Assembly (NCBI GenBank): GCA_965222035.1 | Contig: OZ244940.1 | Coordinates: forward strand, 1,287,134 to 1,351,133 | Direction of reading: 5' to 3' | Source: Candidatus Amphirhobacter sp. | GTDB lineage: Bacteria; Pseudomonadota; Gammaproteobacteria; Tethybacterales; Tethybacteraceae | DNA length: 64,000 nucleotides | Shown: positions 1-64,000 of the stretch, one piece after another | Position numbering within the stretch: position 1 is the first letter of the stretch | How the letters are laid out: every line of letters begins with the position of its first letter | Translations under genes and position numbers: made by a program | The notes under the pieces: model-generated | Seen by the model: only the letters and a program-made list of their open reading frames with translations | Database searches by the model: none | What the model was told of the DNA's origin: nothing

Positions 1-513
1 GAGGCCGCCGAGCGGGAACAGCACCTGGCCCAGGCGTTCCGGCGGCATGCGGTACAGGAAGTAGCTCTGGTCCTTGTCCTCGTCCTCGGCCTTGAGCAGG
101 CCGGCGCCGCCCTCTGCGACGCGGGCGTAGTGCCCGGTGGCGAAGCGCTTGGCGCCGAGGGGGCCGAGGGCGTGCTCGGCGAAGGCGTCGAACTTGATCG
201 CCGCGTTGCACCAGATGTCGGGGTTCGGCGTCAGGCCGCGGCGCAGCTCGGCGAGGAAGGCGGCGAAGACTCGCTCGCGGTAGGCGGCGGTGAAGTCGAC
301 CAGCTCGAGCTCGATGCCGATCGCGTCTGCCGCCGCCGCCGCCGCCGCCGCATCGGCCCCGGCCGGGCAGCTGCCGTCGGCGTCCTCCCAGCTGCGGATG
401 AACACGCCGGTCACCTCGTGGCCAGCGCGCTTGAGCAGCAATGCGGCCACGGACGAATCGACGCCGCCGGACATGCCGACGGCGACCGGGCCCGGAGCGG
501 ACGAGTCAACCAT
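1..513 (-). CDS. mnmA: tRNA-specific 2-thiouridylase MnmA, N-terminal part; the 3' end lies beyond the window start
   Basis: Minus-strand translation from the ATG complementary to 511-513 reads [28 protein letters not shown]... with the PP-loop SGGVDSS motif and continues to ...[18 protein letters not shown]. It carries an in-frame (GCC)n run encoding poly-Ala. Confidence 0.85.
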
Positions 514-564
514 GCGGTTAAATTTAAATCGAATCCCCCACCGCCGCCTTTTTTGCCCGCCTGC

Positions 565-1161
565 ATGGACGCCGCCGCCCTCGCCGAGCGCAAGGCCGAA
601 GCCCGGCGCGCGATGCGAATCCGGCTCGCCCGGCTGGACGGCCGCGAACGGGCGCAGCGCTCGGCCGCGATCGCGCGGCGGCTGGGTGAACTGGTGGCGG
701 CAAGCGGGGACGGAGCGCTGGCGGCGTACTGGCCGCGGCCGGCCGAGCCGGACACGCGTCATTTGCTTATTTTTCTTAGCATGGCGCGTCGGTCGCTGCT
801 GCTGCCCCGCGTCGCCGCCGAAGGGCGGCCGCTGGCATGGCACAAGATGTCGCCTTCATCCTTCAGGCTCAAGCCCGGATATCGTGGTCTGGCCGAGCCG
901 CGCTTTGATTCTGCTAGCATCGCCGCGGCGGATATCCCGCTGATGCTAGTCCCGTCTATCTCGGTCGCCAGGTCCGGCGAGCGGCTCGGATCGGGGCGCG
1001 GTTTCTATGATATAACTTCGGCTGCCATGCGCTCGACTATTCTCATCGCCCCCTTGTTCTCATGCCAGCTCGTCGACGCCGTCCCGTGGGTGGAGCATGA
1101 CTGCAGGATGGATGTGATGGTTACCGAGGACGAAGTGCTCGACCTGCGGCCGCGGGCATGA
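565..1161 (+). CDS. 5-formyltetrahydrofolate cyclo-ligase-like protein (MTHFS family)
   Basis: 198-aa ORF with the GSGRGFYD motif, resembling the G-x-G-x-G-Y-Y-D signature of 5-FCL. The ATG at 565 lies 51 bp divergent from the mnmA start. The stop overlaps the dnaA start as ATGA. Confidence 0.6.
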
Positions 1162-2564
1162 CGGCCGCCGCTTACGAAAACTACAACCCGGTCCAGCTGT
1201 GGCTGGACGTGCAGCGCCGCCTGGAGGGCGAGACCAGCGCCCATTTGTTCCAGCGCTACGTGCTGCCGGTGCGCGTCGACGATTACCTGTCGCAGCAGGA
1301 GGGGTCGCTGGTGCTGCTGTGCCCGAGCGACGGCAGCCGCATTTGGCTTTCCGACCGCCTGCGCGGCCGCATCGAGGCGCTGGCCGCGGCGGCCGGGCTC
1401 CCCGGCGGCAGCGCGGTCGTCTACAAGGTCAGCGACCAGCCCGACCTGTTCTTCGCCGAGGACGAGCCCGCCCCGGCAGTCAGCGAGCCGCCGGCGCCGG
1501 CCACTGGCGCCGCTGGCGCCGACGCGGTCCACAAGCGCACCGGCCTGTCGCAGCGCTACACCTTCACGCGCTACTGCTCCGGCAGCAACAACGAGCTCGC
1601 GGTCGCGGCCGGGCGCAAGCTCGCCGCGGGCGAGGACGGCGTGGCAGCGGCCAGTCCGCTGCTGATCCACGGCCCGGTCGGCGTCGGCAAGACCCATCTC
1701 GCCCATGCGATCGGCAACCATCATCTCGAGCTGCGGCCGGGCGCGCAGCCACGCTGCGTATCGGCCGAGCAGTTCATGCGCGAGGTCCAGCGCGCCTTCA
1801 CCAGCAACGGCATCCGCGGCTTCCGCCGCAAGTACCGCGGCTACAGCCTGCTGATCATCGACGACCTCCAGCAGCTGGGGCCGGAATCCAAGCAGACGGT
1901 CGCGCAGCTCGCCTCGCTGCTGAGCTACCGCGACGAGCACGGCCTGCCGACGGTGCTCACCTGCGACCGCGAGCTCGGCGCCTTGCGCGAGCGGCTGCCG
2001 CGCTCGTTGCTGTCCCGGCTGGAGGCCGGCCTGGCGGTACGCATCGGCCGGCCGGACCTGGAGACCCGCATGGCGATCCTGCGCTGCCAGGCGCAGGCGC
2101 TGGGGACCAAGACCCTGGGGGCGGCGCCGGCGCGCCTGCTGGCGACCGGGCTGCGCAGCAACTGCCGCGAGCTGATCGGGGCGCTGCGGCGGCTGCTGTT
2201 CGAGGCGGAGTTCCGCCAGACCGAGCCCAGCGCCGAACTGGCCCAGCGGGTGGTGCGCGACCTGGGCGCCACGCCGCGGCGGCTGAGCCTGCGCCGGATC
2301 ATCGAGGCCTGCGCGGATTATTTCAAGGTGGCGGTCGACGCCTTGCTGTCGAAAAGCCGGGCCGCCGGGCTGGTGGTGGCGCGCCACGTCGCGATGTTCC
2401 TGTGCCGGGAGCTGACCCAGGAATCGCTGCCGGCCATCGGACGGGCCTTCGGCTGCCATCACACTAGCGTATTGCACGCAACGGGCAAGGTCGCCGCGCG
2501 TTTGGGCGAGGATGCGCAACTAGCCGCCGCCGTCGGCGAGCTGCGCCAGCAACTGGCTGGCTGA
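1158..2564 (+). CDS. dnaA: Chromosomal replication initiator protein DnaA
   Basis: 468 aa with the Walker A motif GPVGVGKTHLAHAIGN and the AAA+ sensor motifs. The C-terminal DNA-binding domain contains ...AFGCHHTSVLHATGKV. It sits directly upstream of dnaN. Confidence 0.95.
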   Translation: MTAAAYENYNPVQLWLDVQRRLEGETSAHLFQRYVLPVRVDDYLSQQEGSLVLLCPSDGSRIWLSDRLRGRIEALAAAAGLPGGSAVVYKVSDQPDLFFAEDEPAPAVSEPPAPATGAAGADAVHKRTGLSQRYTFTRYCSGSNNELAVAAGRKLAAGEDGVAAASPLLIHGPVGVGKTHLAHAIGNHHLELRPGAQPRCVSAEQFMREVQRAFTSNGIRGFRRKYRGYSLLIIDDLQQLGPESKQTVAQLASLLSYRDEHGLPTVLTCDRELGALRERLPRSLLSRLEAGLAVRIGRPDLETRMAILRCQAQALGTKTLGAAPARLLATGLRSNCRELIGALRRLLFEAEFRQTEPSAELAQRVVRDLGATPRRLSLRRIIEACADYFKVAVDALLSKSRAAGLVVARHVAMFLCRELTQESLPAIGRAFGCHHTSVLHATGKVAARLGEDAQLAAAVGELRQQLAG

Positions 2565-3740
2565 GCGCGCGGCCGCGCGGCCGAGTCTGCCTAGCCCGGG
2601 ACAGCGTCGCTTCCAGCCGCTGCGGGAAGGCCTGTGGAAGGGCTGGGTGTCTGGTCCACAAAACTCAAACCGGCTAGGGTAACATGGGGCATATGATTCA
2701 TGTCTCTGCCACCTTGATACTGGAAGCTTCCTACGGTACCCAGAAGCGGCGCCGAGCATCGAGTGCTTGCGGCCGATTGAAAAGGGCTGGAGCAGGGCGG
2801 GCGTCACACCACAAAACCCTGACTTGGTTTCCTAGAATCTGCCCCATGATTACGAAGATCCTGTCCCCAGCCACCACCTGGTGCGTGCTGAAGCCTTGGA
2901 TCACCGGGTGCCATGGCTGGAGGCCGTCCTGGATCGCAGGGGGTCTTACGAACAATGGAGCAAGGGCGCCCCGTAGCTGGTGGGACAGGCTGGTTAGACA
3001 TCCGCTCTCATGGCTGTTCTGTTTGATTCTGCATATAGTAGTCGAAAGTTTGGGGGAGAAAGATGTTTCTGAGCACATTTTTTCGGATTCATGGAGGGTC
3101 AAGGCCTCGCTGGAGGCAGCCATTACTGTTGATATATCTTATGGGACCTTGGCGCGGGACACATCTCAAGCCTGCGAAGACCACACAGGCACCTCCCAGC
3201 TTTGCGGCGCCTCTCAGGGCCTTCAGGCATCCTGCGACGGCAAAACAAACGGCCTCCTCTCACTGGATATGGAGCTTGGGAGCGGTCAACAATATCCCTG
3301 GGCTTTCCCCGGTCCTCCTGGCAATCCACCGCCTTTGCTCCGCTATCGCAAGCCTAAACTGCGCTCTTATGGCAATCAAGGGGCGGCGGAGAAGCGCCTC
3401 GCATTAGCGGTACAATGGCCACGCTTCGACTATCCCGGGCCTTGGGAGGGAAAGAGCCAGTCTGTGGTTATCCTGGAGCGCACTTATCGGGCTCGCAAAG
3501 GCACACGAAGGTATCGAGAATTGTGAGTTACCTGTCAGCGCTGCTGTCAGTATCGACGAAGCGGCGCCCAACTCACAGGCTACGCCAACCCTATCGACAG
3601 GGCTATGCACAGCATCCCAGCTGGCGGTTGCGGACCTTGCCCTGGTTATTCAGAAAGGCACAGGCCATACTAGTAGTTGTTTAATTAATCTAAGCGTAAA
3701 ATATAATAGAATACCCTGTTGATTAGGAGCAAGCAAAACG
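2565..3740. other. Candidate oriC: a 1.18-kb non-coding dnaA-dnaN intergenic region with low GC (~50% against ~70% in flanking genes) and an AT-rich stretch at 3655-3735
   Basis: There is no credible ORF; the listed 2684..3526 ORF has a W/C/R-rich, non-protein-like composition. There is an abrupt GC drop. The segment gcgtaaaatataatagaataccctgttgatt lies just upstream of the dnaN SD (aggag) and start. Only degenerate DnaA-box-like 9-mers are present, for example TGGTCCACA at ~2653 and TGTGGTTAT at ~3463. Confidence 0.5.
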
Positions 3741-4877
3741 ATGTTTAAAGTTGGCAGCAACGCCTTCCGCGAGGCTCTCGGTCGGGTCGGCAAGGTCGTT
3801 GACAACAGCCCGCTGCATGAAATCCTCGGCAGCCTGCTGCTGGAGGTCGACGGCGACGAGCTGCGCTTGACCGGCTCGGACGGGCAGCTCGAGATCGCGA
3901 CCAGCTGCAAGCTCAAGGGCGAGGCCAAGGAGGCCGCGGCGATCGCGGTCAAGGCCGCCAAGCTGAGCAACATCGTCCAGTACAGCCCGGCTAAGGACGA
4001 CATCTCCTTCAAGGTCGAGAAGAACGCGGTCCGCCTCGGCGTCGGCCGTACCAAGTACGCCCTCAGCCTGCGCGACGGCAAGCAGTTTCCCAAGCTCGCT
4101 GCCGCCAAGAAGGCCGACTTCGAGGCGGAGCTCGCCAGCGCCGAGCTCGCGACCACGCTCAAGCGCATGCTGTCGGCAATCTCGACCATGACCCATCGCG
4201 TCAACCTCGCCGGCGCCTTTTTCGATTTCAAGGACAAGGGCCTGACCCTGGTCGCGACTGACGGGCACCGCATGGTGATCGAGGAGATCAGCGCCAAGGG
4301 CGCCTCCGAGGCGAGCTTCATCCTGCCGCGCAAGGCGGTCGCCGAGTTGATCCGCCTGCTCGACGCCGGCGCCGGCAAGAAGGTCAAGCTGCGCGCCGAG
4401 CGCAAGGGCGAGAGTTTCCGCCAGGCGGCCTTCGACCTGGGCGACGCCACCTTGACCGCGCAGCTGATTCCCGAGGAGTACCCGGCCTACGCCCGCGTCA
4501 TCCCCGACAGCAAGACCAATTCCAGCAGCATCACCATCGACCGCGAGGGATTGCTCAACAGCGTCCGCCAGGTCTGCGCGGTCCACGACAAGCCCGGCGA
4601 CGTCATCGAGTTCATCGCCAAGGACCAGGCGAGCTCGCTGGAGATCGTCGCCAAGGGCGGCAGCGAGGAGGACAGCGCCGAGCTCGACATCGGCCTCAGC
4701 GGCAAGGCCGACGCCATCCACTGCAAGCTCAACAGCACCTATGTCCAGGACATGCTGACCGCCTTCCAGGGCTTCGACAGCATCGACATGTCGTTCAAGA
4801 ACGGCAAGGAGAAGCTGCTGTTCTGCCCGCATGGCAGCAAGACCGCCCTCAAGTACGTCGTAATGCCAGTGCGCTAG
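3741..4877 (+). CDS. dnaN: DNA polymerase III beta sliding clamp DnaN
   Basis: 378 aa with three-domain clamp architecture and typical motifs (LxLxGxDGxLEI..., ...LKYVVMPVR at the C-terminus). An AGGAG SD lies 12 nt upstream. Confidence 0.93.
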   Translation: MFKVGSNAFREALGRVGKVVDNSPLHEILGSLLLEVDGDELRLTGSDGQLEIATSCKLKGEAKEAAAIAVKAAKLSNIVQYSPAKDDISFKVEKNAVRLGVGRTKYALSLRDGKQFPKLAAAKKADFEAELASAELATTLKRMLSAISTMTHRVNLAGAFFDFKDKGLTLVATDGHRMVIEEISAKGASEASFILPRKAVAELIRLLDAGAGKKVKLRAERKGESFRQAAFDLGDATLTAQLIPEEYPAYARVIPDSKTNSSSITIDREGLLNSVRQVCAVHDKPGDVIEFIAKDQASSLEIVAKGGSEEDSAELDIGLSGKADAIHCKLNSTYVQDMLTAFQGFDSIDMSFKNGKEKLLFCPHGSKTALKYVVMPVR

Positions 4878-4990
4878 GGGCGTCCGCCCCGCGCTGGCCG
4901 TCCCGCTCCCTGGGACGGCCGCTCCAGCAACCATCCATGATCCAGCCGTTCCTTCCCACCCTCCGTCCCGCGCCCGCGGGCAACGCGTAG

Positions 4991-7468
<2,478 letters not shown>

Positions 7469-7549
7469 TCTAAGCGGCATCCGGCTGTCCCTGCCTTGGA
7501 TGACAGCGTAGTTCCGGCGCCGGCTCGACAGCCAGCATAATACGCTCGC

Positions 7550-8836
7550 ATGCCCAAGGCGGCGTTCGACCCCGCGGCGTTCATCTACGGCCTAGAGGAG
7601 AAGTGCCGCGACAGGAGCCTCCTTTTCCGGGGCCAGGACGAGGCCTACCAGCCCAAGGGTGTGCGTGCGGGAGAGTTGTGGGCCGAGTCCACCCTGCGCC
7701 GCGCCTTGCGCAAAGCTGGGATGTCCACCTCCAAGCGCAAGATCAATGAATGGGAGCGGCGGATTCTGGTCGGCGCACGCACCCGGTTGCCGCCGCACAC
7801 CGCTGACGCCGAGGTGTGGGCCGCTCTGCGGCACGCCGGCGGCATGACCAACTCAATCGATTTCACCACGCGGCTGCTTGTCGCCCTGCGTTTTGCCGTC
7901 CAAGGGGTTTCGAGGAAGGGTGGCGCGATTTTTCTGCTCGAGGACGAGGGCCAGCCGCCCGAGCCCGCTTTGGGATATGACATTTTGGCGGCGTCAAGTA
8001 CGTCTTTGTCCAACGGCGCTCGACTTGTTGAGAGCAGTCACACCAGCGAGCATCGCTTCCGGCCTCAGCGACAAGCGAGCATTTTTGTCAACGCCCCTGA
8101 CGGCCGCATCAGCTTTCCCAAGCACACGGACATCATTGTCATACCCGGCAAGTACAAGACCGCGCTTCGAAACCACTTGGAAAGCTCGAAGCATCGTCTC
8201 ACTCACCACAATCTATTTCCTGATTTGCACGGCCTTGTCGCCCTGGAATCGGTGTCGTGCCGCCAGCTAAGCCGAAAGGACTTCGCACGCATCTATGACA
8301 ATCTCGAGAACTTGTTGCGGCATCGTGACTACCTGGTAGCGCAGGGTAAGGAGGATGCTCTGTACCTGCGCGGACAAGTGCATTATTTCCGCGGCGACTA
8401 TGTCGAGGCTCTACGGGACTTCAGCCGAGCGACGCCACCTGCAAAGCCCGAGCCCGGCCGCGAGTTACGCTTATTTTTGAACAGCACCCGGATTTATCGA
8501 GGCGAGTACCAAAAGGCAATCGATGAGCTAGGCGCTATCCCGACAAAATCCCGCAAAGAGCTGGATCACTATCTACTCGCTGAAGCTCACTATCAACTGG
8601 CCCGAAAGACGCGAGACTTCCGTCAGGCACAGCGCAGCATAGATCTTGCCATCCAGAGCAATCCTTATCGACCGATATATTTCCGAGCCCAAATAGCCTA
8701 TGAGACGGAGGCGGGAGATTATGACGAAGCCCGCACAGCAGCTATGGCTTACCACAGCGCGTTTCGAGACGACAGGACAGCGCATGCAATGCTTGAGGAA
8801 ATCGAACGCCGCGAAGGACAAGCCCGGCGCAAATAG
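7550..8836 (+). CDS. Hypothetical protein with an N-terminal FRG-like domain and C-terminal TPR-like repeats
   Basis: 428 aa. The N-terminus has LLFRGQ ... WAALRHAGGMTNSIDFTTRLLVALRFA, which resembles the FRG-domain signature (FRGQ ... lalaQHyGlPTrLLDwT...AlyFA). The C-terminal half has TPR-like helical repeats (YLRGQVHYFRGDYVEALRDFSRA...). The GC is lower than in core genes. A CATAAT -10-like box lies 8 nt before the ATG. Confidence 0.5.
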   Translation: MPKAAFDPAAFIYGLEEKCRDRSLLFRGQDEAYQPKGVRAGELWAESTLRRALRKAGMSTSKRKINEWERRILVGARTRLPPHTADAEVWAALRHAGGMTNSIDFTTRLLVALRFAVQGVSRKGGAIFLLEDEGQPPEPALGYDILAASSTSLSNGARLVESSHTSEHRFRPQRQASIFVNAPDGRISFPKHTDIIVIPGKYKTALRNHLESSKHRLTHHNLFPDLHGLVALESVSCRQLSRKDFARIYDNLENLLRHRDYLVAQGKEDALYLRGQVHYFRGDYVEALRDFSRATPPAKPEPGRELRLFLNSTRIYRGEYQKAIDELGAIPTKSRKELDHYLLAEAHYQLARKTRDFRQAQRSIDLAIQSNPYRPIYFRAQIAYETEAGDYDEARTAAMAYHSAFRDDRTAHAMLEEIERREGQARRK

Positions 8837-8884
8837 GATTTTCAATCTAGCAAGGTAGCAGGGCGCCACCGAGCACAGGCTGCA

Positions 8885-9487
8885 TCAGTTGAAACAGTAA
8901 GGGGGCCTGCCGAACACGCTTCGACTGGGTTCCACCAAGCCGTGGAAAGGGCGCTCGATGGAGAACTTCCGCTTTTTCATGACCGCCGCATCGTACCAAG
9001 GGGCCGTGAGCGGGCGCTCTCGAGTTTTCTCCCCCACTTCCGTGCCCTCGAAGTACATCACGAAGTCGGGGTTGTTGACAGGATCTTTGGAGACCGGCTT
9101 GATCGCACATTCATCAATCAGGTAAGTCTTGCCCTCGTAGTAAAACTTCTCCTTGAGCAGGTTCTGGCTCGGCCGCAGGTCTATCGAAGCTCCGACAAAG
9201 CATGCCCGCCCATTTCTGGGCTTTTTCCGGGGGTTGAGGCAAATCCCGCCGAAGCCATATCCGTTCCGGTAGGCTTGGCCGCGCTTCAGGACTTTGTCGA
9301 CCAGTTTGAGAATTTCGCGTGCGTCTGCCTGGCGGAGTACTGCCGCATAGACCGCTTCGATTGCGGCCCGAGTCTCCGGGGTCAGCCGCCAGAACTTGGT
9401 CTGCTGTGACATCTCGAAGACCATGGGGCTCGCCTCAGTCCAGTAAACCGCTTCTCCGCTGAGAATGGCATTGATGCTCTGTTCCAT
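8885..9487 (-). CDS. Hypothetical protein, tandem paralog 1 of an unknown ~200-aa family
   Basis: 200-aa ORF in the low-GC segment. It is about 65-70% identical to the adjacent ORF 9590..10210, sharing ILSGE..YW.EA.PMVFEMSQ, KLVDKVLK.GQAYR, KFYYEGKTYLID and KDPVNNPDFVMYFEG..VGEKTRERPLTAPWYD. No recognizable catalytic motif. Confidence 0.65.
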   Translation of the reverse strand: MEQSINAILSGEAVYWTEASPMVFEMSQQTKFWRLTPETRAAIEAVYAAVLRQADAREILKLVDKVLKRGQAYRNGYGFGGICLNPRKKPRNGRACFVGASIDLRPSQNLLKEKFYYEGKTYLIDECAIKPVSKDPVNNPDFVMYFEGTEVGEKTRERPLTAPWYDAAVMKKRKFSIERPFHGLVEPSRSVFGRPPYCFN

Positions 9488-9589
9488 AACCGCATTCTAA
9501 CTTAGTTTGTGTTTATATAAGAATATCTTGCCGAAACACAAGTCCGGCGCAAAGAGGATTTGAGCAAGGCCCGGAAGCCAGGCGACTGC

Positions 9590-10210
9590 TCAGGACCCGC
9601 GTGGAATGAAACAGTAAGGTGGTTTGCGGAAGATGTTTCGATTGGGCCGCACCGGGCCATGGAAAGGGCGCTCGATGGAGAACTTCCGCTTTTTCAGGGC
9701 CGCTGGGTCGTACCAAGGGGCCGTTAGCGGGCGCTCCCGCGTTTTCTCCCCCACTTCCTTGCCCTCGAAGTACATCACGAAATCAGGATTGTTGACAGGA
9801 TCTTTGGAAACCGATTTGATCTCGCATTTGTCAATCAAATAGGTCTTGCCTTCATAGTAGAACTTTTCGTTGGCCATGCTCTGGCCCCGCCGCAGATCTT
9901 CTGAAGACCCGGCAAAGTACGTCCGCCCATTCCTGCTCTTTTTCCGGTGGTCAAGGCAAACCAGGCCGATGTCGTACCCCCTCCGGTAGGCTTGGCCGTA
10001 TTTCAGGACTTTGTCGACCAGCTTGAGGGTCACGCGTGCGTCTGCCTGGCGGTCCACCGCCTCATAGACCGCTTCTACCGCGGCCCGGGTTTCCGGCGTC
10101 AGCCGCCAGTATCTGGTCCGTTGAGACATCTCAAAGACCATGGGATTGGCTTCAGCCCAGAAAATCTCTTCCCCGCTGAGGATTGCGCTGATGCTTTGCT
10201 CCATGACCAT
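9590..10210 (-). CDS. Hypothetical protein, tandem paralog 2 of the same unknown family
   Basis: 206-aa ORF, paralogous to 8885..9487. The 3' flank (cccggcgcaaaGAGGATTtgagcaagg) is also shared with the flank of copy 1, which indicates tandem duplication of a ~700-bp unit. Confidence 0.65.
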   Translation of the reverse strand: MVMEQSISAILSGEEIFWAEANPMVFEMSQRTRYWRLTPETRAAVEAVYEAVDRQADARVTLKLVDKVLKYGQAYRRGYDIGLVCLDHRKKSRNGRTYFAGSSEDLRRGQSMANEKFYYEGKTYLIDKCEIKSVSKDPVNNPDFVMYFEGKEVGEKTRERPLTAPWYDPAALKKRKFSIERPFHGPVRPNRNIFRKPPYCFIPRGS

Positions 10211-10229
10211 ATTCTAATCTTGCCGCGAC

Positions 10230-11477
10230 TCAAGTTCCTTGGCGCGCCGCTGTTTCACCCTGCGGGCTTGGCTGCCGACTCTCCTGGCTGGGCGGGTGCC
10301 GGTCCGGATTGAGCGCGAAGGTGCATGCGAACGCCACCAGCATGACGGGAATCATCATGGCGTAGCTGTAGTGCAGCCCGAAGGCCTCGCCGACATAGCC
10401 GATGGCCGGCGGCCCGATCAGGAACGAGAACGAGGCCATGACGCTGACGAAGGCGATGTTGCTTTTCGGCGGGTTGGTGGGCACCAGCCCGGCGGCGGTC
10501 ATGGTCAGGGGGAAGCCGATGGAGACGCCGAAGCCGAGGCAGACGAAGCCGGCGTAGATCAGCGCGAGGTGGAAGCGCCCGGCGATCAGGACCAGCCCGA
10601 CGATGCACAGCCCGACGAGAAAGCGCATCAGCCGCACCGGACCCCAGCGCTCGGTCATGACGTCGCCGGCGAAGCGCGCGACGCACAGGCTGCCGATGAA
10701 GGTCAGGTAGATCGAGCCGGCGGCGGCGGTGCTCCAGCCGGCATGCTCCTGCAGGAACAGCGTCGACCAGTCCGAGCCGATGCCCTCCACCATCGCCATG
10801 CAGATCAAAAAGACGCCCAGGCACAGCAGCACGCGGCCGATGCGGATGCGCCGCCGCGGATGGAACTCCTCGGCGTGCTGCGTGTCGCTGACGGCGGGCA
10901 GGCCGCGGACGATCAGCAGCGCGACAGGGATCGAGACCAGCGCGCAGCCGAGCAGGCCGGCGAAGACGCTGACCTCGAGCGCTCCGAGCGCCACGCCGAG
11001 CGCGCCGCCGCTGAGCTCGCCGAGGGTCCAAAAGCCGTGGGTGCGGCTCATGATGCGGCGGCCGACGATCTTTTCGGTGTCCGAGGCGTGGACGTTGAGC
11101 CCGATCTCGGTCAGGCCGAAGCTGATGCCGATGCCGACGCCGAGCATGAACAGCTGCGGCAGGCTGGTCGCGAGCCCGACGGGCACGACGCAGCAGCCGT
11201 ACAGCGTGTAGCCCGCGAGCAGCAGGTGCCGGGTGCTGACGTGGCCGCGCAGGACGACGGCGATGATGAACATCGTCGCCATCGACGCCAGCGGCAGGCC
11301 CACCAGCGCCAGGCCCAGCTCGGCCTTGTCGAGCCCGGCGTTCTCCTTGATGTCCGGCAGCCGCACCAGCAGGTTGCCGAGCAGCACCGGCTGCAGCGCG
11401 AACAGCAGCCAGACGCCGGCCACCGGCGGCGGCCGCAAGGCGAGGGATACGGGCATGGAAGCGGGAGCGCCGGGCAA
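10230..11477 (-). CDS. Major facilitator superfamily (MFS) transporter
   Basis: 415 aa and highly hydrophobic, with about 12 predicted TM segments. MFS-like motifs are present in the loop between TM2 and TM3 (G.V..R.G). Confidence 0.8.
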   Translation of the reverse strand: MPGAPASMPVSLALRPPPVAGVWLLFALQPVLLGNLLVRLPDIKENAGLDKAELGLALVGLPLASMATMFIIAVVLRGHVSTRHLLLAGYTLYGCCVVPVGLATSLPQLFMLGVGIGISFGLTEIGLNVHASDTEKIVGRRIMSRTHGFWTLGELSGGALGVALGALEVSVFAGLLGCALVSIPVALLIVRGLPAVSDTQHAEEFHPRRRIRIGRVLLCLGVFLICMAMVEGIGSDWSTLFLQEHAGWSTAAAGSIYLTFIGSLCVARFAGDVMTERWGPVRLMRFLVGLCIVGLVLIAGRFHLALIYAGFVCLGFGVSIGFPLTMTAAGLVPTNPPKSNIAFVSVMASFSFLIGPPAIGYVGEAFGLHYSYAMMIPVMLVAFACTFALNPDRHPPSQESRQPSPQGETAARQGT

Positions 11478-11506
11478 GGAAGCGGCGCTATTTTAGGAGG
11501 GCGGCG

Positions 11507-12634
<1,128 letters not shown>

Positions 12635-12692
12635 AGGGATGCGTTTGCGGTAAAATTACCGCGTCTGATTTCCCCTGGGAGAGGAGAGCATC

Positions 12693-13940
12693 ATGCGCAA
12701 AACATTCCTGGCCGCCGCGGTGGCGGCCGTCATCGGCTCGGCGGCCTCGGCCGCGACCGACCTGTCGCTGTGGTACCACGGCGCTGGCAACGAGACCGAG
12801 AAGGGCATCCTGACTTCGATCATCGACGATTTCAACGCCTCGCAGTCCGACTACCGGGTCGTGATCGAGGAGTTCCCGCAGGAGTCCTACAACGATTCGG
12901 TCTCAGCGGCCGCGCTGGCGGGCAACCTGCCCGACATCATCGACGTCGACGGCCCGATCATGCCTAACTGGGCCTGGTCCGGCTACCTGGCGCCGCTCGA
13001 CCTGCCCCCGGCGACGCTCAACCGCATCCTGCCCGGCGCCATCGGACGCTGGAACGGCGAGGTGTACGCGGTCGGCCTGTGGGACGCGGCCTGCGCGATC
13101 TTCGCGCGCCGCAGCATGCTCAAAGAGCTCGGCATCCGCCGCCCGACGCTGCAGCGGCCCTGGACCCGCGACGAGTTCAACGGCATCCTGACCAAGATCA
13201 AGGCCTCCGGCAAGTACGACTACGCTTTCGACCCGGGCATGGCCTGGACCGGCGAGTGGTACCCCTACGCCTTCGGGCCGATGCTGCAGTCCGCCGGCGG
13301 GGATCTGTTCAACACCGCGACCAACCAGGCTGACGGCACGCTCAACAACGAGGCCGCCATCGAGTTCGGCGAGTGGTGGCAGTCGCTGTTCGCCAATGGC
13401 TTCGCGCCGGGCACCAGCCAGGACGGGGCTGACCGGGAGACCGGCTTCCTCGACGGCAAGTACGCCCTGCAGCTCAACGGCAACTGGGCGGCGGTGACCG
13501 CGCTGGAGAAGCTCGGCGACGACATGCTGTTCTTGCCGGCGGTCGACTTCGGCAACGGGCCCAAGATCGGAGCGGCCTCCTGGCAGTTTGCGGTCTCGGC
13601 CAACTCCAACAACAAGGACGGCGCGCGGGCTTTCATCGAGTTCGCGATCCAGGACCGTTACATGGCGCAGTTCTCCGACGGCATCGGCCTGATCCCGCCG
13701 ACGGCCGAGTCCGCTGCCATGAGCGAGAAGTACCGTCCGGGCGGACCGCTCGAGGTCTTCTTCGAGCTTTCCGAGGCCCAAGCGACGCTGCGGGCGGTGA
13801 CGCCGGGCTATGTGGTAGCCTCCAAGGAGTTCGAGAAGGCGATGGCGGACATCTCCAACGGCGCTGACGTCGCCGACGCGCTTGACGCCGCGGCCGACGC
13901 GATCGACGCGGATGTCCGGCAGAACAACGGCTATCGCTAG
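12693..13940 (+). CDS. ABC transporter extracellular solute-binding protein (family 1, carbohydrate)
   Basis: 415 aa with a signal peptide (MRKTFLAAAVAAVIGSAASA) and an SBP_bac_1-like sequence. A GGAGAGGAG SD is present. It is divergent from the ATPase gene. Confidence 0.85.
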   Translation: MRKTFLAAAVAAVIGSAASAATDLSLWYHGAGNETEKGILTSIIDDFNASQSDYRVVIEEFPQESYNDSVSAAALAGNLPDIIDVDGPIMPNWAWSGYLAPLDLPPATLNRILPGAIGRWNGEVYAVGLWDAACAIFARRSMLKELGIRRPTLQRPWTRDEFNGILTKIKASGKYDYAFDPGMAWTGEWYPYAFGPMLQSAGGDLFNTATNQADGTLNNEAAIEFGEWWQSLFANGFAPGTSQDGADRETGFLDGKYALQLNGNWAAVTALEKLGDDMLFLPAVDFGNGPKIGAASWQFAVSANSNNKDGARAFIEFAIQDRYMAQFSDGIGLIPPTAESAAMSEKYRPGGPLEVFFELSEAQATLRAVTPGYVVASKEFEKAMADISNGADVADALDAAADAIDADVRQNNGYR

Positions 13941-14014
13941 AGCGCGCACTGCCTCGCAGCAGCCCCGTCCGCGCCGCAGCGCGGGCGGGGCTTTTGTTTC
14001 GTTAGGTAACGGCC

Positions 14015-15094
14015 ATGGCTAGGCCGGGAGCGCGGCGCGAGGCCCGCGTCGGCATCGCCATGGCGGCGCCGGCGACTGCGCTGCTGGTGCTGTTCCTGGT
14101 GCTGCCTTTCGCGCTGGGCTTCGTCTTCGCGCTCACCAACCAGCGTTTGTTCTCGCCCAATCCGGCGGAGTTCGTCGGGCTGCGCAATTTCGAGAACATG
14201 CTCTCGCTGGGTACGCTGACGCTCGAGCCCGAGCGCGACGAGTCCGGCGCGGTGCTGCTGGACGACGACGGCGAGCCGAAGTTCCCGCGGCTGCGGCGGT
14301 ACACGCGCAACAATCCGGACTATCCCGAGCTCGACCGCATGCGCGAGTGGTTTCACTTCGACCTCGACGACGGCCGCCGCTGGTATGTGCTGGCGCGAGA
14401 CGTGATCTTCATGAAGGCCTTGACGATCACGGTGACCTTCGTGGCGGTGGTGGCGCCGCTGCAGGCGACGCTGGCGCTGCTGCTGGCCTTGCTAATCAAC
14501 CAGCCCTTGCGCGGCATCAACATCTACCGGACGATTTATTTCATGCCGACGGTGATCTCGATGGTGGTGGTGGCGATGCTGTGGCGCTTCATCTACGACG
14601 GCGAGAACGGTTTGCTCAACACCCTGCTCGGCTATCTCAGCTTCGGGCTGTTCGAGCCGGTCGACTGGCTCGGGCGTACCGACACGGTGCTCGGGGCGAT
14701 CATCGCCATGTCGATCTGGCAGTCGGTGGGCTTTCACATGATCATCTGGCTGGCGGGCCTGCAGAACATCTCGCCGACGCTGTATGAGGCCGCCCGCATC
14801 GAGGGCGCCTCGCGCTGGCAGACCTTCCGCTTCGTCACCTGGCCGGGACTGCGCAACACCGCCATCCTGGTGATGGTGATCATCACCATGCAGGCCTTCA
14901 CCTTGTATCCGCAGGTTGCGGTCATGACCAACGGCGGCCCGCTGGACGCCTCGCAGTCGCTGGTGTTCCAGATGGTCGAGCGCGGCTACGGCAAGCAGGA
15001 CATCGCCGCGGGCTCGGCGCTGTCGGTGTTCCTGTTTGTGTTCGTGCTGTCGATCTCGCTGCTGCAGCGCTGGCTGGCGCGGGAGCGCGACTGA
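14015..15094 (+). CDS. Sugar ABC transporter permease (MalF/UgpA-like)
   Basis: 359 aa with multiple TM helices and the EAA-like loop motif (EAARIEGASRWQTFRFVTWP). Confidence 0.85.
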   Translation: MARPGARREARVGIAMAAPATALLVLFLVLPFALGFVFALTNQRLFSPNPAEFVGLRNFENMLSLGTLTLEPERDESGAVLLDDDGEPKFPRLRRYTRNNPDYPELDRMREWFHFDLDDGRRWYVLARDVIFMKALTITVTFVAVVAPLQATLALLLALLINQPLRGINIYRTIYFMPTVISMVVVAMLWRFIYDGENGLLNTLLGYLSFGLFEPVDWLGRTDTVLGAIIAMSIWQSVGFHMIIWLAGLQNISPTLYEAARIEGASRWQTFRFVTWPGLRNTAILVMVIITMQAFTLYPQVAVMTNGGPLDASQSLVFQMVERGYGKQDIAAGSALSVFLFVFVLSISLLQRWLARERD

Positions 15095-15096
15095 GC

Positions 15097-15972
15097 ATGG
15101 ACTCCCGGCGGCTGACGGCGGCCTCGCTGCTGATGCGGTACACCCTGCTGACCTGGATCGCGCTGGTGTTCGTCTTCCCCCTCATCTTCATGGTGATGTC
15201 CTCGCTGAAGCCGGACCTCGACCTGCTGCGCGACAGCAGCTCGATGCGGGCCTTTTTGCCGGTCGGCGACATCTCATTGGCGAACTACGCCGAGGCCTTC
15301 GAGCGCGCGCCGGTATTGCGCTTCATCTTCAACTCGGTCTTCATCACGGCGACGACCATGCTGCTGTCGCTGTTCCTGTGCTCGCTGGCGGCCTTCAGCT
15401 TCGTCTTCTTGCGCTGGCCCGGGCGGGCGGCGACGCTGTCCTTGATCCTGGCGACCTACATCCTGCCGTTCGAGGCGATCGCGATTCCCTTGCTGCTGAT
15501 CGTCAACGAATTGCCCTGGCTCGGCCCCGACGGGATCACCTTCGGCTGGCTCAACTCCTACCATGTTCAGATCGTTCCCTTCATCGCCGATGCGCTGACG
15601 GTGTTCTTATTCACGCAGTACTTCCGCGATCTGCCGCGCGAGCTGGTCGAGGCCGCCCGCGTCGACGGCGCCAGCTGGTTCCAGGTCTACCTGCGGGTGG
15701 TGGTGCCGCTGGCGGGCCCGATCTTCGCGACCGCGGCCATCTTGAAGTTCCTGACCATGTACAACAACCAGTTCCTGTGGCCGATCATGGTGGCGCAGGT
15801 CGAGGAGTACCGCCCGATCATGGTGGGGCTGCTGTACTTCTTCCAGCTCAACGTCGCCTGGGGCGAGATCATGGCCTATCTGACCATCGTCACGGTCCCG
15901 GTACTGGCGTTCTACCTGGCGCTGCAGCGCTCCTTCATCGCCTCGGTGGCGAGCACCGGCGTCAAGGGCTGA
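15097..15972 (+). CDS. Sugar ABC transporter permease (MalG/UgpE-like)
   Basis: 291 aa. It has TM helices and the EAA motif (VEAARVDGASWFQVYLRVVVP). It lies 2 bp after the previous stop. Confidence 0.88.
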   Translation: MDSRRLTAASLLMRYTLLTWIALVFVFPLIFMVMSSLKPDLDLLRDSSSMRAFLPVGDISLANYAEAFERAPVLRFIFNSVFITATTMLLSLFLCSLAAFSFVFLRWPGRAATLSLILATYILPFEAIAIPLLLIVNELPWLGPDGITFGWLNSYHVQIVPFIADALTVFLFTQYFRDLPRELVEAARVDGASWFQVYLRVVVPLAGPIFATAAILKFLTMYNNQFLWPIMVAQVEEYRPIMVGLLYFFQLNVAWGEIMAYLTIVTVPVLAFYLALQRSFIASVASTGVKG

Positions 15973-15974
15973 GG

Positions 15975-17669
15975 GTGGCGCGCACCGTTTCCGCCGCGGC
16001 CGACCTCGCCGCGGGCGAGCAGCTGCAGCTGTGGGCGCGCGCAACCGGTTCCGGCGCTTCCTTGCGTATTCTCGACGCGGCCGGCGTGACGCTGTATGCG
16101 GTCGGGCAGTTATCTGAGCATTGCGAGCACCACCGCTTCGCCGCGACCGCCGCAGGTACCGTTACCATCGAGTGGACGCCGGGCCTGATTGAGTTCGGCT
16201 ATGTATGCAGCTTCGTACCAGAGCGGGCCTTGCAGGACGGTGTGGCGGTGTGGGTGTTCGGTCCGGACGGTCTGGAGCGCCTGGCGGGCGCCGAGCTGGC
16301 CGCGCGGCTGCGCGCCGAGCCGGACCGTCCGCAGCTGCATTTCTCGCCGCCGCGGCAGTGGATGAACGATCCGAACGGCTTGAGCCGCATCGACGGCCGC
16401 TGGCATTTGTTCTATCAGTTCCATCCGGGCTCGACCGCGTGGGGCCCGATGCACTGGGGCCATGCGGTCAGCGACGATTTATTGACGTGGACCCATCTGC
16501 CGGTCTTTCTGCATCCGCAGCACGACTTGCCGCGGCTGGGCGCGAGCGGCGGGGCTTTTTCCGGCTCAGCCTGCGCGGGTCCCGACGGCCGCATGCATTT
16601 CTGCCACACCGAGCGGCTGCCGTGTTTCGACGAGAAGCGCGGCGTCCGCGAGGTCCAGCGCATCGTTGAGTCCTCCGACTTGCTGGAGGCGACGGCGGGC
16701 GCGACGGTACTGGCGGAGCGACCGCCGGGCGCGAGCCAGGACTTCCGCGATCCGAAACTGTGGTGGCACGAGCCGGCGGGCGAGTACCGCATGGTGGTCG
16801 GCAGCGCCCTCGACGGCGATCCGGCGGCGCTGCTGTATGGCTCGCCCGACCTGGCCGCCTGGCGCTACCTCGGCCCGCTGTGGCGCGCGCCGGCCTCTTG
16901 CCGCGAGGGCAGCGCCGACGCGGTCGAGTGCCCGGATTTCTTCGAGCTCGATGGCAAGTGGGTGCTGCTTTTCAGTTTGCACAACTACACCGATCCGGCG
17001 ACCGGCCGCCGCAATCCGACCTGGGCGCTGGTGGGCGATTTCGAAGGCGACGTCTTCACGCCGAAGTCAGGGGAGCCGCAGGAGCTGGACTTTGGCGGCG
17101 ATTACTACGCCATGCAAACCTGCGCGGGCGACGGCCGCCGCCTGGCCTTCGCGTGGCTGTACAACTGGACTGCGCCGCCGGTCGAGGGCGGCAATTATCG
17201 CGGCGAGCAGTCGCTGCCGCGCGAGCTGTTCTTGGCCGATGGCAAGGTGGGCATGCGCCCGGCGCGCGAGATCGATGAAAAGCTGCGCCGCTGTGAGCTG
17301 AAGCTGGATGCGGATGGCTGCACGCAGTTGGCCGATGCTCCGTTTGAAATACGCGTAACCGAGCTGCAAGGGAAGTGCGAGTTGATTGCCAGCGCTGGTG
17401 GAGCGGAAGCGTTCACGGTACGGGCTGACGCCGATGGCGTGGAGATCAGCCTGTCCGGCGACGCCAGTGGCGTCGTGAGCTATCGCGGCGCAGCCTCGAG
17501 CTTGCGCGAACTGCGTGTTTTCTACGACCGCGGCGTCATCGAGGTCTTCGCTGCTGGTGGCTGCTGCTGCGGCACCCGCCGCCTGCGGCCGGATGCGCCG
17601 GTGGACGCCTGCCGCCTGCGGGTGGACGGCGAGGCAATCGTTGAGGAGTTGGGTTTGCTAGCGGAGTGA
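15975..17669 (+). CDS. Glycoside hydrolase family 32 (beta-fructofuranosidase / sucrose-6-phosphate hydrolase-like) with a ~115-aa N-terminal extension; the start is uncertain (GTG 15975 or an internal GTG near 16247)
   Basis: GH32 signature motifs are present: HFSPPRQWMNDPNG (catalytic nucleophile block), FRDPKLWW (RDP) and VECPDFFEL (EC acid/base), plus the C-terminal beta-sandwich. It lies immediately after the ABC permeases, consistent with a fructan/sucrose utilisation operon. Confidence 0.85.
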   Translation: MARTVSAAADLAAGEQLQLWARATGSGASLRILDAAGVTLYAVGQLSEHCEHHRFAATAAGTVTIEWTPGLIEFGYVCSFVPERALQDGVAVWVFGPDGLERLAGAELAARLRAEPDRPQLHFSPPRQWMNDPNGLSRIDGRWHLFYQFHPGSTAWGPMHWGHAVSDDLLTWTHLPVFLHPQHDLPRLGASGGAFSGSACAGPDGRMHFCHTERLPCFDEKRGVREVQRIVESSDLLEATAGATVLAERPPGASQDFRDPKLWWHEPAGEYRMVVGSALDGDPAALLYGSPDLAAWRYLGPLWRAPASCREGSADAVECPDFFELDGKWVLLFSLHNYTDPATGRRNPTWALVGDFEGDVFTPKSGEPQELDFGGDYYAMQTCAGDGRRLAFAWLYNWTAPPVEGGNYRGEQSLPRELFLADGKVGMRPAREIDEKLRRCELKLDADGCTQLADAPFEIRVTELQGKCELIASAGGAEAFTVRADADGVEISLSGDASGVVSYRGAASSLRELRVFYDRGVIEVFAAGGCCCGTRRLRPDAPVDACRLRVDGEAIVEELGLLAE

Positions 17670-19150
17670 TGCTGCTGGCTCTCCGCCCATTCGTTTGCAG
17701 TGCTGGTGCCGTGCCTGACCGGAACGTAGCGGGTGTATTTCTTGGAATTGCCATTGCCTTCAAAGCGCTTGATGCTTCCTTTTGCAATCATCCGTTTGAT
17801 CAATCTCGTGACCTCCAGCGTCTTGCTGTCATCCACTTTGAATCTATCGCGCAGTGATTCATTGCTCATGTAATCATTATTGATGAAACAGACCTCGCAA
17901 TGCTGCAGGCATGCCAATTCCTTTTGCGAACCAGCCAACTCTTCATAAGGCAGCGGCTCCCGCATGATTGCTTCCGTGAGATCGCTGTCGACAACATATT
18001 CAATAGGCGCTGTCCCCGCTGCCTCAATCGCAAGTATGGCCTTGTCGATGCCAGTGCCGCGCTCTTCAGACAAGTTAAGCAGGCGCATAATCCGCATCAA
18101 GCTTGGATTTGGGGTCTTGAACTTACGAATCATTTCCGATTTCTTCAACGGAGGGGCCCCGGGGTTGGTGATTGAGATCCTGTTGCTGAAAATCTCGATC
18201 GATGCGCGTCCGTTGCGCGTGAAATCTTGATGAATGATGGCGTTGGCAAGCAGTTCACGCAAAGCCACCTCGGGGGTGAAATCATCATGCTTGCGAAACA
18301 CTCCCCTGATCACTTGCTGATTGTCCATTTGGTTGAAAGCGAACCGCATCATCTCATCGAAACCCACTGCCCAGCCTTTGTCCCATTCCTCATCGCAAAG
18401 TATCGCACCGGCTTTGCCGGACCCTTTGTACTTGGTGAGCCTGACTCGCTTGTGGGCTAGTTCCGGCGCGCATTCCTCGATGCTGTGGGCCAGCAGCAAA
18501 ACACCCATCCTGGTGATGTGATACCTGCCGTGCTTGGGCGCGGCGGCAACTAGCTTGGCCCGCTTCAGGTCCTCCAGAGCTTTGTCGACAGGCGCAGCCC
18601 GCTCCTCGCGCATGCGATAAAAGGAGGCTAAATCCAATAGATTGGCTACCCGTTCTGGAAGTACGTCCCGCACGGCAGGAACCTCCAGCCAAGAGCCTTG
18701 ATCCTCGGCAAAAATCTGTTTGAGTTCGTCGGTGGACATCTCCTTAAGCTGATCGCCAATCCTGGTGTAATAGATGCCTTCGAACTTGTAGGGCGCTCCC
18801 CGAAGGCGCGACGGAATTATGACAACGACGACCTTTTGTCCCCGCACACGCTGCACGACTACATCTACGCGCAGTCCCGGGCCAACCCGGTCATGGACCA
18901 TTTTCTCGTCATCCGCAGGCTTGTTGCTGGCGGACGTACCCACCACCTGTCGCGGAAGCTTGTCGGTTACGCCTAGGACTAGATAGCCGCCGCCGGCGTT
19001 GGCGATGCCGCAGCAGTACTTGCACAGACTGTCGCTGCTGAAATCATCTCGCGCCGCCTTGAATTCGAGGTCGGAGCTCTCGTGCTGCTCGAGCCATGCT
19101 TCGATGACGGCAGCTGTGATCTCCCTCTTGGCCAGAACTGGCAGATTCAT
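17522..19150 (-). CDS. AlbA_2 (Schlafen-like) plus HATPase_c_4 domain protein (RecG-C-terminal-domain-like putative regulator/ATPase) in a low-GC island
   Basis: 542 aa. The N-terminus reads REITAAVIEAWLEQHESSDLEFKAARDDFSSDSLCKYCCGIANAGGGYLVLGVTDK, typical of AlbA_2. The C-terminus reads ...LRELLANAIIHQDFTRNGRASIEIFSNRISITNPG, typical of HATPase_c_4. GC is about 48-50%. The last ~50 codons are low-complexity R/Q/P-rich and overlap the 3' end of the convergent GH32 gene by ~148 bp, so the original stop was probably lost at the island junction. Confidence 0.7.
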   Translation of the reverse strand: MNLPVLAKREITAAVIEAWLEQHESSDLEFKAARDDFSSDSLCKYCCGIANAGGGYLVLGVTDKLPRQVVGTSASNKPADDEKMVHDRVGPGLRVDVVVQRVRGQKVVVVIIPSRLRGAPYKFEGIYYTRIGDQLKEMSTDELKQIFAEDQGSWLEVPAVRDVLPERVANLLDLASFYRMREERAAPVDKALEDLKRAKLVAAAPKHGRYHITRMGVLLLAHSIEECAPELAHKRVRLTKYKGSGKAGAILCDEEWDKGWAVGFDEMMRFAFNQMDNQQVIRGVFRKHDDFTPEVALRELLANAIIHQDFTRNGRASIEIFSNRISITNPGAPPLKKSEMIRKFKTPNPSLMRIMRLLNLSEERGTGIDKAILAIEAAGTAPIEYVVDSDLTEAIMREPLPYEELAGSQKELACLQHCEVCFINNDYMSNESLRDRFKVDDSKTLEVTRLIKRMIAKGSIKRFEGNGNSKKYTRYVPVRHGTSTANEWAESQQHHSASKPNSSTIASPSTRRRQASTGASGRRRRVPQQQPPAAKTSMTPRS

Positions 19151-19532
19151 AATCTGTAATTATATGCTAGCGGTTGCCACAACCATATCACTTTTAAGAT
19201 ATGTTTTTATGCTGAAAAGAGCGTTAATAGTCAAATTATTGAAAATAAGAAGCAATTGTTTTTACTGAATTTCATTTTTTAAAGGGGCTTGAAATGGCGG
19301 TTTGTGAAAATAAGAATTCAGAGCTAGTGAGAGAGAGCCACCTGGATCCGCCGCCCTTGCCAGCCTTGTTTCCAGCAACGCCACAGCCACCGATTTGAGG
19401 CCAGCATCCAGTGCTTAGCCGGTCCAGCCGCGGCTAAAGAGGGAAAGATGGGATTTGGTCAAGCAGGCCTTGCCACCCTTTTAAGCGTAGAATCTTGGTA
19501 ATAACAAGCGAAATTAGCGTAAAATAAGCGAC

Positions 19533-22500
19533 ATGGCCGCTATCCTGGCCAGGACCTGGCTCAGGATCAGAAAAAAAAAGGGGGGGGGTAGAGCCTTGCA
19601 ACCTCGCGTAGCCACTGCCTGCTTCGCTTTAATCATCCTGCTCGCCGCGGCTGTCGCGCCGGCGCAGCAGGCCAATTGGGTAGACCAGGGACGCGATGGC
19701 GTGTCCCAGACCAGTTATTTCCATTTGCCGAGCACGACGGACAGCTCGACTGGCATCTCGTTCCATCGCAGCCACCCCAGCTGCCGCTTCAACGACGTGC
19801 GGCTGGTGAATCCGCCGACGTGGCTGGAGATGATCAAGTACAACGGGGACGCCAAGGACGGCGACCCCGGCACTCGCTTCACGGTGCGCATGGAGCGAGG
19901 CCATGCCGACGACCGCAGCCTGCGCCTGTCGTTCAAGGCCGGCTCGACCATGCCGACTGGAGCGCACACCCTGTCCCTGGCGGCCGAGCGCCACCTGACG
20001 AGCCCGGGCTGCTTGGGCGTCGCCGCCGCGACCTTGTCGCTGGAGTACACGATTAGCATCTTCGACAACATCTCGTGGATGGCGCAGGGGCTGCAGGCAT
20101 ATTATAACGGCGCGATCTACCGCACCGATGAGCTGGGCGGACTGGCGCTGGACACGGGCTTGCGGCTGCATCGCCGGCCGAACCTTTGCTCGAAGGTCGA
20201 CCTGTCTCTGGTCGGCGGTACCGAGGACTACCTGGAACTGCGCGCCTTTGAGGCGCAAAATGTTTTGTATCAAAGGCGGACAACGCCACCCTCTGGAGGA
20301 ACTACGGTTACCAACGTGGTCCTCAACACCGGGCGGCCGCTGGGCGCAGGAGCCGCCAGGCTTACCAACCTGGTCATGGATCGCGACAGCCCGCGCGACA
20401 GCTACGTGCGCTTGTTTCACAAGGCGAGCGTCGCTGTGTCCGAGGCGCTCGAGATAACCGTCTCGGTTGCATTCGAGACCAGCCGGAGCTGCGGTTTCCC
20501 GGCGACGGTGCGCAAGCAAACGCTGGATTTCATGCGGCATCATGTTGCGCTTGCGCCAACCCAGTACCAAGCCACATGGAAGCTGGAATCCGAGAGCCTG
20601 ACGCCGGACGGACCATTCAGCCCTGTGCGCATGAGAAGGTTCGGTTTAACGCCCACCGGCATTTTCTTAAATCGCTCTTCTTCCCTTTGCGTGGTTACAA
20701 ATATTCAGCTGCTCAACCACACTGACAAATTCGATATCTACGCCTCCGCGGGCGCCGACGCACTTACAGAAAACCAAGGCGATCATGCAATCAAAAACAA
20801 AACCGGCCATGCCATTGCCTGGGTTATACCAGATGGCAAGGATCTGCCCGCTGCGGGTAGTGTCCTGCGGCTGTCTGTGCTCATGCGATCCAATCCCTTT
20901 CAATGCACTAACAACAACATCGCGCCCAGACAGACCCTGGCTTTCGCCTTGACCGTAGCCACGCCGGCGACGTGGGGTGTCCTGGCCGGCGATGTCACAC
21001 GGCAGACGGGACTGCTCCAGCCGTCGGTGATCAGGGCGTCGGCCACACCGACGGACACCGGGGTGCGTTTCCACCGCGGCACCTCCGCATGCCCCTTAGT
21101 GGACATACTGATGCAACCCAATCCGCATTTGGAAATGCAACTGTACAACGGCAACACCGCGACTGGAGCGGGGGTCACCACAATAAACGGCGTGCGCATG
21201 CAGGTTGGCCATGCGGATGATCGTCTAGTGGGACTGCAGTTCCGGGAGCGAGCTACGGTGCCGAATGGCACGCTGACGGTCACGCTAGAGGCGAGCGCAT
21301 CATCTGGCTGCGAGGCTGCGGACGAGCCGTGGCCGTTGACCTTAACCTACACGCTGACAGTGCAGGAGCGCTGGTCGTGGGAGACGCAGAGCCGGGACAA
21401 CTTCGGCACTCAGCTGGAACTCTCGCGGGCGGACCTGGACGGGGCCGGCTTGGTGGCGACCGGCCTGCGGATCCATCGCGACTCCCATGCCTGCCAGAGC
21501 ACCGACGTGGCGCTGGCGGCGGACGCGCCGTCGTACCTGTCGCTGCGGCGCTACACCGCCGCGGGCGCGACGGACGGCGACGCGGCGGCGACGCTGGCCG
21601 GCGTGAACATGTCGGGATCAGGGGCGAATGACCGCCATGTGCAGGTGATGATCGACGGCGGCACGCAGATCACGCCGGGCGCGACCGTGCTGGTCACGCT
21701 GACGGTCAGCCCGAACTCGTCCTGCACCGGCAACCTCCATCCGGAGGCGCAGCAGCTGGTCGGCAAGGTGCTGCCTGTCAATCCGGACGGCTGGGAGAGC
21801 ATCGCCGGCGACGTGGCCTCGCGCCCGCGGATCCTGTTCCGGCCGTCGCAGCTGCGGGCGGCCGCCACGCCGACGGACACCGGGCTGCGCTTCCACCGCG
21901 GCACCGATTCGTGTCCGCTGGTGGATGTGGTGCTGCGGAACACCGATTATCTGCAGCTGCAGCGGTACACCCCCGCCGGCGCCGTGTCGGGCGCGGCGGG
22001 ATCGTCCTTCACCAACGTGCGCATGGCGGCCGGCCATGCCAGCGACCGGCTGGTGGGCGTGCAGTTCAAGGCCGGCGTCCAGGTCCCGGCGACTAGCCTG
22101 ACGCTGACGCTGGTGGCGCAGCCGGTGTCCTCCTGCGTCAATCCGCGCAAGCCGCGGCCGTTGACGATGTCTTACACGTTGGCGGTGGCGGAGCATTGGC
22201 CGTGGCGGCTCAAGCCGCAGGACAATCTAGGCATGGTGGTGAGCCTGGAGGTGGAGAACCTGGCGGTGTCCGGCCCGGTGGCGACCGGGCTGCGGCTGCA
22301 TCGCGACATCCTGGTGTGCTCGAACTTCGACGTGGCGCTGGCGGCGGACGCGCCGAGTTACCTGAAGCTGCGCAAGTACCTGGGCAACGGCGCGACGGAC
22401 GGCGCGGCGGCGCGGTCGCTGACGGGCGTGGACGTGTCCGGCGCGGGCGCGCTCGCCCGGCATGTGCGGGTGGCGATCGACGGCGGCACCAGCTTCACGG

Positions 22501-25500
22501 GCCTGACGACGGTGAGGGTTACGATGACGGTCGCGACCAACGCCTCCTGCGCGAGCGAATCGGGCGCGCCGTCGGCGCGCGCGCTGGTCGGCACGGTGGC
22601 GGTGTTCACGGCGAAGGAGGAGTGGAAGACCCTGGCTGGCGACGTGGCGCGGCGCGATACCGTGCTGTTCAACAGGGTTTACCTCACGGCGACCGACACC
22701 GGGCTGCGCTTCCACCGCGGTACCGACGCCTGCCCGGACGTGGACATCGCTCTGAGCTCGGTCGATCAGCTGCAGCTGCAGTTGTACAACTCCAGCGGCT
22801 CCGCGGTCGGCTCCGCGTCCGATTCCTTCACCAACGTGCGCATGAAGAGCAACGACACCAATGACCGGCTGGTGGGCGTGCTGTTCCCGGCCAATACGAT
22901 CATCCCGTCAGGGACGGGGTCATCGACCCTGACGCTGACCGCGACTCCGAACGCGAGCTGCACCAACCCGGGCAAGCCCGATGATTTGGTGCTGACCTAC
23001 ACGCTGTACGTCGGCGACACCTGGCCGTGGCGGACGCAGGCCCGGGACAATTTCGGCACGACGGTGAGCATGGCGCAGCTGGCCCTGACCGGCACCAATC
23101 CCGTGCCGACCGGGCTGCGGATCCATCGCGATTCGCAAGACTGCCAGGGCACCGACGTGGATCTGGCGTCGGCGTCGCCGAGCTATCTGAAGCTGGGCAA
23201 GTACCGCGCCAACGGCACGGCGGACGGCGCGGCGGCGCGGTCGCTGGATGACGTGTATATGTTCGGCTCGGGCTCGGTCGACCGGCATGTGGAGGTGATG
23301 ATCGACGGCACCACCAGCTTCACGGGCCTGACGACGCTGAAGGTCACGCTGACGGTGGCGCCCGGCCTCTGCGTGGCGTCGACCCTTCCGGATGATGAGA
23401 CGCTGGTCGGCAACCTGGTGATGGTCCCGCCGGAGGCATGGGGAATCCTGAGCGGCGACGTGGCCGCGCTGGCGCGGACGAAGCTGTTCCAGCCGTCAGC
23501 GCTGCGGGCCGCTGCGTCGGCGTCGGACACCGGCCTGCGCATCCACCGCGGCACCGCGGCCTGTCCGGACGTCGATGTCGTGCTGCGGACTGCCCAGCAT
23601 CTGGAGCTGCAGGGCTACGACGCATCAGGGATCGCGACTGGCTCGGCGAGCTCAGCCCTGCGCAACGTGCGCATGCAGTCCATCTCTCCCAACGACCGCC
23701 TGGTGGGCCTGCAGTTCAAGGCGGGCACCCAGGTGACGCCGGGCATGCTGACGGCGACGGTGGAGATGAGCGCGAACGCGTCCTGCACGCATGTGGCCGC
23801 GCCGGCGGGCCTGACGCTGACCTACACCCTCGCGGTGCTCGAGCACTGGCCGTGGCGGACGCAGCCGCAGGACAACATGAACTCGCCGGGCCAAGTTTCC
23901 CAGGGGGCGTTGACCGGGACCACTAATCCGGTGCAGGTCGGCCTGCGGCTGCATCGCGATACGCTGGCGTGCCAGAACGTCGATGTGGCGCTGGCGAGCA
24001 ATGCGCCGTCGTACATGAAGATTGGCAAGTACCGCGCCAACGGCGCGTCCGACGGCGCGGTGGCGCGGTCGCTGACGGGCGTGAACATGTCCGGCTCAGG
24101 CGCGGACGACCGGCATGTGCGGGTGTCCTTCGACGGCGGCGCCAACGTGCAGGTGAACACGGACATCAAGATCACGATGACGCTCACGCCGAACGCTACG
24201 TCCTGTACGGGCGTGGGCCATCCGCCGGCGACGCAGCTGGTCGGGACGGTGATCGTCCGGCGGGGAGCGGCCTGGCTCGAGCTGAACGGCAATGTGGCGA
24301 CGCTCAATCACACCATCTTGTTCCAGCCGTCGACGCTGCGGACGTCGACGACGCCGACGGATACCGGATTGCGCGTGCATCGCGGTACCTCGACCTGTCC
24401 GGATATCGACATCACGCTGCGGACGACCACCCACATGGAGATGCAGAAGTACACCGCCGCCGGCGTCAAGGACGGCGCGGCGTCGATAGCCTTCGCCACC
24501 TTGCGCATGGAGAACAACCACAACAGCGACCGGCGCGTCGGTTTGCAGTTCCGGTCGGGCGTCTCGATAGCGGCCGGCATGCTGACGGCGACAGTGGTGG
24601 TGAGCGCGACGCCGACCTGCGCCGCGGTCTATCCGGTGCCGCTGACGCTGGCCTACACGCTGGCGGTGCTGGAGTACTGGCCGTGGCGCAGCCAGGCACA
24701 GCATAACTTCGGGACCCAGGCGCGGTTCCCCCATCTGTCCTTGGGCGGAACGAATCCGACGCCGACTGGCCTGCGGCTGCATCGCGACGCGCGGGCGTGC
24801 CAGAGCATCGACGTGGCGCTGCATTCGGGCGCGCCGAGTTACCTGAAGCTGCGCAAGCACCAGGCCGACGGCACGGCGGACGGCGCCGCGGCGCGGTCGC
24901 TGAGCGGAGTGAACATGTCCGGCACGGGCGCGGCCGGCCGGCACGTGCGGGTGGCGATCGACAGCGGCAGCGGCCTGGCAGCGAACACCACGGTGATGGT
25001 GACGCTGACGGTCTCGCCCAATTCCTCCTGCGCGGGCGTGGGCCATCCGCCGGCGCAGCAGCTGGTCGGCACGGCGGTGGCGGTGCCGCCGGAGGACTGG
25101 AGCGTACTGGCCGGCGACATATCCGCGGCCGGCCGGCTGCTGTTCCCGCCATCACGGACCAGGTCGTCCAACACGGCGATCGACACCGGGCTGCGGCTGC
25201 ATCGCGGCACCAACGCCTGTCCGGACGTGAACGTCACGTTGCGCAACACCATGCATCTGGAGCTGCGGCGGTATCAAGGCACCCGATCGACCGGCGACGC
25301 GGCGACATTCTTCACCAACGTGCGCATGCAAGCCGGCAACGCCAACGACCGGCGGATCGGGGTGCAGTTCCGGGCGGGGGCGCAGGTCCCGGCGGGCCCG
25401 GTGGAGCTGACGCTGGTGGCGGAGGCGAGCGCGTCCTGCACCGATGCGGCGAAGCCGCGGCCGTTGACGCTGTCGTACACGCTGTCAGCGCTGGAGAACT

Positions 25501-28500
25501 GGCCGTGGCGCAACCAGGCGCAGGACAATTTCGCGACGCGCGCGCAGATCGACGGCGCCGCCGTGCTGACTTCGGGCGCGGTCCCGACCGGCCTGCGGCT
25601 GCATCGCAACATCCTGGTGTGCTCGAGTTTTGACGTGGCGCTGGCGACGGGCACGCCGAGCTACGTGAAGCTGGGTAGTTACCGCGCCGACGGGACGGCG
25701 GACGGCGCGGCGGTGCGGTCGCTGGCGGGCGTGAACATGTCCGGCACGGGCGTGCTGGATCGCCATGTGCGGGTGACGTTCGACGGCGGGACGAGGTTCA
25801 GCGCCAGCGCCATCTTGCGCGTGACCTTGACGGTAGCGACCAACAGCTCCTGCGACAGCCAATCCGGCGCGCCGTCTGCGCAGGAGCTGGTCGCCGAGGT
25901 GGATGTGGTGCCGGCGCAGACGTGGAGCGCGCTGGCCGGCGAAGTGACGAGCCGCGACCGCATCCTGTTCAAGCCCACTCAAATCAGGGCAGCCAACTCA
26001 GCCACCGACACCGGACTGCGGCTGCATCGCGGCACTGCAGCCTGTCCGGATGTCGACATAACCTTGCGCAACACCACGCATCTGGAGCTGCGGAAATACA
26101 ACGGCAGCGCTGCTGACGGCGCGGCGGCAACGTTCTTCAACAACATTCGCATGAAGGCCGGCGACGCCAACGACCGGCTGGTGGGCGTGCAGTTCCGGGC
26201 GGGGGCGACGCTGACGGCAGGTCCGTTTACGCTGACCTTGATCGCGCGCCCGACCTCGGCGTGTACGAACCGGGCCCGGCCGGGTCCGCTGACGCTGGCC
26301 TACACGCTGTCGGTGCTGGAGAACTGGCCGCAGCGCAACCAGAGCCAGGACAATCTCGGTACGCGGGCGCGGATTGCGGCGCTGTCGATAGAGGATGGGA
26401 CCGGCGCGGTGCTGACCGGCTTGCGGCTGCATCGCAACATCCTGGTGTGCTCGAGCTTCGACGTGGCGCTGGCAAGCGGCACGCCGAGCTATGTGAAGCT
26501 GCGCAAGTACCAGACCAACGACACCGCGGATGGCGCAGCGGCGCGCTCCTTGACGGGCGTGGCCATGCTGGGCTCGGGCGCGGCCGACCGCCACGTGCGG
26601 ATCGCGATCGACGGCGGGACGAGCTTCACGCAGCAGACGACCTTGCCCATCACGATGACCTTGTCGACCAACAGTTCCTGCAGCAGCCAGTCGGGCGCGC
26701 CGGCTTCGCATCAACTGGTCGGCACAGTGGAAGTGGTGCCGCCGGCGGCCTGGAGTGCGTTGAACGGCGATGTCGCCAATCGCGACCGCATCTTGTTCCG
26801 GCCGTCGGCGATCAGGGCGGCCAGCTCGGCGATCGACACCGGGCTGCGGCTGCATCGCGGCAACACAGCTTGCCGGGAAGTCGCGGTGATTCTGAACAAC
26901 ACCACGCACTTGGAGCTGCGGCAATACACCAGCAGCGCGGCGACGGGATCGGCGGCGACGTTCTTCCCCTTCGTTCACATGGAGAACAACCATGCCAGCG
27001 ACCGGCGGGTGGGGGTGCAGTTCCGGGCGGGGGCGACGGTCTCGGCGGGCCCGCTGGAGTTGACGCTGGAGGTGGGGGCGAGCTCACTCTGCTCGCATAT
27101 CGCGAAGCCGCGTCCGCTGACGCTGTCGTACACGCTGTCGGTACAGGAAGACTGGCCGCTGCGCAACCAAGGCCAGGACAACCTTGGCACGCAGGCCCAG
27201 CTGCCGGCCTTGTCGCTGAGCGGCGTGTCCGGCGCGGTGCCGACCGGCCTGCGCTTGCACCGCAACATCTTCGTATGCTCGAGCTTCGACGTGGCGCTGG
27301 CGAGCGGCACGCCGAGCTATGTGAAGCTGCGCAAGTACCAGACCAACGGCACGGCGGACGGCGCGGCGGCGCGGTCGCTGACGGGCGTGGCCATGCCGGG
27401 CTCGGGCGCGGCCGACCGGCATGTGCGGATCGCGATCGACGGCGGCACGAGCTTCACGCAGCGGACGACCTTGCCAGTGACGCTGACGATGTCGACCAAC
27501 AGTTCCTGCGCGAGCCAATCGGGCGCGCCGGCTTCGCACCAGCTGGTCGGTACGGTGGTGGTGGTGCCGCCGGCGTCCTGGAGCGAGCTGGCCGGCGACG
27601 TGGACACGCTGGCGCAGACCTTGTTGTTCCAGCCGTCGGCGATCAGGGCGGCCAACTCGGCGACCGACACCGGCCTGCGGCTGCATCGCGGGACCGCGGC
27701 CTGCCCGAACGTGGACGTGACGCTGAACACCACCACGCACCTGGAGCTGCGGCAATACACCAGCAGCGCGGCGACGGGCTCGGCGGCGACCTTCTTCAAC
27801 AACATCCGCATGCAGAACAACCATGCCAATGACCGGCGGGTGGGCGTGCAGTTCCGGGCGGGCGCGACGCTGACGGCGGGTCGGCTGACGTTGACGCTGA
27901 TCGCGCGGGCGAACGCGTCCTGCACGGACCCGGCGAAGCCGCGTGACCTGACGGTGGCGTATGAGCTTGAGATTCGCGAGAACTGGCCGTGGCGCACGCA
28001 AGGCCAAGACAACCTCAGCACGCAGGCGCGGCTGGCCGTGCTGGCATTGAACTCGACCAATCCGGTGCTGACCGGACTGCGGCTGCATCGCGATTCGATA
28101 GCATGCCAGAGCACTGATGTGGCGCTGGCTTCGGATTCGCCGAGTTACCTGAAGCTGCGCAAGTACCAGGCCAACGGCACGGCGGACGGTTCAGCGGCGC
28201 GATCGCTGAGCGGCGTGAACATGTCCGGCTCGGGCGCGGCCGACCGCCACGTGCGGATCGCGATTGACGGCGGCACCAACATAGCGGCAGGAACCTTTTT
28301 GCGGGTGACGTTGACGGTCACGCGAAACTCCTCCTGCACGGGCCAGGGCCATCCGCCGGCGACGCAGCTGGTCGGTACGGTGGCGCTGGTGGCAGCCGAG
28401 GCTTGGGGCGCGTTGGCCGGCGACGTGGCCAACCGCGACCGCATCCTGTTCAAGCCGTCGCAGGTCAGGTCCTCCAACACGGCGACCGACACCGGGCTGC

Positions 28501-31500
28501 GCTTCCATCGCGGCACTTCGGTCTGCCCGGATGTGGACGTGACGCTGCGCAACACCACGCATCTGGAATTGCGGCAATACACTAGCAGTTCAGCGACCGG
28601 CTCGGCGAACACGTTCTTCCGCAACATCCGCATGCAGAACAACCATGCCAATGACCGGCGGGTGGGCGTGCAGTTCCGGGCGGGCGCGACGCTGACGCCG
28701 GGCCCGCTGACGCTGACATTGATCGCGGAAGCGAACGCATCCTGCACGAACCCGGCGAAGCCGGTGCCGTTGACGCAGGCGTACACGCTCTCGGTACAGG
28801 AAGACTGGCCGCTGCGCAACCAAGGCCAGGACAATCTCGGCACGCAGGCGCGGCTGCCTGCCTTGTCGCTGAGCGGCGTATCCGGCGCGGTGCCCACCGG
28901 CCTGCGCTTGCATCGCAACATCTTCGTGTGCTCGAGTTTCGACGTGGCGCTGGCGTCCGGCACTCCGAGCTACGTGAAGCTGCGCAAATACCAGACCAAC
29001 GGCACGGCGGACGGCGCGGCGGCGCGATCCTTGACGGGCGTGGCCATGCCGGGCTCGGGAGCGGCCGACCGCCATGTGCGAATCGCGATCGACGGCGGGA
29101 CGAGTTTCACGGGGTTGACGACCTTGCCAATCACGCTGACGATGTCGACCAACAGTTCCTGCGCGAGTCAGTCGGGCGCGCCGGCTTCGCACCAGCTGGT
29201 CGGTACGGTGGTGGTGGTGCCGCCGGCGTCCTGGAGCGAGCTGACTGGCGACGTGGATACGCTGGCGCAGACCTTGTTGTTCCAGCCGTCGGCGATCAGG
29301 GCGGCCAACTCGGCGACCGACACCGGGCTGCGGCTGCATCGCGGCACTTCAGCCTGTCCGAACGTCGATGTGACCTTGCGCAACACCACGCATCTGGAGC
29401 TGCGGCAATACACCAGCAGCGCGGCGACGGGCTCGGCGGCGACCTTCTTCAACAACATCCGCATGCAGAACAACCATGCCAACGACCGGCGGGTGGGCGT
29501 GCAGTTCCGGGCGGGCGCGACGCTGACGGCGGGCCGGCTGACGCTGACGCTGATCGCACGGGCGAACGCATCCTGCGCCGATGCGGCGAAGCCGCGCGAC
29601 CTGACGGTGGCGTATGAGCTGGAGATTCGCGAGAACTGGCCGTGGCGGACGCAAGGCCAAGACAACCTCAGCACGCAGGCGCGGCTGGCCGTGCTGGCGT
29701 TGAACTCGACCGATCCGGTGCCGACCGGCCTGCGGGTGCATCGCGATTCGCTGGCGTGCCAGAGCACCGATGTGGCGCTGGCGTCGGGTTCGCCGGCATA
29801 CATGAAGCTGCGGAAGTACCAGACCAACGGCACCGCGGACGGCTCAGCGGCGCGGTCGCTGAGCGGCGTGAACATGTCCGGCTCGGGCGCGGCCGACCGG
29901 CATGTGCGGGTGACCTTCGATGGCGGCACCGACCTGGCAGCGGGCACCAACTTGCAAATCACGCTTACGGTCACGCCGAACTCCTCCTGCACGGGCCAGG
30001 GCCATCCGCCGGCGACGCAGCTGGTCGGTACGGTGGCGCTGGTGGCAGCCGAGGCTTGGGTCGCGCTGGCCGGCGACGTGAACAATCGCGACCGCATCCT
30101 GTTCCGGCCATCGGCGATCAGGGCAGCCAGCTCGGCGACCGACATCGGGCTGCGCTTCCATCGCGGCACCTCGGTCTGCCCGGATGTGGACGTGACGCTG
30201 CGCAACACTACGCACCTGGAGCTGCGGCAATACACCAGCAGCGCGGCGACGGGATCGGCGGCGACCTTCTTCACCAACATCCGCATGCAGAACAACCATG
30301 CCAATGACCGGCGGGTGGGGGTGCAGTTCCGGGCGGGCGCGACGCTGACGCCGGGCCCGCTGACGCTGACATTGATCGCGGAAGCGAACGCATCCTGTAC
30401 GAACCTGGCGAAGCCGCTGCCGTTGACGCAGGCGTACACGCTGTCGGTGCAGGAGCAATGGCCGCTGCGTAACCAAGATCAGGACAATCTCGGCACGCAG
30501 GCGCGGCTGCCGGCGCTGTCGCTCGAGGGCGTGTCCGGCGCGGTACCGACCGGCCTGCGTCTGCACCGCAACATCTTCGTGTGCGATAACTTCGACGTGG
30601 CGCTGGCGTCTGGTACGCCGAGTTACGTGAAGCTGCGCAAGTACCAGACCAACGGCACGGCCGACGGCGCGGCGGCGCGGTCGTTGACGGGCGTAGACAT
30701 GTCCGGCTCGGGCGCGAATGACCGGCATGTGCGGATCGCGATCGACGGCGGCACGAGCTTCACGCAACAAACGACCTTGCCGATCACGCTGACGATGTCG
30801 ACCAACAGCTCTTGCGCCAGCCAGTCGGGCGCGCCGGCTTCGCACCAGCTGGTCGGCACAGTGGTGGTGGTGCCGCCGGCGGCCTGGAGCGCGTTGAATG
30901 GCGACGTGGCGAATCGCGATCGCATCCTGTTCAAGCCGACGGAGATCAGAGCTTCCGGCTCGGGAATTGACACCGGCCTGCGTCTGCATCGCGGCACCTC
31001 GGCTTGTCCGAACGTGGATGTGACGCTGCACACCACCACGCACCTGGAGCTGCTGCAATACAGCAGCACCGGGTCGACGGGGGCGACATCGACGTTCTTC
31101 AACAACATCCGCATGCAGAACAACCATGCCCAAGACCGACGGGTGGGCGTGAAGTTCAATCCCGGAGAGACGGTCCCGGCGGGCCCGTTAACGCTGACGT
31201 TGATCGCGAGGGCGAACTCGTCCTGCACGGATCCGGCGAAGCCGCGTGATCTGACGCTGGCCTACACGCTGTCGGTGCTGGAGAACTGGCCGCTGCGCAA
31301 CCAGGGCCAGGACAACCTCGGCACGCAGGCGCGGATGCCAGCGCTGTCGCTCGAGGGCGTGACCGGCGCAATTCCCACCGGCTTGCGTCTGCATCGCAAC
31401 ATTTTTGTGTGCTCGAGCTTCGACGTGGCGCTGGCGTCCGGCACTCCGAGCTACGTGAAACTGCGGAAATACCAGACCAACGGCACGGCGGATGGCGCGG

Positions 31501-34500
31501 CGGCGCGGTCGCTGAGCGCCGTGGCCATGCCAGGCTCAGGCGCGGCCGACCGCCACGTGCGGATCGCGATCGACGGCGGCACGAGCTTCACGCAGCAGAC
31601 GACCTTGCCCATCACGATGACCATGTCGACCAACAGCTCCTGCGCCAGCCAGTCGGGCGCGCCGGTCTCGCATGAGTTGGTCGGCAGAGTGGTGATTGTG
31701 CCGCCGGCGGCCTGGAGCGCGCTGGCCGGCGACGTGCTTACGCGCCCCCGCATCCTGTTCCAGCCATCGGCGATCAGGTCGTCCAACACGGCGACCGACA
31801 CCGGGCTGCGTCTCCATCGTGGTACTTCGGCCTGTCCGAACGTGGACGTTACGCTGCGCAACACCACGCACCTGGAGCTGCGGCAATACACCAGCAGTTC
31901 AGCGACGGGCTCGGCGGCGACGTTCTTCCGCAACATTCGCATGCAGAACAACCATGCCAATGACCGGCGGGTGGGCGTGCAGTTCCGGGCGGGCGCGACG
32001 CTGACAGCGGGTCCATACGCGCTGACATTGGTCGCGAGCGCGAACTCCTCCTGCGCCGATGCGGCGAAGCCGCGTCCCTTGACGCTGGCGTACACGCTTT
32101 CGGTGGAGAACGGCTGGCCGCTGCGCAACCAGGGCCAAGACAATCTCGGGACGCAGGCGCGGCTGCCGGCCTTGTCGCTGAGCGGCGTGTCCGGCGTGGT
32201 GCCCACTGGCCTGCGCCTGCATCGCAACATCTTCGTATGCGACAGCTTCGACGTGGCGCTGGCGAACGGCACCCCGAGTTACGTGAAGCTGCGCAAATAC
32301 CAGACCAACGGCACGGCGGACGGCGCGGCGGCGCGATCGCTGACGGGCGTGGCCATGCCGGGCTCGGGCGCGAATGACCGGCATGTGAGGATCGCGATCG
32401 ACGGCGGCACGAGCTTCACGCAACAAACAACCTTGCCGGTGACGCTGACGATGTCGACCAACAGTTCCTGCGCGAGCCAGTCGGGCGCGCCGGCTTCGCA
32501 TCTGCTGGTGGGCACGGTGGTGGTGGTGCCGCCGGCGTCCTGGAGCGAGCTGGCCGGCGACGTGGACACGTTGGCGCAGACCCTGCTGTTCCAGCCGTCG
32601 CGGGTCCGCGCCTCCAACGCGGCGATTGATACCGGATTGCGGCTGCATCGCGGCACCGCGGCCTGCCCGAACGTCGATGTGACCTTGCGCAACACCATGC
32701 ATCTGGAGCTGCGGCAATACACCAGCAGCGCGGCGACGGGATTGGCGGCGACCTTCTTCAACAACATTCGCATGGAGAACAACCATGCCAATGACCGGCG
32801 GGTGGGCGTGCAGTTCCGGGCGGGCGCGACGTTGACGGCGGGTCGGCTGACGCTGACATTGATCGCGCGGGCGAACGCATCCTGCGCCAATGCGGCGAAG
32901 CCGCGTGATCTGACGGTGGCGTATGAGCTGGAAATACGCGAGAACTGGCCGTGGCGGACGCGGGGCCAGGACAATCTCAGTACGGAAGCGAAGTTGGCTG
33001 TGGCGGCGTTGAACACGACTGGCGAGGTGCCGACCGGCCTGCGGGTGCATCGCGATTCGCTGGCGTGCCAGAGCACCGATGTGGCGCTGGCGTCGGGTTC
33101 GCCGGCATACATGAAGCTGCGCAAGTACCAGGCCAATGGCACGGCGGACGGCTCAGCGGCGCGCTCGCTGACAGGCGTGAACATGTCCGGCTCGGGCGCG
33201 GCCGACCGGCATGTGCGGGTGACCTTCGATGGCGGCACCAACCTGGCGGTGGACATAACCTTGATGGTGACGCTGACGGTCACGCGCAACGCCTCGGCCT
33301 GCTCGGGTTTCGGGCACCCGCCGGCGACGCAGCTGGTCGGCACGGTGGCGATGGTAGCGGCCGCAACCTGGAGCACGCTGCCTGGCGATGTTGCCAATCG
33401 CGACCGCATCCTGTTCCGGCCGTCGGCGGTCAGGTCGTCCAACTCAGCGACCGACACCGGGCTGCGCTTTCACCGCAGCACTACGGTTTGCCCGGACATC
33501 GACGTGACCTTGCGCAACACCACGCACCTGGAGCTGCGGCAATACACCAGCAGTTCGGCGACGGGATCGGCGGCGGCATTCTTCCGCAACATGCGCATGC
33601 AGAACAACCATGCCAATGACCGGCGGGTGGGCGTGCAGTTCCGGGCGGGCGCGACGCTGACGCCGGGCCCGCTGACGCTGACCTTGATCGCGGAGGCCAA
33701 CTCTTCTTGCACCAACCCGGCCAAGCAGCTGCCGCTGACGCTGGCGTACACGCTGTCGGTGCAGGAGGACTGGCCGCTGCGCAACCAAGGCCAGGACAAT
33801 CTCGGTACGCAGGCGCGGCTGCCGGCGCTGTCGCTAGAGGGCGTGACCGGTACGGTGCCGACCGGCTTGCAGCTGCACCGCAACATCTTCGTGTGCGATA
33901 ACTTCGATGTGGCGTTGGCGAACGGCACGCCGAGCTACGTGAAGCTGCGGAAATACCAGGCCAACGGCAATGCGGACGGCGCGGCGGCGCGCTCGCTGAC
34001 GGGCGTAGACATGTCCGGCTCGGGCTCGACCGACCGGCATGTGCGGATCGCGATCGACGGCGGCACGAGCTTCACGCAGCAGACGACCTTGCCGATCACG
34101 CTGACGATGTCGACCAACAGCTCTTGCGCCAGCCAGTCGGGCGCGCCGGCTTCGCATCAGCTGGTGGGCACGGTGGTGGTGGTGCCGCCGGCGGCTTGGA
34201 GCGCGTTGGCCGGCGACGTGGCCGCGCGCGACCGCATCCTGTTCAAGCCGACGCAGATCGAAGCTTCCAACTCAGCGACCGACACCGGGCTGCGGCTGCA
34301 TCGCGGCACTTCAGCCTGTCCGAACGTCGATGTGACCTTGCGCAACACCACGCATCTGGAGCTGCGGCAATACACCAGCAGCGCAGCGACGGGCTCGGCG
34401 GCGACCTTCTTCAACAACATTCGCATGGAGAACAACCATGCCAATGACCGGCGGGTGGGCGTGCAGTTCCGGGCGGGCGCGACAGTGACGGCAGGGCCGT

Positions 34501-37500
34501 TCACGCTGACGCTGATCGCGCGGGCGAATGCGTCCTGCACGGACTCGGCGAAGCCGCGCGACCTGACGCTGGCCTACACGCTGTCGGTACTGGAGAACTG
34601 GCCGCAGCGCAACCAGGGTCAGGACAACCTCGGTACGCAGGCGCGGATGCCGGCGCTGTCGCTAGAGGGCGTGACCGGCGCGATACCCACCGGCTTGCGG
34701 CTGCACCGCAACATCTTCGTGTGCTCGAGCTTCGACGTGGCGCTGGCGTCCGGCACGCCGAGCTACGTGAAGCTGCGCAAGTACCAGACCAACGGCACGG
34801 CGGATGGCGCAGCGGCGCGGTCGCTGACGGGCGTGGCCATGCCGGGCTCGGGCGCGGCCGACCGCCACGTGCGGATCGCGATCGACGGCGGCACGAGCTT
34901 CACGCAGCAGACCACCTTGCCGATTACGATGACGATGTCGACCAACAGCTCCTGCGCCAGCCAGTCGGGCGCGCCGGTCTCGCACCAGCTGATTGGCACA
35001 GTAGTAGTGGTACCGCCGGCGGCCTGGAGCGCGCTGGCCGGCGACGTGCTCACGCGCCCCCGCATCCTGTTCAAGCCGACGCAGGTCAGGTCGTCCAACT
35101 CGGCGGTTGACACCGGGCTGCGCCTCCACCGCGGCACCTCGGCCTGTCCGAACGTGGATGTAACGCTGCGCAACACCACGCATCTGGAACTGCGTCAATA
35201 CACCAGCAATTCGGCGACTGGTTCGGCGGCGACGTTCTTCCGCAACATCCGCATGCAGAACAACCATGCCAATGACCGGCGGGTGGGCGTGCAGTTCCGG
35301 GCGGGCGCGACGCTGACAGCGGGCGCGTTCGAGCTGACATTGATCGTGAGCGCGAACTCCTCCTGCGCCGATGCGGCGAAGCCGCGTCCGCTGACGCTGG
35401 CATACACGCTGTCGGTGCAGGAAGACTGGCCGCTGCGCAACCAGGGCCAGGACAATCTCGGGACGCAGGCGCGGATCGCAGCTCTGTCGCTGAGCGGCGG
35501 GTCCGGCGTGGTGCAGACTGGACTGCGGCTGCACCGCAACATCTTCGTGTGCGACAGTTTCGACGTGGCGTTGGCGAACGGCACTCCGAATTACGTGAAG
35601 CTGGGCAAATACCAGGCCAACGGCACGGCGGACGGCGCGGCGGCGCGGTCCTTGACGGGCGTGGCCATGCCGGGCTCGGGCGCGAATGACCGGCATGTGC
35701 GGATCGCGATCGACGCCGGCACGAGCTTCACGACCTTGACGACGCTGCGGGTGACGATGACCTTGGCGACCAACAGCTCTTGCGCCAGCCAGTCGGGCGC
35801 GCCAGCCTCGCATGAGCTGGTCGGCGCGGTGGAGATAGTCCCGCCGGCGGCCTGGAGCGCATTGGCCGGCGATGTGTCCTCTTTGGCGCGGACCCTGCTG
35901 TTCCAGCCGTCGACGATCAGGTCTTCCAACACAGCTAGCGACACCGGCCTGCGGCTGCATCGCGGGACCTCGGCCTGTCCGGACGTCGACGTGACCTTGC
36001 GCAACACCACGCATCTGGAGCTGCGGAAATACAACGGCAGCACGGCGGACGGATCGGCGGCGACATTCTTCACCGACATTCGCATGCAGCAAGGCGACTC
36101 CAATGACCGGCGGGTGGGCGTGCAGTTCCGGGCGGGGGCGACGCTGACGGCGGGCCGGCTGACGCTGACGCTGATCGCGCGCGCGAACACGTCATGCACC
36201 AATGCGGCGAAGCCGCGCGACCTGACGGTGGCGTATGAGCTGGAGATTCGCGAGAACTGGCCGTGGCGGACGCAAGGCCGCGACAATCTCGGCACGCAAG
36301 CGCAGGTGGCTTCGGTGGCGCTGGAGACGACCGGCCCGGTACCGACCGGCCTGCGGCTGCATCGCGATTCGCTGGCGTGCCAGAGCACCAACGTGGCGCT
36401 GGCGTCCAACGCGCCGAGTTACCTGAAGCTGCTCAAGTACCGGAGCAACGGCACCGTGGACGGCTCGGCGACCCGGTCGCAGACGGCCGTGAACATGTCC
36501 GGCTCGGGCGCCAACGACCGCTACATAGAGGTCGCGGTCGACGGCGGTACCTCCATAGCGGTGGACACCACCTTGGCGGTGACGATGACCATCAGGCCGA
36601 ACTCCTCGTGCACCGGCCGGGGCCATCCGCCGGCGACGCAGGTGGTGGGCACGCTGGTCGTGGTCGAGGCCGCGCCCTGGAGCATGTTGACCGGCGACGT
36701 CGCCAATCGCGACCGCATCCTGTTCCGGCCGTCGGCGGTCAGGTCGTCTGGCTCGGCGACCGATACCGGCCTGCGCTTCCACCGCAGTACTACGGTCTGT
36801 CCGGACATCGATGTGACCCTGCGCAACACCGCGCATCTGGAGCTGCGGCAATACACCGGCAGTTCGGCGACGGGTTCGGCGGCGACATTCTTCCGCAACA
36901 TGCGCATGCAGAACAATCATGCCAACGATCGTCTGGTAGGAGTGCAGTTCCGGGCAGGCGCGAATGTCCCGGCGGGTCCGCTGGCGCTAACGTTGATCGC
37001 GGAGGCGAATTCGTCTTGCACCAATCCGGCGAAGCAATTGCCGCTTACCCTGGCGTACACGCTGGAAGTGCGGGAAGACTGGCTGCTGCGCAACCAGGGC
37101 CAGGACAATCTCGGCACGCAGGCGCGGCTGCCGGCCTTGTCGCTGAGCGGCGCGACCGGCGTGGTGCCCACCGGCCTGCGGCTGCACCGCAACATCCTGG
37201 TGTGCTCGAGCTTCGATGTGGCGCTGGCGAACGGCACGCCGAATTACGTGAAATTGGGCAAATACCAGGCCAACGGCAACGCGGACGGCGCGGCGGCGCG
37301 GTCGCTGACGGGCGTGGCCATGCCGGGATCGGGCGCGGCCGACCGGCATGTGCGGGTGGCGATCGACGCCGGCACGAGCTTCACGACCTTGACGACGCTG
37401 CGGGTGACGATGACCTTAGCGACCAACAGCTCTTGCGCCAGCCAGTCGGGCGCGCCGGCTTCGCATGTGCTGGTCGGCACGGTGGCGGTGGTGCCGCCGG

Positions 37501-40500
37501 CGGCCTGGAGCGAGCTGGCGGGCGACGTGGACACGTTGGCGCAGACCCTGCTGTTCCAGCCGTCGACGATCAGGTCTTCCAACACAGCGAGCGACACCGG
37601 CCTGCGGCTGCATCGCGGCACCTCGGCCTGCCCGGACGTCGATGTGACCCTGCGCAACACCACGCATCTGGAGCTGCGGCAATACACGAGCAGCGCGGCG
37701 ACGGGATCGGCGGCGACGTTCTTCACCAACATCCGCATGCAGAACAACCATGCCAATGACCGGCGGGTGGGCGTGCAGTTCCGGGCGGGCGCGACGCTGA
37801 CGGCGGGCCGGCTGACGCTGACATTGATCGCGCGGGCGAACGCCTCCTGCACCGATGCGGCGAAGCCGCGCGATCTGACGGTGGCGTACGAATTGGAAGT
37901 GCGCGAGAACTGGCCGTGGCGGACGCAAAGGGAAGACAACCTGAGCACGCAAGCGCGGGTGGCTTCGATCGCGCTGGAGACCACCGGTCCGGTGCCGACC
38001 GGCTTGAGAGTGCAGCGCGATTCGCTGGCGTGCCAGAGCACCGACGTGGCGCTGGCATCGGGATCGCCGGCCTACATGAAGCTGCTCAAATACCGGAGCA
38101 ACGGCACGGCGGACGGTTCCGAGGCGCGGACGCAGAGCGGCGTGAACATGTCTGGATCGGGTGCGAGCAACCGCTATGTAGGGGTCACGTTCGACGGCGG
38201 TACTAATATAGCGATTGACACCACCTTGCAGATCACGCTTACGGTCACGCCGAACTCCTCCTGCACGGGCCAGGGCCATCCGCCGGCGACGCAGGTGGTG
38301 GGCACGGTGGTCGTGGTCGAGGCCGAGCCCTGGAGCATCTTGACCGGCGACGTGGCCAACCGCGACCGGATCCTGTTCAAGCCGTCCCAGATCCAAGCGG
38401 GCGCGGCGACTGACACCGGCCTGCGCTTCCACCGCAGCACTTCGGTCTGTCCGGACATAGATGTGACGCTGCGCAACACCGCGCATCTGGAGCTGCGGCA
38501 ATACACCGGCAGTTCGGCGACGGGTTCGGCGGCGGCGTTCTTCCGCAACGTGCGCATGCAGGCCAACCATGCCAACGACCGGCGGATTGGAGTGCAGTTC
38601 CGGGCGGGCGCGAACGTCCCGGCGGGCCCGCTGACGCTGACGTTGATCGCGGAGGCGAACTCTTCCTGCACCAATCCGGCCAAGCAGTTGCCGCTGACCC
38701 TGTCCTACACGCTGGAGGTACGGGAGAACTGGCCGCTGCGCAGCCAGAACCGGGACTCTCTCGGTACGCAGGCGCGGATCGCGGCGCTGTCGGTGGGCAG
38801 CGCGACCGAGCCGCTGCAGACCGGCTTGCGCTTGCACCGCAACATTTTCGTGTGCTCGGAGTTCGACGTGGCGCTGGCGGCGGGCGCGCCGGCGTACCTG
38901 AAGCTGGGCAAATACCAGGCCAACGGCACCGCGGACGGCGCGCCGGCGCGGTCGCTGACGGGCGTGGCCATGCCGGGATCGGGCGCGGCCGACCGCCACG
39001 TGCGAGTGGCGATCGACGGCGGCACGAGCTTTACGGCCCTGACGACCGTGCAGGTGACGATGACCCTGGCGACCAACAGCACCTGCGCGAGCCAGTCGGG
39101 CGCGCCGGCTTCCTATCAGTTGGTCGGCACGGTGGTGATAGTGCCGCCGCAGGCCTGGGGCGCGTTGGCGGGCGACGTGGCGGAGCGGGACGACACCTTG
39201 TTCCGGCCGACGCGGATTCGCGCCTCGAACGCGGCGATCGACACCGGCTTGCGCTTCCACCGCGGCACTTCGGTCTGCCCGGACGTCGATGTGACGCTGA
39301 ACACCACGACGCACCTGGAGCTGCGCCAATACACCAGCAGCGCGGCGGACGGCGCGGCGGCGACGTTCTTCCGCAACGTGCGCATGCAGGCCAGCCACGC
39401 CAACGACCGGCGGGTGGGGGTGCAGTTCCGGGCGCGCGCGACGGTGACGCCGGGTCCGCTGACGCTGACGCTAGTGGCGCGGGCGGCTTCGAGCTGCACG
39501 GCGCTGAACGCGCCGGCGCCGCTGACCATGGCGTACACATTGGCGGCGCTGGAGAAATGGCCGTGGCGGATCCAGGGCCAGGACAGCTTCACCGCGCCGG
39601 CGAGCGTCTATCTCTCGGCCTTGGCGACGACGGGCGTAGTCCCGACCGGCCTGCGGGTGCACCGCAACTCGCCGGCGTGCTCGAGCGTCGACGTGGCGCT
39701 GGCGGCCGGCTCGCCGGCCTATCTGTCGCTGCAGCGCCACAGCGCGGCGGGTGTCGTTGACGGCGCGCCGGCGCGGTCGCTGACGGCGGTGAACATGGCG
39801 AGCACGGGCGCGGCCGCCCGGCATGCGCAGGTGATGATCGCGGGCGGGACCACCTTGACGACCGGCGCGACAGTGATGGTATCGCTGTCGATCGCGCCCA
39901 ACGCCTCCTGCGCCGGTACCGAGGGCGTCCAGGATCTAGCGGACCTGGTCGGCAGCATCCTGGTCCTCGGCCGGGGCCAGGAGGAGATTACGCAGGAATC
40001 GATCCAGGCGGGCAACGCCATGGCGATGCGCATGATGGGGCTGGAGACCCTGGATGCGGTGCTGGCGCGCGGCGCGGCGGGCTCGGGCGCGGCGGCCACC
40101 GAGCAGCTGCTCGGCATGCTGGCGGCCAAGGAAGCCGGGCTGGAGAGCGGCGACATCGACCTGCGCGAGTTCCTTGCGGGCCAGAGCTTCGAGCTGGCGG
40201 CGCGGCCGGGCACCGCATCAGGCGCGGGCGCCGCGATATGGGGCCGCGCGGCCGCCTTCAAGACCGCCTCGACGGTGTCGGCTGCGACAGAGCTGGAAAG
40301 CGAATTGTTCAGCGCGCACTTTGGGGGCGACTACCGCTGGAGCAACGGCTTCGTGCTGGGGCTGGGCCTCGGCCGCCACGAGCTGGAGGGTACTTATAAG
40401 GAAGAGAGGGTTGCCGGCAGCTATCAGCTGGAGCTGGATCTGTACCAGCCGTATGCGGTGATGCCGCTGGGCCCGGCTGGCTGGCTGGCGGCCTACGGCA

Positions 40501-41258
40501 GCCAGGGCAGCGGCGAGATCATGCTGGCCGCGGCTGAGGACGGCGCGGAAGACACCATGCATGATGCCGACTATATAGGATGGGGCCTGGGCTGGCGCAA
40601 CGACCTGGACGACCTGCGCATGCGCGCGAGCGCCAGCGGCGGCGACCTCGAAGCAGCTTTGGATGACGAGATGGCGTTGGATTCCAAGGCCGGCGTGGTG
40701 CGGCTGGGCGTGGCCTATGCGCCGAGCTTCGAAGCGATCCCGGTGCGGCCGGAGCTGGAGGCCGCATGGAGCAAGGACTGGGGCGACGCCCAGGTGGGGC
40801 AGCACTGGCTGTTGGGCCTGGGCCTGGAATACGCGGGCGACGGCCCGCTGCAGGCGCGCGTCGCTTACCAGCATGCGGTGGCGGGCGACGGCGACCTGGC
40901 GGGCCTGGAACTTGACTTCCGCTTCCTGCCCGGCCGCGGCGGCCTGGGCCCCTCCTTCGCTTTGCGCCCGGGCTACGGCCTGGCTACCGGCGCGGCGGTG
41001 TTCGATCAGGTTGCGCGGCCGTTCGCCTTTGACGGCGGCGATGATGATGGCGACCGGCGCCTGCGCGCTGAGATGGCCTGGGGCCTGCCGGTCAGCGGCG
41101 GGGTGTTGACGCCTTACAGCAACTTGAGTATTGACAGCGATCGCGACCAGCTCGGCGCAGGCCTGCGCCTGGGTACCGCCGCGGCCGGATCCTGGCAACT
41201 GGGCTGGCAGCGCGAGGACAGCAGCAGCCTGCGGCTGCAGCTGCGCATCGGCGACTAA
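19533..41258 (+). CDS. Giant (7241 aa) secreted repeat protein: signal peptide, ~46 tandem ~140-aa two-cysteine domains, and a C-terminal ~430-aa autotransporter-like beta-barrel domain
   Basis: A single uninterrupted ORF. The N-terminus after the A9G9 tract is a signal peptide (ALQPRVATACFALIILLAAAVAPAQQ). Two alternating sub-repeat types share the core TGLR[LF]HR...C..DV.L....L.L..Y...G..DG.AA....V.M.....DR.V.V.F..G.....C. The C-terminus reads ...AIWGRAAAF...LFSAHFGGDYRWSNGFVLGLGLG... with alternating amphipathic strands and ends ELHLELRIGD. A TAAAAT box lies 10 nt upstream of the ATG. Confidence 0.85.
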   Translation: MAAILARTWLRIRKKKGGGRALQPRVATACFALIILLAAAVAPAQQANWVDQGRDGVSQTSYFHLPSTTDSSTGISFHRSHPSCRFNDVRLVNPPTWLEMIKYNGDAKDGDPGTRFTVRMERGHADDRSLRLSFKAGSTMPTGAHTLSLAAERHLTSPGCLGVAAATLSLEYTISIFDNISWMAQGLQAYYNGAIYRTDELGGLALDTGLRLHRRPNLCSKVDLSLVGGTEDYLELRAFEAQNVLYQRRTTPPSGGTTVTNVVLNTGRPLGAGAARLTNLVMDRDSPRDSYVRLFHKASVAVSEALEITVSVAFETSRSCGFPATVRKQTLDFMRHHVALAPTQYQATWKLESESLTPDGPFSPVRMRRFGLTPTGIFLNRSSSLCVVTNIQLLNHTDKFDIYASAGADALTENQGDHAIKNKTGHAIAWVIPDGKDLPAAGSVLRLSVLMRSNPFQCTNNNIAPRQTLAFALTVATPATWGVLAGDVTRQTGLLQPSVIRASATPTDTGVRFHRGTSACPLVDILMQPNPHLEMQLYNGNTATGAGVTTINGVRMQVGHADDRLVGLQFRERATVPNGTLTVTLEASASSGCEAADEPWPLTLTYTLTVQERWSWETQSRDNFGTQLELSRADLDGAGLVATGLRIHRDSHACQSTDVALAADAPSYLSLRRYTAAGATDGDAAATLAGVNMSGSGANDRHVQVMIDGGTQITPGATVLVTLTVSPNSSCTGNLHPEAQQLVGKVLPVNPDGWESIAGDVASRPRILFRPSQLRAAATPTDTGLRFHRGTDSCPLVDVVLRNTDYLQLQRYTPAGAVSGAAGSSFTNVRMAAGHASDRLVGVQFKAGVQVPATSLTLTLVAQPVSSCVNPRKPRPLTMSYTLAVAEHWPWRLKPQDNLGMVVSLEVENLAVSGPVATGLRLHRDILVCSNFDVALAADAPSYLKLRKYLGNGATDGAAARSLTGVDVSGAGALARHVRVAIDGGTSFTGLTTVRVTMTVATNASCASESGAPSARALVGTVAVFTAKEEWKTLAGDVARRDTVLFNRVYLTATDTGLRFHRGTDACPDVDIALSSVDQLQLQLYNSSGSAVGSASDSFTNVRMKSNDTNDRLVGVLFPANTIIPSGTGSSTLTLTATPNASCTNPGKPDDLVLTYTLYVGDTWPWRTQARDNFGTTVSMAQLALTGTNPVPTGLRIHRDSQDCQGTDVDLASASPSYLKLGKYRANGTADGAAARSLDDVYMFGSGSVDRHVEVMIDGTTSFTGLTTLKVTLTVAPGLCVASTLPDDETLVGNLVMVPPEAWGILSGDVAALARTKLFQPSALRAAASASDTGLRIHRGTAACPDVDVVLRTAQHLELQGYDASGIATGSASSALRNVRMQSISPNDRLVGLQFKAGTQVTPGMLTATVEMSANASCTHVAAPAGLTLTYTLAVLEHWPWRTQPQDNMNSPGQVSQGALTGTTNPVQVGLRLHRDTLACQNVDVALASNAPSYMKIGKYRANGASDGAVARSLTGVNMSGSGADDRHVRVSFDGGANVQVNTDIKITMTLTPNATSCTGVGHPPATQLVGTVIVRRGAAWLELNGNVATLNHTILFQPSTLRTSTTPTDTGLRVHRGTSTCPDIDITLRTTTHMEMQKYTAAGVKDGAASIAFATLRMENNHNSDRRVGLQFRSGVSIAAGMLTATVVVSATPTCAAVYPVPLTLAYTLAVLEYWPWRSQAQHNFGTQARFPHLSLGGTNPTPTGLRLHRDARACQSIDVALHSGAPSYLKLRKHQADGTADGAAARSLSGVNMSGTGAAGRHVRVAIDSGSGLAANTTVMVTLTVSPNSSCAGVGHPPAQQLVGTAVAVPPEDWSVLAGDISAAGRLLFPPSRTRSSNTAIDTGLRLHRGTNACPDVNVTLRNTMHLELRRYQGTRSTGDAATFFTNVRMQAGNANDRRIGVQFRAGAQVPAGPVELTLVAEASASCTDAAKPRPLTLSYTLSALENWPWRNQAQDNFATRAQIDGAAVLTSGAVPTGLRLHRNILVCSSFDVALATGTPSYVKLGSYRADGTADGAAVRSLAGVNMSGTGVLDRHVRVTFDGGTRFSASAILRVTLTVATNSSCDSQSGAPSAQELVAEVDVVPAQTWSALAGEVTSRDRILFKPTQIRAANSATDTGLRLHRGTAACPDVDITLRNTTHLELRKYNGSAADGAAATFFNNIRMKAGDANDRLVGVQFRAGATLTAGPFTLTLIARPTSACTNRARPGPLTLAYTLSVLENWPQRNQSQDNLGTRARIAALSIEDGTGAVLTGLRLHRNILVCSSFDVALASGTPSYVKLRKYQTNDTADGAAARSLTGVAMLGSGAADRHVRIAIDGGTSFTQQTTLPITMTLSTNSSCSSQSGAPASHQLVGTVEVVPPAAWSALNGDVANRDRILFRPSAIRAASSAIDTGLRLHRGNTACREVAVILNNTTHLELRQYTSSAATGSAATFFPFVHMENNHASDRRVGVQFRAGATVSAGPLELTLEVGASSLCSHIAKPRPLTLSYTLSVQEDWPLRNQGQDNLGTQAQLPALSLSGVSGAVPTGLRLHRNIFVCSSFDVALASGTPSYVKLRKYQTNGTADGAAARSLTGVAMPGSGAADRHVRIAIDGGTSFTQRTTLPVTLTMSTNSSCASQSGAPASHQLVGTVVVVPPASWSELAGDVDTLAQTLLFQPSAIRAANSATDTGLRLHRGTAACPNVDVTLNTTTHLELRQYTSSAATGSAATFFNNIRMQNNHANDRRVGVQFRAGATLTAGRLTLTLIARANASCTDPAKPRDLTVAYELEIRENWPWRTQGQDNLSTQARLAVLALNSTNPVLTGLRLHRDSIACQSTDVALASDSPSYLKLRKYQANGTADGSAARSLSGVNMSGSGAADRHVRIAIDGGTNIAAGTFLRVTLTVTRNSSCTGQGHPPATQLVGTVALVAAEAWGALAGDVANRDRILFKPSQVRSSNTATDTGLRFHRGTSVCPDVDVTLRNTTHLELRQYTSSSATGSANTFFRNIRMQNNHANDRRVGVQFRAGATLTPGPLTLTLIAEANASCTNPAKPVPLTQAYTLSVQEDWPLRNQGQDNLGTQARLPALSLSGVSGAVPTGLRLHRNIFVCSSFDVALASGTPSYVKLRKYQTNGTADGAAARSLTGVAMPGSGAADRHVRIAIDGGTSFTGLTTLPITLTMSTNSSCASQSGAPASHQLVGTVVVVPPASWSELTGDVDTLAQTLLFQPSAIRAANSATDTGLRLHRGTSACPNVDVTLRNTTHLELRQYTSSAATGSAATFFNNIRMQNNHANDRRVGVQFRAGATLTAGRLTLTLIARANASCADAAKPRDLTVAYELEIRENWPWRTQGQDNLSTQARLAVLALNSTDPVPTGLRVHRDSLACQSTDVALASGSPAYMKLRKYQTNGTADGSAARSLSGVNMSGSGAADRHVRVTFDGGTDLAAGTNLQITLTVTPNSSCTGQGHPPATQLVGTVALVAAEAWVALAGDVNNRDRILFRPSAIRAASSATDIGLRFHRGTSVCPDVDVTLRNTTHLELRQYTSSAATGSAATFFTNIRMQNNHANDRRVGVQFRAGATLTPGPLTLTLIAEANASCTNLAKPLPLTQAYTLSVQEQWPLRNQDQDNLGTQARLPALSLEGVSGAVPTGLRLHRNIFVCDNFDVALASGTPSYVKLRKYQTNGTADGAAARSLTGVDMSGSGANDRHVRIAIDGGTSFTQQTTLPITLTMSTNSSCASQSGAPASHQLVGTVVVVPPAAWSALNGDVANRDRILFKPTEIRASGSGIDTGLRLHRGTSACPNVDVTLHTTTHLELLQYSSTGSTGATSTFFNNIRMQNNHAQDRRVGVKFNPGETVPAGPLTLTLIARANSSCTDPAKPRDLTLAYTLSVLENWPLRNQGQDNLGTQARMPALSLEGVTGAIPTGLRLHRNIFVCSSFDVALASGTPSYVKLRKYQTNGTADGAAARSLSAVAMPGSGAADRHVRIAIDGGTSFTQQTTLPITMTMSTNSSCASQSGAPVSHELVGRVVIVPPAAWSALAGDVLTRPRILFQPSAIRSSNTATDTGLRLHRGTSACPNVDVTLRNTTHLELRQYTSSSATGSAATFFRNIRMQNNHANDRRVGVQFRAGATLTAGPYALTLVASANSSCADAAKPRPLTLAYTLSVENGWPLRNQGQDNLGTQARLPALSLSGVSGVVPTGLRLHRNIFVCDSFDVALANGTPSYVKLRKYQTNGTADGAAARSLTGVAMPGSGANDRHVRIAIDGGTSFTQQTTLPVTLTMSTNSSCASQSGAPASHLLVGTVVVVPPASWSELAGDVDTLAQTLLFQPSRVRASNAAIDTGLRLHRGTAACPNVDVTLRNTMHLELRQYTSSAATGLAATFFNNIRMENNHANDRRVGVQFRAGATLTAGRLTLTLIARANASCANAAKPRDLTVAYELEIRENWPWRTRGQDNLSTEAKLAVAALNTTGEVPTGLRVHRDSLACQSTDVALASGSPAYMKLRKYQANGTADGSAARSLTGVNMSGSGAADRHVRVTFDGGTNLAVDITLMVTLTVTRNASACSGFGHPPATQLVGTVAMVAAATWSTLPGDVANRDRILFRPSAVRSSNSATDTGLRFHRSTTVCPDIDVTLRNTTHLELRQYTSSSATGSAAAFFRNMRMQNNHANDRRVGVQFRAGATLTPGPLTLTLIAEANSSCTNPAKQLPLTLAYTLSVQEDWPLRNQGQDNLGTQARLPALSLEGVTGTVPTGLQLHRNIFVCDNFDVALANGTPSYVKLRKYQANGNADGAAARSLTGVDMSGSGSTDRHVRIAIDGGTSFTQQTTLPITLTMSTNSSCASQSGAPASHQLVGTVVVVPPAAWSALAGDVAARDRILFKPTQIEASNSATDTGLRLHRGTSACPNVDVTLRNTTHLELRQYTSSAATGSAATFFNNIRMENNHANDRRVGVQFRAGATVTAGPFTLTLIARANASCTDSAKPRDLTLAYTLSVLENWPQRNQGQDNLGTQARMPALSLEGVTGAIPTGLRLHRNIFVCSSFDVALASGTPSYVKLRKYQTNGTADGAAARSLTGVAMPGSGAADRHVRIAIDGGTSFTQQTTLPITMTMSTNSSCASQSGAPVSHQLIGTVVVVPPAAWSALAGDVLTRPRILFKPTQVRSSNSAVDTGLRLHRGTSACPNVDVTLRNTTHLELRQYTSNSATGSAATFFRNIRMQNNHANDRRVGVQFRAGATLTAGAFELTLIVSANSSCADAAKPRPLTLAYTLSVQEDWPLRNQGQDNLGTQARIAALSLSGGSGVVQTGLRLHRNIFVCDSFDVALANGTPNYVKLGKYQANGTADGAAARSLTGVAMPGSGANDRHVRIAIDAGTSFTTLTTLRVTMTLATNSSCASQSGAPASHELVGAVEIVPPAAWSALAGDVSSLARTLLFQPSTIRSSNTASDTGLRLHRGTSACPDVDVTLRNTTHLELRKYNGSTADGSAATFFTDIRMQQGDSNDRRVGVQFRAGATLTAGRLTLTLIARANTSCTNAAKPRDLTVAYELEIRENWPWRTQGRDNLGTQAQVASVALETTGPVPTGLRLHRDSLACQSTNVALASNAPSYLKLLKYRSNGTVDGSATRSQTAVNMSGSGANDRYIEVAVDGGTSIAVDTTLAVTMTIRPNSSCTGRGHPPATQVVGTLVVVEAAPWSMLTGDVANRDRILFRPSAVRSSGSATDTGLRFHRSTTVCPDIDVTLRNTAHLELRQYTGSSATGSAATFFRNMRMQNNHANDRLVGVQFRAGANVPAGPLALTLIAEANSSCTNPAKQLPLTLAYTLEVREDWLLRNQGQDNLGTQARLPALSLSGATGVVPTGLRLHRNILVCSSFDVALANGTPNYVKLGKYQANGNADGAAARSLTGVAMPGSGAADRHVRVAIDAGTSFTTLTTLRVTMTLATNSSCASQSGAPASHVLVGTVAVVPPAAWSELAGDVDTLAQTLLFQPSTIRSSNTASDTGLRLHRGTSACPDVDVTLRNTTHLELRQYTSSAATGSAATFFTNIRMQNNHANDRRVGVQFRAGATLTAGRLTLTLIARANASCTDAAKPRDLTVAYELEVRENWPWRTQREDNLSTQARVASIALETTGPVPTGLRVQRDSLACQSTDVALASGSPAYMKLLKYRSNGTADGSEARTQSGVNMSGSGASNRYVGVTFDGGTNIAIDTTLQITLTVTPNSSCTGQGHPPATQVVGTVVVVEAEPWSILTGDVANRDRILFKPSQIQAGAATDTGLRFHRSTSVCPDIDVTLRNTAHLELRQYTGSSATGSAAAFFRNVRMQANHANDRRIGVQFRAGANVPAGPLTLTLIAEANSSCTNPAKQLPLTLSYTLEVRENWPLRSQNRDSLGTQARIAALSVGSATEPLQTGLRLHRNIFVCSEFDVALAAGAPAYLKLGKYQANGTADGAPARSLTGVAMPGSGAADRHVRVAIDGGTSFTALTTVQVTMTLATNSTCASQSGAPASYQLVGTVVIVPPQAWGALAGDVAERDDTLFRPTRIRASNAAIDTGLRFHRGTSVCPDVDVTLNTTTHLELRQYTSSAADGAAATFFRNVRMQASHANDRRVGVQFRARATVTPGPLTLTLVARAASSCTALNAPAPLTMAYTLAALEKWPWRIQGQDSFTAPASVYLSALATTGVVPTGLRVHRNSPACSSVDVALAAGSPAYLSLQRHSAAGVVDGAPARSLTAVNMASTGAAARHAQVMIAGGTTLTTGATVMVSLSIAPNASCAGTEGVQDLADLVGSILVLGRGQEEITQESIQAGNAMAMRMMGLETLDAVLARGAAGSGAAATEQLLGMLAAKEAGLESGDIDLREFLAGQSFELAARPGTASGAGAAIWGRAAAFKTASTVSAATELESELFSAHFGGDYRWSNGFVLGLGLGRHELEGTYKEERVAGSYQLELDLYQPYAVMPLGPAGWLAAYGSQGSGEIMLAAAEDGAEDTMHDADYIGWGLGWRNDLDDLRMRASASGGDLEAALDDEMALDSKAGVVRLGVAYAPSFEAIPVRPELEAAWSKDWGDAQVGQHWLLGLGLEYAGDGPLQARVAYQHAVAGDGDLAGLELDFRFLPGRGGLGPSFALRPGYGLATGAAVFDQVARPFAFDGGDDDGDRRLRAEMAWGLPVSGGVLTPYSNLSIDSDRDQLGAGLRLGTAAAGSWQLGWQREDSSSLRLQLRIGD
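19571..19588 (+). repeat. Homopolymeric A9-G9 tract inside the 5' end of the giant gene, between the ATG and the signal peptide; a candidate slipped-strand phase-variation site
   Basis: aaaaaaaaa ggggggggg occupies codons 13-19 and is currently in frame. Equivalent G tracts occur at the same relative position in three paralogs. Confidence 0.7.
21450..39700 (+). repeat. About 22 tandem copies of a ~827-bp coding repeat (each encoding two ~140-aa domains) with high DNA identity
   Basis: The landmark string ccgagctacgtgaagctgcgcaagtaccagaccaacggcacggcgg recurs at ~26480, 27318, 28141, 28965, 29795, 30615, 31447, 32274, 33110, 33935, 34760, 35585, 36418, 37250, 38070 and 38895, giving a period of 820-838 bp. 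Confidence 0.85.
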
Positions 41259-41269
41259 AAGAACCCTTC

Positions 41270-41298
41270 AAGGCGCCTGCCGCGCCGCCTTGTTCCTG
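41270..41298 (+). terminator. Candidate intrinsic terminator between giant gene A and paralog B
   Basis: A 7-bp stem caaggcg / cgccttg with a 10-nt loop is followed by ttgtt. It lies 12 nt after the stop. Confidence 0.35.
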
Positions 41299-41322
41299 GG
41301 CAAAGTGGGATAAAATACGCCT

Positions 41323-44300
41323 ATGGAAGGGCGTTTGATTCGCCATGAAAGGGGGGGGGGTAGCGCCCTTCTAAGCGGCCTGGCGGTTGCGGCCGCCTTG
41401 TTGCTGACGGGCGTGATGATGGCGCCGCAGGCGCATGCTCAGGTGCAGGTTGTCCTAGGAAACCTCCACAAGACAACGGCCGACAAGGTTCTCACTTATC
41501 CCTATGAGGCTGGCCTGACCGGCATCGCTTTCCATGTGACTACATGCGGCGCTCCATCCAACATTGTTCTGCAAACCCGCACCGACGATTTTGACCTGGT
41601 AAGTTATTTCGTCGTACAAGGCCAAATCGGCGTTCGAGAAGGCCGCGGCGACAGCCGAAATGCCGTCGGCCGCGTCCACTACCTGGAGCTAGTTGACGGC
41701 CGGGACAGCCTGCCGGACGGTCCTCTGACCGTTACGGTCAAAGTTTGCAACCAGGCGCCATCGGCCTACACCGTCACGGTGGCGACGTGGTACGACCAGG
41801 GCATGCACAGCGACCGGCCCGCCAGCCGCCACGTCCGAGACATTGCGCCTGGCCAAGACACCGGCATCGCCATTCATCGCAGCGCCAACACGTGTCGCTT
41901 CACCGACGTGCGGCTGGCGGCCGGCGCGCCGGCTTGGCTGGAGCTGCGCCGGCATCGCGCCGACGGCACCGCCGACGGCGACGCCGGGCAGCGTTTGACG
42001 GCGCGGATGGAGAAGGACCATGCCGACGACCGGCATGTGCGCGTGCGCTTCAAGGACGACGCCAGCATGGAGCCGGGCAGCTATGTGTTCTCGATCGTGA
42101 TGGCGCGCACGGCGACCAGCGGCGCGGGATGCACCGCCGCGAGCGCGGCGGCGTACACGCTAGGCTACACCCTCAACATCAGTTTGGGAGCCAGCTGGGA
42201 ACGTCAGGAATCCCTGAACAGCGACAGCGTCACAAGCCACAGTGCGGATGCTTTGGGCGGGCCGTTCGCATTGGCGATGGGCCCGCGCATCCACCGCAGC
42301 TCCTCTTCATGCCGGTGGACGGACGCGAGCCTGGTGGCCGGCGGCTCGTTCTTGGCTATGCAGCGCTACGCCACAACGGGCAACGAAGCGGTTGGCGCGC
42401 CGGCGACCAGCGTGACCGACGTGCGCATGCAGCGCGGCTCTCCGGGCGATCGATATCTCGGCTTGATCTATCGCCGGAATACGCCAGTGCCAGCGGGGAC
42501 GGTGACCGCGGCGGTGGAACTCAAGCCGGCCGCGCGCTGCGCGAATTACGTCGGCATCCCCGGGCCGCTGACGCTGAGCTTCACCGCCACGATCGGCGCG
42601 GCAGCTGCCAACACGGAGCCCTGGATCATCAAGACCGGCTTCGCGAGCTCGGCGCCGACCATCTCGGTCTTCAGCCCGGCCAGCATCCACACGTCCCGCA
42701 CATATAGGGAAATACATACCGGCATCTTCATCGGCCGGCGCACGGCGACTTGCAACGATTATTCCTACAACCTGCTCAATCACCGCGATCTGTTCGAAGT
42801 CGGATACTATCCACTTCACACAGGCTACCAAGACAATATTCAACCCGACGATTCGTTTAGCCGGAATCGCTCCTTCAATTTCGGTGACAACGATGGAGGC
42901 TTCGGCCTGCAGTTCGAGGCCGGCGCGCAGCCGGAGCCGAACACCACCATCACCCTGCATGTGGCGCTGGGCAGGTTTAGATGCGGCAGCCCCGCGCTGA
43001 CCACGCTGTCGTACACCATGACCATTGGCCCGGCGGCGCCCTGGGGAACCTTGGCGAACAATGTCGCGACGGTGACCACGCTGTTCAGGCCCACGCAGCT
43101 GGCGGCCGCCGCGTCGGCGACCGACACCGGCATCCGCTTCAACCGCGGCGTGGCGACGAGCATCTGCACGAACGTGGACGTGGAGCTGGCGAGCGGCAGC
43201 CGCACCCATGTGGAACTGCAGAAGTACAACGGGACGGCGGCCGACGGCGCGGCGGCGGTTTCGTTCGGGGGCCTGACCATGCATGCGGGCGCGACGGGCA
43301 ATCCGGTGGGCCTGCAGTTCAAGGCGGGCGCGTCGGTGCCGGCCGGCGTCCTGACGGTGGCGGTGATCGCCAAGCCCGCCGGCAGCTGCGATCATGCGGA
43401 AGAGCCAATCCCGCTGACGGTGAATTATGAGCTGGTGGTGGGCGAGCGGCAGCCGTGGCAGGTGCACGATCTCGACAGCATGGGACGGGTGGTACTGCTC
43501 GACGGCTTTGCGGCGCAAAGGAGCGCGGCCGACTCCGGCCTGCGGGTGCACCGCAAGCTGAGCGGCTGCAGCTCCATGGATGTGTCGCTGCCAGACGACG
43601 CGCCTGATTGGGCGATGCTGCAGCAGCATGGCCCGAGCGGCCCGGTCGGCGCGCGCGCGCGGACCCAGGCGGCGGTGCCGATGGCGGGCTCGGGCGCGGC
43701 CGGCGACCGGCATGTGCGGCTGATGATCGTGCCGTCGGGGACGCCCCTGCCGGATGCGCGGCTGACGATGGGCGTCGCGGTGGCGGCCAACGCATCATGC
43801 GGGGCCGGCAGCGACATTCCGGCGCCGCAGATGCTGTCGGGCGTGGTGGTGTTTGACACCCAAGGCGTGGGCACGGAGCAGGCGATCCAGGCGGGCGCTT
43901 CGGCGGCGGTACGGGCAATCGGCTTGGAAACCCTGGACGCGGTCATGGCGCGGCCGGACGCCGTGGCCGGATCATGGTCCAGCGAGCTGCTCGGCTTGAT
44001 GCACGCGCACGAGGCCGAGCTCGAGCGCGGCGAGTTCGAGCTGCGGGACCTGGCGGGCGAGGAGTTCGCGCTGGCTTTGTCGAACAGTCCGACCGGCTTG
44101 CCGGCGGGCCTGGCCCTGTGGGGACGTTTCGCTGCCTACGATGTCGGCAATGAGATCGAAGGCGGCGCGCGCTCGGACAATGAATTGTTCAGCGCGAGCT
44201 TCGGCCTCGACTACCGCCTGCGCGCGGGCATGATGCTCGGCCTGGGCTATGGCCACCACGAGATCGACGGCAGCTACGCTGCCAGCTCGGCCAGCGGCAT

Positions 44301-45150
44301 TTACCAGCTGGATCTGGATTTGTACCAGCCGTACGTCGTCGGCTCGATCGGTCCGGGGCTGCTGGCCGCCTTCGCGAGCCAGGGCTCGGGCGACCTGGTG
44401 ATGCACAGCCACGACGGCATCGCGCTGGCGCCGAGCGAGGCCGACTACCAAGGCTGGGGCCTGGGCTGGAGCAGCGCGGTCGAGCGCTGGGACCTGCTGC
44501 TGCGCGCGGGCGCCAGCACGGGCGAGCTCGACGTCGAGGATGAGACTTTGACGCTGGATACCGAAGCGGGCGCGGCGCGCCTGGCGGTGGCCTACGCGCC
44601 GCAGCGGGATTTGATCAACCATCTGCCCTTTCGTGCCGAGCTCGAGGTGGCCTGGGAGGACAACTGGGGCGATGTCGCGACCGACGCGAGCTGGCTGCTG
44701 GGCGCGGCCTTCGAGTACTCCGGCGCCGGGCCCATGCATGCGCGGGCGGCCTACCGCCGGGCGATTGCGGGCGACGGCGACCTGTCCGGCCTGGAGTTCG
44801 ACTTCCAGGTCGATCCGGCCCGCGGCGGCCTGGGTCCGTCCTTCGCCTTGCGCCCGGGCTATGGCTTGGAAACGGGCACTGACTTGTTCGCGCAAGCGGC
44901 GCGGCCGACTTCCTTTACCGCCGGCGCCGACCGCGGCCGGCGCCTGCGCGCCGAGATGGCTTGGGGCCTGCCGGTCAGCGGCGGGGTGCTGACGCCCTAT
45001 GGCGACTGGAGCATGAACGACGCGAGCACGCAGCGCCAACAACTGGGCCTGCGCCTGGGCACCGGCGCCTATGGCGATTGGAACTTGGGCTGGCGCAGCG
45101 CCGACAGCGCCGCTGACGAGCTGCATCTGGAACTGCGCATCGGCGACTAG
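41323..45150 (+). CDS. Paralogous autotransporter-like repeat protein (1275 aa): signal peptide, divergent N-terminal region, ~4 two-cysteine domains and the conserved C-terminal beta-barrel-like domain
   Basis: The start reads M E G R L I R H E R G G G S, a G10 tract, then the signal peptide ALLSGLAVAAALLLTGVMMAPQAHAQ. The C-terminal ~430 aa are homologous to the gene A C-terminus and end ELHLELRIGD. A TAAAAT box lies ~9 nt upstream. Confidence 0.85.
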   Translation: MEGRLIRHERGGGSALLSGLAVAAALLLTGVMMAPQAHAQVQVVLGNLHKTTADKVLTYPYEAGLTGIAFHVTTCGAPSNIVLQTRTDDFDLVSYFVVQGQIGVREGRGDSRNAVGRVHYLELVDGRDSLPDGPLTVTVKVCNQAPSAYTVTVATWYDQGMHSDRPASRHVRDIAPGQDTGIAIHRSANTCRFTDVRLAAGAPAWLELRRHRADGTADGDAGQRLTARMEKDHADDRHVRVRFKDDASMEPGSYVFSIVMARTATSGAGCTAASAAAYTLGYTLNISLGASWERQESLNSDSVTSHSADALGGPFALAMGPRIHRSSSSCRWTDASLVAGGSFLAMQRYATTGNEAVGAPATSVTDVRMQRGSPGDRYLGLIYRRNTPVPAGTVTAAVELKPAARCANYVGIPGPLTLSFTATIGAAAANTEPWIIKTGFASSAPTISVFSPASIHTSRTYREIHTGIFIGRRTATCNDYSYNLLNHRDLFEVGYYPLHTGYQDNIQPDDSFSRNRSFNFGDNDGGFGLQFEAGAQPEPNTTITLHVALGRFRCGSPALTTLSYTMTIGPAAPWGTLANNVATVTTLFRPTQLAAAASATDTGIRFNRGVATSICTNVDVELASGSRTHVELQKYNGTAADGAAAVSFGGLTMHAGATGNPVGLQFKAGASVPAGVLTVAVIAKPAGSCDHAEEPIPLTVNYELVVGERQPWQVHDLDSMGRVVLLDGFAAQRSAADSGLRVHRKLSGCSSMDVSLPDDAPDWAMLQQHGPSGPVGARARTQAAVPMAGSGAAGDRHVRLMIVPSGTPLPDARLTMGVAVAANASCGAGSDIPAPQMLSGVVVFDTQGVGTEQAIQAGASAAVRAIGLETLDAVMARPDAVAGSWSSELLGLMHAHEAELERGEFELRDLAGEEFALALSNSPTGLPAGLALWGRFAAYDVGNEIEGGARSDNELFSASFGLDYRLRAGMMLGLGYGHHEIDGSYAASSASGIYQLDLDLYQPYVVGSIGPGLLAAFASQGSGDLVMHSHDGIALAPSEADYQGWGLGWSSAVERWDLLLRAGASTGELDVEDETLTLDTEAGAARLAVAYAPQRDLINHLPFRAELEVAWEDNWGDVATDASWLLGAAFEYSGAGPMHARAAYRRAIAGDGDLSGLEFDFQVDPARGGLGPSFALRPGYGLETGTDLFAQAARPTSFTAGADRGRRLRAEMAWGLPVSGGVLTPYGDWSMNDASTQRQQLGLRLGTGAYGDWNLGWRSADSAADELHLELRIGD
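41351..41360 (+). repeat. Poly-G (G10) tract in the 5' coding region of paralog B, currently in frame
   Basis: The context gaaaGGGGGGGGGGtagcg matches the motif in the other paralogs. Confidence 0.7.
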
Positions 45151-45205
45151 CAAGCGGCAGCGAGCGGGTTGCCTGCGTCGTTCTCAAGAGGTTAAGTAGT
45201 ATTTA

Positions 45206-45243
45206 GTGGCAGACAATCTGCCGCTGCAAGATAGCGGTTTGAG
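45206..45243. terminator. Conserved hairpin (ggcaga-caa-tctgcc) plus second small hairpin and T-run between the convergent paralog B and AAA ATPase genes; a candidate bidirectional terminator
   Basis: A 6-bp stem with a 3-nt loop is followed by gcggtttg. The same element recurs at 56159-56195 in the second module. Confidence 0.4.
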
Positions 45244-45305
45244 CTAAACAGGCTTACGATGACTTGGCCGAGCTTCTCGGCCTGCGCAACATCGATTCTG
45301 CTCCT

Positions 45306-46463
45306 TCAATTTTTCTTGCGCTTGCGCCGGGCTTTGAAGTATTGGAAGAAGGAGGGGATGGCAGCCCGTACCTTAGCGTCGTTCGTAAACCATACCAAGC
45401 TGTTGTCTAGCAGCAGATTGAAAATCTTGCGCGCCTCTTCGGAACTCATGCCATCATTGGTGGCCGCCAGCTCCGCGGCAACCTCTTCGGGCGGCAATGG
45501 CGGATCCTCATCTTCCACGATAGCCACTACCTGGCTGGCGTAGTCCAATGCGTCTGCGTCTGCGATCTTCTCGTAAACGCTGTGATAGTAAATTTGGCGC
45601 TCCTTCTGCATGGCGGCCTCGGCGCCCTGCGCCAGGGCCAGGTCGACTTCATTGCGCTTGGCTTTCCGCATGGCCTTCCACACTTCCCTGCCCGCCAGCT
45701 GGATGAAGTAAGGATAGTTGTCAGTCCAGCCCGCCATCAAATCAAGCGCCTCGTCCGCCACCTTCACGCCATTGTCCAGCAGCGGCTTGCTCAGTGCTTC
45801 GCGCACCGCCTCGTCGCTGAGCTGATGGATGTATATCGATTGGCAGCGATTGATGAAGGAGGCGTCGGCCTGGTGCAATCTCCCGTCGAGCGCTGGAGTA
45901 CCGGCTATCATCACCGCCAAAGGCCGCTTTAGCATGAGCATCTGCTGGCACGCCTGCAGCAAGTCCCCGAGGGACGTAACATCGTAGTGCATCGCCTCGT
46001 CCAGCAGCAGCAGCACGGGTTTCCTGCGCAGCAGCTGCTGCAACACTCGCGCAATCGTCCGCTTCTCGTAATGCTTCCGCCGCGCGGTAAAGATGGACAG
46101 GCTAAACTGGTAGAAAGCGTTCAGCCACAGCAATGCGTGCTCGCGGATGTCCATGCCATCAAGCAAGCCGTTGATGATGTCGCTGTCCGGGTTCAAGTTG
46201 CGCAGCCTGGCGATGTTAACCACGTGGATGCCTTGTTGCCGCGCTTCGACGCCAGCCACACCTAGCAGCGTCGTTTTGCCCGCCCCGCGCGGGCCGACAA
46301 TCTTGATGGGCGTGAGCGGAGAACGCTCCAGGCCGCCGCCGACCAGAGGCTTGGCGATCAAACGCAGGGTCTCGCTGATTATGTCCCGCTGCTCTTCCCG
46401 TCCCGCCAAATGCGGGGGTTCGAGCGCTGTGCCCGGAACAAACGGGTTTTCGACAGACCCCAT
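45306..46463 (-). CDS. AAA+ ATPase (ATPase_2/AAA_16-like; Walker A GPRGAGKT, Walker B LLLLDEAMHY), paralog 1
   Basis: 385 aa. The N-terminus reads ...NPFVPGTALEPPHLAGREEQ...IKIVGPRGAGKTTLL. It is about 85% identical to the ORF at 56256..57416. A TAAAAT box lies 7 nt upstream of the ATG on the minus strand. Confidence 0.8.
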   Translation of the reverse strand: MGSVENPFVPGTALEPPHLAGREEQRDIISETLRLIAKPLVGGGLERSPLTPIKIVGPRGAGKTTLLGVAGVEARQQGIHVVNIARLRNLNPDSDIINGLLDGMDIREHALLWLNAFYQFSLSIFTARRKHYEKRTIARVLQQLLRRKPVLLLLDEAMHYDVTSLGDLLQACQQMLMLKRPLAVMIAGTPALDGRLHQADASFINRCQSIYIHQLSDEAVREALSKPLLDNGVKVADEALDLMAGWTDNYPYFIQLAGREVWKAMRKAKRNEVDLALAQGAEAAMQKERQIYYHSVYEKIADADALDYASQVVAIVEDEDPPLPPEEVAAELAATNDGMSSEEARKIFNLLLDNSLVWFTNDAKVRAAIPSFFQYFKARRKRKKN

Positions 46464-46644
46464 GATTTGTATTTTACCCTTGCAAGAGGCGGAAAAAGCA
46501 AAAACAGGGGCTCCATGCTTGGCTTGGAGCGCTGCCAGCCCATCTTGGCCTGGTCCTCAATCAACGTTGCGCTCAGGCAACAACAATGCCGAGCATGCCC
46601 GCCTGCGGACAGGCTCCCTGCCAGGCATGCTTTAAAATCTCCGC

Positions 46645-48432
46645 ATGGCCGGCCTGCGTGCGTCCTTGTCCAAGTTGGTCCGCGCCGCCCTGGCGCTGGC
46701 CGTTGGCGCTATTGCCGCCGGTGCCCATGCGCAGTGGCAGACGCTGACCCAGGACAACATGAACACGGCGTCCTCGCTGGATCTGCTGGCGCTGCAGGCG
46801 GCGGGACCTGCGCCGACGGGCCTGATCGTACACCGCAAGACCAACAGCTGTACGAGCATTGACGTGGAGCTGGCGGCTAACGCGCCGGCGATGTTGCGGC
46901 TGCGGCAGTACCGCGGCGACCAACCCGAGGGCAGTGCGGAGCGCTCGCTGCAGGGCGTGTCGATGACCGGCGTGGAAGCGACGGACCGCCATGTGCGGGT
47001 GATGATCGCCAGCGGCGCTTCCCTGACGGTGGGCGCGACGGTGTTCGCGACCCTGACGGTGAAGGCGAACTCGACCTGCACTGGCTCGCAGCCGGCGGAG
47101 CAGCAGGTGACGGGCCGGGTGGTCGTGACCGGCACCGGCCTGGCGACCCAAGAGGCGGCCCAGGCGAGCAACGCCACCGCGCTGCGGCGCATCGGCACCG
47201 AGACGCTGGATGCCATCATGCTGCGCATGGACGCGGTGGCCGATGCTTCCGCCGCCACTGACCTGCGCGGCTTGGCCGCCATCCAGGCGCGGGATTCGCA
47301 GGAAGGCTTCGACCTGCGCGACCTGGCCGGCCAGGACTTCGTGCTGGGTCTGAACCAGCGCGCCAGCGACGGGCCCTTGAAGGCGGGCAACCTGGCGTTG
47401 TGGGGACGTTTCGGCCTCTATGCCCTGGATGCGGTCACTGACGGCGGCGTCAAGCATGACAGCGACCAGCTCAGCGCGAGCTTCGGCCTCGATTACCGCT
47501 TTCGCGACGACATGCTGCTGGGCTTTGGCTACGGCCACCACGGTTTCGAAGGCGGCTACGCCGGCCATCGCGAGGTCGCGGGCGACTACGTCTTGGATGT
47601 CAACGTGCTGCAGCCGTATGTGGTCGGGCGCTTCGGACCGCCGGGCTGGCTGGCGGCGTACGCCAGCATGGGCAAGGGCGAGATGCGGGTGAGCAACGGC
47701 GACGGCCTGCCGGCTGGCGAGTACGAGGTCGATTACAGCGGCTGGGGCTTCGGCTGGCGGCATGAGCTGCGGCAGGGCCTGCGCCTGCGCGCCGGCGCGA
47801 GCGGCGGCGAGCTGGACGCGGAGGATGGCGAGTTGTACCTGGATGTGGCGGCTGGCGCCGCGCAGCTGGCGGTCGGCTATGCGGTTAGGGCCGAGCTGAT
47901 CAAAGGCGCTGAGCTGCATCCGGTGATTGAGGTCGCCTGGGTGGATAAGTGGGGCGACGCGGCCACCGAGGCCACCTGGCTGTTCGCGGCCGCATTCGAG
48001 TATGCTGGCGAGGGTCCGATGCATATCCGGGCGGGCTATCGCCGGGCGATGGCCGGCGATGCCCTGTCCGGCGCTGAGATCGACGCGCGGATCGCGCCCG
48101 CTCGCGGCGGCCTGGGTCCGTCCCTGGCGCTGCGGCCCAGCTACGGCCTGCCGCGGGGGGATGAGTTGCTGCCTGATGCATCCGTCCTGTCCTTGCCGTC
48201 AGCTGCCGGGTACCGCGGCGTACGTCTGGACGCTGAGTTCGTCTGGGGCCTGCCAGTCAACGGCGGGGTCGCCACGCCGTACAGCGAATGGAGCTTGGAT
48301 GCGGATCAGGGCCATGCGGGTGGCCTGGGCTTGCGCTTGGGTACCGGCGCGTATGGCGATTGGGATTTGGGCTGGCGCCGCACAGTTAGCGCCACCGACG
48401 AGCTGCATCTGGAATTGCGCATCGGCGACTAG
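46645..48432 (+). CDS. Minimal family member (595 aa): canonical signal peptide, one two-cysteine domain and the C-terminal beta-barrel-like domain
   Basis: It starts MAGLRASLSKLVRAALALAVGAIAAGAHAQ with no homopolymer tract, followed by TGLIVHRKTNSCTSIDVELAANAPAMLRLRQY...DRHVRVMIASG...NSTC. The C-terminus is homologous to the other paralogs (...LWGRFGLY...LSASFGLDYRFRDDMLLGFGYG...ELHLELRIGD). A TAAAAT box lies 9 nt upstream. Confidence 0.85.
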   Translation: MAGLRASLSKLVRAALALAVGAIAAGAHAQWQTLTQDNMNTASSLDLLALQAAGPAPTGLIVHRKTNSCTSIDVELAANAPAMLRLRQYRGDQPEGSAERSLQGVSMTGVEATDRHVRVMIASGASLTVGATVFATLTVKANSTCTGSQPAEQQVTGRVVVTGTGLATQEAAQASNATALRRIGTETLDAIMLRMDAVADASAATDLRGLAAIQARDSQEGFDLRDLAGQDFVLGLNQRASDGPLKAGNLALWGRFGLYALDAVTDGGVKHDSDQLSASFGLDYRFRDDMLLGFGYGHHGFEGGYAGHREVAGDYVLDVNVLQPYVVGRFGPPGWLAAYASMGKGEMRVSNGDGLPAGEYEVDYSGWGFGWRHELRQGLRLRAGASGGELDAEDGELYLDVAAGAAQLAVGYAVRAELIKGAELHPVIEVAWVDKWGDAATEATWLFAAAFEYAGEGPMHIRAGYRRAMAGDALSGAEIDARIAPARGGLGPSLALRPSYGLPRGDELLPDASVLSLPSAAGYRGVRLDAEFVWGLPVNGGVATPYSEWSLDADQGHAGGLGLRLGTGAYGDWDLGWRRTVSATDELHLELRIGD

Positions 48433-48512
48433 GATTGGCCGGCGGGCTCCGGCTTCGGCGGTTTCCTGTATTGTAAAATGGCTTGAGATGGCCGCAGGAT
48501 TCTTGGATGAAA

Positions 48513-48521
48513 GGGGGGGGG
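48513..48521 (+). repeat. Poly-G (G9) tract; the length puts the upstream ATG and signal peptide out of frame in paralog D
   Basis: The context gatgaaagGGGGGGGGGtagcggccctctag matches E (G10) but has one G fewer. Confidence 0.8.
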
Positions 48522-48570
48522 TAGCGGCCCTCTAGGGCGTTGGCGCCCAGCCCTGGCGGCGCTGGCTTGC

Positions 48571-51500
48571 ATGCTGGCTTGCGCCTTCGCCGCCGAGGCG
48601 CAGCAACTAGGCAATCAGCACAGCGCGACGGCCGATGGCATCGTCAACCTGCCGTACGACAGCGGCAAGAGCACTGGCATCAGATTTCATGTAACCAGCT
48701 GCACCACTGGTGGTCGTTTTCGAAACGGTCTTTATTTGCGCAACGACGACTTTGTTTATCCTGAATTTATTTTTTACAACACCAACGGCAGTTTTTCCCA
48801 CCGATCAGATGCGATCAGTAACTTATTCTTTGGCCGTATAGCGCATTTTGCTGTCTTAAGCGTTGCCACCACGGAAGGAGTGCGGCGGCCGGAGTTCAAG
48901 ATCTGCAACCATGACCAGCTGGCCTACCCCGTAACGGTGGCAATCTGGGAGGACCAGGGGCAGGATGACGAAACGCCGGCGAGCAGCTACTTTAACGTAC
49001 GGAGCGCGGCGGCCGGCGTCGACACCGACATCGCCTTCCACCGCAGCGGCTCGACCTGCCGCTACAATGACGTTCAATTGGTCAATCCGCCTTCTTGGCT
49101 GGAGCTGCGCAAGTACACGGCCAGCGGGACTCCGGACGGCGCGGCGGGCACGCGCTTCACGGTGCGGATGGAGAAGGATCATGCGGAGGATCGCCAGGTG
49201 CGGCTGCTGTTCAAGGAAGGGGTGACGGTTGCGACGGGCCAGCACGTGGCGACCATGGCGGTGGCGCGGCATCTAGCGTCGGCCGGCTGCAGCGGCGGCC
49301 TGGACACGACGGTGACGCTGACGTACACGCTCAACATCACCGACCAGGCTGAATGGGCAGCGCAAGGCCCGGAAGAGGTTCGCGATGCTCGCGCTTTGCG
49401 CACCGACGCTCTCGGCGCGGCCTTGAACCTGACCATTCACCGCAGCTCGGAGATCTGCCGGTACACGTCGGTGTCGCTGGCGGGCGACGCCGGCTCGTTC
49501 CTGGAGCTGCGCGCCTATGCGACGGCGACGGGCCGCCAGGCGGGCGCGGCGGCGGCGAGCCTGCCGGGCGTGTTCATGCAGCGGGGCGCGGCGGGCGATC
49601 TCAACGTACGGGTGTACTCCAAGAGCGGCGCGGCTGCGCCGCAGCCGGGGAGGAAGGATGTGACGATCGTGGTCCAGCCCGGCGCCCGCTGCGGTTTCCA
49701 GCAGGGCTTGCCGGCGGCGCAGAGCATAGCGATTGCGTGGAACGTGCTCGCGCCCTACGGCTCGCCCGAGCCCTGGCAAGCAGGCAGCATCGATGATGCG
49801 ACGTCGGACGGACCGTTCAGCCCGCGGGCGGTGTCGGAAGCAACCGATCCAGTACCCGTCGGGATTTACCTGCAGCGCAACTCAGCCTCGTGCGTCAATA
49901 TGTACTATGAGCTGCTCAGCGGCCAGGAAGCGCTTGATTTCCATTTTGTAGCCCAAAACAGCCGCATCCGGCAAGAAGGTGACGTGATAGGTTTGAAGGC
50001 CAGCGGCAATCGCTCGGCTGGCCTGTATTTCGAGCCGGGCACGCAGCTGGAGTCCGGCGCCAAGCTGCCGGTGTCGATCCAGCTCCGGGCCTATCCGACC
50101 TGCAGCCAAGGCCCGGCGACCCAGACCATTGCGTTCACGTTGACGATGGGCGCGGCGGAGGCGTGGCGCGTCCTGGCAGGCGAGGTCGCGGCGGCGACGG
50201 CGCTGTTCCAGCCGGCGAGTTTGCGCGCGTCGACCTCGCCGACGGACACCGGTGTGCGCTTCCATCGCGGCACCTCGGCCTGTCCGCAGGTGGATGTGGC
50301 GGTGCGGCCGACGGCGTTCGTGGAGGTCCGCAAGTACAACGGCAGCGCGGCGGACGGCGCGGCGGCGCCTTCCCTGGCCAACGTGCGCATGCAGGCTGGC
50401 CATGCGGACGACCGGCTGGTGGGTCTGCAGTTCAAGGCGGGCGTTACGTTGCCGCCCGGTTTGTTGACCGCGACCTTGGTGGCCAAGGCGGCTTCGGACT
50501 GCACGCATGCCAATGCGCCGCAGCCGCTGACCTTGGCCTATGAATTGGCGGTGCAGGACGCCTGGCCATGGCGCGCGGCTGCGCAGGACAATTTCGGCGC
50601 GCCGGCGCTGATTGACACGCTGGAGCTCCAGAGATCCGGAGCGCGATCGACGGGGCTGCGTTTGCAGCGCAATTCCCGCGCCTGCGCGAGCACCGACGTG
50701 GCGCTGGCATCCGACGCGCCGGCGTATCTGTCGCTGCGGCGCTACAGCGCCACCGGCCCCGAGGGCGCTGCGGCGCGGTCGCTGAGCGGGGTGAACATGT
50801 CCGGCTCCGGAACGAATGACCGTCACGTGCGGATAGCGATCGCGGGCGGGACGTCGCTCACGATCGGCGCCGCCGTCGCGGTATCGCTGACGATCTCCGC
50901 CAACTCATCCTGCTCCGGCGCGGTGGGGGTACCGGCTGCGCAGGAGCTGGTGGGCTACGTGCTCGTCAGCGGCGGCGGCCTCGACACGGAGGCAGCCATG
51001 CAGGCGGGCACGGCCCTGGCGGTGCGGGCGCTGGGCATCGAGACATTGGGCGCGGTCATGGCGCGGCCGGGCGCGGCGTCGGACACATCCACGTCAGCGC
51101 AGCTGCTCGGCATGCTGGCGGCGAAGGAGAAAGAGCTCGAGAGCGGCGAGATCGACTTGCGGACGTTCCTCGCCGGCCAGCGGTTCTCCCTGCCGCTGTC
51201 GTCATCGGCCAGCGGCCTGCCGTCGGGCCTGATGCTGTGGGGCCGGGCGGCGGCGTATGAAGTGGGCTCGGAGAGCGAGAACGGCGCGCAGGTGGAAAGC
51301 GATTTGTTCAGCGGCAGCTTCGGCGTCGACTATCGCTTCACCGAGGGCATGCTGCTGGGTCTGGGCTACGGCCGCCACGGGCAAAAGGGCCAGTACCGCA
51401 ACGGCGGCGCAGCCGGCAGCTACCAGCTGGATTTGAATTTGTACCAGCCCTACGCCGCGGCGCGGATCGGCCCGGGCTGGCTGGTGGCTTACGGCAGCCA

Positions 51501-52269
51501 GGGCACGGGCAATCTGCTGCTGGAGGCCCAGGGCAATCTTACTTACCAGCCCCATCTCAAGGCCGATTATGTTGGCTGGGGCCTGGGCTGGTACAACGAC
51601 ATCGAGCGCTGGGACCTGCGCCTGCGCGCCGGGGCCAGCTCCGGCGAGCTCGAATTCGAGGAGGATCGCTTTGAGATGAACGCCGCAGCGGGCACCGCGC
51701 GCCTGGCGGTGGCCTATGCGCCGGGCCGCAACCTGGTCGTCGACATCCCGATGCAGCCGGAGTTCGAAGTGGCCTGGGCCGATGAATGGGGCGACGCCGC
51801 CGGCGATCCGAGCTGGCTGGTGGCGCTGGTGTTCGACTACGCCGGCACCGGTCCGATGCATCTGCGCGCCGCCTACCGTCATGCGGTCAGCGGCGGCGGC
51901 GACCTCGCCGGAGTGGAGCTGGACCTCCGCGTCGATCCGAACCGCGGCGGCTTAGGCCCCTCTTTCGCTCTGCGCCCGCATTACGGCATCGAAGCGGGAG
52001 AGGATTTGTTCGCACAAGCGGCGCGGCCGACCACCTTCGCCGCGGGCGCCGACCGCGGCCGGCGCCTGCAGGCCGAGATGGCCTGGGGCTTGCCAGTCAG
52101 CGGCGGGGTACTTACGCCCTATGGCGACTGGAGCATGGAGCGGCGGGATCGCAGCCGGCAGCTGGGCCTGCGCTTGGGTACCGGCGTCTACGGCGATTGG
52201 AACTTGGGCTGGCGCCGCGCGGGCCGCGCCGCGGACGAGCTGCATCTGGAATTGCGCATCGGCGACTAG
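48571..52269 (+). CDS. Paralog D (1232 aa from the internal ATG); by comparison with paralog E the native start is the ATG at 48488, which is currently out of frame because the poly-G tract is G9, consistent with a phase-OFF state
   Basis: With G9, the ATG at 48488 reads MAAGFLDERGGVAAL and stops at 48533-48535. The main frame is open only from the stop at 48508, and the first ATG (48571) leaves a truncated signal peptide, MLACAFAAEAQQ. One extra G would fuse them: MAAGFLDERGGGSGPLGRWRPALAALACMLACAFAAEA-QQ. The rest is about 80% identical to paralog E. Confidence 0.75.
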   Translation: MLACAFAAEAQQLGNQHSATADGIVNLPYDSGKSTGIRFHVTSCTTGGRFRNGLYLRNDDFVYPEFIFYNTNGSFSHRSDAISNLFFGRIAHFAVLSVATTEGVRRPEFKICNHDQLAYPVTVAIWEDQGQDDETPASSYFNVRSAAAGVDTDIAFHRSGSTCRYNDVQLVNPPSWLELRKYTASGTPDGAAGTRFTVRMEKDHAEDRQVRLLFKEGVTVATGQHVATMAVARHLASAGCSGGLDTTVTLTYTLNITDQAEWAAQGPEEVRDARALRTDALGAALNLTIHRSSEICRYTSVSLAGDAGSFLELRAYATATGRQAGAAAASLPGVFMQRGAAGDLNVRVYSKSGAAAPQPGRKDVTIVVQPGARCGFQQGLPAAQSIAIAWNVLAPYGSPEPWQAGSIDDATSDGPFSPRAVSEATDPVPVGIYLQRNSASCVNMYYELLSGQEALDFHFVAQNSRIRQEGDVIGLKASGNRSAGLYFEPGTQLESGAKLPVSIQLRAYPTCSQGPATQTIAFTLTMGAAEAWRVLAGEVAAATALFQPASLRASTSPTDTGVRFHRGTSACPQVDVAVRPTAFVEVRKYNGSAADGAAAPSLANVRMQAGHADDRLVGLQFKAGVTLPPGLLTATLVAKAASDCTHANAPQPLTLAYELAVQDAWPWRAAAQDNFGAPALIDTLELQRSGARSTGLRLQRNSRACASTDVALASDAPAYLSLRRYSATGPEGAAARSLSGVNMSGSGTNDRHVRIAIAGGTSLTIGAAVAVSLTISANSSCSGAVGVPAAQELVGYVLVSGGGLDTEAAMQAGTALAVRALGIETLGAVMARPGAASDTSTSAQLLGMLAAKEKELESGEIDLRTFLAGQRFSLPLSSSASGLPSGLMLWGRAAAYEVGSESENGAQVESDLFSGSFGVDYRFTEGMLLGLGYGRHGQKGQYRNGGAAGSYQLDLNLYQPYAAARIGPGWLVAYGSQGTGNLLLEAQGNLTYQPHLKADYVGWGLGWYNDIERWDLRLRAGASSGELEFEEDRFEMNAAAGTARLAVAYAPGRNLVVDIPMQPEFEVAWADEWGDAAGDPSWLVALVFDYAGTGPMHLRAAYRHAVSGGGDLAGVELDLRVDPNRGGLGPSFALRPHYGIEAGEDLFAQAARPTTFAAGADRGRRLQAEMAWGLPVSGGVLTPYGDWSMERRDRSRQLGLRLGTGVYGDWNLGWRRAGRAADELHLELRIGD

Positions 52270-52324
52270 GGTTGGCCGGCGGGCTCCGGCTCCGGCGGTT
52301 TCCTGTATTGTAAAATGGCTTGGA

Positions 52325-55300
52325 ATGGCCGCAGGATTTTTTGATGAAAGGGGGGGGGGTAGCGGTCCTCTAGGGCATTGCCGCTCAATCCTGGCGGCGC
52401 TAACTTGCATGCTGGCTTTGCCCTTCGCCGCCGAGGCGCAGCAACTAGGCAACCAGCATAGCGCGACGGCCGATCGCATCGTCAACCTGCCGTATGACAG
52501 CGGCAAGAGCACTGGCATCAAGTTCCACATCACCAGCTGCACCACCGGCGGTGGTTTTAGTTCCAGGATTTATCAACGCAACAACGATTTCATTACTCAC
52601 CTTTTTCTTGACTACAGCACGGACGGCAGTTATCTAGGCAGCACAAATTCAAGCAGTTACCCCTTCAGCAATAGTGTACTGCATTTTGCTGTCGTAAGTG
52701 TTGCCACCACGGAAGGAGTGCGACGCCCGGAAATAAAGATATGCAATCATGCGGACATGGCCTACGCCGTTACGGTGGCGAAGTGGGAGGACCAGGGCCA
52801 GGCTGACGACACGCCGGAGAGCAGGTACTATCACGTGCGCGGCGCAGCGGCCGGCGTCGACACCGGCATCGCCTTCCACCGCAGCGGCTCGACCTGCCGC
52901 TACAATGATGTTCAATTGGTCAATCCGCCCTCCTGGCTGGAGCTGCGCAAGTACACGGCCAGCGGGACGCCGGACGGTGCCGCCGGCATGCGCTTCACGG
53001 TGCGGATGGAGAAGGATCATGCGGAGGATCGCCAGGTGCGGCTGCTGTTCAAGGAAGGGGTGACGGTTGCGGTGGGCCAGCACATGGCGACCATGGCGGT
53101 AGCGCGCCATTTAGCGTCGGCCGGATGCAGCGGGGGCCTGGACACGACGGTGACGCTCGTGCACACGCTCAACATCACCGACCAGGCCGACTGGACGGCG
53201 CAGGGCGGGGAAAACGCCATCGAGCCTTACGACATTCGCTCCGACGCTCTCGGCGCGGCGGGGGTGGGCCTGGGCCTGACGCTTCACCGCAGCTCGGAAG
53301 TCTGCCGGTACACGTCGGTGTCGTTGGCGGGCGACGCAAGCTCTTTCTTGGAGCTGCGCACCTACTCGACGGCGACGCGGCGGCTGGTCGGTACGCCGGC
53401 CGCGAGCCTGCCGGGCGTGTTCATGCAGCGCGGCGTGGCGGGCGACCGCAACGTGCAGGTGTTCTCCAAGAGTGGCGCGTCGGTGACGCCGGGGACCAAG
53501 GCGGTGACGATCGCGGTCCAGCCCGGTGCCCGCTGCGGTTTTCAGCAGGGCTTGCCGTCGGCACAGACCTTGGCGTTGCAGTGGACGGTGCTCTCGCCCT
53601 TCAGCTCGCCCGAGGCCTGGCAATTAGGCAGCGGCGATGACGCGGTACCGGACGGGCCGTTCAGCCCGCGGGCGGTGTCGGAGTCCTCTGATCCGGTGCC
53701 CGTCGGGGTGTACCTGCATCGTACTTCAGCGTCCTGTAGTTTCATCCATCATGAGATTCTAAGCGGCCATGAAGCGCTCGATATATATCTTGTGAATCCT
53801 GGCCGTACCAGCCGCACCTGGCGGGGCGATTTAGCAGCAATAAATATCAACTTCAACTCGGCCGCCCTGTATTTCGAGCCGGGCGTGCAGCTGGCGTCCG
53901 GCAGCGAGCTGCCCGTGTCAATCCAAATTCGCCCTGATGCGACATGCAACGCGGGCGCGGCCGTCCAGACCCTGGCGTTCACCTTGACGATGGGCACGGC
54001 GGAGGCGTGGCGCGCCCTGGCCGGCGATGTCGCGACGGCGACGATGCTGTTCCAGCCGGCGAGCCTGCGCGTGTCGACCTCGCCGACGGACACCGGCGTG
54101 CGCTTCCATCGCGGCACCTCGGCCTGTCCGCAGGTGGATGTGGCGGTGGGCCCGACGGCGTTCATGGAACTGCGCAAGTACAATGGCGGTACCGCGGACG
54201 GCGCGGCGGCAGTGTCTCTGGCCGACGTGCGCATGCAGGCGAGCCATGCCGACGACCGGCGGGTGGGGGTGCAGTTCAAGGCGGGCGTCACGCTGCCGCC
54301 GGGCTTGTTCACGGCGACCGTGGTGGCCAAGGCGGCCTCAGGCTGCGCGCATGGCAACGCGCCGGTGCCCTTGACCTTGGCTTATGAATTGGCGGTGCTG
54401 GACGCCTGGCCGTGGCGGACAGCGGCGCAGGACAATTTCGGCACGCCAGCGCAGCTGGACAGGCTGGAGCTCGAGGGTTCCGGCGCGCTGCCGACTGGAT
54501 TGCGCGTGCAGCGCAATTCGCGGGCCTGCGCGAGTACCGATGTGGCGCTGGCATCCGACGCGCCGTCATATCTGTCGCTGCGGCGCTACAGCGCCACCGG
54601 TCCCGACGGCGCGGCGGCGCGGTCGCTGGCGGGCGTGAACATGACCGGCTCCGGCGCGGCCGACCGCCATGTGCGGGTGATGATCGCGGGTGGGACGGCG
54701 CTTGATGTCGGCGCCGCGGTCACGGTTTCGCTGACGGTATCCGCCAACGCATCCTGCTCGGGCGCGGCGGGCGTACCGGCGGCGCAGGAGCTGGTGGGCT
54801 ACGTGCTCGTCAGCGGCGGCGGGCTGCTGGCGGAGGCGGCCATGCAGGCGGGCACTGCCTTGGCGGTGCGGGCGCTGGGCATCGAGACGCTGGGCGCGGT
54901 CATGGCGCGTCCCGGCGCGCCATCAGGAGCGGCGGCCAGCGAGCAGCTGCTCGGCATGCTGGCGGCGAAGGAAGCGGAGCTCGAGAGCGGCGCGATCGAC
55001 TTGCGCGAGTTCCTCGCCGGCCAGAGTTTCGCGCTGCCGCTGGCGTCCGCCGACGGCGGCCTGCCGCCAGGCTTGATGATGTGGGGCCGGGCGGCGGCAT
55101 ATGACGTGGGCGCGGCGGTCGAGAACGGTCCGCGGGTGGACAGCGATCTGTTCAGCGGCAGCTTCGGCGTCGACTATCGTTTTCGCGAGGGCATGCTGCT
55201 GGGGCTGGGCTTTGGCCGGCACGAGCTGTCGGGTCGTTACAGCAATCGGGGTTCCACCGGCAGCTATCAACTGGATTTGAATCTGTACCAGCCTTATGCC

Positions 55301-56113
55301 GCGGCGCAGCTCGGCCCGGGCTGGCTGGCGGCCTACGGCAGCCAGGGCACGGGCGACTTGCTGCTCGAGATCCAGGATGGCGTGGACCGCAAGCCCAGCC
55401 TCAAGGCCGACTACACCGGCTGGGGCCTGGGCTGGTACAACGACATCGAGCGCTGGGACCTGCGCCTGCGGGCCGGCGCGAGCGCCGGCGAGCTGGAGTT
55501 CGAGGAGAATCGCCTTGAGCTGAATACCGAAGCGGGCACGGCGCGCCTGGCGGTGGCCTATGCGCCGGGCCGCGACCTGGTCGTCGACATCCCGATCCAG
55601 CCGGAGGTGGAGATCGCCTGGGCCGATGAATGGGGCGACGCCGCCGGCGACTCAAGCTGGCTGCTGGCGCTGGCCTTCGACTACGCCGGCGACGGTCCGC
55701 TGCAGCTGCGCACCACCTACCGCCGCGCAGTCAGCGGCGGCGGCGACCATGCCGGGGCCGAGCTGGACGTCCGCGTCGATGCCGGCCGCGGTGGCTTGGG
55801 CCCCTCCTTCGCTTTGCGCCCGCATTACGGCATTGAAGGGGGAGCGGATTTGTTCGCGCAGGTGGCGCAGCCGACCACCTTCGCCGCAGGCGACGACCGC
55901 GGCCGTCGCCTGCAAGCTGAGATGGCCTGGGGCCTGCCGGTCAACGGCGGGGTGCTGGTGCCGTACGGTGGCTGGAGCATGGAACGACGCGATCACAGCC
56001 GGCGGCTGGGACTGCGCCTGGACAGCGGCGCCTACGGCGACTGGAACCTGGGCTGGCGCAGCGCCGACAGCAGTATCGACGAGCTGCATCTGGAACTGCG
56101 CATCGGCGACTAA
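52325..56113 (+). CDS. Paralog E (about 1262 aa): signal peptide after an in-frame G10 tract, ~4 two-cysteine domains and the C-terminal beta-barrel-like domain
   Basis: The ATG at 52325 reads MAAGFFDERGGGSGPLGHCRSILAALTCMLALPFAAEAQQLGNQHSATADRIV.... The listed ORF 52121..56113 only extends upstream because there is no stop in the frame. The C-terminus ends ELHLELRIGD. Confidence 0.85.
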   Translation: MAAGFFDERGGGSGPLGHCRSILAALTCMLALPFAAEAQQLGNQHSATADRIVNLPYDSGKSTGIKFHITSCTTGGGFSSRIYQRNNDFITHLFLDYSTDGSYLGSTNSSSYPFSNSVLHFAVVSVATTEGVRRPEIKICNHADMAYAVTVAKWEDQGQADDTPESRYYHVRGAAAGVDTGIAFHRSGSTCRYNDVQLVNPPSWLELRKYTASGTPDGAAGMRFTVRMEKDHAEDRQVRLLFKEGVTVAVGQHMATMAVARHLASAGCSGGLDTTVTLVHTLNITDQADWTAQGGENAIEPYDIRSDALGAAGVGLGLTLHRSSEVCRYTSVSLAGDASSFLELRTYSTATRRLVGTPAASLPGVFMQRGVAGDRNVQVFSKSGASVTPGTKAVTIAVQPGARCGFQQGLPSAQTLALQWTVLSPFSSPEAWQLGSGDDAVPDGPFSPRAVSESSDPVPVGVYLHRTSASCSFIHHEILSGHEALDIYLVNPGRTSRTWRGDLAAININFNSAALYFEPGVQLASGSELPVSIQIRPDATCNAGAAVQTLAFTLTMGTAEAWRALAGDVATATMLFQPASLRVSTSPTDTGVRFHRGTSACPQVDVAVGPTAFMELRKYNGGTADGAAAVSLADVRMQASHADDRRVGVQFKAGVTLPPGLFTATVVAKAASGCAHGNAPVPLTLAYELAVLDAWPWRTAAQDNFGTPAQLDRLELEGSGALPTGLRVQRNSRACASTDVALASDAPSYLSLRRYSATGPDGAAARSLAGVNMTGSGAADRHVRVMIAGGTALDVGAAVTVSLTVSANASCSGAAGVPAAQELVGYVLVSGGGLLAEAAMQAGTALAVRALGIETLGAVMARPGAPSGAAASEQLLGMLAAKEAELESGAIDLREFLAGQSFALPLASADGGLPPGLMMWGRAAAYDVGAAVENGPRVDSDLFSGSFGVDYRFREGMLLGLGFGRHELSGRYSNRGSTGSYQLDLNLYQPYAAAQLGPGWLAAYGSQGTGDLLLEIQDGVDRKPSLKADYTGWGLGWYNDIERWDLRLRAGASAGELEFEENRLELNTEAGTARLAVAYAPGRDLVVDIPIQPEVEIAWADEWGDAAGDSSWLLALAFDYAGDGPLQLRTTYRRAVSGGGDHAGAELDVRVDAGRGGLGPSFALRPHYGIEGGADLFAQVAQPTTFAAGDDRGRRLQAEMAWGLPVNGGVLVPYGGWSMERRDHSRRLGLRLDSGAYGDWNLGWRSADSSIDELHLELRIGD
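52350..52359 (+). repeat. Poly-G (G10) tract in the 5' coding region of paralog E, in frame (ON configuration)
   Basis: ttttttgatgaaagGGGGGGGGGGtagcggtcct. Confidence 0.8.
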
Positions 56114-56158
56114 AGTCGGCGCGCGGATTGCCCGCGCCGTTCTCAAGGGAAGTCTTAG

Positions 56159-56195
56159 TGGCAGATAGTCTGCCGCGGCAAAGATAGCGGTTTAA
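56159..56195. terminator. Second copy of the conserved hairpin (ggcaga-tag-tctgcc plus gcggttt) between the convergent paralog E and AAA ATPase 2
   Basis: Same structure and position as 45206-45243. Confidence 0.4.
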
Positions 56196-56255
56196 TCAAA
56201 ACAGGCATGCAGTGCCCAACGAAATTTATGGCTTGCGCAGTTCAGCCCTGCTTCT

Positions 56256-57416
56256 TCAATCCTTGTTTTCCTCTTGCCGGGCCTTGAAATATTGGAAGAA
56301 GGATGGGATGGCAGGTTGCACCTTGGCGTCATCCGCAAACCATATCAAGCTGTTGTCCAGCAACAGATTGAAAATCTTGCGCGCCTCTTGGGAACTCATG
56401 CCATTATTGGCGGCTGCGAGCTTCTCCATTACTTTTTCAGATGTGAACGGCGAATCCGCGCCTTCCACGATGGCCACGACCTGGTTGGCGTAGCCCAACG
56501 CGTCTGCGTCTGCGATCTTCTCGTAAACGCTGTGGTAGTAAATGCGGCGCTCCTTCTGCATGGCAGCCTCGGCGCCCTGCGCCAGGGCCAGGTCGACTTC
56601 ATTGCGCTTGGCTTTCCGCATGGCTTTCCACACTTCCCTGCCCGCCAGCTGGACGAAGTAAGGATAGTTGTCAGTCCAGCTCGCCATCAAATCGAGCGCC
56701 TCGTCCGCCACCTTCACGCCATTGTCCAGCAGTGGCTTGCGCAGGGCGTCGCGCACCGCCTCGTCGCTGAGTTGGTGGATGTACATCGATTGGCAGCGAT
56801 TGATGAAGGAAGCATTGGCCTGATTCAGCTTTCCATCGAGAGCGGGCGTACCGGCTATCATCACCGCCAAAGGCCGCTTCTGCTTGATCATCTGCTGACA
56901 CGCCTGCAGTAGTCTGCCAAAGGACTTGGCATTATAGTGCATCGCCTCATCTAGCGACAACAGTACGGGATGCCGGCTCAGCCGGGCTCGCAGCACTCTC
57001 TTGATCGTCTGCTGCTCGTAATGCTTCCGCTTCGCGGAAAAAATGGACAGGCCAAGCTGGTAGAAACCGCTCAGCCACAGCAGGGACCGCTCGCGGAGGT
57101 CCATGCCCTCCAGCAAGCCGCTGATGATTTCGCTGCTCGGATCCAAGCGAAGCAGTTCGGCACTGTCAACCACATGGATGCCCTGTCGCCGCGCCTCTGC
57201 TTCAGCCAGGCCCAGCAGGGATGTCTTGCCCGCCCCCCGCGGGCCGACGATCTTGATGGGCGTGAGCGGAGAACGCTCCAGCCTGCCGTCGACCAGGGGT
57301 TTGGTGATTATACGCAGGGTCTCGCTGATTATGTCCCGCTGCTCTTCCCGCCCCGCCAAATGCGGGGGCTCGGTGGCAGTGCCCGGAACAAACGGGTTTT
57401 CGACAGACCCCATGGT
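56256..57416 (-). CDS. AAA+ ATPase paralog 2 (Walker A GPRGAGKT, Walker B LLSLDEAMHY)
   Basis: 386 aa from the ATG complementary to 57414-57416 (MGSVENPFVPGTATEPPHLAGREEQ...), which is the homologous start to paralog 1. The listed ORF extends a further 43 codons upstream but without homology. Confidence 0.8.
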   Translation of the reverse strand, partial: TMGSVENPFVPGTATEPPHLAGREEQRDIISETLRIITKPLVDGRLERSPLTPIKIVGPRGAGKTSLLGLAEAEARRQGIHVVDSAELLRLDPSSEIISGLLEGMDLRERSLLWLSGFYQLGLSIFSAKRKHYEQQTIKRVLRARLSRHPVLLSLDEAMHYNAKSFGRLLQACQQMIKQKRPLAVMIAGTPALDGKLNQANASFINRCQSMYIHQLSDEAVRDALRKPLLDNGVKVADEALDLMASWTDNYPYFVQLAGREVWKAMRKAKRNEVDLALAQGAEAAMQKERRIYYHSVYEKIADADALGYANQVVAIVEGADSPFTSEKVMEKLAAANNGMSSQEARKIFNLLLDNSLIWFADDAKVQPAIPSFFQYFKARQEENKD

Positions 57417-57550
57417 TTGTATTTTACCTTCGCAAGGGGCGAGAAACATAAAAACAGGGGTTGCATGCTCATGCAAGCCATCGCATGCAAGATGGTAGCA
57501 TTGAGGATCAGCCGCCACCGCAGGCATTTCCGCATAAAATAACATTTGCC

Positions 57551-57943
57551 ATGACCAAGCGGATGCGCTTCCTGCCCCTTTTGCTGCTGCCGCTACTGCT
57601 GCAGGGATGCGGTGGCTTCCTCACCGAGATGAAATGCCGCAATGGCCCGCTGCAGCAGGAGGTGTCGTCGCTGTGGGAGCGCATCGTCGAGCTGCGCGGC
57701 AACGCCAGGCGGGGCTACGCTCTCCATGTACAGTACGTCTCCGAGCAGGAGCCGTACACCGACAAGGACGACCAGGGCCGCGAGGTGACGCGGTACCGCA
57801 GAGTGGAGCGGCGGGTCGAGACGCCGGTGTCGATCGACGTCGAGGCCCAGCGGGCGCAGGCCGAGGCCCTGGCACGCAGCGCCGGCCGGATCGAGGACGC
57901 GGCCGAGCAAGAGTACCTCAAGTGCCTCGCCGCCAACAGCTGA
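57551..57943 (+). CDS. Small lipoprotein (130 aa), paralog 1
   Basis: MTKRMRFLPLLLLPLLLQGCGG contains the lipobox LLQGC. About 60% identical to 58144..58542 (GPLQQE..S...R..ELRGN..RGYALH.QYV.E.EPYTD.D..GR.VTR.R.V.RRVETPV.ID...QRAQAE.L.RS..RI.DAA.QEYLKC). A TAAAAT box lies 10 nt upstream. Confidence 0.7.
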   Translation: MTKRMRFLPLLLLPLLLQGCGGFLTEMKCRNGPLQQEVSSLWERIVELRGNARRGYALHVQYVSEQEPYTDKDDQGREVTRYRRVERRVETPVSIDVEAQRAQAEALARSAGRIEDAAEQEYLKCLAANS

Positions 57944-57956
57944 CGGATCGCGCTCG

Positions 57957-58109
57957 ATCCCTTGGCGACGCTTGACCGCAAGAGTTAGCGCGGCAGGCGC
58001 TGCTACTGCTGGAGCGACATGCCGCCTGAGCACCGGCGCCTATGGCGACACTGGAAACTTGGCTGGTGCTGCCGACGAGTTGCTTCTGGAAATGCGCATC
58101 GGCGACTAG
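57957..58109 (+). pseudogene. Mosaic remnant: a decayed duplicate of the 5' end of the DUF2723 gene (57957-58028), fused to a degraded 3' end of an autotransporter-family gene (58029-58109, encoding ...GTGAYGDTGNLAGAADELLLEMRIGD*)
   Basis: 57944-58028 aligns with 58543-58625 (cgctcgat.c.ttggcg.cgcttgaccgcaag..ttagcgcggcaggcgctgc..ctgctggagcg) but carries a 2-nt insertion that breaks the frame. 58029-58109 aligns with the last ~30 codons of the paralog genes (ggcgcctatggcga...gagctgcatctggaactgcgcatcggcgactag) with internal deletions. It is followed by a cctgtgtaaaat promoter-like box like the one upstream of genes D and E. Confidence 0.65.
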
Positions 58110-58143
58110 GCGCAGCCGTTCCTGTGTAAAATATCATACGGCT

Positions 58144-58542
58144 ATGATCAAGAAGATATGCTGCTGGTTGCTGCTTCCGTTGCCTGTCCTTCTGCAGGGC
58201 TGCGGCGGCGGCGGCGGTGTCGTCACCGAGAGAGATTGTCGTAGTGGCCCGCTGCAGCAGGAACTGACATCGATGCAGAGGCGTGTCAACGAGTTGCGCG
58301 GCAATGTGACGCGAGGCTATGCTCTCCACATCCAGTACGTCGAGGAGAATGAGCCGTACACCGATAGGGATCTCGACGGCCGCCAGGTGACGCGCTTTCG
58401 CAAGGTGCAGCGGCGGGTTGAGACGCCAGTTGCGATCGATATTGATAGCCAACGGGCGCAGGCCGAGGTTTTAGAGCGGAGCGTGGACCGGATCGCGGAT
58501 GCGGCCCACCAAGAGTACCTCAAGTGCCGCGCCGGCAACTGA
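58144..58542 (+). CDS. Small lipoprotein (132 aa), paralog 2
   Basis: MIKKICCWLLLPLPVLLQGCGGGGG contains the lipobox LLQGC. It is preceded by tgtaaaatatcatacggctATG. Confidence 0.7.
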   Translation: MIKKICCWLLLPLPVLLQGCGGGGGVVTERDCRSGPLQQELTSMQRRVNELRGNVTRGYALHIQYVEENEPYTDRDLDGRQVTRFRKVQRRVETPVAIDIDSQRAQAEVLERSVDRIADAAHQEYLKCRAGN

Positions 58543-58560
58543 CGGCTCGCTCTCGATTCT

Positions 58561-60642
<2,082 letters not shown>

Positions 60643-60657
60643 GATAATATAGGCCGC

Positions 60658-63228
60658 ATGCCATCGACGCTGGTCATCGCCGAGAAGCCCTCGGTGGCCC
60701 AGGACATCGCCCGCGCCCTGGGCGTACCGCGGGCGGACAACGGCAATTATTTTGAGAACGACGACCATCTGATCACCTCGGCCATCGGCCACCTGATCGA
60801 GATCTACGACCCGGCGACGGAGACCGAGGACCACAAGAAAGTCAAGGGCGTCAAGCGCTGGTCCTTCGAATCCCTGCCGATGCTGCCGCCGCGCTTCGGC
60901 CTGCGGCCGTCCAAGGACGCCGCCGAGCGCGTCCGCCTGATCAAGAAGCTGGCGCGGCGGGCGGACGAGGTCGTCAACGCCTGCGACGCTGGCCGCGAGG
61001 GCGAGCTGATCTTCCACTACCTCGCCGCCTATCTCGGCCTCAATCAGCCGGTCCATCGCCTGTGGCTGCAGTCGATGACCCAGGCCTCGATCCGGGACGC
61101 CTTCAAGTCCCTGCGCGCGAGCGACGAGCTCACCAGCCTGCGCGCGGCGGCGATCGCGCGCAGCGAGGCCGACTGGCTGGTCGGCATCAACGCCACCCAG
61201 GCCCTGACGGCGCTCAACAGCAAGGACAGCGGCGGCTTCAACCTGACCAACGCCGGGCGGGTGCAGACCCCGACGCTGGCGCTGCTGGTCGAGCGCGAGC
61301 TGCGGCGCCTGGCGCATGTGCCCGAGCCGTACTGGCTGCACGACGCGACCTTCGCGGTCGCTGGCGGCGAGTACCAGGGACGCTGGATGCTGGACCTCGG
61401 CGCCAAGGGCGGCGATCCGTTCGCGCGCAGCAAGGAGTGGCAGCAGCGCATCAAGGACGAAAAGCAGGCCCAGCGCTGCGAGCGGCTGTTCGCAGGCGCA
61501 GGCGTGGAAGGCGAGGTCAGCGAGACGAGCAAGGAGCGCCGCGTCGGCGCGCCCAAGCTGTTCGACCTCAACAGCCTGCAGCGCGAGGCCAACGCCTTGT
61601 TCTCGCTGCCGGCGCGGGCGACGCTGCGCGCGGCCCAGTCCCTGTACGAGCGCCACAAGCTGCTCACCTATCCGCGTACTGAATCGCGCTACCTGCCGCA
61701 GGACTACGCCGAGGTCTGCGCCGGCGTCCTCGACGACCTCGCGGCTGGCGGCGGCCCCGAGGGCATCTTGCGCCAGGCGGCGGCGGACGCGCGCAAGCGC
61801 CTCGATCCGACGAGCAAGGGCATCTTCGACGACAGCAAGGTCACCGACCACTTCGCCATCATTCCGACCGACAAGCTGCCGGACAAGCCGCTGCCGGAGC
61901 CCGAGGCCAAGGTCTACGAGCTGGTGCTGCGGCGCTTCGTCGCCGCTTTCCTGCCGCCGGCGGTGCTGCAAGAGACGACCCGGGCGACGGTGGTCGACAG
62001 CCAGGTCTATGTGACGCGCGGCAGCGTCATCGTCACGCCCGGCTGGTATGCGGCCGCGCGCAGCGCCAAGGAGGACCGCGTGCTGCCGCCGCTCAAGGAG
62101 GGCGAGCGCGCCCGCGCCGTCGCCGCCGAGCTGCAGGCCAAGGAGACCACGCCGCCGGGTCGCTACGACGACGCCAGCCTGCTGGGCGCCATGCAGGGCG
62201 CCGACAAGCTGGTCGAGGATTCGGACATCGCCAACGTCCTCAGCGAGACCGGGGGCCTGGGGACGCCGGCGACGCGGGCGGGCATCATCGAGCACTTGAT
62301 TGCCAACGACTACGTGGTGCGCAACGAAAAGGAGCTGGTGCCGACGCGCAAGGCTTTCTCGCTGCTGGAGATCCTGCGCGGCATGGAGATCCTCGAATTG
62401 GTCCAGCCCAACCTGACCGGCGAGTGGGAGCGCCGCCTGCGCCGCATCGAGGAGGGCGACGAGCAAGTCGAGCCGTTCCTCGACGACATCCGCGGGCTCG
62501 CGACGCGCATCTGCACGGTCGCGAAGACCTACGATCCGGACGCGACCCCCGGCGACTACGCCACCCTCAAGCAGCCGTGCCCGAAGTGCAAGGGCGTCAT
62601 CCGCGAGCAGTACCGCCGCTACCGCTGCGTCAAGTGCAAGGAGTTTCACATCTGGAAGACCATCGGCGGCCGCGTGCTGTCGCCGGCCGAGGCCGATGTC
62701 CTGCTCGAGCAGGGCCGGGTCGGGCCGTTCGAGGACTTCATCAGCCGCCGCGGCTTTCCGTTCGCGGCCACCATCGAGCTGCTCGAGAGCGGCAAGGCCA
62801 ACCTGCTGTTCGCTTCCGATCTCGAGGACGAGCAGGATCCGGCGACGCTGCGCAAGCTCACCGCCTGTCCCAAGGATGGCTGCGACGGCGAGGTGCTCGT
62901 CGCGGCCAGCAGCTTCCGCTGCTCGAAGTCCTTCAACGGCGGCGACTGCGACTTCAAGCTCGGGCGGACGATCTGCCGCAGGGAGCTCGCGACCGACGAG
63001 GTCCGGCCGCTGTTCGAGCGCCGCCGCAGCGATCTGCTCGAAGGCTTTCTGTCCAAGCGCAGCAAGAAGCCCTTCAAGGCCTACCTGCTGCTGGATGACA
63101 AAGGCAAGCTGGCCTTTGAGTTCGAGAAGTCGGAGAAGAAGCCGGCAGCGAAGAAGAAAGCAGCGAAGAAAAAGAAAACCGCCGCGAAGAAGAAACCGGC
63201 GGCGCGCAAGCAGGCTACCGCGGCCTGA
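60658..63228 (+). CDS. topB: DNA topoisomerase III (type IA) with C-terminal zinc ribbons and a lysine-rich tail
   Basis: It starts MPSTLVIAEKPSVAQDIARALG with the Toprim motif ...TSAIGHLIEI. The active-site region reads ...YPRTESRYL. C4-type ribbons are present (CPKCKG...CVKCK and CPKDGCDG...CSKSF). The tail is KKPAAKKKAAKKKKTAAKKKPAARKQ. A GATAAT/TAATAT -10 box lies 9 nt before the ATG. Confidence 0.9.
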   Translation: MPSTLVIAEKPSVAQDIARALGVPRADNGNYFENDDHLITSAIGHLIEIYDPATETEDHKKVKGVKRWSFESLPMLPPRFGLRPSKDAAERVRLIKKLARRADEVVNACDAGREGELIFHYLAAYLGLNQPVHRLWLQSMTQASIRDAFKSLRASDELTSLRAAAIARSEADWLVGINATQALTALNSKDSGGFNLTNAGRVQTPTLALLVERELRRLAHVPEPYWLHDATFAVAGGEYQGRWMLDLGAKGGDPFARSKEWQQRIKDEKQAQRCERLFAGAGVEGEVSETSKERRVGAPKLFDLNSLQREANALFSLPARATLRAAQSLYERHKLLTYPRTESRYLPQDYAEVCAGVLDDLAAGGGPEGILRQAAADARKRLDPTSKGIFDDSKVTDHFAIIPTDKLPDKPLPEPEAKVYELVLRRFVAAFLPPAVLQETTRATVVDSQVYVTRGSVIVTPGWYAAARSAKEDRVLPPLKEGERARAVAAELQAKETTPPGRYDDASLLGAMQGADKLVEDSDIANVLSETGGLGTPATRAGIIEHLIANDYVVRNEKELVPTRKAFSLLEILRGMEILELVQPNLTGEWERRLRRIEEGDEQVEPFLDDIRGLATRICTVAKTYDPDATPGDYATLKQPCPKCKGVIREQYRRYRCVKCKEFHIWKTIGGRVLSPAEADVLLEQGRVGPFEDFISRRGFPFAATIELLESGKANLLFASDLEDEQDPATLRKLTACPKDGCDGEVLVAASSFRCSKSFNGGDCDFKLGRTICRRELATDEVRPLFERRRSDLLEGFLSKRSKKPFKAYLLLDDKGKLAFEFEKSEKKPAAKKKAAKKKKTAAKKKPAARKQATAA

Positions 63229-64000
63229 GCCGTCCTTTGAAGGCGGCGAGCTCCCACCAGAACTGCTGATAGTTGTCAATGTCGCCGTGCCAGGAGCCGG
63301 GCACGGTCACCACATCCACCGCCGCCGAACCCTGCCACTGCGCGAGCAGCCGGTCGGTGCTCGCATGCGGGACGACGACGTCGAACTGCGCCTTGAGCAC
63401 CAGCGTCGGGATTGCGATGTCCTTGGTGTAGGGCACGGTGTCGAACGGATGCCGCAGCATGCGCTTGACCGGATACATCCAGTACAGCCGCGCGGCGATC
63501 TCCGCGATGCTGTCATAGGGCGTGATCAGCGCCAGGCCGGCGACGTCGCGCTGCGAGGCGATCAAGGCGGCGGGATTGGTCCCGAGGCTGCGCCCGACCA
63601 CGAGCCAGTCTTCCGCGGGGATGCCGCTGGCGGCGACGGCATGGTCGAAGGTGGCGAGGGCGTCGGCGCGGATGGCCTGCTCGCTGGGATCGCCGTCGCT
63701 GGTCCCGAAGCCGCGGTAGTTGAAGCCAGCGGCAGTCAGCTCCAGGCCCGCGCGCAAATCGAGCAGGGCGCCGGAGATCTCCTGGGCGTTGCCGCCGAGG
63801 AAGAACACGCCGCGCTCTGACTCCGGCTGCGGCAACAGCCAGCCGCCGAGCTCGACGCCGTCATCGGTCTGCATGCGCATCTCGTAGCTTTCGAGTTCCT
63901 GCTGCCGCGCGAACTGCAGCGGCTGCGGATGGAAGATGAAGCTGTCCTGCCGCAGCCACAGGAACAGCAGCCCGAAGACCCAGAACGCCAGGCCGGCGAG
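63215..64000 (-). CDS. Alpha/beta hydrolase fold protein (partial; the N-terminus lies beyond the window end)
   Basis: It has the GXSXG nucleophile elbow (VVGRSLG) and a downstream His (GSWHGD). The frame stays open upstream of the listed Met to the window edge, with a hydrophobic segment (AGLAFWVFGLLFLWL). The 3' end overlaps the topB stop by 14 bp, convergent. Confidence 0.6.
   Translation of the reverse strand, partial: LAGLAFWVFGLLFLWLRQDSFIFHPQPLQFARQQELESYEMRMQTDDGVELGGWLLPQPESERGVFFLGGNAQEISGALLDLRAGLELTAAGFNYRGFGTSDGDPSEQAIRADALATFDHAVAASGIPAEDWLVVGRSLGTNPAALIASQRDVAGLALITPYDSIAEIAARLYWMYPVKRMLRHPFDTVPYTKDIAIPTLVLKAQFDVVVPHASTDRLLAQWQGSAAVDVVTVPGSWHGDIDNYQQFWWELAAFKGRLRPR

Follow-up and report, generated by a model that had tools for sequence, protein, structure and literature searches.

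The conserved start codon of gene D in the 64,000-nt stretch of DNA analysed here (the window) was found to be the ATG at 48488-48490, located by sequence inspection 83 nt upstream of the called start, ATG 48571, and thus out of frame with the gene body. With a probability of roughly 0.7, D is a functional gene for an autotransporter-like surface protein that is gated by a poly-G tract between the two positions and subject to slipped-strand phase variation. A paralogue, gene E, carries the same leader with one additional G and is in frame.

Architecture of the D and E leaders

The coordinates of all features are given in Table 1. The G tract of D begins 25 nt after ATG 48488, and frame arithmetic gives read-through from this ATG into the D body at G10 or G7. 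A second ATG, at 48507, is preceded at a distance of 7 nt by AGGA (48496-48499) and is in phase with the body at G8 or G11 only. The TGA that overlaps it shuts the body frame a short distance before the tract. The body of D, which is stop-free over its whole length and comprises tandem beta-sandwich modules followed by a C-terminal autotransporter-like barrel, is intact and constrained (dN/dS of 0.25-0.44 in comparison with relatives).

Table 1. Features of the window (all on the + strand) that bear on the starts of genes A to E.
Feature	Coordinates	Strand	Description
Gene A	19533..41258	+	7241 codons; TAAAAT at 19520-19525; composite A9G9 tract at 19571-19588, in frame
Gene B	41323..45150	+	1275 codons; TAAAAT at 41311-41316; G10 tract at 41351-41360, in frame
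Gene C	46645..48432	+	595-codon short family member, without G tract
Hexamer of D	48474..48479	+	TAAAAT, resembling a -10 promoter element; 8 nt before ATG 48488
Upstream start of D	48488..48535	+	ATG 48488 and 15-codon frame in the G9 state, MAAGFLDERGGVAAL, stop TAG at 48533-48535
Second ATG of D	48507..48510	+	ATGA; +1 frame relative to 48488
Poly-G tract of D	48513..48521	+	G9; putative switch element, OFF length for both upstream ATGs
Remaining signal peptide of D (predicted)	48520..48600	+	Body frame, GSGPLGRWRPALAALACMLACAFAAEA; no indels or stops in 10 D/E-type leaders
TAG 3' of tract	48522..48524	+	Immediately 3' of the tract; stop for the 48507 frame at G9
Gene D body	48571..52269	+	1232 codons; start according to ORF finders and public protein P0007
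Upstream extension of E	52121..52324	+	Artefactual extension of the open frame; overlaps the 3' end of D (ends 52269) in another frame
Hexamer of E	52311..52316	+	TAAAAT, 8 nt before ATG 52325
Gene E	52325..56113	+	1262 codons from the conserved start, in frame with G10
Poly-G tract of E	52350..52359	+	G10; ON length for ATG 52325

The two leaders were aligned globally (48440-48620 against 52277-52460) and showed 90% identity, with a single G (G9 in D, G10 in E) as the sole frame-changing difference. A previous sequence-only reading had placed the conserved start of D at the out-of-frame ATG 48488 and had attributed the loss of phase to the leader. Both proposals were borne out, with the poly-G tract as the cause of the lost phase, by frame arithmetic and a comparison of 15 leaders, with further backing from the spacing between hexamer and ATG, the logic of the signal peptide and the intact, constrained D body. 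Its start for E (52325) also held, being in frame and opening 1262 codons to 56113, and the extension of E to 52121, which it had regarded as an artefact, consists of the 3' end of D in another frame and intergenic DNA, with no promoter-like hexamer before it. It had further described D as both frameshifted and phase-variable; the frameshift at the tract was confirmed by computation, whereas we infer phase variation, that is, reversible switching within one population, from the sequence. The rival start at ATG 48507, in another frame, had been overlooked.

Conservation of the leader cassette

Fifteen leaders were compared, from the four window genes A, B, D and E and from 11 related genes of four metagenome assemblies (ERZ23495924, ERZ23495954, ERZ23496987 and ERZ26695794). 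These leaders are related by descent and hence non-independent, and their tract lengths are those of consensus assemblies, two of the sources having long-read-like contig names, where G9/G10 miscalls are common. The order of the cassette was TAAAAT hexamer, 6-8 nt, ATG or GTG, G8-G10, TAG and a second stop. The G8-G10 homopolymer in the 5' coding region and the TAG directly after it were present in 15/15 leaders, and stops in both wrong frames were conserved within 0-5 codons of the tract. In three leaders the first position is occupied by GTG, a codon from which leaderless mRNA is only weakly initiated in E. coli. The upstream start was in frame in 6/15 leaders (A, B, E, L001g2, L002 and L083) and out of frame in 9/15 (five assemblies). 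Near-identical alleles with different tract lengths were also seen: over 200 nt, the leaders of E and L085 differed by G10 versus G9 and four substitutions and were otherwise identical. In the 17 codons that separate the tract from the internal Met, variable sites numbered 8, 4 and 9 at the first, second and third codon positions, a distribution that shows no informative bias.

G runs in the window were counted by length (114 of length 4, 34 of length 5, one of length 6, none of length 7-8, two G9 and two G10), and C runs of at least 7 nt were absent from it. Each of the paralogous genes A, B, D and E has one of the long G tracts, about 25-58 nt beyond its first ATG, and this placement is more than chance. 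The four poly-G tracts fall within 33 kb.

Scans of GTDB species representatives and JGI metagenomes for relatives of the family found none, and exact look-ups of the D (48571) ORF, the E (52121) ORF and P0001 in the contig index gave no match. A DNA scan of metagenomes with the post-tract motif returned two unrelated chance matches and was discarded.

Start codon and signal peptide

A TA[AG]AAT hexamer lies 6-8 nt before the first ATG or GTG in 14 of the 15 family leaders. The same arrangement extends beyond the G-tract genes. TAAAAT also precedes two ATPase genes and gene C (46633-46638, 6 nt before an ATG from which a canonical signal peptide is encoded), and TATAAT precedes an SLFN/AlbA_2 gene. 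Of the 18 TA[AT]AAT hexamers in the window, 7 have an ATG opening at least 100 codons at a distance of 6-8 nt, compared with a background of 1.35% (P ~ 2e-9), and a hexamer adjoining the ATG is thus a recurrent gene-start architecture in the window. A scan with the sigma-70 consensus found no -35 element and therefore yielded no full promoter. Leaderless genes have such a -10-like hexamer next to the start codon as their documented signature (PMC12340547). Because the TAAAAT of D ends 8 nt upstream of ATG 48488, transcription is expected to start at this ATG or within a base or two of it, so that D is probably expressed from a leaderless mRNA.

The N-termini encoded from the alternative starts were compared by crude descriptors. 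From 48571, the protein would begin with MLACAFAA EA, which offers eight apolar residues and lacks a charged N-region. Initiation at 48488 with G10 gives three K/R residues, then an apolar core of 16 residues and AEA, as in the tract-less gene C. An N-terminal Sec signal peptide is recognisable only with a start upstream of the tract and not from 48571. Cleavage would be expected after AEA, and export of the D and E proteins is predicted. On visual inspection, 'LAALAC' was dismissed as a lipoprotein signal, positions -3 to -1 being unlike a lipobox.

The true start could also be ATG 48507 (MKGGGS...), served by AGGA 48496-48499, with 48488 as part of a short 5' leader or an upstream mini-ORF; the ON lengths of D would then be G8 and G11, and E with its G10 would likewise be OFF. 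This start has the better Shine-Dalgarno-like motif, MKGGGS followed by the apolar core makes a more conventional signal peptide, and the motif ATGA(A)AG directly adjoins the tract in leaders of three divergent types (B, D/E and L088/L089), but the Shine-Dalgarno-like motif is not kept in B, L088 and L089, and the ATG itself is missing from 4/15 leaders (A, L001g1, L001g2 and L087). In L083 and the public protein P0018, the second ATG shares the frame of the first start and is in phase; L083 is thus a fifth leader in which it does not stand in a frame of its own. A second ATG at the equivalent position and in the +1 frame is present in 10/15 leaders, where the third frame is shut by the TGA of ATGA; a state with only this second start in phase was found at 0/10 of these loci, whereas the first start is in phase at 3/10. 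Under equal thirds the probability of 0/10 is 0.017, although the loci are non-independent. Together with the conserved spacing between the hexamer and the first ATG, these observations render initiation at 48507 unlikely.

Proposed switch and state of the tract

With initiation at ATG 48488, a hypermutable poly-G tract within the region coding for the start of the signal peptide would gate the expression of D. Transcription would begin at or near this ATG, yielding a leaderless mRNA on which translation begins at 48488. With G10 (or G7 or G13), the ribosome would synthesize MAAGFLDERGGGSGPLGRWRPALAALACMLACAFAAEA and then the mature protein, which would be exported. With the observed G9, it would halt after 15 codons at TAG 48533, so that D would be OFF, and E with its G10 would be ON. 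Slipped-strand mispairing at replication would add or remove a G and flip each paralogue independently, and such independent flipping would produce mixed surface repertoires in one population.

The G9 of D might instead be a homopolymer miscount introduced by sequencing or assembly, the organism having G10 and D simply being ON. G9 versus G10 is the most error-prone call on most platforms, and the OFF loci have G9 more often than any other length. The same assembly, however, contains G10 twice and A9G9 in frame, and has kept a 21.7-kb ORF with 21 runs of 5-6 nt free of frameshifts. A miscount would moreover need 9/15 tracts across five assemblies all to be wrong, and the OFF loci L088 and L089, which have G10, would require G11 or G8 to be in phase. 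This explanation is therefore considered quite unlikely, and even if the G9 were miscounted, the tract would still be prone to slippage and the conclusion on the start codon would hold.

Alternatively, D might be a fixed pseudogene, or its product might be restored, with the DNA unchanged, through slippage of RNA polymerase or frameshifting of the ribosome at the G run. Long homopolymers are known slippage sites of RNA polymerase, and 9/15 family genes are out of phase, as decaying genes would be, though their bodies are intact. The only lesion of D, however, is at the tract, its 1232-codon body being open and constrained as described above, and the conserved stops right after the tract in both wrong frames suggest a designed OFF state. 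A structured frameshifting or riboswitch element was also considered and rejected: the D and E leaders folded no better than shuffled sequences (z = +0.85), and no Rfam family was found in the window, which argues against rescue by a stimulatory RNA structure. Both variants are accordingly very unlikely in comparison with a switchable D.

Nature of the encoded proteins

The C-termini were assigned by way of remote homologues. PF03797 matched E alone with 22.3 bits, under the cut-off of 26 bits, and 10 of 18 family members at E <= 0.01, again below threshold. A profile built from the five window C-termini reached 738 clusters, in every case at the C-terminal end, and 8 of 10 remote homologues sampled from it carried PF03797 above threshold (34-52 bits). 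The putative assignment to the C-terminal barrels of type Va autotransporters thus rests on transitive homology. The top Foldseek matches were the beta-domains of Hbp, BrkA, NalP and EspP, at TM-scores of 0.35-0.5 and a model pLDDT of 52. In the predicted model, helices at residues 10-38 precede the strands, with a pLDDT of only 34-62. The C-terminal aromatic residue of the beta-signal, which is typical and non-defining, is absent; all members end in ...L(H/Q)LELRIGD, or in IGN/IGE. A family-profile sequence search of the PDB gave no match, and NCBIfam supplied no names for D/E, C, the small lipoprotein or the ATPases.

Gene calls in public collections

In the public protein collection, D is represented by P0007 (1232 aa, from 48571, 0 differences) and gene A by the identical P0019. 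Two more family members, P0009 and P0014, are encoded outside the window on the same 1.86-Mb contig. The earlier expectation that ORF callers would mis-start both D and E applied to the mechanical ORF list, in which D starts at 48571 and E at 52121. It failed for the public call of E, P0001 (1234 aa, identical): annotation pipelines had been predicted to extend E to 52121, whereas P0001 begins at the internal ATG 52409, so that E is truncated like D. All D/E-type homologues in the collection (12/12) begin at that internal Met, irrespective of tract phase, and both genes are therefore systematically mis-annotated, each being cut short by 28 codons.

That ATG 48571 is the genuine start, with the tract tuning transcription or translation from the 5' untranslated region, is extremely improbable despite the use of this conserved Met in every public D/E-type call, since MLACAFAAEA is too short and uncharged for the signal peptide of an outer-membrane protein, leaders of the B and A types offer no Met that could be used in its place, the segment from tract to Met is open and indel-free in 10/10 D/E-type leaders, and no Shine-Dalgarno-like motif lies ahead of it.

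Since the first 28 codons are absent from every public D/E-type call in this lineage, the signal peptide will escape localisation predictors, and large surface adhesins will be filed as cytoplasmic proteins of unknown function. Genes in the OFF phase may be discarded or silently shortened in annotation.

Comparison with known systems

Among the closest known parallels are pilC1 and pilC2 of Neisseria gonorrhoeae, which carry poly-G in the signal-peptide region (Jonsson et al. 1991, as summarised in PMC13190605). A slipped-strand frame shift switches a surface protein there and each paralogue has its own tract, as proposed for D and E. PilC, in contrast, is a pilus tip adhesin, an unrelated protein that is not autotransporter-like, its switching was shown experimentally in a cultured pathogen, whereas that of D and E is deduced from sequence, and no -10 hexamer adjacent to the start codon is described for it (PMC13190605). 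G/C homopolymers of variable length with ON/OFF consequences also occur in the coding sequences of the autotransporter genes capD of Campylobacter (PMC7168839) and bapC and tcfA of Bordetella pertussis (PMC1891110). In contrast to D and E, those tracts lie outside any start cassette common to all paralogues, the passenger domains differ, and the D/E beta-domain has diverged too far to reach the Pfam threshold alone.

Haemophilus influenzae licA (lic1) resembles D in having starts in two of three frames upstream of the repeat, whose copy number determines whether one of them, and which, is in phase (PMC2212159); it differs in its tetranucleotide CAAT repeat and in encoding a cytoplasmic choline kinase. 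Start codons in two frames upstream of the repeat, the hallmark of this multi-start type, were found in 10/15 leaders of the present family, but the second ATG is here only a candidate start, in phase at 0/10 loci. The leaderless genes of Deinococcus-Thermus (PMC12340547) and Mycobacterium tuberculosis (PMC3898074) likewise have a TANNNT-type hexamer near an ATG or GTG without a Shine-Dalgarno sequence; they were established by transcription-start mapping, whereas here the architecture is read from spacing alone. A limited literature search found no description of a leaderless architecture combined with a phase-variable tract.

Biological implications

The leader may be more than a two-state device. 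A tentative and rather unlikely extension is that it forms a portable three-state switch cassette (-10 hexamer, leaderless AUG in frame 1, Shine-Dalgarno-led AUG in frame 2, TGA in frame 3, G tract and wrong-frame stops), which spreads among giant adhesin genes by recombination and creates combinatorial surface variation. Spread is suggested by the hybrid gene L084, which has a D-type leader on an E-type body, by an orphan cassette at L087 633-650 and by a relic 3' end at 58030-58108 of the window. If such a switch existed, tract length modulo 3 would select export from the leaderless start, export from the canonical start or silence, the canonical start giving a different N-region and probably a different yield, and the host of this combinatorial variation would be an uncultured, deep-branching gammaproteobacterium. 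The GyrB of this organism shares at most 68% identity with that of any GTDB species representative, the best match being an uncultured Gammaproteobacteria MAG.

The slipped-strand poly-G mechanism proposed for D and E is well known, and its occurrence in an uncultured bacterium is the addition made here; a leaderless start linked to a frameshift switch is suggested as a small, testable twist. Contingency loci based on poly-G are most familiar from pathogens adapted to a host, among them Neisseria, Campylobacter, Bordetella and Helicobacter. That four such tracts cluster in an uncultured gammaproteobacterium suggests that its surface is under strong, fluctuating selection, which may be exerted by a host, phages or grazers.

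Poly-G tracts and the start codon of gene D

The best-supported reading of genes D and E and their relatives is a family of surface proteins that would vary in phase by slipped-strand mispairing at a poly-G tract within the part of the gene coding for the signal peptide. G runs in the window comprised 114 of four, 34 of five and one of six nucleotides, none of seven or eight, and then two each of G9 and G10, while no C run of at least 7 nt was found. All four long G tracts lie just 3' of the first ATG of same-strand paralogues (A, B, D and E), and their presence is beyond chance.

Family genes and neighbouring features in the window (window coordinates)
Feature	Position	Strand	Remarks
SLFN/AlbA_2 + HATPase_c_4 gene	17522-19150	-	directly upstream of giant gene A; TATAAT 8 nt before ATG
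Gene A	19533-41258	+	7241 codons; composite A9G9 tract, 19571-19588
Gene B	41323-45150	+	G10 tract
First ATPase gene	45306-46463	-	P-loop ATPase (Pfam AAA_22); TAAAAT 7 nt 5' of ATG
Gene C	46645-48432	+	595 codons; short member, one module and barrel; no G tract
Gene D	body from 48571	+	G9 tract
Gene E	from 52325	+	G10 tract
Second ATPase gene	56256-57413	-	P-loop ATPase (Pfam AAA_22); TAAAAT 7 nt 5' of ATG
Small gene	57551-57943	+	130 codons; lipoprotein-like N-terminus (LLLQGC); TAAAAT 10 nt upstream
Family-gene relic	58030-58108		3' end (...LLLEMRIGD, stop) without body; then TAAAAT at 58127
TMEM260-like glycosyltransferase gene	58561-60642		follows the relic

As the sequence-only reading had described, the ATG at 48488 is located 83 nt 5' of that at 48571, where the 1232-codon body of D has its first in-frame start, and is by this distance out of frame with that body. 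Read from 48488, the frame gives MAAGFLDERGGVAAL and ends at a TAG (48533-48535). The counterpart of this ATG in E, ATG 52325, lies in frame and begins a reading frame of 1262 codons. When the two leaders were aligned pairwise, as had been proposed, they were 90% identical, and the sole frame-changing difference was one G, with G9 in D (48513-48521) versus G10 in E (52350-52359), homopolymer lengths being those of consensus assemblies. D is undecayed, its body being open and its dN/dS 0.25-0.44 against relatives.

Three lines of evidence from the sequence favour 48488 as the real start. The product from 48571 would begin with MLACAFAA EA, containing eight apolar residues and lacking a charged N-region; that from 48488 at G10 would carry three K/R, a 16-residue apolar core and AEA, which is the N-terminal layout of the tract-free gene C. 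The hexamer TA[AT]AAT was rare in the window (66.5% GC; 18 sites on both strands), and seven of the 18 sites were followed 6-8 nt later by an ATG opening at least 100 codons (background 1.35%; binomial P ~2e-9), namely in A, B, C, E, two ATPase genes and the SLFN/AlbA_2 gene, with D as the eighth such site. A -10 motif abutting the open reading frame is well established as the mark of leaderless genes (PMC12340547, PMC3898074), and the transcript would probably begin at ATG 48488 or immediately beside it. In every in-phase family gene, the first start is in phase.

As the chief alternative, the second ATG (48507 in D; MKGGGS...) would be the real start, and a tract of G8 or G11 would bring it into phase. 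This ATG lies in the +1 frame with AGGA 7 nt upstream, and its position and frame recur in 10 of 15 leaders. In none of these ten is it the sole in-phase start, and its 'ATGA' also provides the TGA closing the third frame. The two-ATG layout recalls the multi-start switch of Haemophilus influenzae licA (PMC2212159). Whichever start is real, D is out of phase, since at G9 it is OFF for both.

Leader cassette in related genes

Eleven further family genes were taken from four ENA metagenome assemblies and compared with A, B, D and E. One cassette was common to 15 of 15 leaders, which are of shared ancestry and not independent: a TA[AG]AAT hexamer, a spacer of 6-8 nt (one leader has 14 nt), either ATG or GTG, a further 16-45 nt, a tract of G8-G10, a TAG directly 3' of the tract and, 4-5 codons on, a second stop that closes the remaining wrong frame. 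Six genes have the upstream start in frame (A, B, E and, in the metagenome loci, L001g2, L002 and L083), and nine have it out of frame (D, L001g1, L001g3 and L084-L089). The L085 leader, with G9, is nearly identical to that of E, differing over 200 nt by that G and four substitutions. In L084, a single gene with G9 (2034-5876) joins a D-type leader to a body sharing 94.5% identity with E and occupies the place of D plus E, which points to recombination or deletion between tandem paralogues. These observations on L085 and L084 support slippage and recombination.

Individual leaders showed further features. That of A has two slippery runs side by side (A9 and G9), in frame here. In the B leader (41323-41375), an inverted repeat, GAAGGGCG / CGCCCTTC, flanks the G tract (fold z-score -2.15); such a structure is absent in the D and E leaders, in which searches returned no RNA family and no unusual RNA fold. 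L083 carries, besides its G9 tract, a second G7 run between TAAAAT hexamer and ATG (9903-9951), and both its ATGs share one frame and are in phase. L087 contains an orphan intergenic ATGGGGGGGGGTAGC cassette (633-650) without a family gene behind it, as well as G8 at 6105 and T8 at 6180, 5' of its family gene.

Public gene calls

The expectation that D would be called from 48571 was borne out by its public entry (P0007), which begins exactly there. E extended to 52121, as had been predicted, only in a mechanical ORF list; the public call (P0001, 1234 aa) starts at the internal ATG 52409, shortening E by 28 codons. Both entries showed zero differences from the window translation. All 12 D/E-type homologues begin at that internal Met, independent of tract phase. 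Gene A contains no such Met; its public call (P0019) opens at ATG 19533 and reads across the tract.

Protein family

D and E matched no Pfam or NCBIfam family above threshold, and gene A had no Pfam domain in its first 1156 or last 1085 residues. The last ~400 residues gave a sub-threshold match to PF03797 (autotransporter beta-domain; 22 bits versus a cut-off of 26), a model matched at E <=0.01 by 10 of 18 family members. When 1.84 billion representative proteins were searched with a profile built from the five C-termini in the window, 738 clusters were retrieved, the match lying always at the protein C-terminus and many of the proteins being several thousand residues long. Eight of ten sampled remote matches contained PF03797 (34-52 bits) alongside Ig-like, cadherin-like, He_PIG or Calx-beta domains. 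An AlphaFold model of low confidence (pLDDT 52) comprised helices followed by at least 12 long strands, its best Foldseek matches being the beta-domains of Hbp, BrkA, NalP and EspP, and a partial passenger model, of low confidence overall (pLDDT 59; modules up to 88), showed tandem beta-sandwich modules. We conclude that these are autotransporter-like surface proteins, with membership via transitive homology. Outer-membrane beta-barrels usually have an aromatic last residue; the family C-termini (e.g. 52243-52266 and 56087-56110) end ...LELRIGD, without one.

Host and neighbouring genes

The window begins at dnaA and gyrB, and D and E are located on a 1.86-Mb contig in the public collection. 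GyrB shared no more than 68% identity with any GTDB species representative, and ~50% with the rest among the matches listed; the host is an uncultured, deep-branching gammaproteobacterium. The two ATPase genes, which received no NCBIfam name, are 79% identical to each other, the second measuring 429 aa in the mechanical ORF list versus 385 aa from the hexamer-adjacent ATG. A gene of this type adjoins nearly every family locus in related contigs (L001, L083, L084, L086-L089; two in L087), and the small gene is kept beside family loci in L084, L085 and L088.

Relation to known systems

The proposed poly-G phase variation in the signal-peptide-coding region matches that of pilC in Neisseria gonorrhoeae (PMC13190605), and the tract resembles the homopolymeric tracts of Campylobacter and Bordetella autotransporter genes (PMC7168839, PMC1891110). 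The mechanism itself is already known, and the family would be a further case of it, with modest twists in its probable leaderless start, in the lineage of the host and in a cassette common to paralogues that differ greatly.

Follow-up and report, generated by a model that had tools for sequence, protein, structure and literature searches.

A 200-nucleotide stretch between two lipoprotein genes of Candidatus Amphirhobacter sp., probable scar of one old head-to-tail duplication

Spontaneous tandem duplications that arise by RecA-independent illegitimate recombination or template switching have their join points at short direct repeats, as in E. coli and in gene amplifications of Acinetobacter. 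Homology-facilitated illegitimate recombination in natural transformation is described for Acinetobacter and Streptococcus pneumoniae. In Salmonella, spontaneous duplications with short direct-repeat junctions (7–27 bp) are documented (PMC3411829). The locus described here is similar to the Salmonella duplications in its head-to-tail copies, in the fusion of a downstream end to an upstream start, in the microhomology at the joint (9 nt), in the unduplicated allele found in relatives and in the apparent renewed loss of the duplication in most lineages. Duplications obtained in the laboratory tend to be large (kb to hundreds of kb), recent and unstable, whereas this one is about 600 bp long and old, with 26% divergence between the copies; unlike those of the laboratory, its copies both appear to be under purifying selection and its joint seems to have decayed independently in two lineages. 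With homology-facilitated illegitimate recombination the locus shares a segment that is homologous on one side (lipoprotein gene 3' end or DUF2723 start) and joined by microhomology on the other, and a gene body far more divergent than its surroundings. It differs from that process in that no single-copy donor of the type of the second lipoprotein gene is found, and in that a duplication in place gives the same structure. Gene remnants at contingency and surface-protein break points are likewise short 5' and 3' pieces of adjacent genes that carry frameshifts, stop codons and deletions, and the setting, a hypervariable island of paralogous, putatively surface-protein genes with poly-G tracts, is like that of contingency loci. 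Unlike silent cassettes for recombinational variation, the fragments described here would be by-products of duplication, and no evidence of their use as donors is found.

The window is a stretch of 64,000 nucleotides of Candidatus Amphirhobacter sp. (contig OZ244940.1, positions 1,287,134 to 1,351,133, forward strand). An island of paralogous large genes, here called the family (a giant gene and genes B, C, D and E), is located near its end. The subject of the analysis is the 200 nt (57944–58143) that separate lipoprotein gene 1 (lipo1) from lipoprotein gene 2 (lipo2). A DUF2723/TMEM260-like gene and topA follow downstream. The 200 nt are interpreted, with a probability of about 0.78, as the scar left by a single old event in which about 600 bp were duplicated head to tail. 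Features of the locus are as follows.

19533–41258: giant family gene, 7241 aa.
41323–45150: family gene B.
45306–46463 and 56256–57413, minus strand: two paralogous AAA_22 ATPase genes.
46645–48432: family gene C.
48488/48571 to 52269: family gene D.
52325–56113: family gene E.
57470–57520, plus strand: putative upstream deletion scar, composed of AAA_22 ATPase upstream region and a family 3' remnant (anchored alignment with Type I strains).
57535–57540, plus strand: TAAAAT box of lipo1, putative -10 element, 10 nt before the ATG, kept in all relatives and in the outgroup.
57551–57943, plus strand: lipo1, 130 aa, lipobox LLQGC, ortholog of the single-copy gene of relatives.
57944–58031, plus strand: dead spacer (18 nt) and first ~23 codons of DUF2723 (alignment with z = 29.6; true gene starts of 8 strains aligned).
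58023–58031, plus strand: join point, 9-nt microhomology CGCCTGAGC (overlap of the two alignments).
58023–58110, plus strand: dead last ~30 codons of a family gene, with TAG at 58108–58110 (z = 18–23).
58111–58143, plus strand: duplicated lipoprotein promoter and spacer before lipo2, with a putative TAAAAT box at 58127–58132, 11 nt before the ATG.
58144–58542, plus strand: lipo2, 132 aa, lipobox as in lipo1, divergent paralog.
58543–58628, plus strand: live parent of the first scar arm, spacer and DUF2723 start, with the microhomology site at 58620–58628.
58561–60642, plus strand: intact DUF2723/TMEM260-like gene, 693 aa, TTG start (Pfam PF11028, E = 1.9e-14).

The first arm of the scar is a dead copy of the start of DUF2723. 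In the alignment of 57944–58031 with 58543–58628, 76 of 88 columns are identical (86%), or 76 of 86 aligned bases (88%), with one 2-nt gap. The alignment score of 115 compares with 18.5 ± 3.3 in dinucleotide-shuffled sequence (z = 29.6). The initial annotation had given about 88% identity for the two post-lipoprotein flanks, and the recomputed pairwise alignment returns the same figure. It had also taken the second flank for the start of a DUF2723 ORF and the first for a copy with its frame broken by a 2-nt insertion; both are borne out. A 693-aa ORF with a match to a TMEM260-like Pfam family begins at TTG 58561, and the insertion is located around 57980–57983, after TTG 57962. Close homologues of the DUF2723 protein (90% cluster) are all called at 693 aa (13 of 13). 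In the outgroup the gene has its TTG start in the same place and LLERHAAWALG in common with the window. The first copy has an in-frame TAG at 57986–57988, nine codons in, and a TGG changed to TGA at 58028–58030. Relative to the live starts of 8 strains it carries about 8 private substitutions in addition to the frameshift. The dead fragment 57962–58031 is homologous to the DUF2723 start and corresponds to a part of the protein upstream of the Pfam domain (residues 44–188). Judged by its sequence, 57962–58031 is evidently a pseudogene piece of the DUF2723/TMEM260-like gene.

The second arm is a dead 3' end of a family gene. Aligned with the 3' ends of genes B, C, D and E, 58023–58110 is identical in 71–76% of columns including gaps (z = 17.7–23.1); for gene B the identity is 77 of 84 aligned bases (~92%). 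This agrees with the earlier observation of about 80 nt that match, with internal deletions, the last 30 codons of family genes. Decay of the arm consists of one 2-nt insertion and one 14-nt deletion. Its translation ends in RLSTGAYGDTGNLAGAADELLLEMRIGD before the stop, that of the family in LRLGTGAYGDWNLGWRSADSAADELHLELRIGD; the last residues of the fragment are DELLLEMRIGD. The C-terminal motif shared by the family is GTGAYGDWNLGW followed by DELHLELRIGD and stop, and the arm, which reads TGAYGDTGNLAGAADELLLEMRIGD and stop, belongs to the family. The label autotransporter-like, previously attached to the family genes, is unsupported: no beta-domain or passenger domain is recognised. Genes B and C have no Pfam or NCBIfam match at E ≤ 0.01, and gene D has none in a search of Pfam only. 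The C-terminal residue of the family is D, not an aromatic residue. The proteins may still have a remote match to the autotransporter fold.

DUF2723 homology extends up to 58031 and family homology starts at 58023, which gives a 9-nt overlap, CGCCTGAGC. Both parents carry CGCCTGGGC, DUF2723 at 58620–58628 and gene B at 45052–45060; 8 nt of it are present in the family gene of strain L013. A short identity shared by both parents is located exactly at the switch point. The probability of a 9-nt overlap at a random joint is around 1e-5 by our own estimate; overlaps of this length are unexpected there and typical of microhomology-mediated events (compare PMC3411829). Segments 57519–58031 and 58111–58628 are adjacent direct copies on the same strand, 75% identical over 530 columns. 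Duplication of a lipoprotein-plus-flank unit is confirmed by this alignment, and the unit is wider than first reported. The earlier description of a fossil junction, with a dead DUF2723 start, a dead family 3' end and a promoter box before lipo2, is confirmed by the alignments as well. The joint connects the start of DUF2723, the downstream parent, to the 3' end of a family gene, the upstream parent. Because downstream sequence is fused to upstream sequence and a complete copy of what lies between stands on either side, the joint is that of a head-to-tail duplication. DUF2723 is intact in the window, and the upstream family gene is intact in strain L015.

Strain-level relatives were obtained from ENA and Logan assemblies by protein cluster look-up, and 12 were fetched. 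Comparison of the syntenic region, which the initial annotation had recommended, revealed both the unduplicated state and the product of duplication. Six assemblies (L013, L014, L019, L021, L022, L026) have a family gene (~595 aa), one lipoprotein gene and DUF2723. In L013 the parent sites are at 6566 (family gene, CGCCTGGG) and 7173 (DUF2723, CGCCTGGGC), 607 bp apart; in the window the distance from the joint (58023) to the parent site (58620) is 597 bp. The unduplicated allele thus has the parent sites in the expected order and, as measured in L013, at the expected spacing. In strain L015, from a different sample, an AAA gene and an intact family gene of 597 aa are followed by lipo1, a scar of 114 nt, lipo2 and DUF2723. 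This is the arrangement expected from the duplication, and neither flanking gene is damaged. An assembly artefact was considered and rejected, since this independent assembly from another sample has the orthologous duplication. In L016, L017, L018 and L020 the AAA gene directly precedes a single lipoprotein gene. Assembly L023 begins inside the promoter and has a single lipoprotein copy. The duplication is present in 2 of 13 strain-level assemblies. The outgroup species (L024, L025; dS of DUF2723 to the window 0.47) is without family genes; its one lipoprotein gene and DUF2723 follow a Type ISP restriction enzyme. This Type ISP restriction-modification enzyme (L024 5021–9875, L025 2863–7717) is located between a mannitol dehydrogenase gene and the lipoprotein gene, in the place of the island. 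The island site is a hotspot for swapping of accessory DNA. A scan of GTDB-representative genomes with DUF2723 yielded distant relatives only, at 25–46% identity and mostly from Verrucomicrobiota MAGs; the source species is absent from this set.

Unit 2 is 94% identical at the DNA level between the window and L015. The scar of L015 keeps the family sequence CGCGGGCCGCG, which is lost in the window, and is without ~100 nt that the window has kept; window positions 58023–58110 are orthologous to the shorter L015 remnant. The two scars appear to have decayed independently, in the manner of unconstrained DNA.

The proposed course of events is as follows. The ancestral order would have been family gene, lipoprotein promoter, lipoprotein gene and DUF2723 gene. 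Illegitimate recombination or template switching between the two copies of CGCCTGGGC, one ~88–102 nt before the stop of the family gene and the other ~66 nt into DUF2723, would have doubled everything between them. The new joint, made of the first ~23 DUF2723 codons and the last ~30 family codons, would have been useless from the outset and would have decayed since. A complete family gene would have been kept upstream of copy 1 and a complete DUF2723 downstream of copy 2, and both lipoprotein copies would have been retained as diverging paralogs. By a later, separate deletion, the window lineage would have lost the family gene upstream of lipo1. On this account positions 58023–58110 duplicate the 3' end of the missing family gene and are the largest piece of it to survive. 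The window's own parent family gene being gone, the argument rests on relatives. In origin the scar is a microhomology-mediated duplication, a new example and not a new kind of a well-known process. The case reveals no new mechanism or function; it is ordinary genome wear, unusually well documented by relatives.

The deletion upstream of lipo1 has a scar of its own. Homology to the AAA-proximal intergenic region stops at 57469. From ~57497 onwards the Type I family gene can be aligned in register with the window: its last codons, the former stop codon and the promoter that follows. The remnant in 57470–57520 comprises ~15–25 nt of a family-gene 3' end with the stop codon lost. It is seen solely in the anchored multiple alignment; when the remnant is aligned locally and without anchors to family 3' ends, the match is not significant (p about 0.09). 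The same joint is common to L016, L017, L018 and L020, which have no duplication, and the lost stop there lengthens the called lipoprotein gene to 152 aa. In all likelihood 57470–57520 is where the window lineage lost the family gene that formerly stood before lipo1.

Promoter assignment differs from that proposed initially. The cctgtRtgtaaaat box is shared by D, E and lipo2 if a 3-nt indel is allowed (TTCCTGTATTGTAAAAT in D and E, TTCCTGTGTAAAAT in lipo2), but the literal pattern has no match within 3 mismatches in register. The box had been taken for a family-type promoter that now stands before lipo2; instead, the sequence before lipo2 corresponds base by base to the promoter of lipo1 and to that of the single-copy gene. 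In front of the outgroup lipoprotein gene GCGTAAAAT is found, with the restriction-enzyme gene upstream and without a family gene. The promoter of lipo2 is evidently the TAAAAT box of the lipoprotein gene itself, duplicated along with the gene, and the box appears to be older than the family island. The duplicated promoter (58111–58143), serving lipo2, is probably the sole working part of 57944–58143. A sigma-70 consensus scan of 58111–58143 found no -35/-10 hexamer pair; TAAAAT is present at 58127–58132. In the window (66.5% GC), 9 of 13 TAAAAT hexamers are situated 6–11 nt before the start codon (ATG) of an island gene (19520, 41311, 46633, 48474, 52311, 57535 and 58127 on the plus strand, 46476 and 57426 on the minus strand). 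None of these nine genes has a recognisable Shine-Dalgarno sequence. Promoters of the -10-only type, giving leaderless or near-leaderless mRNAs, are suggested.

Lipoprotein gene 1 has at least 90% amino acid identity to its counterparts in 11 relatives (dS 0.06–0.16); among lipo1 orthologs dS is 0.06–0.18. Lipoprotein gene 2 has 66% amino acid identity to lipo1 (dS 0.62–0.74, dN/dS about 0.35), and its copies in the window and in L015 are orthologs (dS 0.166, dN/dS 0.10). Both lipoprotein copies appear to be functional and under purifying selection. Since dS between lipo1 and lipo2 is 0.62–0.74, against 0.06–0.18 among orthologs, the duplication is very probably older than the earliest divergence in the strain sample. 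No pair is farther apart than the window and L015 (5.9% over DUF2723–topA). Nearer relatives without duplication are L020 and L016 for the window (3.6–3.7%) and L019 for L015 (1.9%). Because the duplication is present in the two most distant strains and absent from their nearer relatives, it would have been lost several times by recombination between the repeats, or the locus would have been exchanged between strains. The type of the left-hand junction likewise conflicts with the DUF2723–topA tree.

Parts of the duplicated unit differ in apparent age. The gene bodies of lipo1 and lipo2 are 26% apart and their promoters 31%, each ~0.9 times the distance to the outgroup. The 3' flank pair is 12% apart, ~0.47 times its outgroup distance (P about 0.01 for equal relative age, our binomial estimate). 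Scar arms are about half as diverged as gene bodies, which is not predicted by plain duplication with clock-like decay. A flank five times too young, as calculated against dS, was considered and rejected: the conserved live parent and calibration by the outgroup shrink the gap to ~2-fold. Gene conversion of the scar arms by their live parents, or an origin of the lipo2 body from a divergent lineage, are open alternatives for the mismatch.

The latter alternative is part of a reading in which unit 2 (family 3' end, promoter, lipo2) is a foreign allele from a divergent relative of lower GC content, acquired by homology-facilitated illegitimate recombination, with a homologous crossover on the right, in the lipoprotein gene 3' end or the DUF2723 start, and the CGCCTGGGC microhomology on the left. 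The pathway is mentioned in PMC6382021. Such an import agrees with the distance between lipo1 and lipo2, which equals the distance of either to the outgroup, with scar arms only ~8–12% from the local parents, with the GC3 of lipo2 (0.76, against 0.91 in lipo1 and 0.93 in core genes) and with its specific changes, 28 GC>AT against 3 AT>GC; the strains moreover recombine, as no single tree can accommodate the distribution of both junctions. It is nevertheless considered unlikely. A single copy of lipo2 type is nowhere found: 12 of 12 related assemblies have the lipo1 type, and L015 alone adds lipo2. The lipo2 cluster has two members only, a scan of JGI metagenomes with a lipo2-specific degenerate pattern gave no match, and a scan of the same metagenomes with the lipo1/lipo2 alignment gave no relative at all. 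The relative-rate difference between lipo1 and lipo2 is not significant (30 vs 42 lineage-specific changes). Gene conversion of the scar arms by functional parents would explain the age difference equally well, and the family 3' ends do appear homogenised. If the import were true, the scar would record that transformation pathway, naturally and at the level of a population, in a lineage not in culture, and exchange among strains would maintain the locus as a polymorphism.

Less probable still is the proposal of the initial annotation that a sixth family gene was largely deleted at the junction: a larger unit with the whole sixth gene between lipo1 and lipo2, later reduced to the 80-nt 3' fragment. 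This two-step route leads to an identical end product, and family genes have been gained and lost in the island (Types I–IV; deletion scar 57470–57520). It needs two events, however, with combined end points that coincide with one 9-nt microhomology. Its intermediate is present in 0 of 13 strains, the full family gene of L015 stands upstream of lipo1 and not between the copies, and neither a family 5' part nor a promoter of the family's own is traceable in the scar. A single duplication, consistent with the microhomology and with the layouts of L013 and L015, explains the whole junction, and a deletion between lipo1 and lipo2 is therefore unneeded. Very improbable is the maintenance of the 200 nt as a functional non-coding element (regulatory RNA, attenuator or terminator). 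The 3' flank pair is more alike than the coding regions, but this similarity is explained by the live DUF2723 start, which is conserved in all strains, while the dead copy has decayed; in addition, ~100 nt of the stretch are missing in L015. No Rfam match is found in the scar and no terminator-like site between lipo1 and lipo2. Given independent decay in two lineages and these negative scans, the scar shows no sign of function. Under the preferred reading, one duplication, the 200 bases are to be annotated as two pseudogene fragments and an inferred promoter, not as coding sequence. The locus would then be a clean natural case of microhomology-mediated duplication, with the unduplicated state, the intact-flank product and two independently decayed joints in one population, and a small calibration case useful for duplication-detection tools and scar-decay rates.

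Public annotation calls lipo2 as an 89-aa protein (P0001) from an internal Met start, by which the signal peptide and lipobox are dropped. The full 132-aa ORF is conserved in L015, and 132 aa with signal peptide and lipobox is the length to be annotated. The lipoprotein family (P0039–P0062) is rare and unannotated, with 25 representatives among 1.84 billion proteins (HMMER search). It is characterized by the motifs C-R-x-G-P-x-Q, RGYA-x-H, EPYT and E-x-PV-x-ID and by two conserved cysteines. In the window lineage and in the outgroup the lipoprotein gene is directly upstream of the DUF2723/TMEM260-like gene and topA.

Proteins of the large-gene family all end in DELHLELRIGD. Their gene 3' ends (last ~107 nt) are 87–91% identical among paralogs, the remainder about 70%; gene conversion seems to have homogenised these ends. 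Poly-G tracts of 8–10 G are present just past the ATG of every large family gene and differ in length across paralogs and strains. They are located at 19580–19588, 41351–41360, 48513–48521 and 52350–52359 in the window, and at 1060/1096 in L017, 2474 in L019, 2114 in L020, 2483 in L021 and 1169/1201 in L026. Gene D (9 G) is readable for only 15 codons from ATG 48488, and gene E (10 G) for 1262 aa. This variation looks like slipped-strand phase variation of a putative surface-protein family. A module of 1.6 kb occurs twice, at 44900–46519 and 55866–57469, with 83% identity; it spans the 3' end of a family gene, an AAA_22 ATPase gene on the minus strand and ~55 nt upstream of the latter. In every strain examined, family and AAA genes differ in number and order.
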